DNA of 64,000 bases from Cyanophora paradoxa CCMP329 (Eukaryota; Plantae; Glaucophyta). Under the pieces are notes generated by a model. The model had not been told where the DNA came from. It saw only the letters and a list, made by a program, of their open reading frames with translations, and did not search any database. The stretch lies in assembly GCA_004431415.1 (NCBI GenBank), contig QPMI01000453.1, positions 1 through 64,000 of the forward strand, read 5' to 3'. A program made the position numbers and the translations under genes. Below are positions 1 to 64,000 of the stretch, piece after piece (positions within the stretch are counted from its first letter, which is position 1; every line of letters starts with the position of its first letter).

Positions 1-138
1 AAGACTGTGACTGCAAAGCAGAAAAGAAGGGCAGATCACACAATAATAGATACTGTGAGTAGAAGGGTTGCCCTAAACTGCTTTGATGCAAAGAGATACA
101 TCTTACCAGATGGTATTAATTCTGTTCCTTTTAATTAA
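1..138 (+). CDS. C-terminal end of protein-primed family B DNA polymerase (pPolB), partial
   Basis: Frame 1 reads KTVTAKQKRRADHTIIDTVSRRVALNCFDAKRYILPDGINSVPFN*, matching the Polinton pPolB terminal motif (L..FDDKRYIL.DGI.TLP). Confidence 0.8.
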   Translation, partial: KTVTAKQKRRADHTIIDTVSRRVALNCFDAKRYILPDGINSVPFN

Positions 139-141
139 GAG

Positions 142-1515
142 ATGCCAGCAACTGGAAGAATAGTTAGGAGAACCACTGAGCAACTGCAAGGTAACCTATT
201 GCCCATCACAGTTCCAAAGGAGGAAAAGGGAGAATCTCGAATTGTTAAAAAGTCAGAGATGAAAGAGCTTGTCCCAGTAGAGATTCCAGTTGCTATTGCA
301 GTGAAAGAAACAGCAAGATTGCCAAGAGATTCTATGATGTGAGAACTGGTTACAAAGGGCTTCAAGCTATGAGGGCTGAGTTACCTGATGAATCCTATAA
401 GCAGTTGCAAGAGTTCTATAAAAAACAGGAAGTTGTTCAGATCAATGCACCTGCTATATCTAGAAAGAGAGATCCCATGGTTCCAATAAGGCAACCCTTG
501 ATACCTATGTGATTGATTTGCTCTTTTCCCAGCTTATAAGAAACAAAACAATGGCTATGATACCTTTATGACTGCAATGGAATCCACACTGAGAACTGGG
601 TATACATACCTATAAGGATAAATCAGCTCTCACTACATTAGCTGCATTTAAACAGCTTGAGATGAGAGTGGCAAGACCCATAGTAAAGGTTCAATCAGAT
701 GCTGGGAGTGAGTTCCAAAATCGAATATCCAGGAGTATTTATCTAGTAAATCATAGAACACCAAGTGAGTGAACTGCTGACCACAGGAGCCAAGGTCGAA
801 TTGAAGCCTTTAACAAGCAGATTAAGAGACTGATCACAAACTACTGCATAGCCAATAATACAGCTAGATTCTTTGATGTGTTAGGTGATATTGAGTATAA
901 TTACAATAATACAGTCCACTCAGCTACTAAGATGAAGCCAGGCGAAACTACAGAGGAGCATTATAGGTATATAGTGGGATTAGAAGATGAGAGATTCAAG
1001 AAATCAATAGCTTATCTTGATACCATGCAGCCTGGCATGTTTGTTAGAGTGAAAGTGAGAAGAACCCCTTTGCCAAACAGGGTAACAATTGGTCTAGGAT
1101 GGTTTACACTGTTGATAGTAGGGAAGGCTTAAGTTTAAGCTAAGGAGTCCCACTGGAGAGATCATAGATAACAGATTTGCATTCCATGAGCTGTTGCCTG
1201 TGAATGCAGTTGAGTATCTGAAACACCTACAGTGGATGCCTTGGAGCAAGCTAAAGAGGAAGCTAGGGTTGATGCTGCTATAAGGAGAGAAGGCATAGAA
1301 GCTGCTAATGAAGTCCCAGATAAGCCTTTGATAGAGGCTAGAAAGGAGAAGACTGGCAAAGTTAATAGGGAACTCAAAAGCTCACCATAGCAGGGACACA
1401 GAAACTTTCAGAAGTGAATAGCCAGAGATGGTATAATGACTTTCAGACTACTAAGGAGTCATATACAGTCCCTAAACCTCAGAGAACACTAAGAGAAAGG
1501 ACCAAAACTAGCTAG
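142..1515 (+). pseudogene. Polinton-type retroviral-like (rve, DDE) integrase with multiple frameshifts
   Basis: Across frames: FYDVRTGYKG..QEFYKKQEVVQ, YVIDL, QSDAGSEF, DHRSQGRIEAFNKQIK, YNNTVHSATKMKP, GMFVRV; stop TAG at 1513-1515. Confidence 0.85.
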
Positions 1516-1993
1516 TTTGCTAGCCGAAAACTCGTTTTTTCCAAATATATGTATGACTGATATACATATATGCATATGATATACACATTGTCTTGTAGAT
1601 CTTTTCAAGCGCTTCACAGCGATATGCAGAACGTTGCGATTTGATAATCTGGTGATGAGATACAAGCGTTTGAAGATGCCGATTATCGATTTTTCGAGAT
1701 TTCGGAATGATGCATCATAATGATGTAATAATGATGTATCATAAACAAATAACATATATATATCGCCGTGATCGTCATGATCTCCCGAGTTCGATGGTGT
1801 GTCATATATATCATATACATATGCATCGTCATTATGACATCATTTCGTAACATAACACGTCCGTCATCGTCTTTTTCCGCAGCGAACAGATAAGTGAACA
1901 GTTAACGAGACAACTATTGTAATAGTGTACTGCAACAACAATTGAAAACAAGATATGTGGGAAAGCTATTGAAAGACAATGAAGCAAATTGCG

Positions 1994-2092
1994 AACAATT
2001 AAGTGAACAGTTAAGTGGACACCTGTTGGGAGTAGGCAGTGTCTACTCGTTTATCGTGAAACGGTGTCCACTTAACTGTTCATTTAACTGTT
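1994..2092. repeat. 30-bp inverted repeat (28/30 match) enclosing a smaller hairpin
   Basis: 1994-2023 AACAATTAAGTGAACAGTTAAGTGGACACC vs 2063-2092 GGTGTCCACTTAACTGTTCATTTAACTGTT; inner GAGTAGGC-AGT-GTCTACTC. Confidence 0.85.
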
Positions 2093-3019
2093 GACGAAAA
2101 CCCATGCATTATGACATCATATCATTAAACCACATACAAAACACTAAAACGCATGTATCTCTTCACCAACTCATCATCTGACAAAACCAAAAACAGATTC
2201 GAAATCCTCTTAACGAGGCCTGCGTGACGATATAAGTATCATAGGTTCAATAATTCATATGTTATAAGCATCTCCCCTAGATTCCCCCTATTATATTATA
2301 TTTATATTTAAGTGGAGTCAAGGTTGACTCATATTAATCGTAAAAGTAGTAATAGTATATGGATTTTGTTACGAATTCAATGGGAGGGTTGACTAAGTGG
2401 GTTGAGTTGACTCAAATTTCACAGGAAATATTTGGGACCTAAAGTTTCTAAAAAGGATTTGAAAAAATGTGTCAACTCCCCCACTTAGTCAACCCTGACC
2501 ATAAACAGTAAGGATTTGAGCTAACATGTATCACAAAGTGAACATTTTGAGTCCACTTAGAAGATCCACTTTTGAAATCCAAGTTGATTTTGCTTGAAAT
2601 TTCAAAGTTGATCTAAAAGTGAGTCCACCCTGATTGATTATGGTAACAAAGTTGACTAAGTTGACTAAGTTGAGTCATCTTAAGAAATTCAAAGAGACTA
2701 AGAGTTCAAAATGTTTATGAAAGTGAGTCAACTTAGACCACTTATGATAACAAAGTTAAATATTTAATTGATTTAATCGGAAAAGAACATGATTTAATCG
2801 AATTTATTGATATAATTCCGATTAGATTCATTTAGGATTCAATTAAGATCAATCGAAGTTATTGATATAATTCCGATTAACTACAATTAAGATACAATAT
2901 CGATTAATCGAGTTTATCGATATAACATCGATTAAATTAATTGAAAATGCATGTAAAATATGAAAATTCAGGTGAAAATTCAAATAAATTAATCGATTTT
3001 ATTGATATAACATCGAATC

Positions 3020-3092
3020 ACACATATGAATATTCATATTTTAATCCTGAGGCGGAACGCCGAGGGATTAAAATATGAATATTCATATGTGT
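3020..3092. repeat. Perfect 28-bp inverted repeat (hairpin) with 17-nt loop
   Basis: ACACATATGAATATTCATATTTTAATCC / GGATTAAAATATGAATATTCATATGTGT; loop contains GGCG-GAA-CGCC. Confidence 0.95.
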
Positions 3093-3413
3093 CGGGTGTA
3101 GGTTCCACCTCCATTCTGCGCATACTGCTGTGTGCCAATCAGAACGTTAAGGTAATTAACAAGGCTCGTGGGGTCGTAATTTCCGGCTTTGAAGGTGTTG
3201 TCCGGGTCTTCTGGGCATTGATGTTATCGTAGGTGACTGTGGTAATGGTTCCATCTGTGGTGAGGTTGTATAGATTATTAAATAGCTCAAAATTCGTGAT
3301 TCTGCAAGATTTGACTCGCTTCACGGGATAGGGAAGTTTATAGCGGAAATTCGCGGAACTGGTAGAATCAGCTTCGCGATCCTGGAATCGATATTGATTA
3401 GTATTTTTCCCAT
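3093..3413 (-). pseudogene. Minor capsid protein (penton) N-terminal fragment, frameshifted and 3'-truncated
   Basis: Joined frames: MGKILINIDSR(D)READSTSSANFRYKLPYPVKRVKSCRITNFELFNNLYN...FKAGNYDPTSLVNYLN; IDSRDR, F.Y.LP.P.K.V and GNY motifs are typical of PLV/NCLDV pentons; divergent from MCP. Confidence 0.7.
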
Positions 3414-3465
3414 TTGTGTTCGTTACTATCCGTGTATAAATTATTTTGTTCACGATTAGTAAACA

Positions 3466-4687
3466 ATGGCGCTCGCTGGAACCACTCTTAAAGAGCTCCT
3501 CGTCACCCCCAATTCGAGCGAACTATATCTATCCCCGGTCTGGTCATTGGCGCCAACCCGAAATATAAGCCATTCATTGAAACAGTCAAGCCTCGTGGCA
3601 ACACCTTTGGCTTTGCTTCTACTGCGGTCTTTGACCTCCCACGCAAACAGCTACTCAGCGGTCTCTCCCTCTACTTCAAACTCACTGGTGGTGGTGGTGC
3701 GAACGCTACCCTTCCAAACTGTGCGAGTAGCTTCATTGAAAATGTCCGAATCGTCCATGGCGGTTTTAAACTTACGTTACCCGGTGACTGGATCACTGTG
3801 AACACCATCGTCGACAACGATCCCTCAACTCTGGGTGCTCTCGCCACCTCCTATGGCATGGATGATGCCGCTATTGTTCTTAATAACACTTCTCGCGAGT
3901 TTATTGTTAAGATCCCCTCGCAAATGTGGGACGACTCTTACTTCCCCCTCTGTGCACTTGCTGAGATGCCCCAAATTGAGGTCGATTTCCGGGCTTCGAC
4001 TGTTGTAACTCTTGCTTTAAATGCTACCATCGCTATGAGCGATTGCCATCTCGTTTGTCAGTTCGTTAACATTTCCTCTGATGAGGCGGAGCGACTGCTT
4101 AAAATGGCAAACGAAGAGGGTGGCATTCGCATCCCAATTACTGAGGTTCTCCACAAGCAAACCCGCCCACTGAAAACGGCGGATGCCGACACTGCGACTG
4201 AGGTCTCGCTTGCTAATGTGAGCGGGCTCGTCCACTCGGTTCTGCTTACAGTCCGAAAGAATGCGGATCTGAAAACGGTTAACCACTCTCGCTTCTATGG
4301 CAAGGGCGAAACCTACAACATCACCAACTTCGAGATTTACCACAACAATCGCACCCTCGATATTTCAAATAAGCCAATCTCGGGCTTCCTTTCCGCTGTG
4401 AACCACATCCCTCTCACTACAAGGGTGCGAGCACAGGTGGTGCGGCTGTTGGAGTCGCTGAGGGAAGCGTTTATGGTGTTGTTCTGAGCAAGTCCGGCAA
4501 GGATTCCCTGCACAACTCGGTTCTCGGTTATCAGGACTTTTTCAACTCGTCATCAAGCTACATGAACCTCACAGTGAATGGCTGCACTGATGCCAATCCG
4601 GTTGTGGTGGATATATTCACACTTCGCCACAATGTCCTTGTAATCAATGGCTATCAACTGTCGACCCTCAAAGTTAGCAACTTCTAA
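3466..4687 (+). CDS. Major capsid protein (double jelly-roll), about 400 aa, two apparent frameshifts
   Basis: Joined frames give TAVFDLPRKQLLSGLSLYFKL, SSFIENVRI, FIVKIP..YFPLCALAEMPQIEVDFR, LANVSGLVHSVLLTVR, ending RHNVLVINGYQLSTLKVSNF*; lies between penton and ATPase. Confidence 0.8.
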
Positions 4688-4763
4688 GCGTAGTAAGGTG
4701 CGGCGCTCGCGCAAGGCTCGCTTAGCGTGCCGCTTTTGTCTGTTTTTTTATGTCTTTACTGTA

Positions 4764-5531
4764 ATGGATAAGGAAACCATAAATCTGGATGAAATACCTG
4801 AGTTGGATCCTGCAAGGAACATAGTTTTACCAACAAGAATCGGTTGCTGGGGACGTAGTAACACTGGGAAGACTACGTTTGCGAAATATTTACTGTATGA
4901 GCTTCGCGACCAAATCGATCAGGTCGTGGTTTTTAGTTCGACTGCATTTACTGGTCAATGGCAAGACATCACACACCCCGATAACATATTTGAGGAATGG
5001 AACGATGACCTTGTGGTTAAGCTCATCGGGATGCAAAAGAAACGAATCGAAAAGGGAGAGAGAAAGAACAGCTTAGTTTTGATATTAGATGACATGATTG
5101 GATCCTCGCTAAATATGGAGACGAATATGGTCTTGAAAAAGCTGGTAACCTCTGGAAGACATTATATGATATCCCTCATCGTGAATTCACAACGCATGTG
5201 CTCAGTAAGCACTACAATTAGGCGCAACCTCGAACTCGTGGTCTTTTTCAATATATTAGGGAACGAAAAAGAGTTTAACTGTGCTTTTGATGAATATAAT
5301 GGTGGTCTCAGTAAGAGAGACTTTAAGGAACTAAATAGGCTATGGGGTCATAGTTATCAGGTGGTCTGCGTGGGTTTGCAAGGCTACGACGTTAAGTTCT
5401 ACACAGACCGGGCGATCCTATCAGAAGACGACTTGAAAAAGATGACTCGGAAGTTCGGCAAGAGGCGGGCACTGCAAAAGAAGGAACGGTTGGCTCGCAT
5501 ACAGCGCGAGGGCGCTACGGTTACGATGTAG
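4764..5531 (+). CDS. A32-like DNA packaging ATPase
   Basis: Walker A GRSNTGKT, Walker B VLILDD, SGRHYMISLIVNSQ and IRRN motifs; intact 255 aa from ATG 4764. Confidence 0.95.
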   Translation: MDKETINLDEIPELDPARNIVLPTRIGCWGRSNTGKTTFAKYLLYELRDQIDQVVVFSSTAFTGQWQDITHPDNIFEEWNDDLVVKLIGMQKKRIEKGERKNSLVLILDDMIGSSLNMETNMVLKKLVTSGRHYMISLIVNSQRMCSVSTTIRRNLELVVFFNILGNEKEFNCAFDEYNGGLSKRDFKELNRLWGHSYQVVCVGLQGYDVKFYTDRAILSEDDLKKMTRKFGKRRALQKKERLARIQREGATVTM

Positions 5532-5799
5532 CCTTGTAGAGCTTTTCGAGAGCATTCCGGCGCTATTTTTGGTTTTGCAAGGCGATGATTTGGTGAAGAG
5601 ATACAGGGTGTTGACGGTTTGCGTGGCGTTTCGATTGTTTTTCGAGTTTTCTACTCGGTCGCTCATGTTTTTTTCTTTTTTGTTCGTGTTGTTTTGTTTT
5701 TGTTTGGTTTCGTTTTTTCTAACTTTTTGGTATCCCCCCTGTCACCCCTGTCACCTTAACCGGTATCCCCCCTGTCACCCATGAATGAAATTAAATAAT

Positions 5800-6004
5800 T
5801 TGGTGGCGGCTTGTCGTTTAAACGACAAGTCTTCATTGGCGGCTTGTCGTAAAAACGTCAAGTCTTTGGCGGCTTGTCGTAAAAACGTCAAGTCTTTGGC
5901 GGCTTGTCGTAAAAACGTCAAGTCTTTGGCGGCTTGTCTAGGCTTGTCTAGGGCTTGTCTAGCGAACCTGTCTAACCCTGTCTAATCCTGTCTAACCCTG
6001 TCTA
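5800..6004. repeat. 30-bp tandem repeat (about 4 copies) followed by short TGTCTA repeats
   Basis: GGCGGCTTGTCGTAAAAACGTCAAGTCTTT iterated; then (G/C)(C/T)TGTCTA-type units. Confidence 0.9.
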
Positions 6005-6303
6005 GTGGCTTGTGATTGGTCGAATAACACACAAAAACACAAAATTATACTTCCATGCATTCTACATGTTTTCGGAATCGCCGCGATGTGATGACCCCGA
6101 ATATGTCGGTGACGCCGGTATATATATGTATATGTCGTGATATGCGAAAAAAAAGTAAAAAAAATGAAAAATCGGAAGTTGTCCGGGGTGGTATATACGG
6201 AGGCTCGGATGTATATACCTTACATATACATGAGTATATCGCTATTTTTTCAGTTGTAGTTATCGGAGAATATGGTGGAGTATCGGTGGATCGGTGGAAT
6301 ATT

Positions 6304-6726
6304 ACGATAAATGGTATCGTGGGGCAGAAAGTTTTGGATTCAATGTACGACAATCGAGAAATATGGTATACGTGTGTGTTATTTATAGAAAAATTCGTTT
6401 ATGGTAAGGATTTATGAAATTCAATGAGATATGAGACGATAAATCGTATCGTGGGGCAGAAAGTTTTTGGATTCAATGTACGACAATCGAGAAATATGGT
6501 ATACGTGTGTGTTATTTATAGAAAAATTCGTTTATGGTAAGGATTTATGAAATTCAATGAGATATGAGACGATAAATCGTATCGTGGGGCAGAAAGTTTT
6601 TGGATTCAATGTACGACAATCGAGAAATATGGTATACGTGTGTGTTATTTATAGAAAAATTCGTTTATGGTAAGGATTTATGAAATTCAATGAGATATGA
6701 GACGATAAATCGTATCGTGGGCAGAA
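6304..6726. repeat. 133-bp tandem repeat, three copies plus a partial fourth
   Basis: Units start at 6304, 6436, 6569, 6702 (ACGATAAAT.GTATCGTGGGGCAGAAAG...). Confidence 0.95.
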
Positions 6727-6781
6727 CGCCCAATATACCATTTTTTTATACAAAGGAATTGGCTTTATACTTGCAATCAAG

Positions 6782-7003
6782 TCACAGATAAGTTTTGTAA
6801 ATATGCTTTTGTTGTTTTTTGTTTGCATTCTCAGACACTGAAACAGTAATGTGAATGTTTACTGATCTATTTCTCTTTGGTTTAGCTGCATACATATTGT
6901 AACCTATCAATCTCTGTGACATTTCGATATATGCCCCTATATCTCCATGCTTTATGCATTTATCTAACTCAGTCATGGTCATCTCATCAAGAGTCTTTGC
7001 CAT
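6782..7003 (-). CDS. Small hypothetical viral protein
   Basis: ORF MAKTLDEMTM...; preceded by a variant of the TACTTAA motif seen upstream of neighbouring genes. Confidence 0.45.
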   Translation of the reverse strand: MAKTLDEMTMTELDKCIKHGDIGAYIEMSQRLIGYNMYAAKPKRNRSVNIHITVSVSENANKKQQKHIYKTYL

Positions 7004-7069
7004 TTTGTCTTCACTATACACAATCAAGTAAGCCTTAAGTATTCTTGTCAAATTTTGGTCATTTTCGAT

Positions 7070-7173
7070 AGGTGTGACAGGTGTGACAGGTGTGACAGGT
7101 CTATCCCATCGATTTTGAAAATCAACTTTTCACCAGGGCTTTCCTTGGGATGGACCTGTCACACCTGTCACAC
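7070..7173. repeat. Iterated 9-mer AGGTGTGAC within a 28-bp inverted repeat, candidate replication origin
   Basis: 7081-7108 GTGTGACAGGTGTGACAGGTCTATCCCA vs 7146-7173 TGGGATGGACCTGTCACACCTGTCACAC (27/28). Confidence 0.75.
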
Positions 7174-7232
7174 AAACCATTTTCAGTAAGGCTATAAAAA
7201 TATATGTAAATCTCAATCATTAATCGTTTTCT

Positions 7233-9558
7233 TTAATATTCGGCATCATCTTCATTGTCTTCCTGAACCCTTGTTATCTTTCGAATCCCAATATATCCTC
7301 TGGCAAGAATACCATTAACTCGTTTTCTTTCTGATTTAACATTGAAGATCTCCCTTACTCTTTTCATAACAGATACACATTCAACTTTATCATCAACACT
7401 TTTGTATGATTTGTAAATGATATCACTGGAAACAAAGTCGTTAGCATTATGTGTAACCTCGAAATTATCTCGAAGCCATTCACCAATCTTATCATTTTCA
7501 GCTATAAAGTTAATTCCCTGTTCAATAATCGATTGAGGGGACTTCTTAAGATCTCTTCAACCTCTTTGTTCTTCCACATATCCAGTAATATCTTCATGTG
7601 AGCCATCTTATACTCATCATCATTGTGTAGAAGTGTGAACAGAGTTGGGTCAGCTTTCTTTTGACCAGCTTCTGGCTTCTCTCTGAATATATTATTGAAT
7701 CTCTGATAGGAAAGTCTTCTTTGAATTGCAAAGTCTGGTTTATTTATAGTCAAATTGTCATTAGTTGTAATGTAGACCTGAAACATTGGGGTAAGGATAA
7801 CTGGGTCTTTGAACAAGGCTCTCACAGTCATTTCATTTCCACCTGTGACCTCCTTAATCTTGGAGATCTGCAGTTTATCACCATCTTCAGCCTCATTACT
7901 GAATACAAGTCGCTTTCCAAGGAGTTTGGCAAGTTCAGGAGTAGCCTCTGATGAGTTCTTTTTAGGCTTAGTCCAATAGGATATTTCGAGAGGGCTGTAA
8001 TAGCGACCAGATATCTGTTTGCAGTATTCCTGAACAAGTGATTTACCATTAGCACCAGCACCAGTCCACATATAGAACTTCTGGGATTTAGTTGATCCAC
8101 TAAGGCAATTGCAATGGATGCCAGAAGATACTTTCGCTCTGCTGGATCATCCACAATCTCTTTATAAATCTGATTGAGATGCTCTATTTTCTTGGGGTCT
8201 ACATTCTCAGTAAAATCATAACCCACACTCTTGCTCACCATATCTTCCAGTTTACCCTTTCTGAAAGTCATAGTTGTCAGATCAAATACACCATTATCGA
8301 ATCCAATTACATATGGAACTGTATCAATCTTTTCATAGAATTCATCATCATTTAGCAGAGGGAGCAGATCAGTCAGAAGGGATTTGCGAAATCCTGATTG
8401 TTTAAGATTTTTGGCAATGGTCATCAATGTTTTGGATCTTTCTTCGAAAGCTGCTTTGTTTTCCTCATCCTTTAAAGCTCTTTGACTATAATGCACAGCC
8501 CTTCCAAGGTATTGGGGGACAACAAGACGGCTTATATCTAGGTAAATCTTTAGGTTTGTGTCATCATGCTCCCAAATCCCAGTATCAGTATTGAGTTTGA
8601 ACCATGACTTTTTGGAGTATCTCCATGTATGTTTAAGAACCTCTTTGCATACTAAACTCACATCATAATGAGCGCCACCAGAACCAGCGGATTTATCTAT
8701 AAGATTGAAGATATCAGATTGCATTCCAATGCAGATGAATCGTTTTTTGCAATTTCCACTGTAGCTTGACACAATGTATTTGTTATCATCTCCTTTAGCT
8801 TTCATAACATACCAGTTATTCGATTCATGTGAACCATTGCAGCATGGGCAATTGAGTCCCTTGTTAGCAGCATCAAAGTTAAAGCCAAGTTCAGTTTTAG
8901 AGATTATATTGGGATGCATAAATCCCATATCCACCAGCTCTTTGATAATATTGTTTTCAAGTTCATCATATGAGGTAGCATTAGCAGTATACTCACTCTT
9001 ATAGATGTAGTTATCTATAATCCACTTTTTGAAGTCATCAGTAGGCTCATTGAAATCACAGGTATCATCCCATGGGGAGATCACCCAAGCCTTGTTGACA
9101 CTGGGACAAACATTAATTAATCCAGAAGTTCCAGTTCCAGTGATTGTTTTCAGGTCAACCTTTTCAAAGCCTTTAAAGCCTGGAGCCTTATCGGTGATTT
9201 TGAGTTTAGTGAACTCCTCAGGTCGTTTAAAGTAGACATGATAGCCTTTTTTAGTTTTTGCCATGGGCTGATTGGCATCAAAGTCATCAGGAAACATATC
9301 CCGGAATTTGTCAAAGTCCTCCTCATCATCAAAGTCAATAACCATCATGTTGTCTGAGAGCAGAATGCCCCAAGATACATACTGATTAGTTGCCAGCGCT
9401 TCCTCATACTTTTCCCAGGACCAAGCACCTCCCTTATGCTTGAAAACAGGGTCTTTGCTGTCAGGTTTCACTGGGATAATCATGTTTTTGGCTAGATCCT
9501 CATCAGATCTGAGCCAGTTAGCGAGCGATTTGAGCGATTTAGTCTGTTTGGCGTTCAT
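7233..9558 (-). CDS. PrimPol-type primase fused to D5-like SF3 helicase, two apparent frameshifts (near 8085 and 7530)
   Basis: MVIDFD and KTKKGYHVYF primase motifs, CPCCNGSH Zn site, IGFDNGVFDL (D5_N), Walker A GAGANGKS, Walker B RLVFSNE, motif C ITTN, C-terminal RGYIGIR. Confidence 0.9.
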
Positions 9559-9579
9559 TTTCAGCGATTGGGGTCCCTT

Positions 9580-9612
9580 TTATATATATAGAAGATTTTT
9601 CTTTAAGTAGTT
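9580..9612 (-). promoter_or_regulatory. Conserved viral upstream motif (A[CT]TTAAAG-N~10-TATATA), also present upstream of ORFs starting at 10025, 10713 and 11083
   Basis: Minus strand: TACTTAAAGAAAAATCTTCTATATATATA; AAAAAATGATTTAAAGAATTCTCTATATATA; AAAAAATGATTTAAAGAAAATATCTTCTATATA; TACTTAAAGGAAATTTTATATTGTATATATA, each shortly upstream of an ATG. Confidence 0.7.
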
Positions 9613-9770
9613 TTGGGTCCCCCAATCATTTTTTGTTGGAAATCGAGAAAGTATCCCTACGAAATTTATCCACATGATATATCGAGTGGTTTAGATACAA
9701 AAAGGATGAATGGGTATTTCAGCGAATAAACAGCATATCCCCAGCCTAGTAATATGCTGGGAAAAATAAT

Positions 9771-10025
9771 TTAGACATGTTTCAATTTTCTCCCTCTATT
9801 TGAGTAAGGGACATCATACAAATACTTGACAAAGCAGACTGCATTGGCTGCATACTTTCGCTGACATGAACTTGCTATTTTCATTGCTCTATAGGTATCA
9901 TCGGTTTGATATAGATCTCTTAGCTGTGTGGCTATTTTTTCGTTAAACTTTTTGATTTGAGCCTTACCTTTTTCAGTTTGCTGGTATCTCTTCATAGCTC
10001 TCTTCTGGGCTTCACTGAGTGGCAT
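9771..10025 (-). CDS. Small basic hypothetical viral protein
   Basis: 84-aa ORF MPLSEAQKRAMKRYQQTEKGK...; upstream shared motif. Confidence 0.6.
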   Translation of the reverse strand: MPLSEAQKRAMKRYQQTEKGKAQIKKFNEKIATQLRDLYQTDDTYRAMKIASSCQRKYAANAVCFVKYLYDVPYSNRGRKLKHV

Positions 10026-10062
10026 TTTTCCTCTGTCTCTCTTAATATATATAGAGAATTCT

Positions 10063-10713
10063 TTAAATCATTTTTTGTTTTGCGGTTTCTGGATATTTCT
10101 TTGAACAATATGTTAGCAACATTTCTTCAAACTCCTCAGGGCTTGCATGTTGTTTGCAATCACAAGTTGCTGATGGAACAGGAAACACCTTTGGGCAGAT
10201 TGGCTTCTTACAATCACATTTATACATGTGGTATTCATTATATTTGCGATCACTGAACATTTTGATGACATCATTCGCAAAATTTGTTTTTAAACTTTCA
10301 TATTTTTTCCAATGGAGCCTATCACACAACGGAATATAATTATAGAATTGATTTGCATCCGTCAAATAATGACATAGACCAAGATCATAGAAATCATCTC
10401 GAAACCAGACCTTGCAGATGAGTTGTTCAAGAGGATTTGTGTGTGAAATCCTTGCAATGTATGAAAGAAATGAATATTCACATCTGCAAAGAGGACATGA
10501 TATGCAATAGTTGCTATCTGCAAGCATCATTTTTGGGTATCCTTCAAACTGTCTGAAAGCTTTCTGTGTGCAGCAGTAGAGCAGGGATACCTCATTAGAG
10601 TCATGAACTTTATAGATGTACTTTATAATGCAGGATTCACAAAAGAAATGCTCACAAGCAAGCTCAATGATTGTATTCCTTTGAATAGTTTTGAAACAGA
10701 TTGGGCATGACAT
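10063..10713 (-). CDS. RING-finger (C3HC4-like) protein, putative E3 ubiquitin ligase
   Basis: CPIC..LACEHFFCESCI..(long insert)..CPLCR. Confidence 0.7.
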   Translation of the reverse strand: MSCPICFKTIQRNTIIELACEHFFCESCIIKYIYKVHDSNEVSLLYCCTQKAFRQFEGYPKMMLADSNYCISCPLCRCEYSFLSYIARISHTNPLEQLICKVWFRDDFYDLGLCHYLTDANQFYNYIPLCDRLHWKKYESLKTNFANDVIKMFSDRKYNEYHMYKCDCKKPICPKVFPVPSATCDCKQHASPEEFEEMLLTYCSKKYPETAKQKMI

Positions 10714-10765
10714 CTTCGATATATATCTATATAGAAGATATTTTCTTTAAATCATTTTTTGTTGC

Positions 10766-11083
10766 TCAGCTAAATGTAATTGTTTCAACATCACATGCAT
10801 TGTAGTCCAGAATGTTGAACAAGGTGAACTCTGGATACTGTAATGTGTTTCTACAGAATGGGCATTTTGTATTCCCGACTATTTCCTCCTGCTTTTTCAT
10901 ACATCCTATACAGACTGTCTTAAAGCACTGATCACACACAAACTGATCATAGCTTGTCTCATCACATTTACATAAACTGCATAGAATTCGTTTATACTCT
11001 GAGTTTTCACAGGTTTCATTCCTTTCTCTAATGTTTCTCAGGATTGCTGAAATTTCTAGCGTTCTTTGACTCTCCTGGTTCAT
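10766..11083 (-). CDS. RING-like zinc-finger protein
   Basis: From ATG 11083: CSLC..CDQCFKTVCIGC..CPFCR. Confidence 0.65.
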   Translation of the reverse strand: MNQESQRTLEISAILRNIRERNETCENSEYKRILCSLCKCDETSYDQFVCDQCFKTVCIGCMKKQEEIVGNTKCPFCRNTLQYPEFTLFNILDYNACDVETITFS

Positions 11084-11195
11084 TCTTGCTATTTGGCTTC
11101 TATATATATACAATATAAAATTTCCTTTAAGTATTTTCGCGTTTGGAATATCCCCATTTAAAACCTCCCCTTTTATTAGGAACAAGTTAGGAACA

Positions 11196-11795
11196 ATGCC
11201 CCGAATTAGCAACAGACTTATTAGAGAAAAGAAATGGGAACTCATGGGATTACTGGGAACACTGTATGCAGCCCATGAAATTACAGAGGCTGAATATGAC
11301 CGGGAAATCGGATTTATTTCAAGGGGCAGACCCACTTTAGCAAAATTAACCAGAAAAGCCAATAACCTCTATGACAAAGTTGAGACTCTTGATGAACTCG
11401 ATCGCCTGAGGCAAATAGAACCAGAGGCAGAAGATGGCACAGCCATGAATGAATTATATCGCTGGCTCACATACAGAGCCAGAAGGGAAGTTGTTGTTGA
11501 TGTGATTGAATATTTAGATAGAATTGCAACCTCTCTACCAAAACGTTTAAGGGATAGTCTAGATCAATTCAGGGCAATCAAGGTTCGCTTATCGTTTATC
11601 TGCAAGTTCGTAAAAGTCAGCAATCCACAGGTTTGGATATCGAAATACATTTACAGCGATTATTTTGTATTAACCAAATCGAGAAATATTCGAACTGAGC
11701 TGAATAAAGCAGCCCAAATGTGTCAGGAACAGATGAATGTTGTTGATAGCTATCGATTGGAGAGAATCGAAATGCTAAGAGTTGCTATGGACCAC
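11196..11795 (+). pseudogene. Truncated viral ORF resembling the N-terminal region of Polinton pPolB
   Basis: IKVRLSFICKFVK...YIYSDYFVL...DSYRLERIEMLRVAM resembles the region ending in the GSGW.L..I..L.I motif of Polinton polymerases; ORF runs into GC-rich host DNA. Confidence 0.45.
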
Positions 11796-12852
11796 GTCCT
11801 CCTCACCGGCTCCGAGTTCCGGAGCTGCGACCTTTTCGGGCTCCGGATCCTGAACGAGCGGCACAACCTGCATTAACGTATGTTAGGCTCATCTTGTTCG
11901 TGTGTTTATGCAGCGAATGCAACGCGGCACTTACAGTGTTGGCCTCCATCGAAAAGGAATCCGGGCACGGCTTCTTGCCGGATGGGTTGGGGCAGCGCTC
12001 GAAGCGGTTGTTGCGAGCGAATCCAGCGCACTCGGCGACGATTCCGGAGTTGACTTCACCAAATGTGCAGCCCAGAATCTGCAGCAGCACGTATATCGCA
12101 GTTTGAAGTCAAGGGCTGAGCAAAAGCACCTCAGCGCGACAGTCGGCCTTGCCGCACGCAACGACGCCACGGCCGGCGCCGCGGATCGTGCACTGCTCAA
12201 CGCGGAGAGACCCGCCATCCGAGAGAAGCTCGACGCACGGCATTCGCGTCATACCGCCCTGCACGCTGGTGCGGAGCACGTGGGCGGTCGCTCCAGGCCC
12301 CCGCACGTAGATTCCGGGCCACGACCGGTGCCAGCCGTCGATCTCGCAGTCGTCTACCTCCCACTGACCCTTCTCGCCGAAGAAGCCCACGCAACCGACG
12401 ACCGAGAGGCCTCGCAGGACCACGCGACCACCCGCGCCGACGAAACAGAGGCGCGGGAACTGGCCGCGAAACTCCAAGGGCACAGACAGCTTGGGGCGCC
12501 CCCCGTTGGCGTCGACGCCCTCACCGGTACCGGTGATGAGCACCTCGCGCCCCGCGACGTCCAGCTTCATTGACTTGGACGACTCGTACGCGCCCGCACG
12601 GACGCGGATCTCAACGCGGCGGGCTCCGGCCGCCTCCGCGTGAGCCCACGCCGCCTCAAAGGTTGGGAACGCGCCGACCCCTCCTCCCTTGCAGACCACC
12701 AGCTTCGCCTCTCCCGAGTAGGCTCGAAGCGCCTGCGGAAGCTCAGAGAGAGCACCGAGCTTCATGATCATGTAGAGCATGCGGCTCACGGGCTTCGGCG
12801 GTTCCTCGTCGTTCTGCTCCGCCTCCTCTTCGTCTCCGCCATAGCCACGCAT
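11796..12852 (-). CDS. Host right-handed beta-helix (pectin lyase-like) repeat protein, spliced; last exon abuts viral DNA
   Basis: LVVCKGGGVGAFPTFEAAW..VEIRVRAGAY, VDDCEIDG, GIYV, VEQCTIRGAGRGVV; GT-AG introns near 12080-12131 and 11870-11932. Confidence 0.6.
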
Positions 12853-13179
12853 CGGCCGCCTCGCCGGCGGGCGGCGACCACTCGAAGCGCGCCCGGCATT
12901 TGGCGCCTCCCCGTACGCGACCTGCGAATTGACAGTGTACGTGTCAGCAAGGCAAACGCAAGTGAAAACCGCAAATCGAAGTTCGGCGCACCCCCTCCCA
13001 GTCCTCGGGATTCGAGAAGAACTTGCCAACCCCAATTTCGCGGTTGTAGTTGCATGCAGAGCATCCGTATTCTCTTTGACGGTACTCCTCTTCATCCTCG
13101 CCCGTCTTCGGTAGCTCGTGAAAGGGCCGCTGCAGCTGGTGGGCCTGGATGACATCCGTCTCCGGCGGTTTCCAGGCCA

Positions 13180-14332
13180 CTAACTGCGCATGCGCGGTAT
13201 GATCGAGAGACAGTCGACCTCAGAAGCGACGAGCTCGAGCGCAGCCAATACCTTGGACTCAACGACCGTAACGCTTGGGCAGCTCTCAGGTGAAATGGGC
13301 TTCTCGCACGCCCAGACGGCACAACGCTCCAGGCGCACTTTCTCACTTGGCGGTTTCTTGATCATGACGGGCCGATCTCCATAGTCCTCCTCCTCCTCAT
13401 CTGGACTCGTGTCCTGTCCGTATCGGACTGCGGTCACGCAATCTTGGAAGTGACAGCCAACGATCTGGAGAATTCGAAGGCATCAAAGAGCGTTCTGGAA
13501 GAGAGGGGGCGTGGGTCTAGCTCACGCGGTGAGGCCCAGGGTCCGGCCTGTCGCCGAACACCATCCTCTCGACGCCGTCGAAGGCAATCGCGGCTTTCAG
13601 GCCCGAGAACATACAGTCCGACACTTGCAGCGCGGGATCGTCGCGGAAGCAGTGGATCCCCAGCCCGCTCCTGGAGCCATCGAAAGTTCTTTGGCCCTCA
13701 AAGCGACAGGCGGTCAGCTTGACCGACGCTGATTCGAGGTCGTTGATGCCGACGAGAGCGGAGGTCTCGTCGCATGCAGCACGGATGCAGCAGCGCTCGA
13801 GCGAGACGTCGGACCTGCCCTCGACATACATAATCTTGTCAACCGTCATGTCCCGCATGCAGAAGTCGACTCCCTGAAGGCGGAATGAAATTGCTGCCTC
13901 CTGCGGCCGTGATTGATCAGAATCTCTTGAAGGCCAGATCTTAGCTTTCTGAATCGCGCACTCGCGATCGGCTTCTCGGGCACGTGAGGATTGCCCCGGG
14001 CTCGCCACACAGAAGCACTTGCGGCGCCGTCGACGTTCCGTCAGGGTCGTAATCCCTCCTTAACCCCAGCGCTCGTGCACATGCGTGTTCGCCCTCGCGC
14101 ACTACGACCTGCGCAGGCAGCATTTGGAGAATTTCTTTGGACCAAAATCAAAGCTTAAGGCGCTGCGAACCACGATAGTTCTCGCGGGTGGGACCGGCTT
14201 CAGGTGTCTGTCATTGATGGCGTCGAATGCGGACTCCAGCGTTTCGAAGGTGTTCTGAGCCTCCCCCTTCCCATCGATTACATATAGCGGGGCTCCAGCG
14301 GCGGCCGCCTCTGCAGCGGCCTGCCCCGGCAT
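13180..14332 (-). CDS. Host beta-helix repeat protein (paralog 2), spliced, boundaries approximate
   Basis: LYVIDGKGEAQNTFETLESAF, SLERCCI, LTACRFEG, VSDCMFSG, LERCAV repeats. Confidence 0.5.
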
Positions 14333-14449
14333 AGAGCGGGGACCCTGCCGCGCATGGTTGATCATGAGAGACGTGAGAGCGGCGAGCGAAGCGGGGCCGC
14401 GGGCGCCCGGCGCCGCGCACAGTCTGAAGAGCACTGACACCCGCAGGAG

Positions 14450-15716
14450 GTGGGGCTGACGTGCTTTCCATGGCCAGGACCTGCCGAGGATCGAATCACT
14501 GGCACAATCGACCATGACACGGCTTGCGCATGCAATCGCACGGCGTTCCGCTCGAGGGTGAATCCCGGCGCTGTCGTCACCGCGCTGTCGCCGATCTCGA
14601 ACTGCGCGCGCCGCTCAATCTCTGGCGCGAAGGCTTCTGCACGGCAAATTAAATATAAGCCTCGACGACGCACCACTTGGCACTGCCAGAAGACGCACTC
14701 CTCAGCGCGGCCGCTGCAGTGCCCCTTCACGCCAATGCCTGCCTTGCCCCCGTGCAGGAACGAGCGGGAGACCTGCGCGGATGGTGAGGCCCTCGATCGC
14801 GAGCTCCGGGGACCTCCTTTGTTGGAGAGCTGAGATCTAGAGCGGCCAAGGCCCTCGCACCTCGACACGGCAGCCGTCCTTCCCGCCCGCGAAAAGCGGC
14901 GTCGAGCCGTTCAGCTCGCAGCGCTGGATGGAGAGGAGGGCGGAGGGGGCGGAGAACTCGAGGGCCCGCTTGGAGGCGCGCAGGCGGCAGGCGCTCATCG
15001 AGAGTCTGGAGCCCGCGCAGTCCTCCCCGACGGCCGAGACGCAGGAGGTCTTCCGCGCCTGCTGCAGATCGCAGCCGGACAGGGACCAGCGGCAGCCCCT
15101 CCCCTCGAAGCGGACGGCGCATTCCTTGAGCCAGAGATCGGAGAGACTGACGGACGCGGAGTCGCCTAGAAAGATGATGGCGCTCTGATTGAGAATGCAT
15201 GGGGCCGCCGCATCGCCCGAGATTGAGACCTCCCGCCCCTGCACGTTCATCCGCAATGGGGCATGGCGAGACCAGCGCGCCGACGTCGTGCGGCCCTTCA
15301 CGGGCCCGCTCCGGCAGACGAGGATCTCGACGCGGCGCGCCGCGCTCGCCTCTGCTGACACCCACGCCGCCTCGAGCGTCTCAAAGAGCCCTTCCGCCGG
15401 GTTGGGGGCGCGAGACGGATCCACGACGAGGCGCAGGCCGATATGGCCTAGGGACGGAGTTTTCGTGTACCCCAAAAAAAGGGGGCTTCCTGAAAACGTC
15501 TTTCCTGCTCGTGCAAAAGCGCGGCGGGACCAGCGGCTAGCGTAGAAGCATTCGGTAGCCCCTGGCGCGCCCGGTGGTATCGACATCAACGGAATTCCGG
15601 AGATGGAGGTATGCCGGCCGTCCTCTCGCGTTTCGCTCTAAAATCGGACCTTTCGCCACCAAATCCATGGAATAGAAGTTGTTCTCAGTCAGGGGAAGCC
15701 CTCTGGCGCGCGCCAT
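14450..15716 (-). CDS. Host beta-helix repeat protein (paralog 3), spliced, boundaries approximate
   Basis: LVVDPSRAPNPAEGLFETLEAAW..ARRVEILV..GREVSISG, clearly similar to paralog 1; LSGCDL, MSACRL, IQRCEL repeats. Confidence 0.55.
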
Positions 15717-16529
15717 GTTCCCGAAATTTGAATAGTTCTCGTGCCCCCGCTGCCTGCGCAAGCTCCCTCGCGGCGGCGTGCACATGCCCAGACCCTCTAA
15801 AACATAGACTTAGATCCCCCGCCGCCGCCGCGTACGTCCGTTCGGCCCGCCGGGATTTCGCTTGTTGCTCGGTGGCCCGCCGGGCGCCCACGGAATTTGA
15901 TCTCCGACTTTCGAGTCGTGATTCGGAATGTCTCTTCGCCGATCGAGCTTTTCCCGGCCCCGGGTCAAGCTCCGGCGACTCAGTCGTGCCCGCAGTGCAA
16001 ACGATCCATGCCAGTTCCTGCCGGCGACCACGCCGCGCCCCGGATGCCGCCTTAGTCTCTGAAAGAAGTGCTGCCGACGAATCCCTGCTGCCCTCGAGAT
16101 TGCACGTTGACGTTCACGTCTTCGTTGCGCAGAGCAGCCCAGCTGCGCATGCGTCGCTATCAGACCATAGCCAGTACGACCTGCAAGTCGAAGACTTGTC
16201 CGAGGAAGCCCTTTTGACCTCGTCGCTGGCCCCGCGCTCCGCCCGGCTGCATATGCGCGTGCCCCCAGCAAGCGGCCGTTGCCGCAGCGCTAGCCGGCGT
16301 CTAGATTTGATCATGAGCATCGCTAGCCACCGCCCTTTGTGCTCCCTCTGTGCTCTGTGCTCTGACAATGAGAATCCCTTCACTTCTAGCAGGCTTAAGC
16401 TTGCCTGTAACCTCCCCGCTCAGGCCTTGTCAACCGCACCACCGGTATCTGCCCCGCAGGTCATAGCTTTCCCGTGCACATCCGCGGGGGCACTGGGATG
16501 CAAAAAGTCCACGCATCTAATGTTACTAA

Positions 16530-16832
16530 ATGAAAAAGAAAACTAAATCTGCGGCCGCGGCCCCCGCCGCGGCAAAAGCAGCCCCACCTACAAAGGCGTC
16601 CGGCAGCAAGCCGACGGGCCAAAAGAAACAAAATGCAACCAAGCTGCAGCTGAACAAGAAGGCCGGGGGCGCGGGACCCGCGGCGGCTGCGACGCTCCGT
16701 CTGGAGAATGTCTTTCCCCCCAGACTGTTCCCCGAAGGTGGCGACTTCATAGGGGACGAGCCGGCTATCAGGAAGCAGAAACCGGACGGGGTGCTGAGGA
16801 CCATGACCTTCAACACGAGAGGGTCCAGCGCC
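16530..16832 (+). pseudogene. 5' fragment of LINE polyprotein (basic leader plus first APE motif)
   Basis: MKKKTKS...VLRTMTFNTRG, the APE motif I pattern. Confidence 0.8.
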
Positions 16833-17115
16833 TGTCGCATCCGACTTTACAGTGGATGCTCGATTGTGAGCCGCTAGGGCTCTAGATGATGTATGCAGCC
16901 TTCGTGCTGCTAGGCCGACGGCGCCTAGGCTAGTTAGAGCGCCGCGGTCATTTGTATGCGTGTGTCGGGGTACGCCGTAGTTGGACGGGTACACCCTCAG
17001 TCTATCATCACGGTGGCTAACAGCAGCAGCACTCGCCAAACCCCGCCCTGCCGAGCTTGCACTCCGCACGGGCTTCTCGCGCGCACGATTAGACACACTA
17101 ATCTCGCACGCGACA
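16833..17115 (+). repeat. Left LTR (283 bp)
   Basis: TG...CA ends, 6-bp terminal inverted repeat, no differences from 33844-34126 seen by eye. Confidence 0.95.
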
Positions 17116-17137
17116 GGCGCCACTGCCGGGAATCGAA
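17116..17137 (+). promoter_or_regulatory. Primer-binding-site-like sequence complementary to a tRNA 3' end
   Basis: GGCGCCACTGCCGGGAATCGAA is the complement of TTCGATT-CCCGG-CAGTGGC-G-CC (T-loop, T-stem, 7-nt acceptor strand, discriminator, CC); immediately follows the LTR. Confidence 0.8.
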
Positions 17138-18187
17138 AAAGGCTCTCGCCCGGCGGGTGCCGGTACGACTCCAGTGTGTAGTGCCCAGGGGGCAAGGTCC
17201 AACTTCGGGCCGGCGGCCCAGGCAAACCCGCACGAGGCGAGCGGTACGGAGACAGAAGCCGAGGGGGGCCCTGCCCTCATCGCGCAGCACGTTAGCCGCA
17301 AGAGCGCACGCTGCAACAGCAACGCGGGGCGTAGCGTCGCGATGGCGCTCGATAGCCCACAGCAATATGCCCGTCCCAGCGCTTAGGGATATGCAGCCCG
17401 TCGTGCGACGCTGCCTAGGCACAAGCCGCGCTCCCACAGCAATTGCACGGCATCGAATCGGGGGACCCCGACGGCGGTGGAGCTAGGGATCTCCAGGGCG
17501 AGGCTAGGCGCCGCCCACAGGGCTCAAACCACCGTCACTCGTGACGGCAGGTGCCCTGCCCGACCCGTGCATGCACGTCCATTGCGAGGGGGACGTGACC
17601 CTCCCAGGCGAACTGCCACCGAGCGTCCCCGGTGCAGAGCCCTGAATGGGGGAATTTTTGCGTCCCCAGTCGTCGTACCCGGAGTGGGATCCGGCGTAAC
17701 GACCGCCTGCGTGTACCCCCACCGGCGCAAGGCGCGCCCTGGTACACCGCCAGGTCTTACACGGAGGGGGAATGGACATCCCCTGTCGCTGTACCCGAGG
17801 CAGAACTCGGCGTCACAGCCGCCTACCGACCCTTCTGCAGACGCGAGGCGCGTCCTAGGGCTCGGCTAGGTCTTCGGAGGGCCCCAGCCCTGTCACCGTG
17901 CCGAGCTGTGCTCAAGGCCACCGGCCGCCCGCGGCTCATCCAATTTGCCCGGGTCTTTACAAGGGACTCGCACCCTGTCACCGCGCCGAGCTGTGCTCAA
18001 GGCTGACGGCCGCCCGCAGCCTCTTCTCTCGGCTCGGGGCTTTCGCGTTGTGCGCGGGGCTCTGAGGCCCGTCGATCCAGCCCGCCTCGGGCGATCTCTT
18101 GCTCAGCGCTGCCAAGGGGCTAGCGCAGCCGCTCTCATGTCCTTGCCCTCGCGTGGGGTCGGGACGCGGCTCGGAGCCGGCTTTCCC

Positions 18188-19715
18188 TTAAGCCGCTCCC
18201 GCCGGAGCCGCCGGCGCTGCGGCCGCGGCAGCCGGCCCACCCGCCGCCTTGGGCCGCCCTCGGGCCGGCCGTGCAGGCGCGTTCGCGTCTCGCACGCGGA
18301 ACGGGATCATGCAGTCGATATGCACGATCGTCTCACGGGTGTCGCGCGCCTTCTGGCGGCCGGCGCCCACCGCGCCGTAGGGCCGCGCAAGGCCACGTAC
18401 GACGTACGTGTACCCGCCCGGGTGCACGCTCATGACGGTGAAAGGGCCGACCCAGGAGTTGAACAACCCTTGTCACGGTCGCCCAGCCAGCACAGGACTT
18501 TGTCGCCCACGCCGAAGCGGCGGCGGTCCGGCAGGTCACCCGTCCGGTGCACCATTTGGCGGCGGTACCAGCGGCGGTACTCGCGCACTGCAGCCTCGCG
18601 GCTCTTCGCGGAACGCACTACGATTGACACGTAGTCGGCGTAGCTAAGGGTGTCGAGCATCTCGACCCCGAAGCGCACGTCCGCGGGCAGCGTGAGCTCG
18701 TGCCCCAGGTGCAGGAGCGCGGGCGAGTAGCCCGTGGCCGCGTGCACGGTCGTGCGGAGCGCCAGCTGCACCTCGTGCACGTGCTGGTCCCACTCGTGCA
18801 TCGGCTCGCGCTCGGCGCGGCACGCCGCGTGGAGCAGCGTCTTCACGACGCCCCCCAGCCGCTCTACCAGCCCATTCGTCGAATGGTGGTACGCAGCGGC
18901 GTAAATGAAACGAGTCCCGAGCTTCCGGAAGTACTCGTTGAACGGGCCGCCCTTCAGGCTGGACCCGTTGTCCATGAGGAGGCGCAGCGGCACGCCCTCA
19001 TTCGAGACGAAGTCTCGGCCCATTTCGAGCATGGACCAGCCGTCCAGGTCGGCTTTCGGGTACAGCCGCGTGTACTTGTCCCACGCGTTCACCCAGGCAA
19101 CCAAATACCGGTTGCCGCGCGGCGTCGGGTCAAGGTGGAACACGTCCACCTGCCACAAGTCATTCCGGCCCTCGGCCTCGATGACTGCGATCGCGGTTCG
19201 CCGCGGCTTCACAGCCTTGGCGAACTGGCAGCAATGGCAGCTCCGCACGTAGCGAGCGACTGCCGCAAGCATGCCCGGCCACCAGAACCTCAGCAGGATC
19301 CGGCGGGCGACGATCGAGGCGCCGCGGTGGCCCCACCCATCGTGGTACGCGTACAGGACGCGGTCCTGCCAGGACTCAGGCAGGACGGGCACGAAGCGCC
19401 CGTGGGGCGCGGCGGGCGGCGGACGAGCACGCCGTCTGTGTCCACGTCAAATTTCTGGGCGAATTTGACGAAGGCCGCCTTGGCCTGACTGCAGAGGTAG
19501 CAGTCGCCCGTCTGGCAGGAGGCGCGCGTGCAGCGCGCCTCGTTCACGCCGTTCTCGTGCCAGGAGAACAGCTTGCGGCACAGCGAGTCCGCCTTCTGCG
19601 CAGCGAGCAGCCGGACTCGCCGCGCGGGGAACATGTGGCGCAGGGCCTCGGGCAGGGGCCCGTCAAGGGAAGGCGGCGGCGCGCAATCCCAGGTGTCCTG
19701 GACCAGCTCCAGCAA
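18188..19715 (-). CDS. Ty3/Gypsy integrase (frameshifted)
   Basis: HHCC (YHDGWGH..CHCC), WQVDVF, MDNGS, NGLVERL, C-terminal GDKVL and WVGPF motifs. Confidence 0.95.
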
Positions 19716-20984
19716 GCGCGGCTTGCGGCGGTCTCGGACCTCGCCCAGCTCAGGGCCAGGGGCGATGGCGCTGGACGAGAGGAGCTCCCGTTCCAGGCCC
19801 GCGGCTGGGCCGCCGCTCGAGCCGGCGTCGCCGCTCGAGGGCGCCTCAGGGGCAGCCGGCGGCTCAGATGAGCCCGCTGTCGCCGCAGTGGTCGACGCAG
19901 CCGCGGAGGACGACGCCGCCGGGCGCCGCCCTCGGGCCCCTCGTCGGGATCGTCCTGACGGGGGTACAGCGGCGGGCCGCAGCGCCAGTGGCGCGGGTTG
20001 TCGGCCTTGCGGGGCGTCTTGCCCCGGCGCGGGGCCTCAGGCGGACGCTGGTCGCGCGGCAGGGGCGCGACAGGCCCCTCGTAGCGCCGCGGTCCCGACG
20101 GGAGCCGGCGGCGTACGCGATCGAGGAGGGTAACGGGGAACCCGTCCTCGTCGAGCTCAAGCTCGGACGCCTCGCGCGGGGCCTCAGGCCCCGGCACGGG
20201 CGGGGCGACCTCGCCATCGGAGCCCAGCTCCATGGGGTCGGCCTCGGGAGCCGGCGGTGGGCTCGGAGAGCGCGGGGCCGGCGGCAGGCCCTGCTCGACA
20301 GCGAGGCGGTGCCACTCGTCAACCTCCTGCCGCATCGCGGCCCAGGTGGTCGGCTTGCGGCCGCGCCGGGTCGGCGGGCCGGCCTGCGGCAGCTGCAGGG
20401 CTGCGGGCAGGGGCGCCTCCTGCCCAGCGGCAGGGGCTCGGGGTTCGGGCGACGCCGGGGCCCCTGGGGCTCGTCTTCGGCGTCCGCCGGCGCGGCTCTG
20501 GGCGCGCGCTCGGAGAGGGAGACGGGCTCATCGTCGGAGCCCTCTCGGAAGGCCTCAGGCGGCGCGCGCGTCCGGCGTGGACGCGGCCCCTGGGCGGGCT
20601 GGACGTCTCGCCTCGCGGCGGGAGCGCCCTCGAAGGCGAGCTGGCGCCGGAGACGGGCCTGTCGCCTCGCGACGAGGATCTCCGCCCGACTCGGCGGGGC
20701 CGCCGGCGTTTCGGCCTCGGCGGGCCCAGGCGCATGGGCGGGGCCCGGCAGCGCGGCCTCGTCCGGCTCATCAGCCAGCTCGGTCAGGCGGGGGCCCGGC
20801 GGGGCTTCCACGGCAACCCGGGCGTCCGCAGCGCCCTCGGCGTCCAGAGCGACTGCAAACAGCGGCAGCGGCTCATCGAGGTCGCCGGGCTGGGGCACGC
20901 CATGCCCCGCAGCGCCAGCCAGCGCGTCAGGCGCGGCTGAGCTGCCGTCGGCGCCGCCAGGGGCGAGAACCGGGTGGTTCAACG

Positions 20985-22800
20985 GGGGCCGCGAGCAGGC
21001 GTCGGGCCCTCCGTTATTGCGCCCCGCGCGGTACTCTACGACGAAGTCGTAGGACTGCAGGAGGAGGGACCAGCGTCCCAGCCTCCCAGAGGTCGCCTCG
21101 CGCGAGCGCAGCCACTGGAGCGCTTGGTGGTCCGTCCGGACCAGGAACTGGGGCCCTCCCAAGAGGAAGTGCCGCCAGTATTTTATTGCCCATACAACCG
21201 CCAAGCACTCGAGCTCGGTGGCGGTGTAATTCCGCTCAGCGGGCGCCAGCGTTCGGCTGATGAACGCGATGGGCCGCTCACGGGCGGGCGAGCCGCCGTC
21301 GGACTGCGACAGGATCGCGCCGATGGCGTACGTCGACGCGTCGGTCGACAGGATGAAGGGCCGCTCGAAATCCGGGTACCCGAGTACCAGATCCTCGAGC
21401 AGGGCAGCCTTCAGCGCCTCGAAGGCGGCTTGGTGGACCTCGGTCCATTGCCACACGGCGTCCCGAAGCAGCAGGCGCTGCAAAGGGTGGGTGACACGGG
21501 CAAACCCGTTCACGAACCGCCGGTAGTACCCGGCCAAGCCCAGGAACGACCTCAATTGGTCAGCGTTCGCTGGCGGCGGGTACTGGCGAATGAACGCCAG
21601 CTTCGCGGGGTCCTGGCGGATCCCCTCGGCCGAGACGAGGTGCCCGAGCAGGGCAACCTCAGCCACCCCGAAGCGGCACTTGGAGGGCTTCAGGCGCAAG
21701 TTCGCCGGCATTATAACTGCACTTTTTGACATTTGACGATTTCTGCCAATAGTTGTGTCAATACTATTGCAGCGTCAATACTATTGACGCGTCAAAAGTT
21801 TTGGCAAGAATCGGGCAAGAGTTGGGTCAATACTATTGCAGCGTCAATACTATTGACGCGTCAAAAGTTCTTGACGCTGCAATAGTATTGACCAAAGTTT
21901 CGTCAAAAACTATTGACGCGTCAATAGTATTGACGCTGCAATAGTATTGACCGAACTCTTGCCCGATTCTTGCCAAAACTTTTGACGCGTCAATAGTATT
22001 GACGCTGCAATAGTATTGACCAAAGTTTTGTCAAGAACTTTTGACGCGTCAATAGTATTGACGCTGCAATAGTATTGACCCAACTATTGGCAGAAATCGT
22101 CAAATGTCAAAAAGTGCAGTTATACGGCATGATTGCGCGGAACAAGGCCTCGAGGTCCAGCAGGTGCTGGGGCACGCTCGGCGAGAACACCGTTATATCG
22201 TCGATATAAGCGGTGACGCAAGTCGTGAGCAGGGGGCCGAGGATGGCGGTCACGGCGCGCGAGAAGGCGGCCGGCCCGTTGGTCACGCCAAACGGGGTCA
22301 CGCGCCACTCGTAGTGGCCCCAGGGCACCACGAAGGCCGTGTACTGCCGGGACGCAGGGTCCAGCGGCAGCTGCCAGAAGCCCGCCGTCGCGTCGACGGT
22401 CGAGAAGATCATGGACCCCGCAGGCGGTCCAGCTGATCGTCGATCCGCGGCAGCGGAAAGACGTCGCGCTCGGTGATTGCATTTAAGCGTCGGTAATCGA
22501 CGCAGAACCGCCAGGTGCCGTCCTTCTTAGGAGCGAGCACGACCGGCGAGCCGTAGGCGGCTTGCGAGGGCTGGATCAAGCCCAGCTCAAGGAGCCGCTT
22601 TATTTCAGCACGGGCGAAGGCCTCGGCGTGCGGGCTTACACGCCGCGGGGGCGTGAAGACGGGCAGCCGTGAGGTCAATCGGATCACGTGCTCGTAGTGG
22701 AGGAGGTTGGCCGTGCCCTCGGTGGCCGTGACCGAGTCGGCGAACGCGCACGAATAGCGCTTGAGCAGAGCCTCGAGCTCGGCGCGTTCAGCAGTGCTCA
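20985..22800 (-). pseudogene. Ty3/Gypsy reverse transcriptase-RNase H, interrupted by a MITE
   Basis: SPVVLAPKKDGTWRFCVDYRRLN, DATAGFWQL, PFGVTNGP, YIDD, KCRF, LLGH, FLGLAGYYRRFV, TDAS, ELECLA, TDHQAL, PDACSR. Confidence 0.95.
21712..22124. mobile_element. 413-bp foldback/MITE-like insertion with 6-bp TSD
   Basis: 44-bp perfect TIR TATAACTGCACTTTTTGACATTTGACGATTTCTGCCAATAGTTG; CGGCAT duplicated at 21706-21711 and 22125-22130; removal restores FRAIMPANLRLKPSKC. Confidence 0.95.
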
Positions 22801-23689
22801 TCGCCGGATGCGAGCCGCATTCCGGGATTTTAGCACGTGCTCGGTTCCACTCCTCCTCTTCGGAAGACGACGTCCCCGTCGTTTCCGGAGGCGCCCGCGG
22901 GTGGCCGCCATGGGAGGGTCCAGGCGCTGGGCCCGGAGGGGCGGCTCGCAGCGGCGCCTTGCCCTTGTCCCTGCCGCGCGCGGCAGAGGACTCGGCTGCA
23001 GAAGGCGCGCCCGGCGCGTCCGTGGTACGGACGGAGCAGCCAGGGCCGTCCAGCGGCGCTGGTGCCGTCGCGGGGCGGGCAGCAGCTGTGCTCGGCGCAG
23101 GCGCCGGCTGCTCGGCTGCGTCGGCAGCGAGATTTATTTGATCCCCGGAGGGATTGGTTGGGACTACGTTAGCCCCTTGACGCGCAACGCGCGCCGCGCG
23201 GGCGCGGCGGCGTGCGGCGCGCTCGGCGCGGCGGGCCGGCCGGGTTCGTTCACGCTCCTCTGGGGAGGTCCAACCCGGGTACCCGACGTCGCGCTCGAGC
23301 TCCGAGTCGGTGTCGGACGACACCGGCTCATCGTGGAGCGCGAGGCCCTCCATCGTGACGATGGGGACCTCATGGCCCTCGTCGTCGTCGTCGCGCATCA
23401 TGCGGACAAACAGCGGAGGTGCGCTCGGCGCAGGCTCCTGCCCGGTGGCTGCAGTCGCATCGGACTGCCGGGCGGCGGGTGCCGCAAAGATAGGCCCGGG
23501 GCAGGGTGCTGGGGCGTCGGCGCGCCCTCAGCTGCCATATAAGCCGCGGCCGTTCGATTGGCCCGGCGACGCATCGAGCGGAAGCCTTGGCCCCGTTTAG
23601 GGTAAAAGGCTCGCAGCGTGCGGATGAAAGTATCGGCGACTGCGCGCACGGGCGCATCGTCTGGTGGCGGGTCATACCCGAAGTCGCCG

Positions 23690-24400
23690 GGCGGCAGGTT
23701 GTTAGCCTCCGCCACCGCAACAACGGCCCCTGCTGGCAGCAGGACGGGCTCATTGGCGGGATTTAATAGCCGCACATGCAGGCTGCCGCCCGCGGCTGGG
23801 CGCCGGTGCAGCTGGTGGGGCGCGAGTACCCCGAGCGCCGACAAGGAGTCGGGCGCCGGCCCGACGGCGAGCGTCGGAGCCTGGTCCGCAGGCGGCGCAG
23901 GGCCGTCAATCACGCAGCGGACCATCCACTCGCGCGCGTCCTTCAGGACGACAGGGCGAAGGACCCGGACAAGGAGAGGCCCCTTCGTTTGTCCGGGCAG
24001 CAAAAAGGGATCACGTGGGGGCGGAATTGCGCGTCGCGCGCGTGCAGGCACCAGCCAGAGCTGGTCGTGTCTATCCGCCCCTCGACCATCATGATCGTGC
24101 CGATGCCCACGAGCAGGTCGGCATTGGGGCCCAGGGAGCCGTCGGGGACGACGTACACGGCCCGCGAGACGTACACGTCACCGAAGCGCAGCACGACGTG
24201 CGCGATTTCGGCCGTGATCGTGGCGTGGTGCAGGAAGGCCCTCAGGACCTTCACACCCGTGTACCGGGTGCCCGGGGCATGTGGCGCTTCTCGCCAACTT
24301 CGCCCATAGCGCCGGTGTCAAAGAGGATTTGGACACGCGTGCTAGCGCCGAGAGTGCCGTCAGCATTCAGGGCGTAGACGAATCCTGGGCACTGCAGCTG
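23690..24400 (-). CDS. Retropepsin protease followed by a dUTPase-like linker (frameshifted)
   Basis: VQILFDTGA catalytic motif, ADLLVG, then VRLLNPANEPVLLPAGAVVA. Confidence 0.75.
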
Positions 24401-24849
24401 CAGGCGCCGGAAATCGTGCGGGCGGCCCGAGATCCCATCGATCACATGCGCAATCGGGATAGGGGCGTTGAGGCCGCCGGGCGGCGCGCCTTCGGGGGAC
24501 TCCGGGACCGCGAGGTCCGACGGGCGGTCCGGGCCGTACCCGGTGAGGTCACCAGGGTCGGCGGCGGGCGTGGGGAAGTGCAGCGACGAGCGCTGCCGGC
24601 TGTTGCTGGCGTGCAACGCCGCGGACCGACTCTGCGGGGCTGCAGAGGTTTTCCGGTCCGGCCCGTCCGTGAGGGGCTGCGGCTCCCTGGTCGCAGCCGC
24701 CAGGACGCTTTCGGCGATGGACCGCGGCTGCAGTGCAGCGCGCGTCGCGAAGTCGTCCTCGCCGTCATCGTCCCCGTAGACACGGAGGACGGCGCGGGCG
24801 CCAGGACGGCAGCGGCCCTCGGCCTGGCGCGCCTGGGCCTGCCCAATCA

Positions 24850-27800
24850 GCCGGAGCAGCTCGGATTCGATCCGATCGAACTGTTCCAAGCTGGAACGGC
24901 CGCAGCCCAAATCGTCGCGGCGACGTTGAGGGCCGCCCACGAGGCGCCGCTGGGCAGCGTCGTGCCCGGAAGATTGTGACCGGCGGCGGTCGCAATCTCG
25001 TCCAGGACTTCGGACAGAAGCGGCGGGCTTGCTTCGTTGCCAGCCTCGAGCAGGAGGCGCAAGCGAGCGCGCCAGTTTTTGGCGGCTTGGTAGTGGGCTG
25101 CACCGGCGCTGTCGCCGGGCGCCGGCGCGCCGGGGCCAGCAGGGCGGTCACGCCCGGCATCGGCGGCCCGTACATCATGCCCGGCGGCCAATAGTAGCCG
25201 CCGCCTCCGGGCATCTGAGGCATCAGGGCCGGTGGCGGCCCGCCCAGGTGGGCCGCGGCGGCGGCGGGCCCATGGGAATGGCGGGTACGCCGCGGCGTCA
25301 GCCGGCGGGACACCGCTGGGTGCAACGCGAGCCCGCTTGTTGCGGCGCTCGGCTTCGGCTAGGAGGCGGGCGCGCGTCTCCTCCGGCGTGGGCGCCGGTG
25401 CGGGCGCGTCCTCGAGCTCGAGGCCGTGCTCACGCGCGACGGCAGCGAACGCTGCGTCATCGAGGCCGGCGAAGTCGTCGGCGTCGCTCGCCGCAGGCGC
25501 GGTCGAAGCGGTCACCGTGACGCGGTTGCCGTGCATCACGCGCCGGTCCCGGTGAGTGCCTTCACGGGCACGGCCACCGCGCGCACGGTCGGCGGGGGAC
25601 CGGGAGGAGGACTCGCGCGGCGGGCCGAGCGAGCCTCGCGGCGCTCGGCTTCCGGGTGCTGCCGCTTCGCGCCTTGCGGCGTGCGGGACGCACGGCGCCG
25701 TTCAGGCACCGGCGAGCGGGAGGCGCGGGGAGCGGGGCTCGGCTCGCGCGACCGGAGCCCGTTGTGCCCGAGGCAGAGGACGCTTCGTCCTTTGCCTTCT
25801 TGGGCGTCGAGTCACCCCGGACCTGGGCCCGCAGGGTCTTCGGGATGACCTCGGGGCGGCGCCCGCTCCAGTGCATGAGGAGGGCAGCCGACATCCGGTA
25901 ATGGAACGGCGTGACCGCCATTACCGTGGTGCCCAGGTCGGGCGCATCCGCAGGTGCGGGGAAGGGCGCATCCGGCTTAGCGACCGTGTCGAAAGCCGGC
26001 GCCGGCCAAAGGTCGGAGACCAAGAGGCGCGGCGGGCGTGCGCTCGTCATGATGGGCCAGAGGACATCATTGATCTTCTGAACCCAGCTCAGGAGAGCCC
26101 GCGAGGTGGCTTCCTGGCCGTGGAGCATGTGATCCTCGCCAGCATGCGAGAGATGCCGGGCGGCCCACGTGTCACGGTTGACGTGACAGAACTCGCGCAT
26201 GCCGTGCGCGGTGGTACGGGCGGGCAGGATGCGCTCAAGGAGGCGAACATCCAAGCAGCCGACAGTGTCCTCATGCTTTGCGAGCAGTGCGCGAAGCTGA
26301 GTCGTCGCGGGCAAACCCCAGATCTGCAGCATCGCGTCTGCGAGCTGCTTCTTCGACGCCGGCGCATTGTCGAGCCACGATGTGGCGACAGCGGTCGGGC
26401 GGGGAAGGTCTGGCATGGAGAACCAGAACAGGGTCGCCAGCGGAAGCTGGGAGGCCAGAACGAGGGCCGCGTACTCGTCGACAATGTCCGTAGGGACTTT
26501 GTCTTTGACGGTGTGGTAGACAGCGTAAAGCTCGTCACCATCGACCGTGCGCATGTGGCTACCGCGCTTGTCAGCGCTCAGAGTATTGCGGTCACCGCGA
26601 TAGCAGATATCCCGCAAGAACTCATAGGCCGCGGTCGGCCCCACGACGTGCATCTGCACGTTGTACCCTGCCACCGGCGCCGGGCGCCGGGGCTCAGGCA
26701 GCTCGTGGCCGAGGATCCAGCCGGCCAAGTGGTTCACATACCCCGCAAGCAGGGATGCGACGAACTCACGAGTCGGCAGCGGTGCCCACGTGGCGCCGTT
26801 CTCGGTGACGATGGGGCAGACGAGCGGGTGCATCCGCGTCCCCTTGTGCATCGGGTTCACCGGCGGCCGGCTGGACTCGTACCCCAGCGTAAAGACGCGG
26901 GGCGGCAAGCGGTCGAGCTGGCGACGCGCCTCCGCCTCGGAGGGGTACTGCATCGCGACGTGGGCGGGGCCCAGCGTGACGCGGATGGCGTTCTTCCCGG
27001 CGGCGTCGCCGAGGACGTCGAGGGCGTTCGCATCGAGCTCAGCCGCGAAGGCACGCTCGGAGCTTAGGACCGGCTCGCCGGGACGAGCATGCGCACGCGC
27101 GAGTCGGCTTGCGCGACTACGCGGATGCCGAACTTGCGGCCGAAGCGCGGGTCCTTGAACGCGACCACGCGACTGCGCGGTGGTGCACGGTTCGGCCCCG
27201 CGTGGGGGTTGAACTGGTGCGGCCGGTGCAGGTACGCGTAGGACATGCGACACGTGTGGTGCATGACCGTGTTCAGCGTGGCGTACGCCTTCGTGATCGG
27301 CCCGTCCTCACGGAGCGGGAGAGCGGGCTCCGAGGAGACCCACTTAGTGATGTGCTCATCGAGCCCCATCATCGCGAGCACGTAGGGCAGGCCCTGGACG
27401 TCCGCACCCTCGAGGGTGGTCGGAGTCGGCGGGACCGGCGGCCCGTAGAGCAAAATCGCGGCAGGGATGCCGCGGTTATGCCCTTCGACGTTTCCAAGGA
27501 CCGTCGAGGCGAGGCTGTGCAGAGCAGCATCGGCGTCGAGCGCGTCCGGGTGGAAGCGCGTTTGCAGGTGTGTGCCCGGGTTAAACACGGGGCCGCAGTC
27601 CCGTGGCCCGTTCTCGCCGTACATGAGAGTACGGAGGCGGGGGATTGCGCCCCAGGGCTGCTGCTCGGGCAACGTGTTGGTTGCGGAGCCCGCCCCGAGC
27701 GGGTCCGGGAGCAGCACGCAGTACTTTTCGCAGTACCGCAGGCGCTCGAGCGTGCCGTCGTACCAAGTGCGCGAGCCCGGAGGGGCTTGCGGGTCCGGAG

Positions 27801-30800
27801 CCGGGGGCTCGGAGGGACCGGCGGTAGCGGCGCTCGAGGCGGAGGCGGCGGCTGCGGCCTCGACCATGGGCGTGTCGCCCGCGGCGTCGCGCTCGTTCGC
27901 GCGAACGGCGCCGGCCCAGTCGTCGATCCACCGCACGAACGGCAGAGAGCGGATGACGACTTCCGCGCCCTCGACGGGGAAGTCGATTTCGCCCAGGGTC
28001 CAAGAGGCCCCTTCGACGGCGTTGTCGTACAGCCGAACCTCCTGGCTCAGCCAGGAGTCCGCGTCCATCTTTGCGGCGGCCCGCTGAACAACTTCGGAGA
28101 TGTTCAGGTCCGGGGGTACATGGAGGCGAGCTCGCAGACGAGACCCTCGCAACCCGGGTGCAGCGCGCGGACGCGCCCGTAGAAGAAGCGAACTTCTTCG
28201 GGCAGCTGTTGTTCCGAGTACGGAACAAAGGGCACGGTTCCCGGACCAGTGCGTCCGCTGAACCAGCACGACATCAGCCAGCGTGCGTGGGCAGGCACGG
28301 GCTCGACGACATCAAGACCGGGCCCCGTGTTTTGGGACGCGCGCCAGCGGTCATTGACGTAGTATCCCGGCAGGCGGGAGACGTGGAACTCAAAGCGGTC
28401 CAGGAAAACCGCGTCCCAGTGGGAACAGGTCCACCGGTCCGGCTCCGTCGGGAGCTCAGGGCGCGGGGTCAAGAGACCCGAGTTCCAGGCTGCAAGTTCG
28501 AACGACGCAACCGCGCGCCGTAGGAACCGCACGTTGGCGGGGTGCCGCTGGGGCACGCTCAGCTCAAGTCGCTCCCACGCCTCGCGCGAGGCGTCTGCGT
28601 GGAAGTGGCTAAACCGGCGCCACGGGGGCTGCGCGGTTTCTGCTGCGAGCCAGCCCTGGAGTTCGGGGTGGGGCTCGATTTGCAGCAGGAGCGGGTTCTG
28701 GGCCTGCGTGAGGCCACTGTTCGCGAGCCACATGTGCTCGACCGACGTCGACCAGTTGGACGACGGGGCGGGGCAACCGACGAGCTCGAAGAGCTTTGCG
28801 TCGATGCCGCTTCGGACGAAGAGCGCGTGCCACATGCGCTCACGGGCGTCGGCATCAATACCCGCATGCTCATCGGATTCCATGGCGTCTGGAGGCGGCG
28901 TGGCGGCGCCACCCTCGCCCTCATCCGACGAGCCGGAGCCCGGGTCCGAACTGCCGCTGGCGGCGGCGCGGTCGCCGGGCGGGCGAGCAGGGGCACCGCG
29001 GCGGGCGCGCGAGCCGCCTCGTCCACGGCCCTCGGTGGTGCCGGCGGCTGCCGCAGTCGGCTTGCCGCGGCCACGGCGCGTGGTGGCGACTGTTCGGGCC
29101 AACGCATCGCACGAAGCGATGATTTCGTTATGCTTGTCCCACACCGAACTGTTGGTGTGGGGGCCCTTATAGCGCCGGCGCACTTCGCCGTAGACCAACC
29201 GCATGCGGTGGGCCGGCTTATCAAGGAGTGTGGTGGCGTAAACGCCGGACTGCGACATGCAGTAGCAGACCCAGACGAACACACACCACGTGAATTCGCC
29301 ATTGCGAGCGGCGGAATCCATTTCTCCTTGCAGCGCTTTCATGAGCCACAGGAACTCGGGGCTCGAGCGGCGCTCGTTCTTCACCAGGTCCGGCGGACCA
29401 AGGCGCGGGACGGCGCGGGAGGCGAGCAGGTCGAGCACGTCGACCTCGCGATGGTTATCGCGGCGGGGCACCGGATAACGGCGATCGAGGAACGCCTCGA
29501 TGCTAGGCCCGCGCATCAGGGGTCGGCGTCCGGGTGGTGCCGGAACCGGAGCCCCTCGTCGGGACCGACGGGGCGGTCCACAACGACGGTGGGGGCAGCG
29601 CGGTACGTGCCAATCCCAGGAGCCAGTCAGAGAACAGCAGAGAGCTGAACTCGTCGGGGCGCCGCGGGTCAATGAGCCGGGCCATGCGCTGCACGGCGAC
29701 GCGCTCGGGCACGTAGACAACGCGCCACTTGTCCAAATCGGAGCCGTGCTGGACGAGCTCGGAAAGGTTGACGAGCGGGGGCTCGCCCCGCACGCAGCGG
29801 GCGCGGCGCTCGGCCTGTGTGGCCAGGACGCGAGCGGCGACGGTGCCCTCGGAGCTCTTGTCGAAGCAAGCAGCGCCGGCGACCTCACGCAGCCTTGCGG
29901 CATACGTTTGGTACTGAGTGACGGGCGGAGCCACGTCGTGAGGGGTGATCCACTCAAAGAGGCTGTTCTTGCCAAATCCCAGAGCCCCGGAACGACCGTG
30001 AGGGTGCGGAAACGGATTATGGCCAGCAGCAACTGCACGCAGTATGCGTGGAAGTCGCAGTCCTCGTGGAGGATCTCGCGGGCTGCGGCGAGTGCCGAGC
30101 GCATCGCGTGATAGCCCGTCAGGGCCGGCGAGACCGGGGTATCGGGCGTCTCGTCCCAGTCCCGCGGGTCAAACGCCACGTCATACCCGTTGGCATTCTC
30201 AGCCAGTATGCGGGGCCACTGCAAGCCCGGCTGGGCGAGCAGGTACGCGGACGCGACGAGAAGGGACAAGATCGGCGAGCGATCAGAGTCGCTAAGCCAA
30301 CTCGCCTCAGATGCGAGGTCCCAGCATGCCGACTTCGGGGCGTGCTGCTCCCAAGCGGCGAGCAGATCGTCCCACGCGCGCGGCCACGCGGTGTCGAACT
30401 CGAAGGCGAGATCGGGCCAGACGACGTCGGAGTCGTCAGGCGGGGGACCGACCCCAGAGCATGAGCCCGGGTCCTCGGGGTGGGCGAACGCCGCGCGCAG
30501 AATTGCACGCATAGCGCGGCCGGAATCCGGGCCCTCATGCAGGCGGTGGTCCGTGCGGGCGACCACGGCCGCAGTCTCGATCACGCAAGCGAGGTTGTTA
30601 ACCTCGGTGCGCTGAGTCAAGCGACCCAGGAGGAGACGGTCCGCGCGGTTCAGTCCGCAGGCGCCCAGGAAGCGATCGGCAACGATGCCGATCGTACCCT
30701 CGCCGGCAAGTTTGCGCACAAGCGGGATTTGCTTATGCCCCTCCATGCCGTTGGTGAAGAGGAGCCCGACGGCCCTCGACAGCGCGCGAGGCTCCGAGGC

Positions 30801-31280
30801 CAGCAGCGCGTACCACTTAGAGAGTGGCATGAGCAGGGGGGCAATGCGGCGGACAATGAAGCGGCTGCCCTCGCGTTGCGAGTCAACGAGCACGCTCTCG
30901 GTGTGGTCGCCGGGCATGTACCGCAGCCCGGTGGGCGCGGACATTGGCTTTTTCTCGACGTATTCGAGACCCAAGCCCTTGCCGCAGGGATCCAGGGGGT
31001 CGGACTCCGAGCGGACGCTCAGTCCGTCGGCGTCGGTCTCGCCGATTTCCGAGTCCCCTGAGCCATCGTCGCTTGCCGGGCTGGCAAAGCGCAGGGCGGC
31101 CTCGAACTCGGTCTCACGCGCGGCGTCGTCAAGGGCGCCGGCGGCGAGGGTCGAGGCGGCCGCGTCGAAGGCGGCCTGGTCACGCGCCCGGGCGGCGATG
31201 ACGCTGGCGTCGGCCGGCTGGCGCACGGCGGCGACGGGGACGCTGAGGTCCATGTCCGTCTCAGTGCCCACGGGCATCAC
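24850..31280 (-). CDS. Large unknown coding region between gag and protease (overlapping ORFs of 1058, 401, 563 and 230 aa)
   Basis: Long consecutive minus-strand ORFs with aromatic-rich globular composition, joined by apparent frameshifts; no recognised motif. Confidence 0.6.
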
Positions 31281-33172
31281 GAGGACGGACTTGATCGACG
31301 GGTCGCCGCTCGGGCGCCTGGGCCGGGCTTGCTGCCTGCCGAGGAGGAGCTCGCGGCACGCGCGGCCTCGTGCAGGGCTTGCTGCTGCGACTGAACCAGC
31401 AGATGCTGGAAGAATTCAGCCATGTGGGCAGCGCCCGGGTTCGGCGGCTCGGAGCGCGGCGGATCGCCTCCGGCGCGAACTTGGTTGAACCGGGGCCGGG
31501 GCCCGCGGTTCTGCTCAGGGCCATAGCCGCGGCCACGGCCGCTCTGGGCGTTGCCCTGGGCGGAGGGGCAATCCCGGCGCATGTGGTCCAGCGAGCCGCA
31601 GGTCCAGCAGCCTCGCTGCTCATCCTGCTCGCTCGTCTCCTTACCCTTCCCCAGCGGGCGCTGGTTCGGGCCGGAGGCCGGGCCACGGCCGGAGCCGCCG
31701 GCGTAGCCGCTGCGGGCGCCGCCGCGGAACCCGCCGCGGGCTTGGAAACCGCCCCGGGGTACGGCTCCTGGCGGTGTCCACCGCGGTGGGCGTAACCGCC
31801 GCGGTTCGGGCCGGGGTCCCCGCGCTCGTCGCGGTCGGGGCCCTCGTCCTCGCGGGTCGCGCGCTCGCGGCGCTTCAAGCCCGCCCGCTTCTCAGCGATC
31901 CCCTTCACCCAGTCGGCGTACGGGATGCCGGGGAACGGGGCCGTGCCCCACGCGCAATTCCACGTAAAGTGGCAGCGGTCGAGGGCCGGCATCTCCACGT
32001 GCATGCACAGGGGCATGGCGTCGTGGTGGTGCACGGGTACCCAGGTTTTCCTCGTCCGGGTGCCGGCGGCTCGAGACGGGGGCGCCCGGCGGCGCCTTGG
32101 TGCCGGGGGCGGCGTGCACCGATTTCGTCGGGACGGCCTCGTCAGGCTCGTCCTCGTCATCGGCCGCCACGGCCATTTTGCGCACGCGGGGGCGCTTGGT
32201 CTCAGGCGCCTCGGGCGCGACCATGGCCTGGGGTGGCAGCACGGTACGGCAGCCGTGCGTCTCGCATGCCTGGAGGAATAGATCGTCCAGCTGGAGCGGC
32301 GACAGGGCGCCGTCCAGAGCGAGAATGCGCTGGTCCAGCGCAGTGAGGAACTCGCGCAGCGTGCGCTCGTTCAGCTTCGCGAACCCGGCCATCCGAACAT
32401 CAAGGTTCTGATATTCCGGGTCCTCGCTCGTCGCACGGGCCTCAAGCGCAGTGCGCAGGCACTCGGCGTAGTACACGGCGAGGCGCTGGCCCGTCGGCAG
32501 CGTGTGCCGGACGAGAGGCAAGAACCAGTCGTGCCATGAGCGCGGATCCTCGCCCGTGTAGGGCTCAGTGAGGGCCCGGCGGGCCGCGTGCGGGCGCGCC
32601 TTGTGGATCCACGCCGTGATCGTGTCTAGCAGCCCGGGGGCACGCAAGTACGCATCACGCGTGGCCACGATTGAGGCCTCATCACGCGCGCAGCTCTGCT
32701 GCAGCGCGAGGATCGTGGCGTCGTCATCGGCAGAACGCAAGTTCGCCGGGACGAGCTCAAGGCGCCGCAGCGTAGCGCGGTCACGCTCCAGGCCAGCAAT
32801 AGAGGCCTCATAGAGGTCGCGCTTACGCTCGATTACGGCGCGGAGGGCGCCGGGGCGGATGCGCCCGACGATCACTCCTGCAAGAGCCTCGGACTTAGTA
32901 TACTCCTGGCCGCCGGCAGCGTCGGGGCCAAAGAGATACTTCGTCGGCTGCGCCGACTGATAGTTCCGGACGTCCTTGCGGAACCGGTCACCATCGGCGA
33001 GGCGGGGCTGGGCGGGCAAGAATCCGATCCGCGCGGGATCGTCATCAGCCACAGCCGAGGCGCCGGGGGCGGCGTACTGCACAGCAAGTTCGGCCTTCGC
33101 AGGCTCAACATGCGCGAGCGCAGACAGCTGGCTCCGGACTTCAGAACTAAGAAGTTCCGAGGAGTTTGACAT
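31277..33172 (-). CDS. Gag-like protein with CCHC zinc knuckle (frameshifted)
   Basis: 426-aa helical ORF from 33172; CWTCGSLDHMRRDC (CX2CX4HX4C) at 31568-31609. Confidence 0.8.
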
Positions 33173-33831
33173 GTTGTTCTCTTTGCAACGTAAAGCCGCA
33201 AGAACAAGATGCCGGGGAGAGCACTAGGCGCGGGATTTGATCTGCAGCTCGCTGCAGAATCCGGCGCGGGGATCTCGCGGTCACGCAAGAGCGCGACTCA
33301 GGGACACTTAGAGAGCTGCTCGCAGCAGTCTCCGTGGCACGGTTGCTCGCAACCGGCGATGGGACAGGCAATGATGAGACTCTCGAGAGAGAGCTCGGCG
33401 CGTGCGCTTCGGTCTGGGGATGACCCGAAGCCCGCGATAGGCACTAGAGACGTTTCCGGTGCACTACCGTCCAACCGCAAGCGGTACAGGGCGGCGCACT
33501 CAAACGCAAAGCAACCGTGGGGACGGCGCTCGCGCGGAAAGCAGGTCTCTGGCTCCAATAGACACTGGGCAAGGCGGCGCAGCGATGCGCGCTGCGCGGC
33601 GGGGCTGGGGAGAGCGATACGGACTCAGACCCTTGAAGGTTCGATTCCGGCAGAATGGCGCCTGTCGCGTGCGAGAAGGTTCGATTCCCGGCAGTAGCCG
33701 GTAGCTCCGAGCGTTTGTGTATAGCGGCCGGGGTCGCGTTGTATAGAGAGCTCAGGCTCGATCAAATTCCTGGCTTCCCCGGCCCTCTCTCTGTTCGCCT
33801 TCGGGCGTAGACCCGCGCGGACGCGGGATCC

Positions 33832-33842
33832 GAGAGGAGGAG
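33832..33842 (+). promoter_or_regulatory. Polypurine tract
   Basis: GAGAGGAGGAG, one base before the right LTR on the + strand. Confidence 0.75.
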
Positions 33843-33843
33843 T

Positions 33844-34126
33844 TGTCGCATCCGACTTTACAGTGGATGCTCGATTGTGAGCCGCTAGGGCTCTAGATGA
33901 TGTATGCAGCCTTCGTGCTGCTAGGCCGACGGCGCCTAGGCTAGTTAGAGCGCCGCGGTCATTTGTATGCGTGTGTCGGGGTACGCCGTAGTTGGACGGG
34001 TACACCCTCAGTCTATCATCACGGTGGCTAACAGCAGCAGCACTCGCCAAACCCCGCCCTGCCGAGCTTGCACTCCGCACGGGCTTCTCGCGCGCACGAT
34101 TAGACACACTAATCTCGCACGCGACA
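33844..34126 (+). repeat. Right LTR (283 bp)
   Basis: Matches 16833-17115; followed by TSD GCGCC. Confidence 0.95.
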
Positions 34127-34131
34127 GCGCC

Positions 34132-37100
34132 TACAAGCTGCAGCAGCTAGAAGAATTCTGCTGCCGCTGGGACGTCGATGTAGCGGGCGTGCAGGAGCTG
34201 TCGATGACAAGGCCCCAGATGGCCGCCGCCCTGAGGTCGAGAGGGGAGGACCCGCTCCAGCCGGAAGGCGCGATAACGCACGGAAAGCTCCTGTACACGC
34301 TAAAATCAGGAGACGGAACGCGAGGGAGCGGCGCCGCTCTCTGGGTCGCGCCGCAATGGGTCAAGCACCTCACGACGAAGTACGAGGTCCAGGGCCGGCT
34401 GATCGGATTCGAGCTCCGCTTCAAAGGGAACCTCCAGCTCTTCGTGGCGAGCGTGTACATGCCCGCGTCCGAGAGCAAAGCTGCGCATCGCCAGGATCAG
34501 GAGAAGGTCGTCGAAGAACTGACGAAGATGTACGACGACTTCTACGAGCGTGAAAACGCGCACCTGCTGCTCCTGGGAGACTGGAACTCGGTCCCGGTCC
34601 CGTCGAGCTCGCGCATCCGAAACGGCGCCCTGGCCCAGAGCCACAAAGCCGAACGGAAGTGGTGGCACACGATGATCGACTCGTGGGACCTGCGCGACGC
34701 CGGGATGTCCCACGCGGCGAAACATGATGACGGAACTCTCTGCGGAGCACGCGAGATCACGCACCGCACCCCGCACGGAAGCAAGGGCCAAGGGGCGTCG
34801 GTCGGGGCGGCGGCGGCACCTGTGCCGTCAGACGGCGTAGACGAGTCAGAGGACGCGGAACGCGAAGCAGAGGAGGAAACGCCGGCTGACCTACCAAAAG
34901 ATGCGCTCTGGCACGCGGCGCGCATCGATGCAGTGCTGGTCTCGGAATCACTGGATCACGTGCTCCTCAGCGCGCACACGTGCCCCGCGTGGGTCGATGC
35001 GCCGCACGACTCGGACCACTATCCAGCGTTCGCGGACTTCGACCTGAAGGAGGCGGGCATGACAGCGCCGGTGGGACCGAAGCCAGAACCGAAACCCGGG
35101 CCACCAGTATTTGACCCGGACGGCCTGAAGCGCACACAAAACGAGAAAGATGAGCTGAAAAGAGAGCTAAACAGGCAGCTCGGCGAAGCTGTCGGGGCGG
35201 ACCTTGACGCCGTCGGCGAGGGCACGCCGGAAGAGCGTCTCGAACGACTGAGCCGCATCCACGCTGCGTGCGCGAGCCTTGTTCAGGAGGTGGCAAAGGA
35301 ACATCTATGCATGAGGGGCCGAGGGGGAAGCCGACCAAGCCGCGCAACCTGCCGTGGCAGGCGAAGGCCGACGCCAGAGTCGCCCGCATTCTCGCTGCTT
35401 GGAGGAAGGAACCAGGCGGGATCCCGTCGGAGCTGACGGTCCAGGCGATCGAGAAGCTGCTGCACTACGTGACCGCCAGGGAAGGCCTCCGACCCTTCCC
35501 GCTCCGTCCGGCTGAACGGCGCCAAGCAAGGGCTGAGCAAGGCTCACCGCCGCCCGGATCCCCACATGCGCACTCGAGCTCGCACAGCTCACAAGGCTCG
35601 CGCAGCGGTAGCCCCGCGCCGGTCCCAGCCGTACCCCGGTCCCCAGGTACCCCCCCGGCTGATCAGGAAGAGGACTGGGCCGAGGTGCACCGGCGGCAGC
35701 TCAAAGAAGACTGGGCGACCTTCTTCCGGGAGCTGAAAGTATGGCGAAACCGGACGCGGCACGACCTGCAGAAAATCCGCCGGGCGCTCCAGGCGGAGGA
35801 CGTCGAGAGGGCATTAAAAGAGAGGCTAGACAAGTTCATGGACGGCCGCCAGCTCGGATCCTATATAGCCGCGGTGCTAGAAAAGCCGCGAAACCGCCCG
35901 ATCATGCACATCACGCGTGTGTCCAAGGACGGAAAAACGTATGAAATCTACACGGAGCCTGAGGAAGTGAAACGACTCCTAAAAGAGCACTGGCGGAAAT
36001 GGTGCCGGCGCCGACGCCCACGCGTGGGCTGCACCCCAGAGACAATACCGGAAAGCGCGCTGAAGGATAGCATGGGGAAAGAACTGCTCGACTTCTGGAG
36101 GTTGGAATACGAGCCAAAAGCATACGCGGATCCTGAACTATTCCGAAACGACATGTCGGTGCCGAGCGAAGGCGAGCTCGGCGACTACATTAAAACGCTA
36201 AGAAACACGGCAGCCGGGCCGTCGAACTTCTCGTATGCTATGGTAAAGTTCCTATGGGCGCCGGTGCCCAAGCCGAAGCCCAAAGACGGTAAGGGCGACG
36301 AGGCCGGTGGCCCAGCGCCGGAGGGCCCGAGCCCAGCCGACGAGAGCGCCGAGGAGGCCACGGAAGAGGAGCCCGTACACTGGGGCCGGAAGCTGCTGCT
36401 CTCGCTGGTGGCTGAAGCGATCCGCCTCCGGGACCTGCCGGATGCCGTGTGTCAGGGCAACATTCTCGGCATTACTAAGAGCCGGGAGTGGGACGGGGAT
36501 ATCGAAAATAACCTGCGACCGATCACCCTGCAGGAGGTGGCCTTGAAGCTGACCACTGGCCTCCTGAACGCGCGCCTGTCCCGGACAATCCATCAGAACG
36601 GGCTCCTGAAAGGGGCCAACTACGGCTTCAGACCTGGTTGCTCGACGGACGACGCCCTCCACGTCTTTAACGCAGTCCTCGAGGACGCGAAGGAGTTCAA
36701 GAAGCCCCTGTACATCCTGCTGCAGGATATCAGGCGAGCGTACGACTCCGTCTCGTGGGAGAGCATGGAGCTCTCGATGCGGAGGCTGAACGTACCCGAG
36801 GGGTACATCGAGCTCCACAGGAACATATTCCGGCGCCGCAGGGCGCGGGCAATCTCCGGTCACGGCCTCTCCGACGAGTTCGAGCTCGAGTGCGGGCTGC
36901 CGCAGGGCGGTGTCGAGTCGCCGCTGCACTGGCTGATCTTCTACGATGCCCTCCTCTGCGCGCAAGAGCGCCTGGATCAGCACGAGCGCCAGCACGGAAA
37001 GAAGACGGCAAAGACGATAGAGCACTATGCCCACCCGAGAGCTGGGAGGAGCCGGGCACGGCGTACGTGATGGGGAACCCGAGGGAGACCGATGCTGCGG

Positions 37101-40100
37101 AACGCGAGGGCCGGGCCCGCGTCAGCGGCGTGGCGTACGCCGATGACACGAAGTGGATGAGCGGAAGCATGCGGGGGCTACAGGCCCAGGCCGACGTGGC
37201 CGGCGAGTTCTTCCGCCTGCACGATATCGAGGTCAACGCGAAGAAGACGATCTTCACGTGGAACAACGCACGTCGCGAAGTTGAGAGCAAACCTGGGGCC
37301 CACCCCGCCGCGAAGAAGAAGGAGAAGCAGCCCTCCCCGCCGAAGATCAACGGTACCCCCGTCGGACTTGTCCGCCAGCCCCAAGAGCACTTCAAGCTCC
37401 TCGGGGTATACATGAGCGCAAACCTGAACTGGGATCGTCAGTGGCAGTACATCTGCGATCAGGCGCGGGCGCAGTCGCGCTGATAGAACGCAAGAAGCTC
37501 ACCGCGAACGAGGCCTGCTACCTTGTCGAGGCCGTAGTGCAGGCCCGCATCTCGTACGGCCTGAAGCTCATGACCCTGAGCGAGAGTCAGTGCCAGGAAC
37601 TCGATCGTATTTGGATGAGGGTCGTCAAGCACCACGGGAACCTCGCCGCCTCGACGACGAATTACGCAATCTGGAGCCACGGGGGTACAGCCTCAAACGA
37701 ACAGCCCACCTGCAAGCGGAGGCGCAAATCACAGAGGCTCAGATCCGGCTCTGCGCGCCCGAGGGCTCGCTGCTGGCTCGGGGGGTACGGCACCGGGTGC
37801 GCGCACTGCAGGAGAAGCTTGGGGTGCCTCTGCTCCCGACCGAGTTCCTAAACGCGCCCATCTCCAGCGAACTCGCCCGCGGGAACTCCCTGGCGGCGAT
37901 CATGCCGCAAATGCAGCGCCGTAAGTACCGGCTGATGTCGAATCACGCGCGCTATGCGGCGTTCCGCACCTTGCCCGGGGCGGAGCCTTGGCCTGACCCG
38001 GAGCGCCTCGACCGGCGCTACGTCGTGGCAATGCACATCCCAAGATCCGTCTTCAGCGTCGCGGCCCCTGCCCTGTACGGGCGGGCGTGACGACCATGGA
38101 CGCGGTGACGGCAGCGGACGGCGAGACCCTGCGAACCTGGCAGGACCTGTACATGGGCGCGCCCAAGGGGACGCTGCAGAAGAGCGAGCCTGCGTGGTGG
38201 CGTGAGGTAGCGAACGCGCTCGCGGTTGATGGGAAGCAGCTGCGGCACCCGATGCGGCGGGCAGGAGAGCGCGCGTCAGCCATGGCCTCGCTCCCTGGCG
38301 GGGCCCGGAAGGTGAAGTGGGCAAAGGACGCGTTCGTAGCCGTATTTGAGGCGGAGCAACTGCACGATGAATCTGCCGAGCCCCACGTGGGGCGAGTCGT
38401 TACGTTCAAATCCGAGACGGGCAGCATATTAGCGTCGGAGTACCTGCTGGAGCACTGGGTGCCGGTGCCAAAGGGCGCGGACCCCGACGCGGAGAAAGAG
38501 GGACTCTACTGCCGGTGCGACGGTCACTGCCGGCACCCCGAAATAGAGGGGCGGACGAGCACGTACACGGCGGTGCAGGGGACAGGGAAGCAGTACTGGC
38601 ACCATGACGACCGGTGCACGCGCAATGCTCCATCGCGCTGCCCCGAAATGAGTCAGTGCGACGGCTCGTGGACGCACGGGAAGGGCTGGTGGGAGGAGGA
38701 GGATACCCTCCTCGCCTTGGAAGGCGAACCGACGGAGGAGACGCCGGCGGTAGCGGCGGGTCAGGAGACGAAGTCGAAGCGCGGGCGCAAGCAGGTCGCC
38801 CTGCGACCGACCTTGGAGTACTACGACCCGGGCCTGCGCACGCAAGACGACGAGAAACGCAGGGCGCTGCTTCTCCAGGCCCGCGTGAAAGCCGTACAGG
38901 ATGGTGACGAGCGCTTCCTCCGCGAACAGCTGAGCCCGGAGGCCGAGGCTGAGCTGCAGGCCGCGCTGGAAGTGGCTGCGGCGGCGACGCCGGGCGCCGA
39001 GCCGCGGGACGAGGCACAACCTGTGTCAGATTCAGCAGAGCAGAGCGAACTCTACTACGCGGGCGGAGCGCCGCGCCACTGGGACTCCCGGGCGGCGCAG
39101 GAAGGGGTCACCCTCACCGTTTACTGGCAGCACATGCTGGCAAATTGGGAGCAGATCGAAGAGGCGGAACTCGCGAAGCTCGGCCGTCGCCCGGGGAAAC
39201 TCGAGCAGTGGATATGGACGGACGGGAGCCTGAAGAAGGGTCAAACGGAAGGGGCGCACGCGGGCCTCGGCGTCGTGAGCCCGGCTGAGTTCCCGGACGG
39301 GACCGTGGCGAACCACCCGGAATGGGCAGGCACGTACGTTGGCAGGCTGCGCGGGCTTCAAGAGAACAACAAGGCTGAGCTCCAGGCTGCGATCGTCGCC
39401 GACGTGCTCGCGGCGCAGGGGGTGCGCCTGCACACGGACAGTCAGAACGTCTGCACGTGGTTCGATAAGTTCGTGCTGAATGCGCACGATATGCACATGC
39501 GAGACTACATCCGGAACACGTGCAGCGCTGAGCTGTACGCGTGGTCCAAGTTCCGCGCCCTGGTGATGGGACGGGATCGGCAGCGGCCGGCTGCGGTTAT
39601 CAAGGTCAAGGCGCACAGCGACGAGGATATGCACGAGCTAAACGACGCCGCCGACAGAGCGGCCGATCAAGGCGCGCACCTGGAACAGGAGGAACTGGAC
39701 GAGAACATCTTCCTGCCGCCCGAGTTCAGCATGCCGGCAGTGCTGACGATCGAGGGACCGACCGGGATAGTCAGGCGAGTCGAAGGCGACCCTCGGCGGC
39801 ACGCCGCTGTGCTTCACGCGCACCACACGCACTTCGCGTGGGCGAACCAGCTCAAGGCCGGGGAGTGGCTACGGCTGCCAGTGGATCACGGCGCAGTATA
39901 CGATCAGATGGCTATGGGGCCCGCCGAGTCGGAGTGAGCCGAGAGAGCAACTGCTTCCGGGGTACGCACATGAAACTCGTTTTGGGTACGGTGGCGACGG
40001 CCCTCGTCCGCAAGCGAGACGCGCCCGAGCTCTACAGCGAAGTGAACCCGGCAGGACTCTGTGCGCTCTGCAGCACACGGGAAATCGATGGCGACGGCCG

Positions 40101-40697
40101 GCCCCAGCTTGTGACTGGGCCCGAGGAGACGCTGGAGCACGTCCTCACCTGCCCCAGCGCGGTGGCGACGGAGGCGCGCACCGCTGCGGAAGCACGCATC
40201 GCAGCGACGGTCAGCGAGGCCCTCGAAGGCGCGCAGAAGCGGTCAGTGCCACACGCGCTCTCCAGCTCCCTGAAGGTCACGAGAGTAAACGACCCGACGC
40301 TCACGGCAGCTGAACGGCAGGCGCAGATGTGCGTGCTACGGGGGCTGCCCCGGCGGGCCTCACCGATATGATTCGCGAGACCGTCACGGACGCCAAGAAA
40401 GCTGCCCAGGTCGTGCGCAAGCTGACGACGGCCATAGGCGAGCAGGCCCATAAAACGTGGGCCGCCAGATGCCAGGCGTACGCGGAGTGGGAGAAGGCGT
40501 GCGGGATCACGAAGGTCATGAAAGAACGTCGCGCCAAGGCGAAGCGCACTGAGGCGCGCGGGCGCGAGGCCGACGCGCCGCCTGACGATACGGCTGGCAA
40601 CGCTCGCAGGAAGCGCGCGGATCCGGAGCCCCGGCAGCGGGAACGCTGCAGGGAGTGCGGTGCCCTCGAGTCCCGCCACCAAGGCGGGAAACCCTAG
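34132..40697 (+). pseudogene. LINE polyprotein remainder: APE endonuclease, RT, RNase H, CCHC domain (several frameshifts)
   Basis: APE: GVQE, SVYMP, LLGDWN, RIDAVL, SDHYP; RT: RPITL, YGFRPG, QDIRRAYDSV, GLPQG, YADD, LLGV; RNase H: WTDGS, KAELQA, HTDSQ, VKAHS, NDAAD; CALC..ETLEHVLTC; TWAARC. Confidence 0.92.
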
Positions 40698-41369
40698 CCC
40701 TCTCACACCTGAGCTGCCCGCCAGACGACTACGGCTGGGTCCGGGCTTCAGCGGCCATGCAAGTATACGACCATACGAACAGGTATGCTTGGGGCGTGGG
40801 CACACAGAGGGCGCGCCCGCGCTAGAGGGAGACACTGGGGGATTGCGGTCTGGGGGCGGGGCCGGAGGACGCAACACCAACAAATGGAGGCGGCGGAGGC
40901 GACGGCAGGAGGCGGCCAGTAGCCCAATCTACTGGGGCTGGCGAGGAGCCTGGCACACGGCGCGGCGAGGCCCTTGGGCAGCGCTGGCGGCGGACATACC
41001 ATGATTGGGAGTCTTTTGTAGAGATAGGACCTCGTAGCCGGGAGTTTAGGTTGGTTTAGAAATCGATACAGCTAGCTTCCACATCATTAGTATTAGTTAG
41101 AAACCTCCTTAGCTAGATATCTAGACACGAAACCTTCAAACCTTTCGTTCATTTTGTACTTTCTAAAGCACAGCATACGACGGTCCTCGATAGTATCTAG
41201 TCGGAGAGATTTATTGGGCGATGTGAAACTCATTGTAGTTGTGTTGTGTGCTAATGCAAGAGATTTTAAGGCCGATATGGCCTAGGCCTAGGGGCCCAGG
41301 TCCCGCACCCGCCCCGCTTGCGCTCATGATCACCTGCGCAGCGAATAGTTTAGTCGAACGTACTACTAC

Positions 41370-41371
<2 letters not shown>

Positions 41372-41439
<68 letters not shown>
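41372..41439. repeat. (TA)n microsatellite
   Basis: About 34 TA units. Confidence 0.98.
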
Positions 41440-41440
<1 letters not shown>

Positions 41441-42275
41441 GTAGAGAATTCGAATGCGCATGCGGAAGTCAGTGTTCGTCGTGCCACTGCGGCAGGCTTG
41501 CGCGCGGGTGAAATTTAAACTGATTATGATCATATCTAGATCTATGCATGCATATGAGGCAGCGCTACGCACAGATGCATACGTGCGCGAAGGGGCGCGA
41601 GAGAGACCCTGGCGGGCCCACGCCCAGCCCACCCCGCGGCTGTCCGCTGCAGTTGGTAGGATAGATATCGTCATTCAGGCCGCGCTGATCGCTCCCTGGC
41701 TTCTGGGCCTGGCCTGCCAGACGCGTTCCGCCGATCCCAGCAACAGCCTCGAGCTCCGAGGCTCACGGATCACTTGTCCCTGCTGCGCGCGATCATCAGC
41801 AAGCGCATAGCAGAGCTCGGAAACGTGCTGCATGCGCACGATACGTACATATATGCGTGTCGCAGTGCGGCGCTTCCGAGTTCTGCCGATCGATCGCGAC
41901 GCAGCCGCAGCGCTAGCTACAGCCTACAGGCTACGTACAGCCTGGTACAGGCTGATCGGAAGCGCTACGCCGCTATACCGTACGCGTCGGGCACTAAATT
42001 ACCGCGGCATAAATTACCGCGTTTTAAAACCCGGCCCGCCATAGAGCAAAATACCGCGGTACCAAATTACCGCGTTTTAAACTTTTGAGGCTTAAATTGT
42101 GTGGGGCGGTAATTTGGGGGGGTACTGTATGGGGCGACCTCTCAGCAGCAAATTACCGCGGCACCAAATTACCGCGTGTTAACATGTACAAACTTTTGGC
42201 GCAGTGAATACGCAAACACCGCGGCCGGTACGTATACCGGCAGTACTACGTATACTAGTAGTGCCGCAGCCGTTA

Positions 42276-42541
42276 CCGTCGGGCACTAAATTACTGCGGC
42301 GTTAATTAACGCGGTTTCAAAAATGGCCGGCCTCTGAGCGAAATACCGCGGTACCAAATTAACGCGGTTTTAAAAATTTGAGGCTTGTATGGGGCAGTAA
42401 TTTCAGGGGTACTGTATGGCCATGGGGCGACTTCTCGCATCGAATTACCGCGGCACCAAATTACCGCGTTTTAACAAACTTTTGGCGCGTTAATTTGGTA
42501 CCGCGTTAGTTAAGTGCCCGCGGTACTTAAGTGCCCTACGG
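42276..42541. mobile_element. TA-flanked MITE (Tc1/mariner-pogo-like termini); related partial copies at about 41986-42200 and 49806-49844
   Basis: TA|CCGTCGGGCACTAAA ... TTAAGTGCCCTACGG|TA; internal AAATTACCGCG repeats. Confidence 0.65.
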
Positions 42542-42899
42542 TACTGACTAGAGCCTCGGAGGGCGACGGAGGCTGATCATGCTGCGAGTGATTCATGCAC
42601 TGAGTCATCAGGATTCAGCCGCTGAGCCTGGCATATTCAATGATTGTGGCAATGGGCTGGCAAAGCCTGGCATGCGCGCGCAGGATCGCAGCATGCGCAT
42701 GCAGATTCGAATTCGCAGGATCATGATCACCAGATCATCCGATGATTCAATTAATGATTCCCACTCTGAATTTCGAATTCCGAGCTGCATGGAGGTTCGG
42801 ATCCGGATATCGATCGCGATCGCGATCGCTACTGCTGCGCTAGCGCTAGCGCTCCAACGTTAACCGGCCGTTGAACGGCAGGAGACTCTGAGGAGCCTC

Positions 42900-44810
42900 G
42901 GAGAGAGCTCGAGGAGAGAGCCAAGGAAATCAACCAAAGACGGGGAATCCAACAAAAAGGGCCCACAGGAAATTCCGAAAGTTCAGGAGCCGATTTCTCG
43001 GGCTGGATCGAGGGGCAACTCGGGGGCGGCGGCGGCGGAGGCCTAGGGCGGGGCGGCCCGGACTGGCCATGGTGCATGCCGCGCTGGCGGGGGCTCACGG
43101 GGCCCATCGCGATCGACAGACCGCGAAGTGTCGGGCACGAGGTTCGGGAGCCTGAGGGGGGGCTCTGGTTCCGCGTGGTGGGCGAGCTGCACGGGGTGCG
43201 GGCCGGGCCGGCCCCGGGCGGTAGCTGAGGTCCCGCTTGCACAAGGGGCACACGCTGTGCTCCGCGACCCACCTGCGGAGCGGACAGTAAGGCCGCGGGG
43301 AGCGGCGGCGGGCGAGGGGGGACGGAAGCGGGCCTGGCGAGGCAGGGGTACCGGTAATGGAAGGCGTGGGAGCAGGGGAGGAGGGCCGCCTCGTCGCCCT
43401 CGGCCGGGGCCGGGACCCCTCGGGCTCGGAGGGGAGGCCCTCGAGGCAGATGGCGCTGCGGTTCGGATCGATGCCTAGCCGCGAAGGGGGGGGGGGTACA
43501 GCCTAGCGCACCGCCACTCCTGGTACTGCTCGGCGCCGGGGCGGGTCCTGCGGCGCTGTCAGCGGAGCCTCGGAGCCCGGGGACGGAGGGAACGAGAGCT
43601 GGCTTGTCGGCGGGGGCGCCGGCGCCGCGGCGGATCCGGATGCGCGGGAACCGATCGCGAGAGAGGTCGACGCGTGGCCCCGCCGAGGGGTCCGGCCCCT
43701 CATCGGGCTGCGAACTCCTCTAAGAGAGCGCCGCCGTTTCCGGGAGGAAGGGCAAAGGACCGTCGGCGTCGGATGTCGGCGAGGATGACGAGGTCCGCCG
43801 CATATGCATGGCGCATGGCGCGGACCTGCCACAGCCGCCACGCTGCGGCGAGAAGTCAGCGGGCGAGCGGGCGGAAGAGGAGAGGAAGGGCCCGCCGATG
43901 CCCAGCGCGAAGAGGACGGTCGATGCGACGATATCGATGAGGACGGCGATGGACATGAGAGCGAAGTTGACGCGCCGGGGCGTCTAGATCTCCTGGACGG
44001 TTGGGGCCGCGGCGCCGTCGCTCCGCGCGAACGCGGCCGACGGGCTGAGGGTGTAGGCGCACGTCCGCTCCGGCACCCCCTCGCGGGCCTGCCCGGCTCG
44101 CATCGGGGACGGAGAGTCTCAAGGGAGCAGGAACGCACCCAGAAGAAGGCGGCAAGGAGGTCGCGATATCGATCGGCATTCTGGTCCGACGCCTCTTCGA
44201 CAAACCTGCGCGGCCGTCGCCGTCGGCGGCAGCTGCAGCGAGCAGAGTGGACGAAGGCGGCGCGGCGCACGCGCGGACGTCCGAGGCCGAGACCGCGACG
44301 GACCACATCCTGGGGGTACAGGGTCGACGAGGGGGGTACGGTTCACGGGGGGCCGGGGTACCTGATGTTGTCGAGGCCGAGGGTGAAGGGCTCGGGGAGG
44401 CCCACGAAGACGTCGCCGCCCGCCGACTGGGGGGTACGAGGATCAAGGGGGGTACGGGACCGGGGGAATGGGCGCACCTCGGGCACGCGGGGCGCTCCCT
44501 GGGCGCTGCCCCCGCCGGCCGACCCCGAGCCCGGGCCCGAGGCCACGAGGGCGGAGCCGTAGTAGAGCGAGAGCGTTCGTGCAGGGCCGTCGTACGTCAC
44601 TGGCCGCGCCTCGTCGGCCGCGCTCGCGGGAGTGGAATTGGGGCCGAAGCGTACCTATCCAGCTCTGCCAGGCGCTGGCGTTGGAAGGCGGAACCTGGCA
44701 TAGATCTAGATCGAGAACCGGAGGCGGGGGATCCGGAGAGCGCGAGGCCGCTGCCGGGGGCGAAGCTGAAGAAGGCGGATTCTCGGAGGATGAGGTACCG
44801 GTCTTGCATG
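42900..44810 (-). CDS. Host spliced gene of unknown function, possibly membrane-associated; boundaries approximate
   Basis: Exon-like stretches (YDGPARTLSLYYGSALV, FVEEASDQNADRYRDLLAAFFW, hydrophobic IAVLIDIVASTVLFALGIGG, CAPCASGT). Confidence 0.3.
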
Positions 44811-44819
44811 TTCATTAAC

Positions 44820-46225
<1,406 letters not shown>

Positions 46226-47899
46226 CTAGGCTGACTAGGCTCCGACTAGGGGTACCGGAGTACCGAGTCTGGCGACCAGAGCTTGTAGCGCCAGCAGGGC
46301 CCGTAGGTTGCCAATTCAGCCCGAACGGGAATCCGCGCCGGTAGATCATCGGATCTAGACCGTCTGCCCGAGGTCGCACACCGCCGCATCCCTGACGACG
46401 TCGACGTTTTTCAGATCGATATCCACCTTTCAGATCTCATCGATTGCTCTCCAGACGGGCGCCCGTAAGCTCTTTTTTGCGCTCTTCATCCGCTTGCAAC
46501 GCCCGCACGTGCGCTCCCGTGCAGCTGCCAGCTGCAGCATGCAGCTGCTTGCGATTTGATCGTCGCCGTCCTCGCCGTCCTCGCCGCCGCCCGGTCTCGA
46601 GCTCCCCGCGCGCCCGGCCGCATCGCTTCGCTCGCCCCTCACGCGCGGCGCAGGGCGGCGGCGGCGGCGGGCCGCGCCGTGCGCCCTTTCTGTCCCTCCT
46701 CTCTAATGGGTGGTGCAACTGGCCAGCCAAACGGCTCAGAATTTGAACCAATAAATTAGAATACCGGGACGAGAGAAGGGGGAACGGAAGAGCGAGCGGC
46801 TAGGCGCGGGCACGGAAGGCAGCCGGCGGGCCGGCGCCGGCGGCCTCGGCTGCCCCCCCGAGTTTCTTTCCGGGGTACAGGTCGGAAGGGAGCGGGTCGG
46901 GCTTTCCCGCCCGCCTCTTCGTGTGGGGCCCCGCCGGCGGCTGCGGCTGCCGCTGGGGAAGCGCCGGGGCTCCGGGGCTGCGGACGGCTGCGCCGAAAGT
47001 GCGGCGGGCTTGGGGCGGGGGCGGGGGGAGGAGAAGGGGCTGGGGAGGGGGCGCGCCCCCCTGCCCGAGCTCGAGGGCCCAGAGGGTAGGCGAGTCCACC
47101 CGGAGCCGTTGATGGGTACGGGGATTCCGACCCCGGGCCGCCATCGCGTGGACGGCCTCCGGGGGGGGAGTCGGGGGGGATACCGGAGGCCCGAGCGGAT
47201 CGGGCGCCAGAACGTACGAGGCCGGCGGCGCCGGCGGCGCCGGCGGTGGAGTCACGGCAGAGGCAGGGATCCTGCGGGCGGGGAGCTGCCGCGTCACGGG
47301 CCGGGGGTACGTGATTCAGAGGGGTGGGGGTACGCACTCGCTCAGGAGGTCGGAGCGGTTGGGGGAGGAAACGAGGGAGCGACGGGGGGAGGAGACGACC
47401 GAGCGCCGGACGGGGGAGGAGCGGAGGGACCCCAGCCCGGGCGCCGGGGCCGGGGGTGCCGGCGGGGGGTACGGGTGGGGGTGCGGCGGGTGGGGGTACG
47501 CGGGCCCCGTGAGCAGGTGCGGGAGCTTCTCGAGAACCGGGAAGAGCAGAGCCGCCGGGGCCGAGACGGGGCCGGAGGGCGGGGGGTACAGCGTCGTCGA
47601 GGCGGGCGCCGCCCCCTCCTCGAACCGATCCCTGGGTTCAACACGAGGTCAAGTCAGACTGCTTTTGGAACGCTTGGGGTGCGTAGAGGCGGACGAACCG
47701 CGGCATGGTAGGGGCCGCCGCAGCCGCCTCTTCCAGGCGGTCCCTGTGCTCCTTGCCCAGGGAGCGGAAGCGGGCGTGGATGGCGGCCGCCCGGTGAGCG
47801 TTCGCCTGCGCCTGCGACTGCGCCCACGCCTGCGCCCACGCCGCCTCCTGCTGCGCCTGCGTCGTTGTTAGATGTAGCGGAAGGAACGAAGCAGGCCGT

Positions 47900-49017
47900 T
47901 GTTAGATGAGCGCCGCTCTTGGCTCTAAGCCGCTCTCTTAATGGCGGCTGCCGCTCTAAGACAAGGGCTTGTAGATATCCAGGCTAAAAAGGGCTTGTAG
48001 ATATATGTTTGTAGACGAAGGACCGAACGCGCCTGCGCGGCGAGGAACGACGCCTGCAGCATCTGCTGCTGGGCCGCCATCGCCTGCAGCGCCGCCTGCT
48101 GCTGCGCGAGCGCCTGCATCTGCTGCTCGTGCTGCAGGGCCGCCGCGTCCATCTGCGAGAAGGGTACGGTTGAACAGAAGGAACGGGCGGGGGGGCAGGG
48201 GGGCTGACCTCTGCCTGGGACGGCTGCGGCGCTTCTCCTCCCTCCCGCCCTCCCTCACCCCCCTCATCATCCTCCCACTCTTCTTCGCGCTCCAGCGGCA
48301 GCGGCAGCGCTGGCGCCGCGGGGAGGGGGCCGCGCCGCCGGCCCCCGCCCTCCCCCTCATCCTCCTCCTCCGCCTCCGCCGCCCCGTCCCCCGCGCGCCC
48401 CGCGGCGGCGGTGGCGGCGACGTTGTCGGCGAGCTGCCGGCGACCGGTCGTCCGACGGTCAGGCCCGCGTCGAGGGGATAGAGAAGAGAAGAAAGAGGAT
48501 ACGTAGGACCCGCTGCAGGAATCAGGGCAAAGAGCTCTCACAATTAGACTCGTGTTAGACTCTTGTAAGGCTCTATAAATCTCTTAATAGACTCCTATAA
48601 GGAATCCATAGAATAACAGGGCCCGACCTGCTGGAGGAACCGTGGCATCGAGCTGGAGCGCCGCAGGGGAGGCCGGCCGTCCCCCTCCCGCCCGGGAAGC
48701 TGCTGCTGCGTCTGCGGCGGAGGCGGAGGCGGCTGCGGCGGATGAGAGTCAGAGTGGGGAAGAAGGAGAAGAAGCGTGGCGAGCCCGTAGCTAGGCGGCG
48801 GCTGCCCGCTTCAGAGGACGGGGCGGGGCGGGGCGGGGCGGGGCGGGGCGGGGCGGGGCGGGGTGGGCGCACGCTGCTTCCTCCCCCTCCCCCCCCTCCT
48901 GCTTGGGGGTCCGAGAGCCTCGAGCCGTCCGCCCCGCCGCCGCCGCCGCCGACCTCCGTCCCCGCCCGCCGCGCGACGCGGCGGGGCGCCGGCTCCTCGC
49001 CGCCGCCCCCGCTCGCC

Positions 49018-49053
<36 letters not shown>

Positions 49054-52000
49054 GCGGCCTGCGCCCCGGCCCGCCCGTAAGCCAAGCCACGGAATAGCGC
49101 GTGGGCCGTGCAGCCTCCCCACGTTCGCGTTTGCTCGACTAGAAGTAGTACGCGCAAGACTCTCCATGAGCCCCCGGCCCGACGCGGACCGGGACGTCGA
49201 AGGCGAACTAGATAGACTCACCGCCTCGGCCTCGGCGTTCAGGCGGGCGATTTCCTCCTTGCGCCTGTGCTCGCGGATGAGCCGCAGCACCCGCCGCCAC
49301 CGCGTCCGCGGGTGGACCTGCCGCCGGGCCGGGCCGGTCAGGTCAGCGAAGAAAGCTGAAGGTCAACTAGTAAGGGCGAAGCACTCGTGAATGGCTGCGT
49401 CTCTTCTTGCTCTCTTGCTAGTTGTAGCGTGCTAAGTTACTGGCTTGCCAGCTAGCTTGCTCTTCGCACTTGCCAAAAGGATCTGCTCTGCGGACTCTCT
49501 CTCACCTTGGGGAGGTCCTTCCCCTTGTCGAGTAGTGCCGCCTCGAGCCGCAGGCGCGCCGCGCGCTCCTCGAGCTCGCCCTCCCCCACCGCCCCGCTCC
49601 TCCGCAGCGCCTGCCGGGGGGAGTGAGGGGAGGTGAGAGGAGAGGAGAGGGCGGCAGGCGTGGGGGCCCTGGAGTGGGGACTCTCTCTCCTGTCATGTCC
49701 TTCCTATGGAATTCCTATCTATCCTTTGATTCCTTCGACTTCAATTTCTTAGTGGAATGGAGCCACGCTCCGCCGCAGAAATGGAGTCGGAATGGAGGTT
49801 TGACGCCGCGTTAATTTACGCCGCAGTAATTTTGTGCCAGACGGTAGACTAGATTCAGACTTGGGCTCTTATTATCTATCCACACAGCGGACCTGCAGGA
49901 TGCTCTGCTGCCTCTGCTGCTCGGCGCCCGGCCAGAGCGCCTGCGAGGCCGCCTCTCTCAGCTCCCGCTCCTCGTTCGTGGTCGGCTCCAGCTGCGCGTA
50001 GGGCAGCAGCGCGAAGAGGCCCTCCTGGGATTCGACCACGGGCCTCAGCTCCTCTGCGAACGAAGCTCAGGAAAAGAAAAAAAGAGAAAAAAGAAAGGAA
50101 CGCGCTGTTGCGGGCGAGGCGGGAGAGCGCGAGGACGGCGCCGCGCTCGATGCGGGGCCGCCCCGCCCGCGAGAGGATCACAAGCGTCCGCACGCTCTCC
50201 GGCGCCGCCATCGCCCCGTGGCTCGCCTCTGCGAACGAAGTGAAGTGAGCGGAGCGAAAAAAGGAGACGAAAAGGAAAAAAGAGGAGGGGGGTACCGGAT
50301 CGGGCGTAGTTCGCCAGCGCCGAAACCGCCTCCATCACGACCTCGTCCTGCGCCGAAAGCGGCGCGAGTCAGTTCAGTTCAGAGTGGACGAAAGCGGCAC
50401 GCGTCGGATTCGAACGCACGTGCCCCGACCCGAGGCGGGAGACGAGCAGGGGCGCCGTGTGCAGTTCCACCAGCTGCCGCAGCGCCTCCTCTGCGAACAA
50501 AGGCGATCGCGAACGAAGCTCAGGTCAGGCTCAGGTGAGCTTAGGAAGCGAAAGGGGCGCACGGTCGCGGCTGAGGTGCTTGGCGCAGCGGATGCCCTGC
50601 AGGTGGACCCGCGGCATCGGGTGCTGCGCGCGCACGCCCGCCCGCCCGCCCGCGTCGGCCGGAGGAGGACGGGGACGAGGAGGAGGAGAACGTTCCCCTC
50701 GGAGCTGCTAAGAGGGAAGCCTCCTCCGAGCATCTCGCTCACCTGAATCATGGACTTGACGATTCTTAGGACGTCCTCGTCAATGACGCCACGCGGGATC
50801 GGCTCCAGCTGAGAGAGATTAGGGAGGTTTAATTTGTCGGCGCAGCGCGTTCCGCTTTGTCTATGCTAGGGTACGCGGCCGGGTACAGGGCCGAACGGGG
50901 GGTACACGCACCCGGAGGAGATTGGCCAGCACGGCGGCCGGGGCGACGCGGTACTCGTTCTCTGCGCGCGGGGGCGGGCGGGTGACGTCACGCCGGCGTC
51001 GGCGCTGTCCTGTAGATGCCCGACGGGGGTGGAGGGGGTGGAGGAGGGTACGCGCGCACGGATGAAGGGGTTCAAGAGCTGCGGGACGGGCGGGCGGGCA
51101 AGAGGGCGTGAGGGGGGAGGAGGGGGGAAAGGGGGGGGGGGGGGGGGCGGGGGGGGGGATGCTTTAAGGTGATAGATAGGCCAGATAGATAGATAGATTA
51201 TGGAAGGCCATTAAAGCGGCCCTTATTAGTTGAGGGGCGCGCGCACGTCATTGAGCACGGCGGCGTGGAAGCCGCCACGGACGAAGAGGCGCGCGATCTC
51301 CGCTGCGGGCGGGGCGGGGCGGGGCGGGGCGGGGCGGTCAGAGAACTACCCTGGCAAGCTTGTGCAGATGGAGGCGGCAACAACAACGGGCTTAGGCGGC
51401 TGCCTGGCCGCAGCCCCGCCCCGCCCGGCTCCGCCCGGCCCGGCCCCGCTCACCGCTCTCGGTCATGTTCTTGAGGATGTTGTACGCCATCTGATGGCGG
51501 GGCGGCGGGCATCAGACGGAGACCAGGAAGGAGGGCCGCATGCCCAGGCTACGGCGGGATGGGGGAAAGAGGAACGCGGGGGAACGTTCGCTCGCCTGGT
51601 GAACGTCGAGGTCGTCCAGCGAGGTCTCGATCAGGCGAAGGATCTCCTGCGGGGCGTCGCAGTCGGAGGGGGGGGGGAAGTGGGGGGGGAAGGAAAGGGG
51701 GGTATACGTACGTCGATCTTGAGGGCGCGGGCGGCCTGCTTGGCGGCCTCGGGGTCCCCCCGCGTGACGTTCCGGATGATTGTGAGGGCCTCAAGCCGCC
51801 CCGCCCTGCGCGCGCGCACGCGTACCCCTCTCCCTCTGAGCCTTCGTTCTCGTCCTTCCAAAAGAACAATTGCGTACCCGTTCTCGGCGGCGATGCGCCC
51901 GAGGGGCTCCAGCGCCCCCGCCTGCACGATCTCCCGCGCCCGAAAGGCTGCGCCGAAAGCTCGACACGAGGGGGGGAGAAGCGAAAGGGGGGTACGGCAC

Positions 52001-53280
52001 CGTTCTCGGAGTGCTCGAGCAGCTCGGCGATGGCGAGCGGGCGCGTCTGGCGCTGGCCCAGCGCCTGGGCCAGCGCGAGCACGCGGCCCTCCCCTATACC
52101 CCCCTTCGTCGAATCTTCCTCTGTGCGAGTACGCGTTGAGCTCTCTCAGGATGTATCGATGGAGCATTCGTAGAGGGGAGGGCGGGGGGGCGCACTGTGG
52201 GCGGCCCCGGCGGCGGCGGCCCCCGCCATCGAAACGAACTTCTGGAGCCCTAGGGCCTGGTCCCACTGGCGGAGGCAGCTTAGAGAGGACAGAGAAGGAG
52301 ACGAAGACGGGGGCGAAAGAAAGAAAGAAAGAAAGGGGCGCCGGCGCGCCTTGAAGCTCGACGCGCGCTTGAGCGAGTTGCGGCGCCTCGGGTCGAAGTC
52401 GACGTGCCCCACGGCCCGCTCCCGCGCCCGCCTCCCCGCGTCCGCGATGACGTCACGCAGGTCGGCGTCCTCCCGCCCCGCCTCCCGCCGCCGCCGCACC
52501 TGCCGCGCCGCGCCCGATCGACGCCGCCCCCAAAGCCGCGGAGCGGCGACGATGCGCAGGGCAGGGCTGGGCGGGGCGGGGCGGGGCGGGGGGGGACAGG
52601 ACGAGGGAGGCGGGGCGGGGCGGCGCAGGGAGGGCCTAGGCCGGGGCGGGCGGGGCCTAGGGCGGGGCAGGGCGGAAAGGCGCGCGGCGGGCGGGGGCGG
52701 GGCGGGGCGGGGCTGAGAGGGGCGGGGCGGGGCGGGGCGGCGCAGGGAGGGCCTAGGCCGGGGCGGGGCGGGGCCTAGGGCGGGGCGGGGCGGAAAGGCG
52801 CGCGGCGGGCGGGGGCGGGGCGGGGCGGGGCTGAGAGGGGCGGGGCGGGGCGGGGCGGGGCCTAGGGCGGGGCGGGGCGGAAAGGCGCGCGGCGGGCGGG
52901 GGCGGGGCGGGGCGGGGCTGAGAGGGGCGGGGCGGGGCGGGGCGGGGCGGGACGGGGCGGGGCGGGGCGGGGCGGGGCGGGGCGGGCCTAGGGCGGGGGG
53001 CGGGGGGCGGGGTGGAAAGGCGCGGCGGGGCGGGCGGCCTCACCTCCCGAACGCACTCGCGGAGGCGGTGCAGGACGGTGCGCTTGTGCCAGGCGCGGAG
53101 CACGGCTTTCCTCTCCTTGACGGGGTAGGCGAGCAGATTCGGCGGCTGCAGGTGACGCGCGCGCTCCTCCTCGAACATGCGCCTGACGCGCGCCATGACC
53201 TCCATCGCGTGCTCGTCGAGCTGCGCTTCCTGCTCCTCCTCATCGTGCTTCGCCTTGATCACCGGGTGCGAGTTGCCCAT
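47900..53280 (-). CDS. Host multi-exon armadillo-like repeat protein; 3' end uncertain
   Basis: Exons such as [61 protein letters not shown]; MGN start at 53280. Confidence 0.5.
52569..53036. repeat. GGGGC-rich intronic repeat tract with higher-order units
   Basis: Iterated GGGGC with recurring CCTAGG and GGAAAGGCGCGCGG units. Confidence 0.9.
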
Positions 53281-54243
53281 CCTGCCAGGCCGAGCAGCTG
53301 CGCAGCCCGAGCAGCTGCCCTAGCTAAGCCCTAGCTGCGGCCGGGCTCCAGCTGCAGCCGCTGAGCCGCTACCTTAAGCTTGGACTCAGCGCCGCCACGC
53401 GGAACTCGAGCTTGACGGCTGCTTCCTTCCGCCACGAGGAGGATCGCCCCATTACGTGCTTTCACCTGCAGCGGATCGCTCGCCCTCCATCCCACAGCCG
53501 GCCGAGGTGCCAGCCGCTCGCGGCGAAGTCGATCGACGTCTTAGGCACGGTAAAGGGTACAGGCACGATGCAAAATATGGGTACGATAATCAATCACGTT
53601 TTATGGGAATCTCGGAATAATTAAATAATCTTTAGTGTATATAGATTAATATATTAGATTTAAGCTTATCCACTTGACCGATTCAGGGGAGAATCCTCGT
53701 CCGATCGATCGATATCGTCTATCCGGACGGCGCCGGCCCGCGCGCGCGTGCATGTGCGCCCGCCATGGCCACGCGAGCTGAGCATGTCAAAATTAAATTA
53801 ACCGTTTCGCGAACCCGGCGGGTCCATCATGATCAATTCCGAAGTTCACACCGTCGCGCAATGGTTGAAGCCAACCATGGCAACTCGAAGGCCCTAGTGA
53901 GAAGGATTGTTATTTTGCACGTGAGGCAAAATACCGCGAACCGCCCATGCACCTGTAGCCCTCGCTGCGAACTGCTCCTCCCCCCCAGCAGTCTCTTTTT
54001 CTTTCCCCGCGTGCTCCCTTCCTTCGTCTCCCAGCCCTCGCATCGCCCTAGGATCAGCACAGCAAACATCAGTAACGTCTTAGGAGCAGCAGGGTGTGGG
54101 CGGAGCGCGCGGAGCCGGGGTGTCCAGTTGGGGCTTGTAGAGATTGTCGTGTAGGATGGGCCAGCACCCGCGCGTAGTGGATGGACACCTTCCGGTACGT
54201 TGAATTGCTTCTCCTGCGCCCCGGCGCGGCTGCGCGCGAGCGG

Positions 54244-57200
54244 ATGGAATCTTCGCCGCTTTGTGCCAACCGTCACCCGCAGTCGTTCCGGCCAAAGCGG
54301 AGTAGGAGCTCGGGCGATCTCAATGCATTGGAAGTCGCAGCGTCCGTCTCCATTCCAGAGGAGAGCAGCCCGCCGGTCCTCGAGGCGATGTTACCGGTCG
54401 GGGCCGTCCAAATGACCACGCGGTCATCGTCCCGTCCGTCGAAGGCCAGGAAAGTCGATGTGCGTCCATTTGCTTCTGATCGAACCGATCCCCCCTCCCC
54501 GCCGCACTGCTTGCCCCCTGCCCCATCTGGTCAAAGTTGTCCTTCCGGTCAAGCCGGTTGCGTCCTATGCGGGAAGCCCCTTAGAGCGCCCCCTACAGTG
54601 CTTTCTTTTCGTATCGGCTGAAGATCGCCCCCGCGCGCGGGCCACCGTTCCGAGTGCAGGCTGCAGGGGGAACACTAAGTACAGGAACCTAGAGCCTTGC
54701 CCGCGCCCCCTCCCATTCCTTCTCGCAATAAATCGACTGCTCCCGCTTTCTCTGAAGCTCGCATCCGCAGGTCGTGCCGGCGAAGCCTTCGGAGGAGGGG
54801 ATGTGTGTTCACACCCCCTACCGCGGTGCGTCGCCCGTCCGATTGTGCTCACGCATGCAGATTTGTGACCGTTTGTCCAGGGATCTATTGGCACTACGGG
54901 CGGTGGCGTGCGCGGATCTGCTACAAGCGCGTCGTGAAGCACCTGTCGCAGTGGAACAGCGCCGAGGACGCGGTGCGCACGCTCTATCGCTTTCGTTTCC
55001 TTTTGCCGTTCCGGGCGTACGCTAGAGCCCAATGACGCTCTCCCCGCCCGTTCTGACCGATTGCTTCTTTTCGCGGTATCGAATCGGCCGGGCTGACCGT
55101 TTCTTGCAGGCGCGCGAGTACGACCGCGTTAACATTGTGCTGCACGGAGACAACGCCAGTACGAACTTTCCGGTGTCGACGTACGAGAAGGAGGACTTTT
55201 ACGAGCGCTGGGCGGCCGGGGAGGTCCGCGGCTTGCCCACGGACCGCGACGCGACTCTGGACGAGATCTCTGCGTATCTCAACCGCGTCGTGAAGTTCGT
55301 CGCGGAGTACGCGCCGCCCCCGACGAACGGCGGCGCGGATGCCGGCGACGAGGGCGGCTCGGGCGCCGCGGGCTACAAGGGCGTCTTCCCGTGCTCCAAC
55401 CAGTGGGCAACTGTCATTCGGTACTACGGCGCATCGAAGCGCCTCGTCGGCTTCCCGACCGCCGAGGATGCGGTGCGTCCCGCGTGCTCGTCCTGTCAGC
55501 CCTTCGGCCCGGCGCCTCCTGACGCGCCCGCCAGGCTCGCATGTACGACCGGATGGTTCTGGTTCTCAAGGGCACGAAGCGCGCGAGCACTAACTTCTCC
55601 AAGGAGCACTACCAGAACGAGGTGAGGTCCGGCGCGTCGCCCGGTCATCGGACCCCGATTTGATCCGTTCGTTCGCCGCAGCCTTTCTACCGGAAGCTCA
55701 TGCTGCTGCGACCGGACGGCGACGGCTTCATCGACGCGCGCGCGTTCTTCCCCGGCGCCGGCAAGGGCGACTCGAGCCGGGGCCGGGACACGGCCAAGAC
55801 CTGCATCACGCGGGCTCTCAAGCTGCTCTCCGACTGCGGCGCGTACACCGTGACGGAGGCGGATGGAGCGGCGTCGATCGCGCCCGTGCCGGCCTCGGCC
55901 GGCGGCGTTCCCGCCTACCTCCCGCACCTGATGCTCCCCGCATCGCCGACCGGCAGCTCGACGTCGGTCTGCTCCAGCAGCAAGCGCAGCCGCGGGCGCC
56001 CGCCCAAGCACCCGCGCGCCGCTTCGAGCGCCGCGGAGCCGTCCGGGGCGCCGGTGCCGGCGTTCCAGCGCGCGCGGCGCGCAGCGGCAGCTGCGGCCGC
56101 TATGTTCTCGGAGCAGCTGGAGAGCGATACGGAGACCGAGAGCGACGGCGAGGGCAAGGGCGGGGAGAAGCAGAGCAAGCGGGCGCGGCACGCCGCGCAC
56201 GAGGAGCAGGAGCACGAACAGGAGGAGGACGGCGAAGACGAGCAGGTCGAGATCGAGCAGGACGGGGTGCGCCAAGCCTCGCTTGATTCGCGCCGCTGCC
56301 GCTGACACGCCGAACGCTCTTAGGACGACGAGGACTACGTGGAGCCGGCGCGGGGCGGCCGCGAGCGCGACCGGAGGCGCCGCGCCGCGCAGCGAGAGGC
56401 GAAGGCGCGCGCGGCGGCGGTCGCAGCGCACCAGCAGCAGGCGGCGGCGTTCCTGCACGCGCAGCAGCAGCGGCAGGCCTTCGCCGCCGCGCGCCGCGCG
56501 GCGACGAACGAGCTCTCGGTGAAGGTCGAGGTGGTGGAGGACGAGGAGGACGACGACGAGGACGAGGCGATCCCACCCTCGGCGCCGCCCACGATCGCCA
56601 TGCCGATCCCCATCCTCCCGCCCTCGGCCCGGCCCCGCTCGGCCATCGCCGCCATCGCGCTCCGCGGCGAGCAGTTCGGCGCGGTGGGCCTTGGCCCGAG
56701 CTCGCCGGCCGGCGCCACGTCGCCCCGGGTCGTGCAGATCTCCTCCCCGCGCCCGGCGCCCGTCGCGCAGCCGCCCGCCAGCACCAACAACACCTTCGCC
56801 GCGATCAAGCGCACCCCCTCCCCGCCCTCCTCCTCCTCCCTCGCCCCCGTCAAGACCGAGCCCGCTGAGGCGCCCTCGCCCCCGGCGCCGGCCGCCGACT
56901 CGCCCAACTCGTCGCCGCCCTCGTCGGCTCCGGCCTCACCCGTCCATCACCCGATGGCCGCCGGGTGCCCGAGCTTCCGCCCCGTGCTGACCGAGGAAGC
57001 CCCGCGGGTCCTCCCCGCGCCCGTCAAGGCACCGTCGCCGCCGGCGCCGCCGGCGGCGCAGGCGGCGGCGAACCCGGCCGCGGCGGCCGCTGCCGCCTCG
57101 ACCATCGCAAGCGCGCTGATGCGGTCGGCCCTTCTCCAGAATCACCACCTCGCCGGCCTCATGGCGGCCAGCGCGGCGGCGGCGCCGCCGCCGACGCTGG

Positions 57201-57883
57201 ACTCGGTGTTCCCGGGCTCGGCGGGCCAGCACGGCCCCGCCGACCACGGCGAGCTGCCCTCGGACCTCGCGGCCGCCCTCTGCGGGCAGGCGCCGCCCCC
57301 GCCCGGCGCCTCGCCGTCCTCGGCGCCCTCGCCGACCCAGCTGGGCGCCACGCCCGTGGCGCCGCCGTCCAAGCCGGCCGGCGCCGGCGGCGCGCCCGCC
57401 GGCTCCGCCGCCGCCGCCTCGGGCGGTGCGGCCGACCCGTACGACGTCTCTTCCTTGTTCATGGAGGACGGGAGCCTTGGTCTGGGCCTCGGCCTCGGGT
57501 TCGATGCCCTGGCCGCCGAGGTCCTACTCAACAACGCGGCGGCCGCGGCCGCGGCGGCTGCCGCCGCCGCCGCCGCCGCCAAGCAGGGGAACGCTCTCCT
57601 GGCCATGAAGAACGCGACTCCCCAGCGGACGGCGGCGCTGGCGAACCTTGTCAAGGGCGCCAACCTGAACCTGGCTGCGCTCCTGGGCGGGGGCAACCCC
57701 TTCTTCGCCGCCGCGTTCGCGGCGGCGGCGGCCGCGACGCAGGGCGCGGCCCACAACGCCGCGGCGGCTGCGGCGGCCGCGGCCGCCGCGACGGCGGCGG
57801 CGGCGGCGGCGGCCGCGGGGTCCGCGGGGGCTCCCGCCGAAGTGGACATCGCCCCTCTGGACATGTCCTCTGTGGTCCTGTGA
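54244..57883 (+). CDS. AP2/ERF-domain transcription factor (two AP2 domains, AT-hook, low-complexity tail), spliced; start approximate
   Basis: GRWRARICY..HLSQWNSAEDA|AREYDRVNIVLHGDNASTNF and YKGV..QWATVI..GFPTAEDA|ARMYDRMVLVLKG..STNF; RGRPPK. Confidence 0.8.
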
Positions 57884-59198
57884 GGGGAGGGCCGGCGCGG
57901 CCCGTCGTCCTCTGGGCCCGCAGACAGCGGCCCGGCGTCCTCCCGGCTTTCAACGGGAGCGCCCGTATCGCTGCGTGAGCTCTCCAGCTGCAGCAGCTTT
58001 CAAATTGCGTGTGAATTCATATACTAGTATTGCTAATTTAAACCCTCCACGGTCCTGCGCTTTCCTGTAAGGACGTTGTGTAGTAGACTTTCCATTTGCC
58101 GAGCCTCTCGTGGCGTACCCCACGGGCTCTTCTGGCCCTCCATTTGTTTTCCCCGACTCGGTCGGCATAATGTACAGGCCCGGAAGAATTTTGCCGCTGT
58201 TTTTGTTGTCCGTCTATCACTCGGCAGCTTCATTCAATGCGTAGTTCTCTTTAGGTGGTGTGTGTGAACAACCTAGATGCGTGCCTAGATGCCTCTTTGA
58301 AGTCATAATCCGTTTTCCAGTTTGTCAAACTAGCTCGTAGGTATGATATCGATAGTGCATATTGATCTACATCTAGAATCAGGGCAGGGTTCTACAAACA
58401 GCAGACTTGGCAGTCAGTCATCACCGTAAATAACAGATCATCGTGCAGCGCTCCCGTGATTTTTCCCGCGGCCGTGATCAAACTTCATGTACATTTTCCC
58501 TCATTGTCAATAACCTGTACTCTGACAACGTACGCCGCATGTTTTCTCGTTTTCCTACTTTGTTCCTTTCGCCTAAAGCTTGGTGGTCCTCCCCGAATTT
58601 CGTATTAATTATGCCATTCGATGATCGATACGTACACTGTAGAACGATACCCTCCCATTACAGAAAAAGATTCTCAGTGATAACATGTGACATGGCCATG
58701 TACATGTGCAACAATTCAAGCTTCTCTATATCCACTATCGTGGCGTTGCGACGAGCCCGGGCCCTCCGAATTTGGGTCCCGGGGCCTGAAGCCTCGCGGC
58801 TATGTGTATGATGCATAATGCGACTCAGTGATGCCCTGCCATGAGCTGCAGCGCTAGCGCAATATCGATGATCGATATCATGCCATCACGTGCACGATCG
58901 CGATGCCATGATGCATGATGCCCAACTTTGGCAAGTTGCCCCAGAATTCGAACCCCTAGCCCGGCCGCCGCAGTGATCATGAGAACCCCTAGCCGCCGCA
59001 GGCGCAGTACTACGGTACTAGCTATAGTGGCACATGTACAGTGACCGGGCGATCCATCGCCGAGTCCAAATCGATATCGGATTACCGTACGCACATCTAC
59101 AAATCATTGAATCAAAATAGCTCTCCTAGTACTGGTACGGTACCGGTAGGCTACGGGGGCGTTGAGCCTTCGCTCGGATGCGGCGGGCCTCGCGAGGC

Positions 59199-60667
59199 CT
59201 AGGCCTGAGGCCCCGCCCCGGGCCTAGGGCGGGGCCGGCCCCCCGGGGGGGGAGTCGAGGCGGGGCTCACGGCTACGACGTTTACGCCGTCGGTGCCGGC
59301 TTGCAATTGGGTACCCCCGGCCGGCATGGCGGTTGCGGGGTCCCCCCCTTCGGCGGGGGCGGGCGAGGGGGCCCCCGACGTGGGTGCAGAGAGGGGGGCC
59401 AGTGTGGGGGAGGAGCCGACGGGGAGTACCGGGGTCTCGCCGGGGGCGGGGGCAGGGGCGGGGGCGGGGGTTGGGCCGGGGGGGAGTACGAGCTCGTTCG
59501 GGAGCCGAGCCACGCGGGCCGCGAGAGTGGATGCGAAGCCCGCGGCCCCCGCGCCGCCGTCGACCGGGCTCGAAGCGGAGGCAGAGGCGGCCGAGGAGGC
59601 GGCTGCGGCGGCGGCGAGCCCCCCCTTGTTCCTAAGTTTGGATAGGGCCGAGCGCCACCTGTTGTTCTGCGAACGAAGAGTTCAATGGGCCGGGGAGAGA
59701 CCGGGGGGGGGAGGAGTGGGGGGGGAGGAAGGCGAACCTTCTTCTCGCTTGCGCTCTTGAGGTAGTCGGGGCTCAGGAGGGGCGGCGACGGGCGAACGTT
59801 GACCTGCCCCGCAGCAGCGTGAGACCGAGCGAACGAAGAAGCCGGGGGGGGAGAGATCCCGGGGGGGGGGTACCTTGAATCGGAGGTTCTCGACGGCCCA
59901 CTTGGCGCAGTGGAGGCGATCGTGTAGGAGGATGACGAGGTGCACCTTCGTTCGCCGGCCCCGGTAAGATGCCAGCTTGAGAAAAAAAAGGGGGGGGGGA
60001 AGTAGGAGGGGGGTACCTGGTCGCGGATCTCGTCGTAGTCGGGACGGCGGGAGACGCCGTAGCGGAACATGAGGTCGTCCAGGGCCAGCTCCTGGGAGCC
60101 CCCCCGGGGGGGGGGGTACGCGGTCAGGACAGCGGGGTGAGGGGTTTTCGGGCTATCTATCCGCGAAACCCCTTCTTCTTCTTCTAGGGCGGCTCTACGA
60201 AGGTAGGGTTGGGTTGGGCGGCCCCGCTGCTGCCGCGGGCTCGCGAACTCCTACCCCTACCTGCCTTCCCGTCGAGGGGGTCGCGGAGGCTCTGCGAAGG
60301 GCCCCTAGGGCGGCTCCGGGAAGGGTTTGGAATCCCCGTCCACCCTACCTTACCTTCCCGTCGAGGGCGTCGCGGCCGCTCTACAAATCGACTCTCTCCC
60401 TTTTTCTAAATAGACTCTAGGCCGCCCTTCTGCCTAAGCTGCTGCTGCTGCTGCCCGCGGCCTGGGGCCTCCTCCTCCTCCTCCTCCTCTCCCTCTAGCA
60501 CCTTCTAGTCCAGCTCTCTCTCGCCCTGCTCTCGTCTGAGCTGCGCCTGAGCCGCGGGCCTCCCCCTACCTTCTCGTCCAGAGGGTCCCCGAGGTCTTCT
60601 GGGCTTCCCCTTCCTATAAATAGACTCCGGGCCCTCGTGCCCTCGAGCTCGGCCCCGGGCCGCCCCC

Positions 60668-60703
<36 letters not shown>

Positions 60704-63700
60704 CCTCGCACCTTCTCATCCTCTAGCGGGTCCTATAAGGCTCTCTCTCTCCCCTTCCTTTACATAAATAAACTCTAGGAGGCCCTCCTCGTCCAAGTTT
60801 CGCACCTTCTCGTCGAGAGGGTCGCCGAGGTCGTAGAAGCGGGCGTCCGGGCGCCCGTCGTCCCCCGTCATGTGGTGCTGCATCGAGAAGACCTGCGGGG
60901 GGCGGATGGGCGGGCGGGGAGGGGGGGAGGTGAGCGGGCGGGCGAGCGGGCGGGCGGGCGGGCGGGCTAGAGATAGGTAGGTGCCGCTACTGTAAACCGG
61001 ATCTAACCCGCCCGCCGCCAATCTAAATCTAATCTAGACCCGGCACCTTCTCGAGGTAGTGTCGTTCTGCTAGCTGCGATCCCATCCTAAATCTAGATCT
61101 AATCTAAATCTAAATCTAGATCAAATCCGGCACCTTCTCGATCCATTCCACCTAGGTCTAATCGCGGCCGCCCGCCGCTAATATAAATCCAATCTAGACC
61201 CTTCTCTGGGGCACCTTCTCCGAGGTAGGTGCCGTTCTGCTGTCCCATCCCACCTTCCAGGCTCCTATCATACATCTAGGCTCCTATCATACATCTAGAC
61301 TCCTAGATCCGGCACCTTCTCGAGGCAGGTGCCCTAGAGAAGGGTCCTAATCACTAAATCCAAATCAAATCCAGGGCACCTTCTCGAGGTAGGTGCCGTT
61401 CTGCTTGGGGGACCCGAAGACGAGCTCGGAGACCTCCCGCCAGAAGTCCGCGAACTCCCCCTCCAGCCCAGACTGGGCGAGAAGGAGAATAAGCACAAGC
61501 AGAAGCTCAGCATAAGCAGAAGCTCTGGCTCTAGCTCTCCAGCCCCGACTGGGCGAGCGAGAAGGAGAATAAGCACGAGCAGAAGCTCAGCATAAGCAGA
61601 AGCTCTGGCTCTAGCTTCAGAATAAGCAGAAGCTCTAGCTCTAGCTCTAGCTCTAGCTCTAGCTCTAGCTTTGGAATAAGCAGAAGCTCTAGCTCTAGCT
61701 CTAGCTTCTTCACGACTGGAGGTGAAGAAGCGTGAGGACCAGCTCTAGCTCTTAAAGAAGAGAAGAGAGAGCCGAGGCGAGGCAGTGGAGGGGCGGGGCG
61801 GGGCAGGGCGGGGCTGGCGCGCTTGATAGATGCCCAGGAACGAAGCGGCGGCGGCGGCGGGAGAAAGAAAGCGAATAATACCAAGGGCTAGCTCTAGCTC
61901 TAGCTCTTGGGGAAGGGGACGAGGCGGGCAGCGGGGTGGCGGGGCGGGGCGGGGCGGGGCGGGGCGGGGCGGGGCGGGCGTTCTAGAGGCTCGGCCCTCC
62001 TAGGAATGAGGCGGGCGGCGGCAGCGGCGGCGGGGCGCACGGAACGGGGGCGGCTCCGGCCCGGCCCTTCTAGGAACGGCGGCGGCTTCCTAACGGGGTG
62101 GGGTGGGGCGGGGCGGGGCGGACGCGGCGGGCGTTCTAGAGACCCGCTCTCGCGCTTCAAGGAACGATCTCTCTCCTAGGGTCTCCTAGGCGGAGCGGGA
62201 GGGGCGGGGCGGCTTCCTAACGGGGCGGGGCGGGGCGGGGCGGGGCGGACGCGGCGGGGGTTGTGGAGGCCGTAGGCCTTGAGGATGGCCTCCAGCCGCT
62301 CCGCCACGGGCCTGCGCATGGGCGTTGGGGAGGCGTTCCCGTAGACGGCTTGTCCACTAAGAGAAGAATCTTAGAACTAAAAGAATCCCCTAGTAAGAAA
62401 AGACGCCGCCACGGGCCTGCGCGGGCGTTGCAGGAGGAGGAGGAGGAGGAGAGGGGGAAGCGCTGGGAAGCCGAGCGAGCCGCCGTAGACGGCTTGTCCA
62501 CTAAGAGAAGAATCTTAGAACTAAAAGAGTCCCCTAGTAAGAAATCCCCGTTGCAGGAGGAAGAGGAGGAGGAGGGGGAGGAGGAGGAGGACGAGGAAGC
62601 TAAGAGCTGTGCGAATCTCTAACTAAGAGAAGAAGCTTAGAACTAAGAGGCTAACTAAGAGAATCTCTAACTAAGAGAAGAAAGACAAGCTGGCGGAGGG
62701 GAAGGGCGTACACGTCGAAGGCGGAGTCGGAGGCGCCGGGGAGCTCGGAGCCGTGCTCGCCCATCGCCGCCATGTGCGCCACCGCCCGCACCGCCGCCCG
62801 CGCAGTCTTCGGAGGGGGGTACGGTGAGTGTGTGAGAGAGAGAGAGAGAGGGAGAGAGAGGACGCGGCGGCGGCGTTGTGGGTTCATCTAAGCGTCTATG
62901 CTTCGTTCGTCTCGGCAGCACCTTCATAGATGCATAGATAGATCAAGAATCAAGAAGACCCTATATATAAAGAGCTTCTTCAGGGTCTTATATATAAGCA
63001 CCTTCAGGGTCTTCTTGAAGCGCGCGGTGACGCCCCCGGCCCCGGCCCCGGCCCCAGCGCCGCCCTCGCCCTTGGCCGACGCCGCGCCGCCCCCTTGCTG
63101 CGGCTCCGGCTCGTCGGCGCTCGCCGCGTTCTCCGCCCCGATGCGCGCCGCGGCGGCCAGATCCAGCAGCTTGAGAGCCGGCTTGGGCTTGATGTTGCCG
63201 GCCGGCTTCGGGGCCGCGTCGCCGTCGCCGTCGCCGCCGCTTTCAAAGGCGGCCGCCTCTGCGGGGGCGGGCGGGCGGGGGCCGCTCAGGGCCGGAGGAG
63301 GAAGGGAGGGGAGAGGGGGGGGGGGAGGGGGAGGGGGGTATGCGCACTGCGGAAGCGGACGGAGACGCTGCCGGCCGCCGGGGACGGGCCCTCTGCAGCC
63401 GACGCCGGCGCCGGCGCCGGCGCAGCCTCAGCGGCGGCGGCCGGCGCCGACGAGTCGTCCTCCTCAGCGGTCGGATCGTCTCGGGCCCGCCTGGGCGCGC
63501 GCGCGGGCGGATCAAATCTCGGATCAATTCTCGGATCAAATCTCTGCTCTACGCACTTGGCCATGAGCCCGACGGCGCGCGCCATGGAGATGACCTTCTC
63601 CCCCTCCCCGTGCCGCGAGAAGTACTGCGCCGAAAAAGTCTCAGAGCGCACGCGCTTGAGGCCACTGCCGCAAGCGCAAGAGGCCTCGTAGGGAGAGGAG

Positions 63701-63931
63701 TTCGAGGGGGCGCGCCCGCGCGCCTTTAGGATGGCGTTTATAGCTTAAGAGCGCGTAAAAAGAGCTGTGCTTTAGGGCGCTCAAAAAGAGCTTGAGAGCG
63801 CTTATGTAGTAAGGCGGCGGGGTCGTAGGCGGCGGCGGAAACGTCTCAGATCCTACATCTAAAGCTCTTGCCCGCGCGGCTCTATGATGGCCCGAGGGCG
63901 CGCGTTCGCTCGCCTTGAGGATGGCGTTCAT
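59199..63931 (-). CDS. Host multi-exon gene of unknown function; 5' end may lie outside the window
   Basis: GT-AG flanked exons e.g. SGLEGEFADFWREVSELVFGSPKQNGTYLEK, VFSMQHHMTGDDGRPDARFYDLGDPLDEK, ELALDDLMFRYGVSRRPDYDEIRDQ, VHLVILLHDRLHCAKWAVENLRFK. Confidence 0.5.
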
Positions 63932-64000
63932 GGGGTTGTAGACGGCAGCAGCTTAAGAACGCTAAAGAGGAGCTTATAAAGAGCTTATATAAGAGGACGG

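What the first reader, a model, noticed from the sequence alone, without database searches (positions are those of the whole stretch)
16833..34126. LTR retrotransposon whose gag-pol is antisense to its PBS and PPT
Seen: gag, PR, RT, RNase H and IN all read on the - strand. The tRNA-complementary PBS (17116-17137) directly follows the left LTR and the PPT (33832-33842) directly precedes the right LTR, both on the + strand. On the coding strand the LTR-adjacent positions hold neither signal (ACTCCTCCTCTC follows the would-be 5' LTR). Known: in Ty3/Gypsy elements and retroviruses PBS, PPT and gag-pol share a strand because one RNA is both mRNA and genome. Inference: either the packaged genomic RNA is the antisense of the mRNA (an ambisense retrotransposon), or the 16.5-kb interior was inverted. 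Matching LTRs and an intact TSD show recent integration.
Basis: partly seen in the sequence, partly recalled or inferred. Interest (0 to 1): 0.9.

Follow-up and report, generated by a model that had tools for sequence, protein, structure and literature searches.

The report
Flipped copy of ordinary algal retrotransposon
In the alga Cyanophora, one copy of a giant jumping gene has its 16.5-kb interior back to front while the bulk of its family is arranged normally, likely because DNA copying slipped twice between the element's primer site and matching repeats near its other end, so it is likely a dead one-off and not a new antisense way of replicating.

Summary
In detail: identical 283-bp LTRs, a 5-bp TSD, a tRNA-like site and a PPT on +, gag-pol on -. 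The ambisense reading fails its own refutation test. In short-read contigs of two runs examined closely, the LTR end joins a PBS on the coding strand (33662-33635) and runs towards gag, at a depth near half the LTR depth. No contig covers the window's right junction. The family is a conventional giant Ty3/Gypsy of Cyanophora paradoxa. This copy's interior is inverted between the PBS and a tandem pair of PBS-complementary repeats before the PPT. A double template switch, likely during reverse transcription, fits both junctions. Chromosomal rearrangement or an assembly artefact remain possible, because contigs drop rare variants. A palindromic insert breaks RT. Two side findings remain: the tandem tRNA-end mimics, and a family PBS with tRNA-Sec geometry (untested against the host tRNA). 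The scan earlier noted giant Gypsy elements in this genome, without this inversion, and an inverted tRNA-end mimic in a fungal element.

The parts
16828..16832 (.). Target-site duplication GCGCC (left), in a LINE endonuclease ORF
16833..17115 (+). 5' LTR in the family's native orientation, 283 bp; carries a T at 17005 where the listed contigs read C
   Evidence: (table 3)
17116..17137 (+).
   Evidence: (table 5c)
17122..33676 (-). Inverted interior (16.5 kb): LTR-end remnant, PBS, 5' UTR, gag-pol, 3' UTR, repeat e1
17140..18187 (-). 3' UTR of the family, now next to the 5' LTR
   Evidence: pol stop at 18190-18188; same C-terminus in gene models of other copies
18188..19446 (-). Integrase (H2C2, rve) and C-terminal tail
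20986..21711 (-). RT C-terminal part and RNase H
21712..22124 (.). 413-bp palindromic MITE-like insert with 24+ bp terminal inverted repeats and a 6-bp duplication, interrupting RT; skipped by high-depth contigs in 4 of 4 runs
   Evidence: (joint 21705 to 22125)
22125..22801 (-). RT core (YIDD at 22208-22197)
24308..24325 (-). Aspartic-protease-type DTG motif
   Evidence: no Pfam hit
24900..31500 (-). Long cargo between nucleocapsid and protease, no Pfam hit; partly colinear with a 4924-aa sister-family gene model
31568..33172 (-). gag from ATG 33172 to the CCHC zinc knuckle
33635..33662 (-). The family's true PBS, on the coding strand; 13 nt between T-loop and discriminator plus G, the tRNA-Sec-type register
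33663..33676 (-). 12-14-nt remnant of the LTR 3' end carried into the inversion
33675..33679 (-). Right inversion junction: 5 nt that repeat the letters following the PBS; 33677-33679 covered by no contig in 2 of 2 DNA runs
33680..33695 (+). 3' repeat e2, a tRNA-3'-end mimic complementary to the PBS, followed by a 5-bp hairpin; the 26-nt spacer that joins it to e1 in the family is lost here
   Evidence: (tables 5c, 7)
33832..33843 (+). Polypurine tract, native position and orientation
   Evidence: (loose end before 16833)
33844..34126 (+). 3' LTR, identical to the 5' LTR including the T at 34016
34127..34131 (.). Target-site duplication GCGCC (right)

Best explanation
This is one rearranged copy of a conventional, multi-copy giant Ty3/Gypsy family of Cyanophora paradoxa, whose interior is inverted between the PBS and a pair of PBS-complementary repeats before the PPT, likely by two template switches during reverse transcription, and it is likely a dead end. 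Shown in contigs: the family reads LTR, PBS, gag-pol, 3' UTR, repeat e1, 26-nt spacer, repeat e2, PPT, LTR on one strand. Shown in the window: LTRs, e2 and PPT keep their places; everything from e1 to the PBS is reversed; 19-21 nt of LTR end plus PBS start and 5 nt after the PBS are duplicated; the spacer is gone. [quoted passage not shown] It copied the genome backwards to 12-14 nt past the PBS, slipped, and rejoined the normal path at e2. This left two intact LTR ends that integrase inserted with an ordinary TSD. Odds: family conventional about 0.95; the inversion a real molecule about 0.85; made during reverse transcription rather than in the chromosome about 0.5 overall.
For:: in both DNA runs a 58-nt contig (depth 4114, 3961) matches 33628-33676 with no difference and continues with 9 letters equal to the reverse complement of LTR 17093-17101, not with the window's letters. 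Contigs of 578 and 357 nt overlap it by 30 nt and run on into the 5' UTR. The same loose end is listed in 4 of 4 runs. Its depth is about half the summed LTR depth (3879 against 4114; 3684 against 3961). No contig covers 33677-33679, and a 79-nt contig (depth 2169) runs 6 unlike letters past 33680. table 5c: in X13 the segment starting at 17122 is preceded by a 26-nt spacer (depth 1958 and 702), not by the LTR; the other end of that spacer hangs before 33680 (X13, X20). Both breakpoints sit in the two longest non-local exact inverted matches of the element (21 and 16 nt). The PBS:e2 duplex is -26.5 kcal/mol, reached by 3 of 3295 interior windows. Both LTRs share a T where the listed contigs read C, as expected of one real reverse-transcription product. 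Inverted proviruses occur in HIV-1 (1 plus 1 with a deletion, 1.3% each; PMC9278108, passages).
Against: No read or contig shows either of the window's junctions, so the inverted molecule itself is not confirmed independently; in X20 the contig across 33680 is unbroken, so no branch to the window's right junction survives there. The family's 3' arrangement is chained from overlapping short contigs and loose ends, not from one spanning read. The tables were cut: one search showed 15 of 30 joints, 24 of 1028 loose ends and 32 of 2370 pieces; one search showed 16 of 23 pieces. Nothing separates a reverse-transcription origin from a chromosomal one except the short LTR-end remnant, and the insert in RT shows that other events hit this lineage. 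The left crossover lies at 1 nt of exact overlap, not in the longest homology.
Confidence: 0.5

Rival explanations
1. The same real inversion, but made in the chromosome after a normal insertion, by replication or repair template switching between the PBS and the e1/e2 repeats.
For: The repeats exist in DNA too; two switches at e2 and e1 give the same product, with loss of the spacer and short duplications. The copy also carries an insert in RT that most copies lack.
Against: It needs two switches 16.5 kb apart on 9-16 nt of homology, and it gives no special reason for the inverted segment to end 12-14 nt into the LTR end (inference).
Confidence: 0.3
2. Artefact: a chimeric long read or a misassembly produced the inversion.
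For: Neither junction is seen in contigs; 33677-33679 is uncovered in 2 of 2 DNA runs. The window has private single-base indels in pol (table 4), a sign of an error-prone consensus. The target LINE is itself repeated.
Against: It needs two separate junctions, each at short homology with templated gains and losses, while LTRs and TSD stay exact; overlap assembly does not create such joins (inference). Contigs drop rare variants (tool text), so one copy beside a depth of about 4000 may vanish. In X7 and X20 the PBS contig begins exactly 30 nt before the base where window and family diverge, a weak hint that another path leaves there (word length 31 as in the index description); in X1 it begins 4 nt earlier.
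Confidence: 0.12
3. A recurrent flip: the built-in repeats invert the interior in a small minority of copies, which keep LTR, a usable PBS, PPT and LTR on one strand and are re-mobilised in trans or make antisense RNA that silences the family.
For: The repeats are family-wide, with sequence variants. The new junction still reads as a tRNA-end complement in standard register (22 nt; the overlapping 18-mer lies in 6 of 12 viral loci inside an ARAGORN tRNA).
Against: No second inverted copy was seen; none of the 15 joints shown (of 30) changes strand; depth leaves little room; packaging signals would be reversed (inference).
Confidence: 0.05
4. One reading: the packaged genome is the antisense of the mRNA throughout the family.
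For: Only the window's own layout. TATA-like words lie upstream of the coding-strand PBS at about 33750 and 33725.
Against: The bulk of the family has its PBS on the coding strand directly after the LTR, and its 3' UTR joins the PPT side. This copy's RT is interrupted.
Confidence: 0.03

Closest known systems
Ty3/Gypsy (Metaviridae) LTR retrotransposons, e.g. yeast Ty3 (PMC5371799, passages)
   Same: TG..CA LTRs, 5-bp TSD, gag with CCHC, PR-RT-RH-IN order; in the family, PBS and PPT on the coding strand.
   Different: This copy has the interior reversed. Ty3's second, 3' PBS segment binds the tRNA, whereas e1/e2 read like the tRNA and would bind the PBS.
HIV-1 proviruses with internal inversions and aberrant strong-stop transfer (PMC9278108, passages)
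   Same: Rare defective integrants with inverted segments; template switching at the PBS is proposed there for another rearrangement (asymmetric LTRs).
   Different: Here the whole interior is inverted at the PBS and a built-in complementary repeat, with both LTRs intact. The passages seen give no mechanism for the HIV inversions.
Ty1 CYC5/CYC3 5'-3' pairing (PMC3681743, passages)
   Same: A 3' sequence complementary to the PBS region of the same RNA.
   Different: CYC5 lies next to the extended PBS; e1/e2 match the PBS itself, come in tandem and mimic a tRNA 3' end. Their function is untested.
Burro/GYPSM1 giant Gypsy elements of planarians (PMC6431247, passages)
   Same: A polyprotein of about 4900 aa with large cargo (sister-family model P0131, 4924 aa).
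   Different: No shared cargo domain was detected (Pfam); short LTRs, 17 kb, algal host; relatedness not tested.
Retand/Tat elements with antisense extra ORFs (PMC11963269, PMC7264820; search listing and start of abstract only; the antisense ORFs are recalled)
   Same: Antisense coding inside a Gypsy element.
   Different: There gag-pol stays on the PBS/PPT strand (recalled); here gag-pol itself is reversed in one copy.

Membership tests
Ty3/Gypsy LTR retrotransposon | Direct LTRs with TG..CA ends and a 4-6-bp TSD | tested here: met
Ty3/Gypsy LTR retrotransposon | Domain order gag-PR-RT-RH-IN with a DDE integrase | tested here: met
   PR by DTG motif only
Ty3/Gypsy LTR retrotransposon (the family in short reads) | PBS directly after the 5' LTR and PPT before the 3' LTR, on the coding strand | tested here: met
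   PBS: one contig per run; PPT side: chained
Ty3/Gypsy LTR retrotransposon (this copy) | PBS and PPT on the coding strand next to the LTRs | tested here: not met
   so the copy is filed as a rearranged derivative, not a standard member
Ty3/Gypsy LTR retrotransposon | RT placed in a named Gypsy clade by phylogeny | not tested
   No tree built; the listed non-host hits are LTR-type pol proteins at 37-53% identity
Chromovirus branch | Chromodomain after integrase | tested here: inconclusive
   No Pfam hit on the 94-aa tail at E up to 0.1
Ambisense retrotransposon (proposed) | Inverted layout shared by the family | tested here: not met
Ambisense retrotransposon (proposed) | Separate full-length + strand RNA and - strand mRNA | not testable with these tools
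   Only contigs were offered; they show no strand
DIRS (tyrosine-recombinase) elements | Tyrosine recombinase, no DDE integrase, usually no TSD (recalled) | tested here: not met
   rve and H2C2 found, no recombinase among 39 element frames scanned, TSD present
tRNA-Sec-primed element | PBS complementary to 13 nt of T plus acceptor stem followed by G73 | tested here: met
   (23 nt from T-loop to end, against 22 for a standard tRNA); criteria from PMC5330540 passages
tRNA-Sec-primed element | Exact match to the host's tRNA-Sec gene | not testable with these tools
   No host genome held; motif not found in the supplements that could be searched

The most novel reading that the evidence does not exclude
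The family is primed by selenocysteine tRNA and carries tandem tRNA-end mimics near its 3' end that pair with its own PBS, closing the RNA into a circle or gating priming. The same pairing misdirects strand transfer and flips the whole interior, throwing off antisense copies that keep LTR, PBS, PPT and LTR in order and could silence or parasitise the family. A truly ambisense family is all but excluded (about 0.03).
Probability: 0.15. Interest if true: 0.65.

Novelty: new member of a known kind. Interest (0 to 1): 0.3.

Why it matters
The headline claim would have overturned the rule that one RNA is both message and genome in LTR elements; the family keeps the rule, so the claim should be dropped. 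What remains is modest. The copy is a base-resolved natural example of a whole-interior inversion at a primer site. It exposes a family-wide pair of PBS-complementary tRNA mimics and a PBS with tRNA-Sec geometry, both cheap to test with the host genome. It also warns that an LTR-adjacent 'perfect PBS' can be a breakpoint product.

Tried and rejected
No whole genome was held, so copies could not be scored directly. No RNA holder listed; two guessed-RNA runs laid 0 contigs on 33590-33760; neither says anything on expression. Rfam at gathering thresholds and ARAGORN found nothing in the window; Rfam at E up to 10 on both ends gave 3 and 3 matches far below threshold. The chimeric 20-mer had 0 matches in viral contigs and 2 in prokaryote genomes, neither in a tRNA. 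The family-PBS 22-mer had 1 metagenome match, with no tRNA call. Its 17-mer had 69 viral matches; 42 of the 70 loci scanned had an ARAGORN tRNA (40 over the motif; mostly near-duplicate Thr, also Ala, Leu, Cys; none Sec), so the isotype is not fixed. Gene models of other copies (26, 16) stop before the junctions and cannot show orientation. My first reading, a family-wide antisense layout at 55%, was rejected. My idea that the 22-nt junction is a direct copy of the primer tRNA was dropped, since it is fully explained by 7 nt of PBS plus e1. A DIRS-like internal complementary region was rejected (DDE integrase, TSD). Tf1-type self-priming from the LTR was rejected by eye: only a 6-nt palindrome in the LTR matches the PBS start. 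Literature: searches listed no paper whose title or abstract start describes an LTR element with gag-pol reversed against PBS and PPT (listings only; 25 of 38, 25 of 31, 1 of 1, 4 of 4 and 11 of 11 shown). Searches found 0 papers joining retrotransposon PBS and tRNA-Sec; one search listed 12 papers, none on this family by title. PMC12789967 passages held nothing on inversions. Supplements that may hold the host tRNA-Sec could not be seen: PMC3531208 and file 3 of PMC7678280.
Full report
Observation. The two LTRs (16833-17115, 33844-34126) are identical over 283 bp, begin TG and end CA, and are flanked by GCGCC on both sides. The target is a LINE: the frame before the element and the endonuclease ORF after it are in phase. 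Pfam and motif scans put a CCHC knuckle, a DTG protease motif, RT, RNase H and integrase on the - strand in Gypsy order (the protease has no Pfam hit). A tRNA-end complement follows the left LTR and an 11-nt purine run precedes the right LTR, both on +. Three things were added: a second LTR-end-plus-PBS on the coding strand at 33676-33635, an exact 16-nt inverted match between 17122-17137 and 33680-33695, and a 413-bp palindromic insert with a 6-bp duplication inside RT. The 21-nt inverted match between the two ends exceeds all 200 shuffles (maximum 14).

Host and family. The RT/RNase H segment matches gene models at 98-100% on several different contigs and further groups at 91-93, 81-83 and 69-70%. 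The cluster members looked up carry Cyanophora paradoxa labels. A sister-family model is one 4924-aa polyprotein whose matches are colinear with the window's - strand. Twenty DNA runs hold 83-86% of the sampled words of 16833-26000. No whole genome was available, so orientation was tested on short-read contigs.

The decisive test. Laid on 33590-33760, both DNA runs give a 58-nt contig, depth 4114 and 3961, that matches 33628-33676 without a difference and then continues with TTAGTGTGT. Those 9 letters are the reverse complement of LTR positions 17093-17101. On the coding strand the LTR therefore leads straight into the PBS at 33662-33635. Contigs of 578 and 357 nt overlap it by 30 nt and run on into the 5' UTR towards gag. 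The same loose end was listed in 4 of 4 runs. Positions 33677-33679 of the window are covered by no contig: the bin depth is exactly half the contig's depth. Half the summed depth of the two LTR alleles is 3879 and 3684, close to the depth of the LTR-PBS contig; summed depth is a rough measure, but it leaves little room for an inverted class. At the other end, run X13 shows the segment that starts at 17122 preceded by a 26-nt spacer at depths 1958 and 702 (table 5c), and the far end of that spacer hangs before 33680 in X13 and X20. The family thus reads LTR, PBS, gag-pol, 3' UTR, e1, spacer, e2, PPT, LTR on one strand. Limits: this 3' order is chained from short overlapping pieces; one search showed 15 of 30 joints (none changes strand), 24 of 1028 loose ends and 32 of 2370 pieces; one search showed 16 of 23 pieces and all 6 loose ends; 4 of the 20 holder runs were laid, 2 of them at high resolution.

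Anatomy of the inversion. Left junction: LTR, 7 nt of the family PBS, then e1 reversed. Right junction, read on the coding strand: e2 reversed, 5 nt that repeat the letters after the PBS, a slip to 12-14 nt of LTR end, then the whole PBS. The 26-nt spacer is lost. It happens to fit a standard tRNA end (22 nt from T-loop to end), whereas the family PBS counts 23. The PBS pairs with e2 at -26.5 kcal/mol, a value reached by 3 of 3295 interior windows.

Mechanism (inferred). Two template switches at the PBS and at e1/e2 produce exactly this product. I favour reverse transcription. Plus-strand strong-stop DNA ends in a short primer copy (12 nt in Ty3; PMC5371799, passages). If that tail anneals to e1 on a second, plus-sense template, synthesis runs backwards through pol and gag to just past the PBS, where RNase H would have left only a short remnant of the LTR end (own knowledge). 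It then rejoins the normal path at e2. Both LTR ends stay intact and can be integrated. Both LTRs share a T (17005, 34016) where the listed contigs read C, which fits one real reverse-transcription product but does not date the inversion. Inverted proviruses are a known minor class in HIV-1 (1.3% with inversion, 1.3% with inversion and deletion; PMC9278108, passages). A chromosomal template switch gives the same letters (0.3). An artefact cannot be excluded (0.12), since no contig shows either junction; but contigs drop rare variants, and an assembler is unlikely to invent two homology-guided junctions inside exact LTRs. The copy is probably dead: contigs in 4 of 4 runs skip the insert in RT, and it has private single-base indels in pol that may be errors (table 4).

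The primer. Both PBS-like motifs are tRNA-3'-end sequence: the 18-mer at 33678-33695 lies inside an ARAGORN tRNA in 6 of 12 viral loci, and the family-PBS 17-mer in 40 of 70 loci scanned (many near-duplicates). The isotype is not fixed. The family PBS implies 13 nt of T plus acceptor stem and a G discriminator, the marks of tRNA-Sec (PMC5330540, passages). Glaucophytes keep the selenocysteine pathway (PMC3531208 and PMC6627142, passages). A standard tRNA with a one-base bulge fits as well. The host tRNA sequence was not found in the supplements that could be searched (PMC13578239 and PMC7678280 were seen only through these supplement searches), and two sources could not be read.

Comparison and novelty. 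The family works like, and by the tested features belongs to, Ty3/Gypsy; no tree was built. This copy fails the same-strand test and is filed as a rearranged derivative. The closest parallels are Ty1's CYC5/CYC3 pairing (PMC3681743, passages) for e1/e2, and planarian Burro elements (PMC6431247, passages) for size. Searches listed no described LTR element with gag-pol reversed against PBS and PPT, and searches found no paper on tRNA-Sec priming; the library lacks most subscription journals. Earlier notes of this scan describe two giant Gypsy elements in the same genome without mention of an inversion, and a fungal element with an inverted tRNA-end mimic at the PPT position; these are unchecked leads.

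Verdict. Observation confirmed; ambisense replication rejected; one inverted, probably dead copy of a conventional giant Gypsy family. Interest 0.3, carried by the tandem tRNA mimics and the possible tRNA-Sec primer rather than by the inversion.

Noticed in passing
window 21712-22124: 413-bp AT-rich palindromic MITE-like insert with internal 59-69-bp repeats, long terminal inverted repeats and a 6-bp duplication, inside RT.
   Followed up: partly
window 1-11900: AT-rich (32-48% GC) Polinton-like or virophage-like segment: A32 ATPase 4644-5531, Prim-Pol/D5 7502-9579, RING protein 10063-10746, 133-bp and 30-bp tandem repeats.
   Followed up: no
window about 16800-16832 and 34127-39937: The target is a multi-copy LINE with endonuclease, RT and an RNase H domain.
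   Followed up: partly
window 33680-33701 and run contigs: The 3' tRNA-mimic repeat ends in a 5-bp hairpin whose stem letters recur in both spacer variants seen in contigs, a sign that the unit is kept across subfamilies.
   Followed up: partly
window 24900-31500: About 2000 codons of cargo without Pfam hits between nucleocapsid and protease; contig depth here is lower than over pol and gag, so subfamilies differ most in the cargo.
   Followed up: no
window 41991-42476 and 49799-49846: A second family of AT-richer repeats, with an inverted partner 7.5 kb away.
   Followed up: no
window 45428-46225: Fragment of an Arf-family GTPase gene.
   Followed up: no
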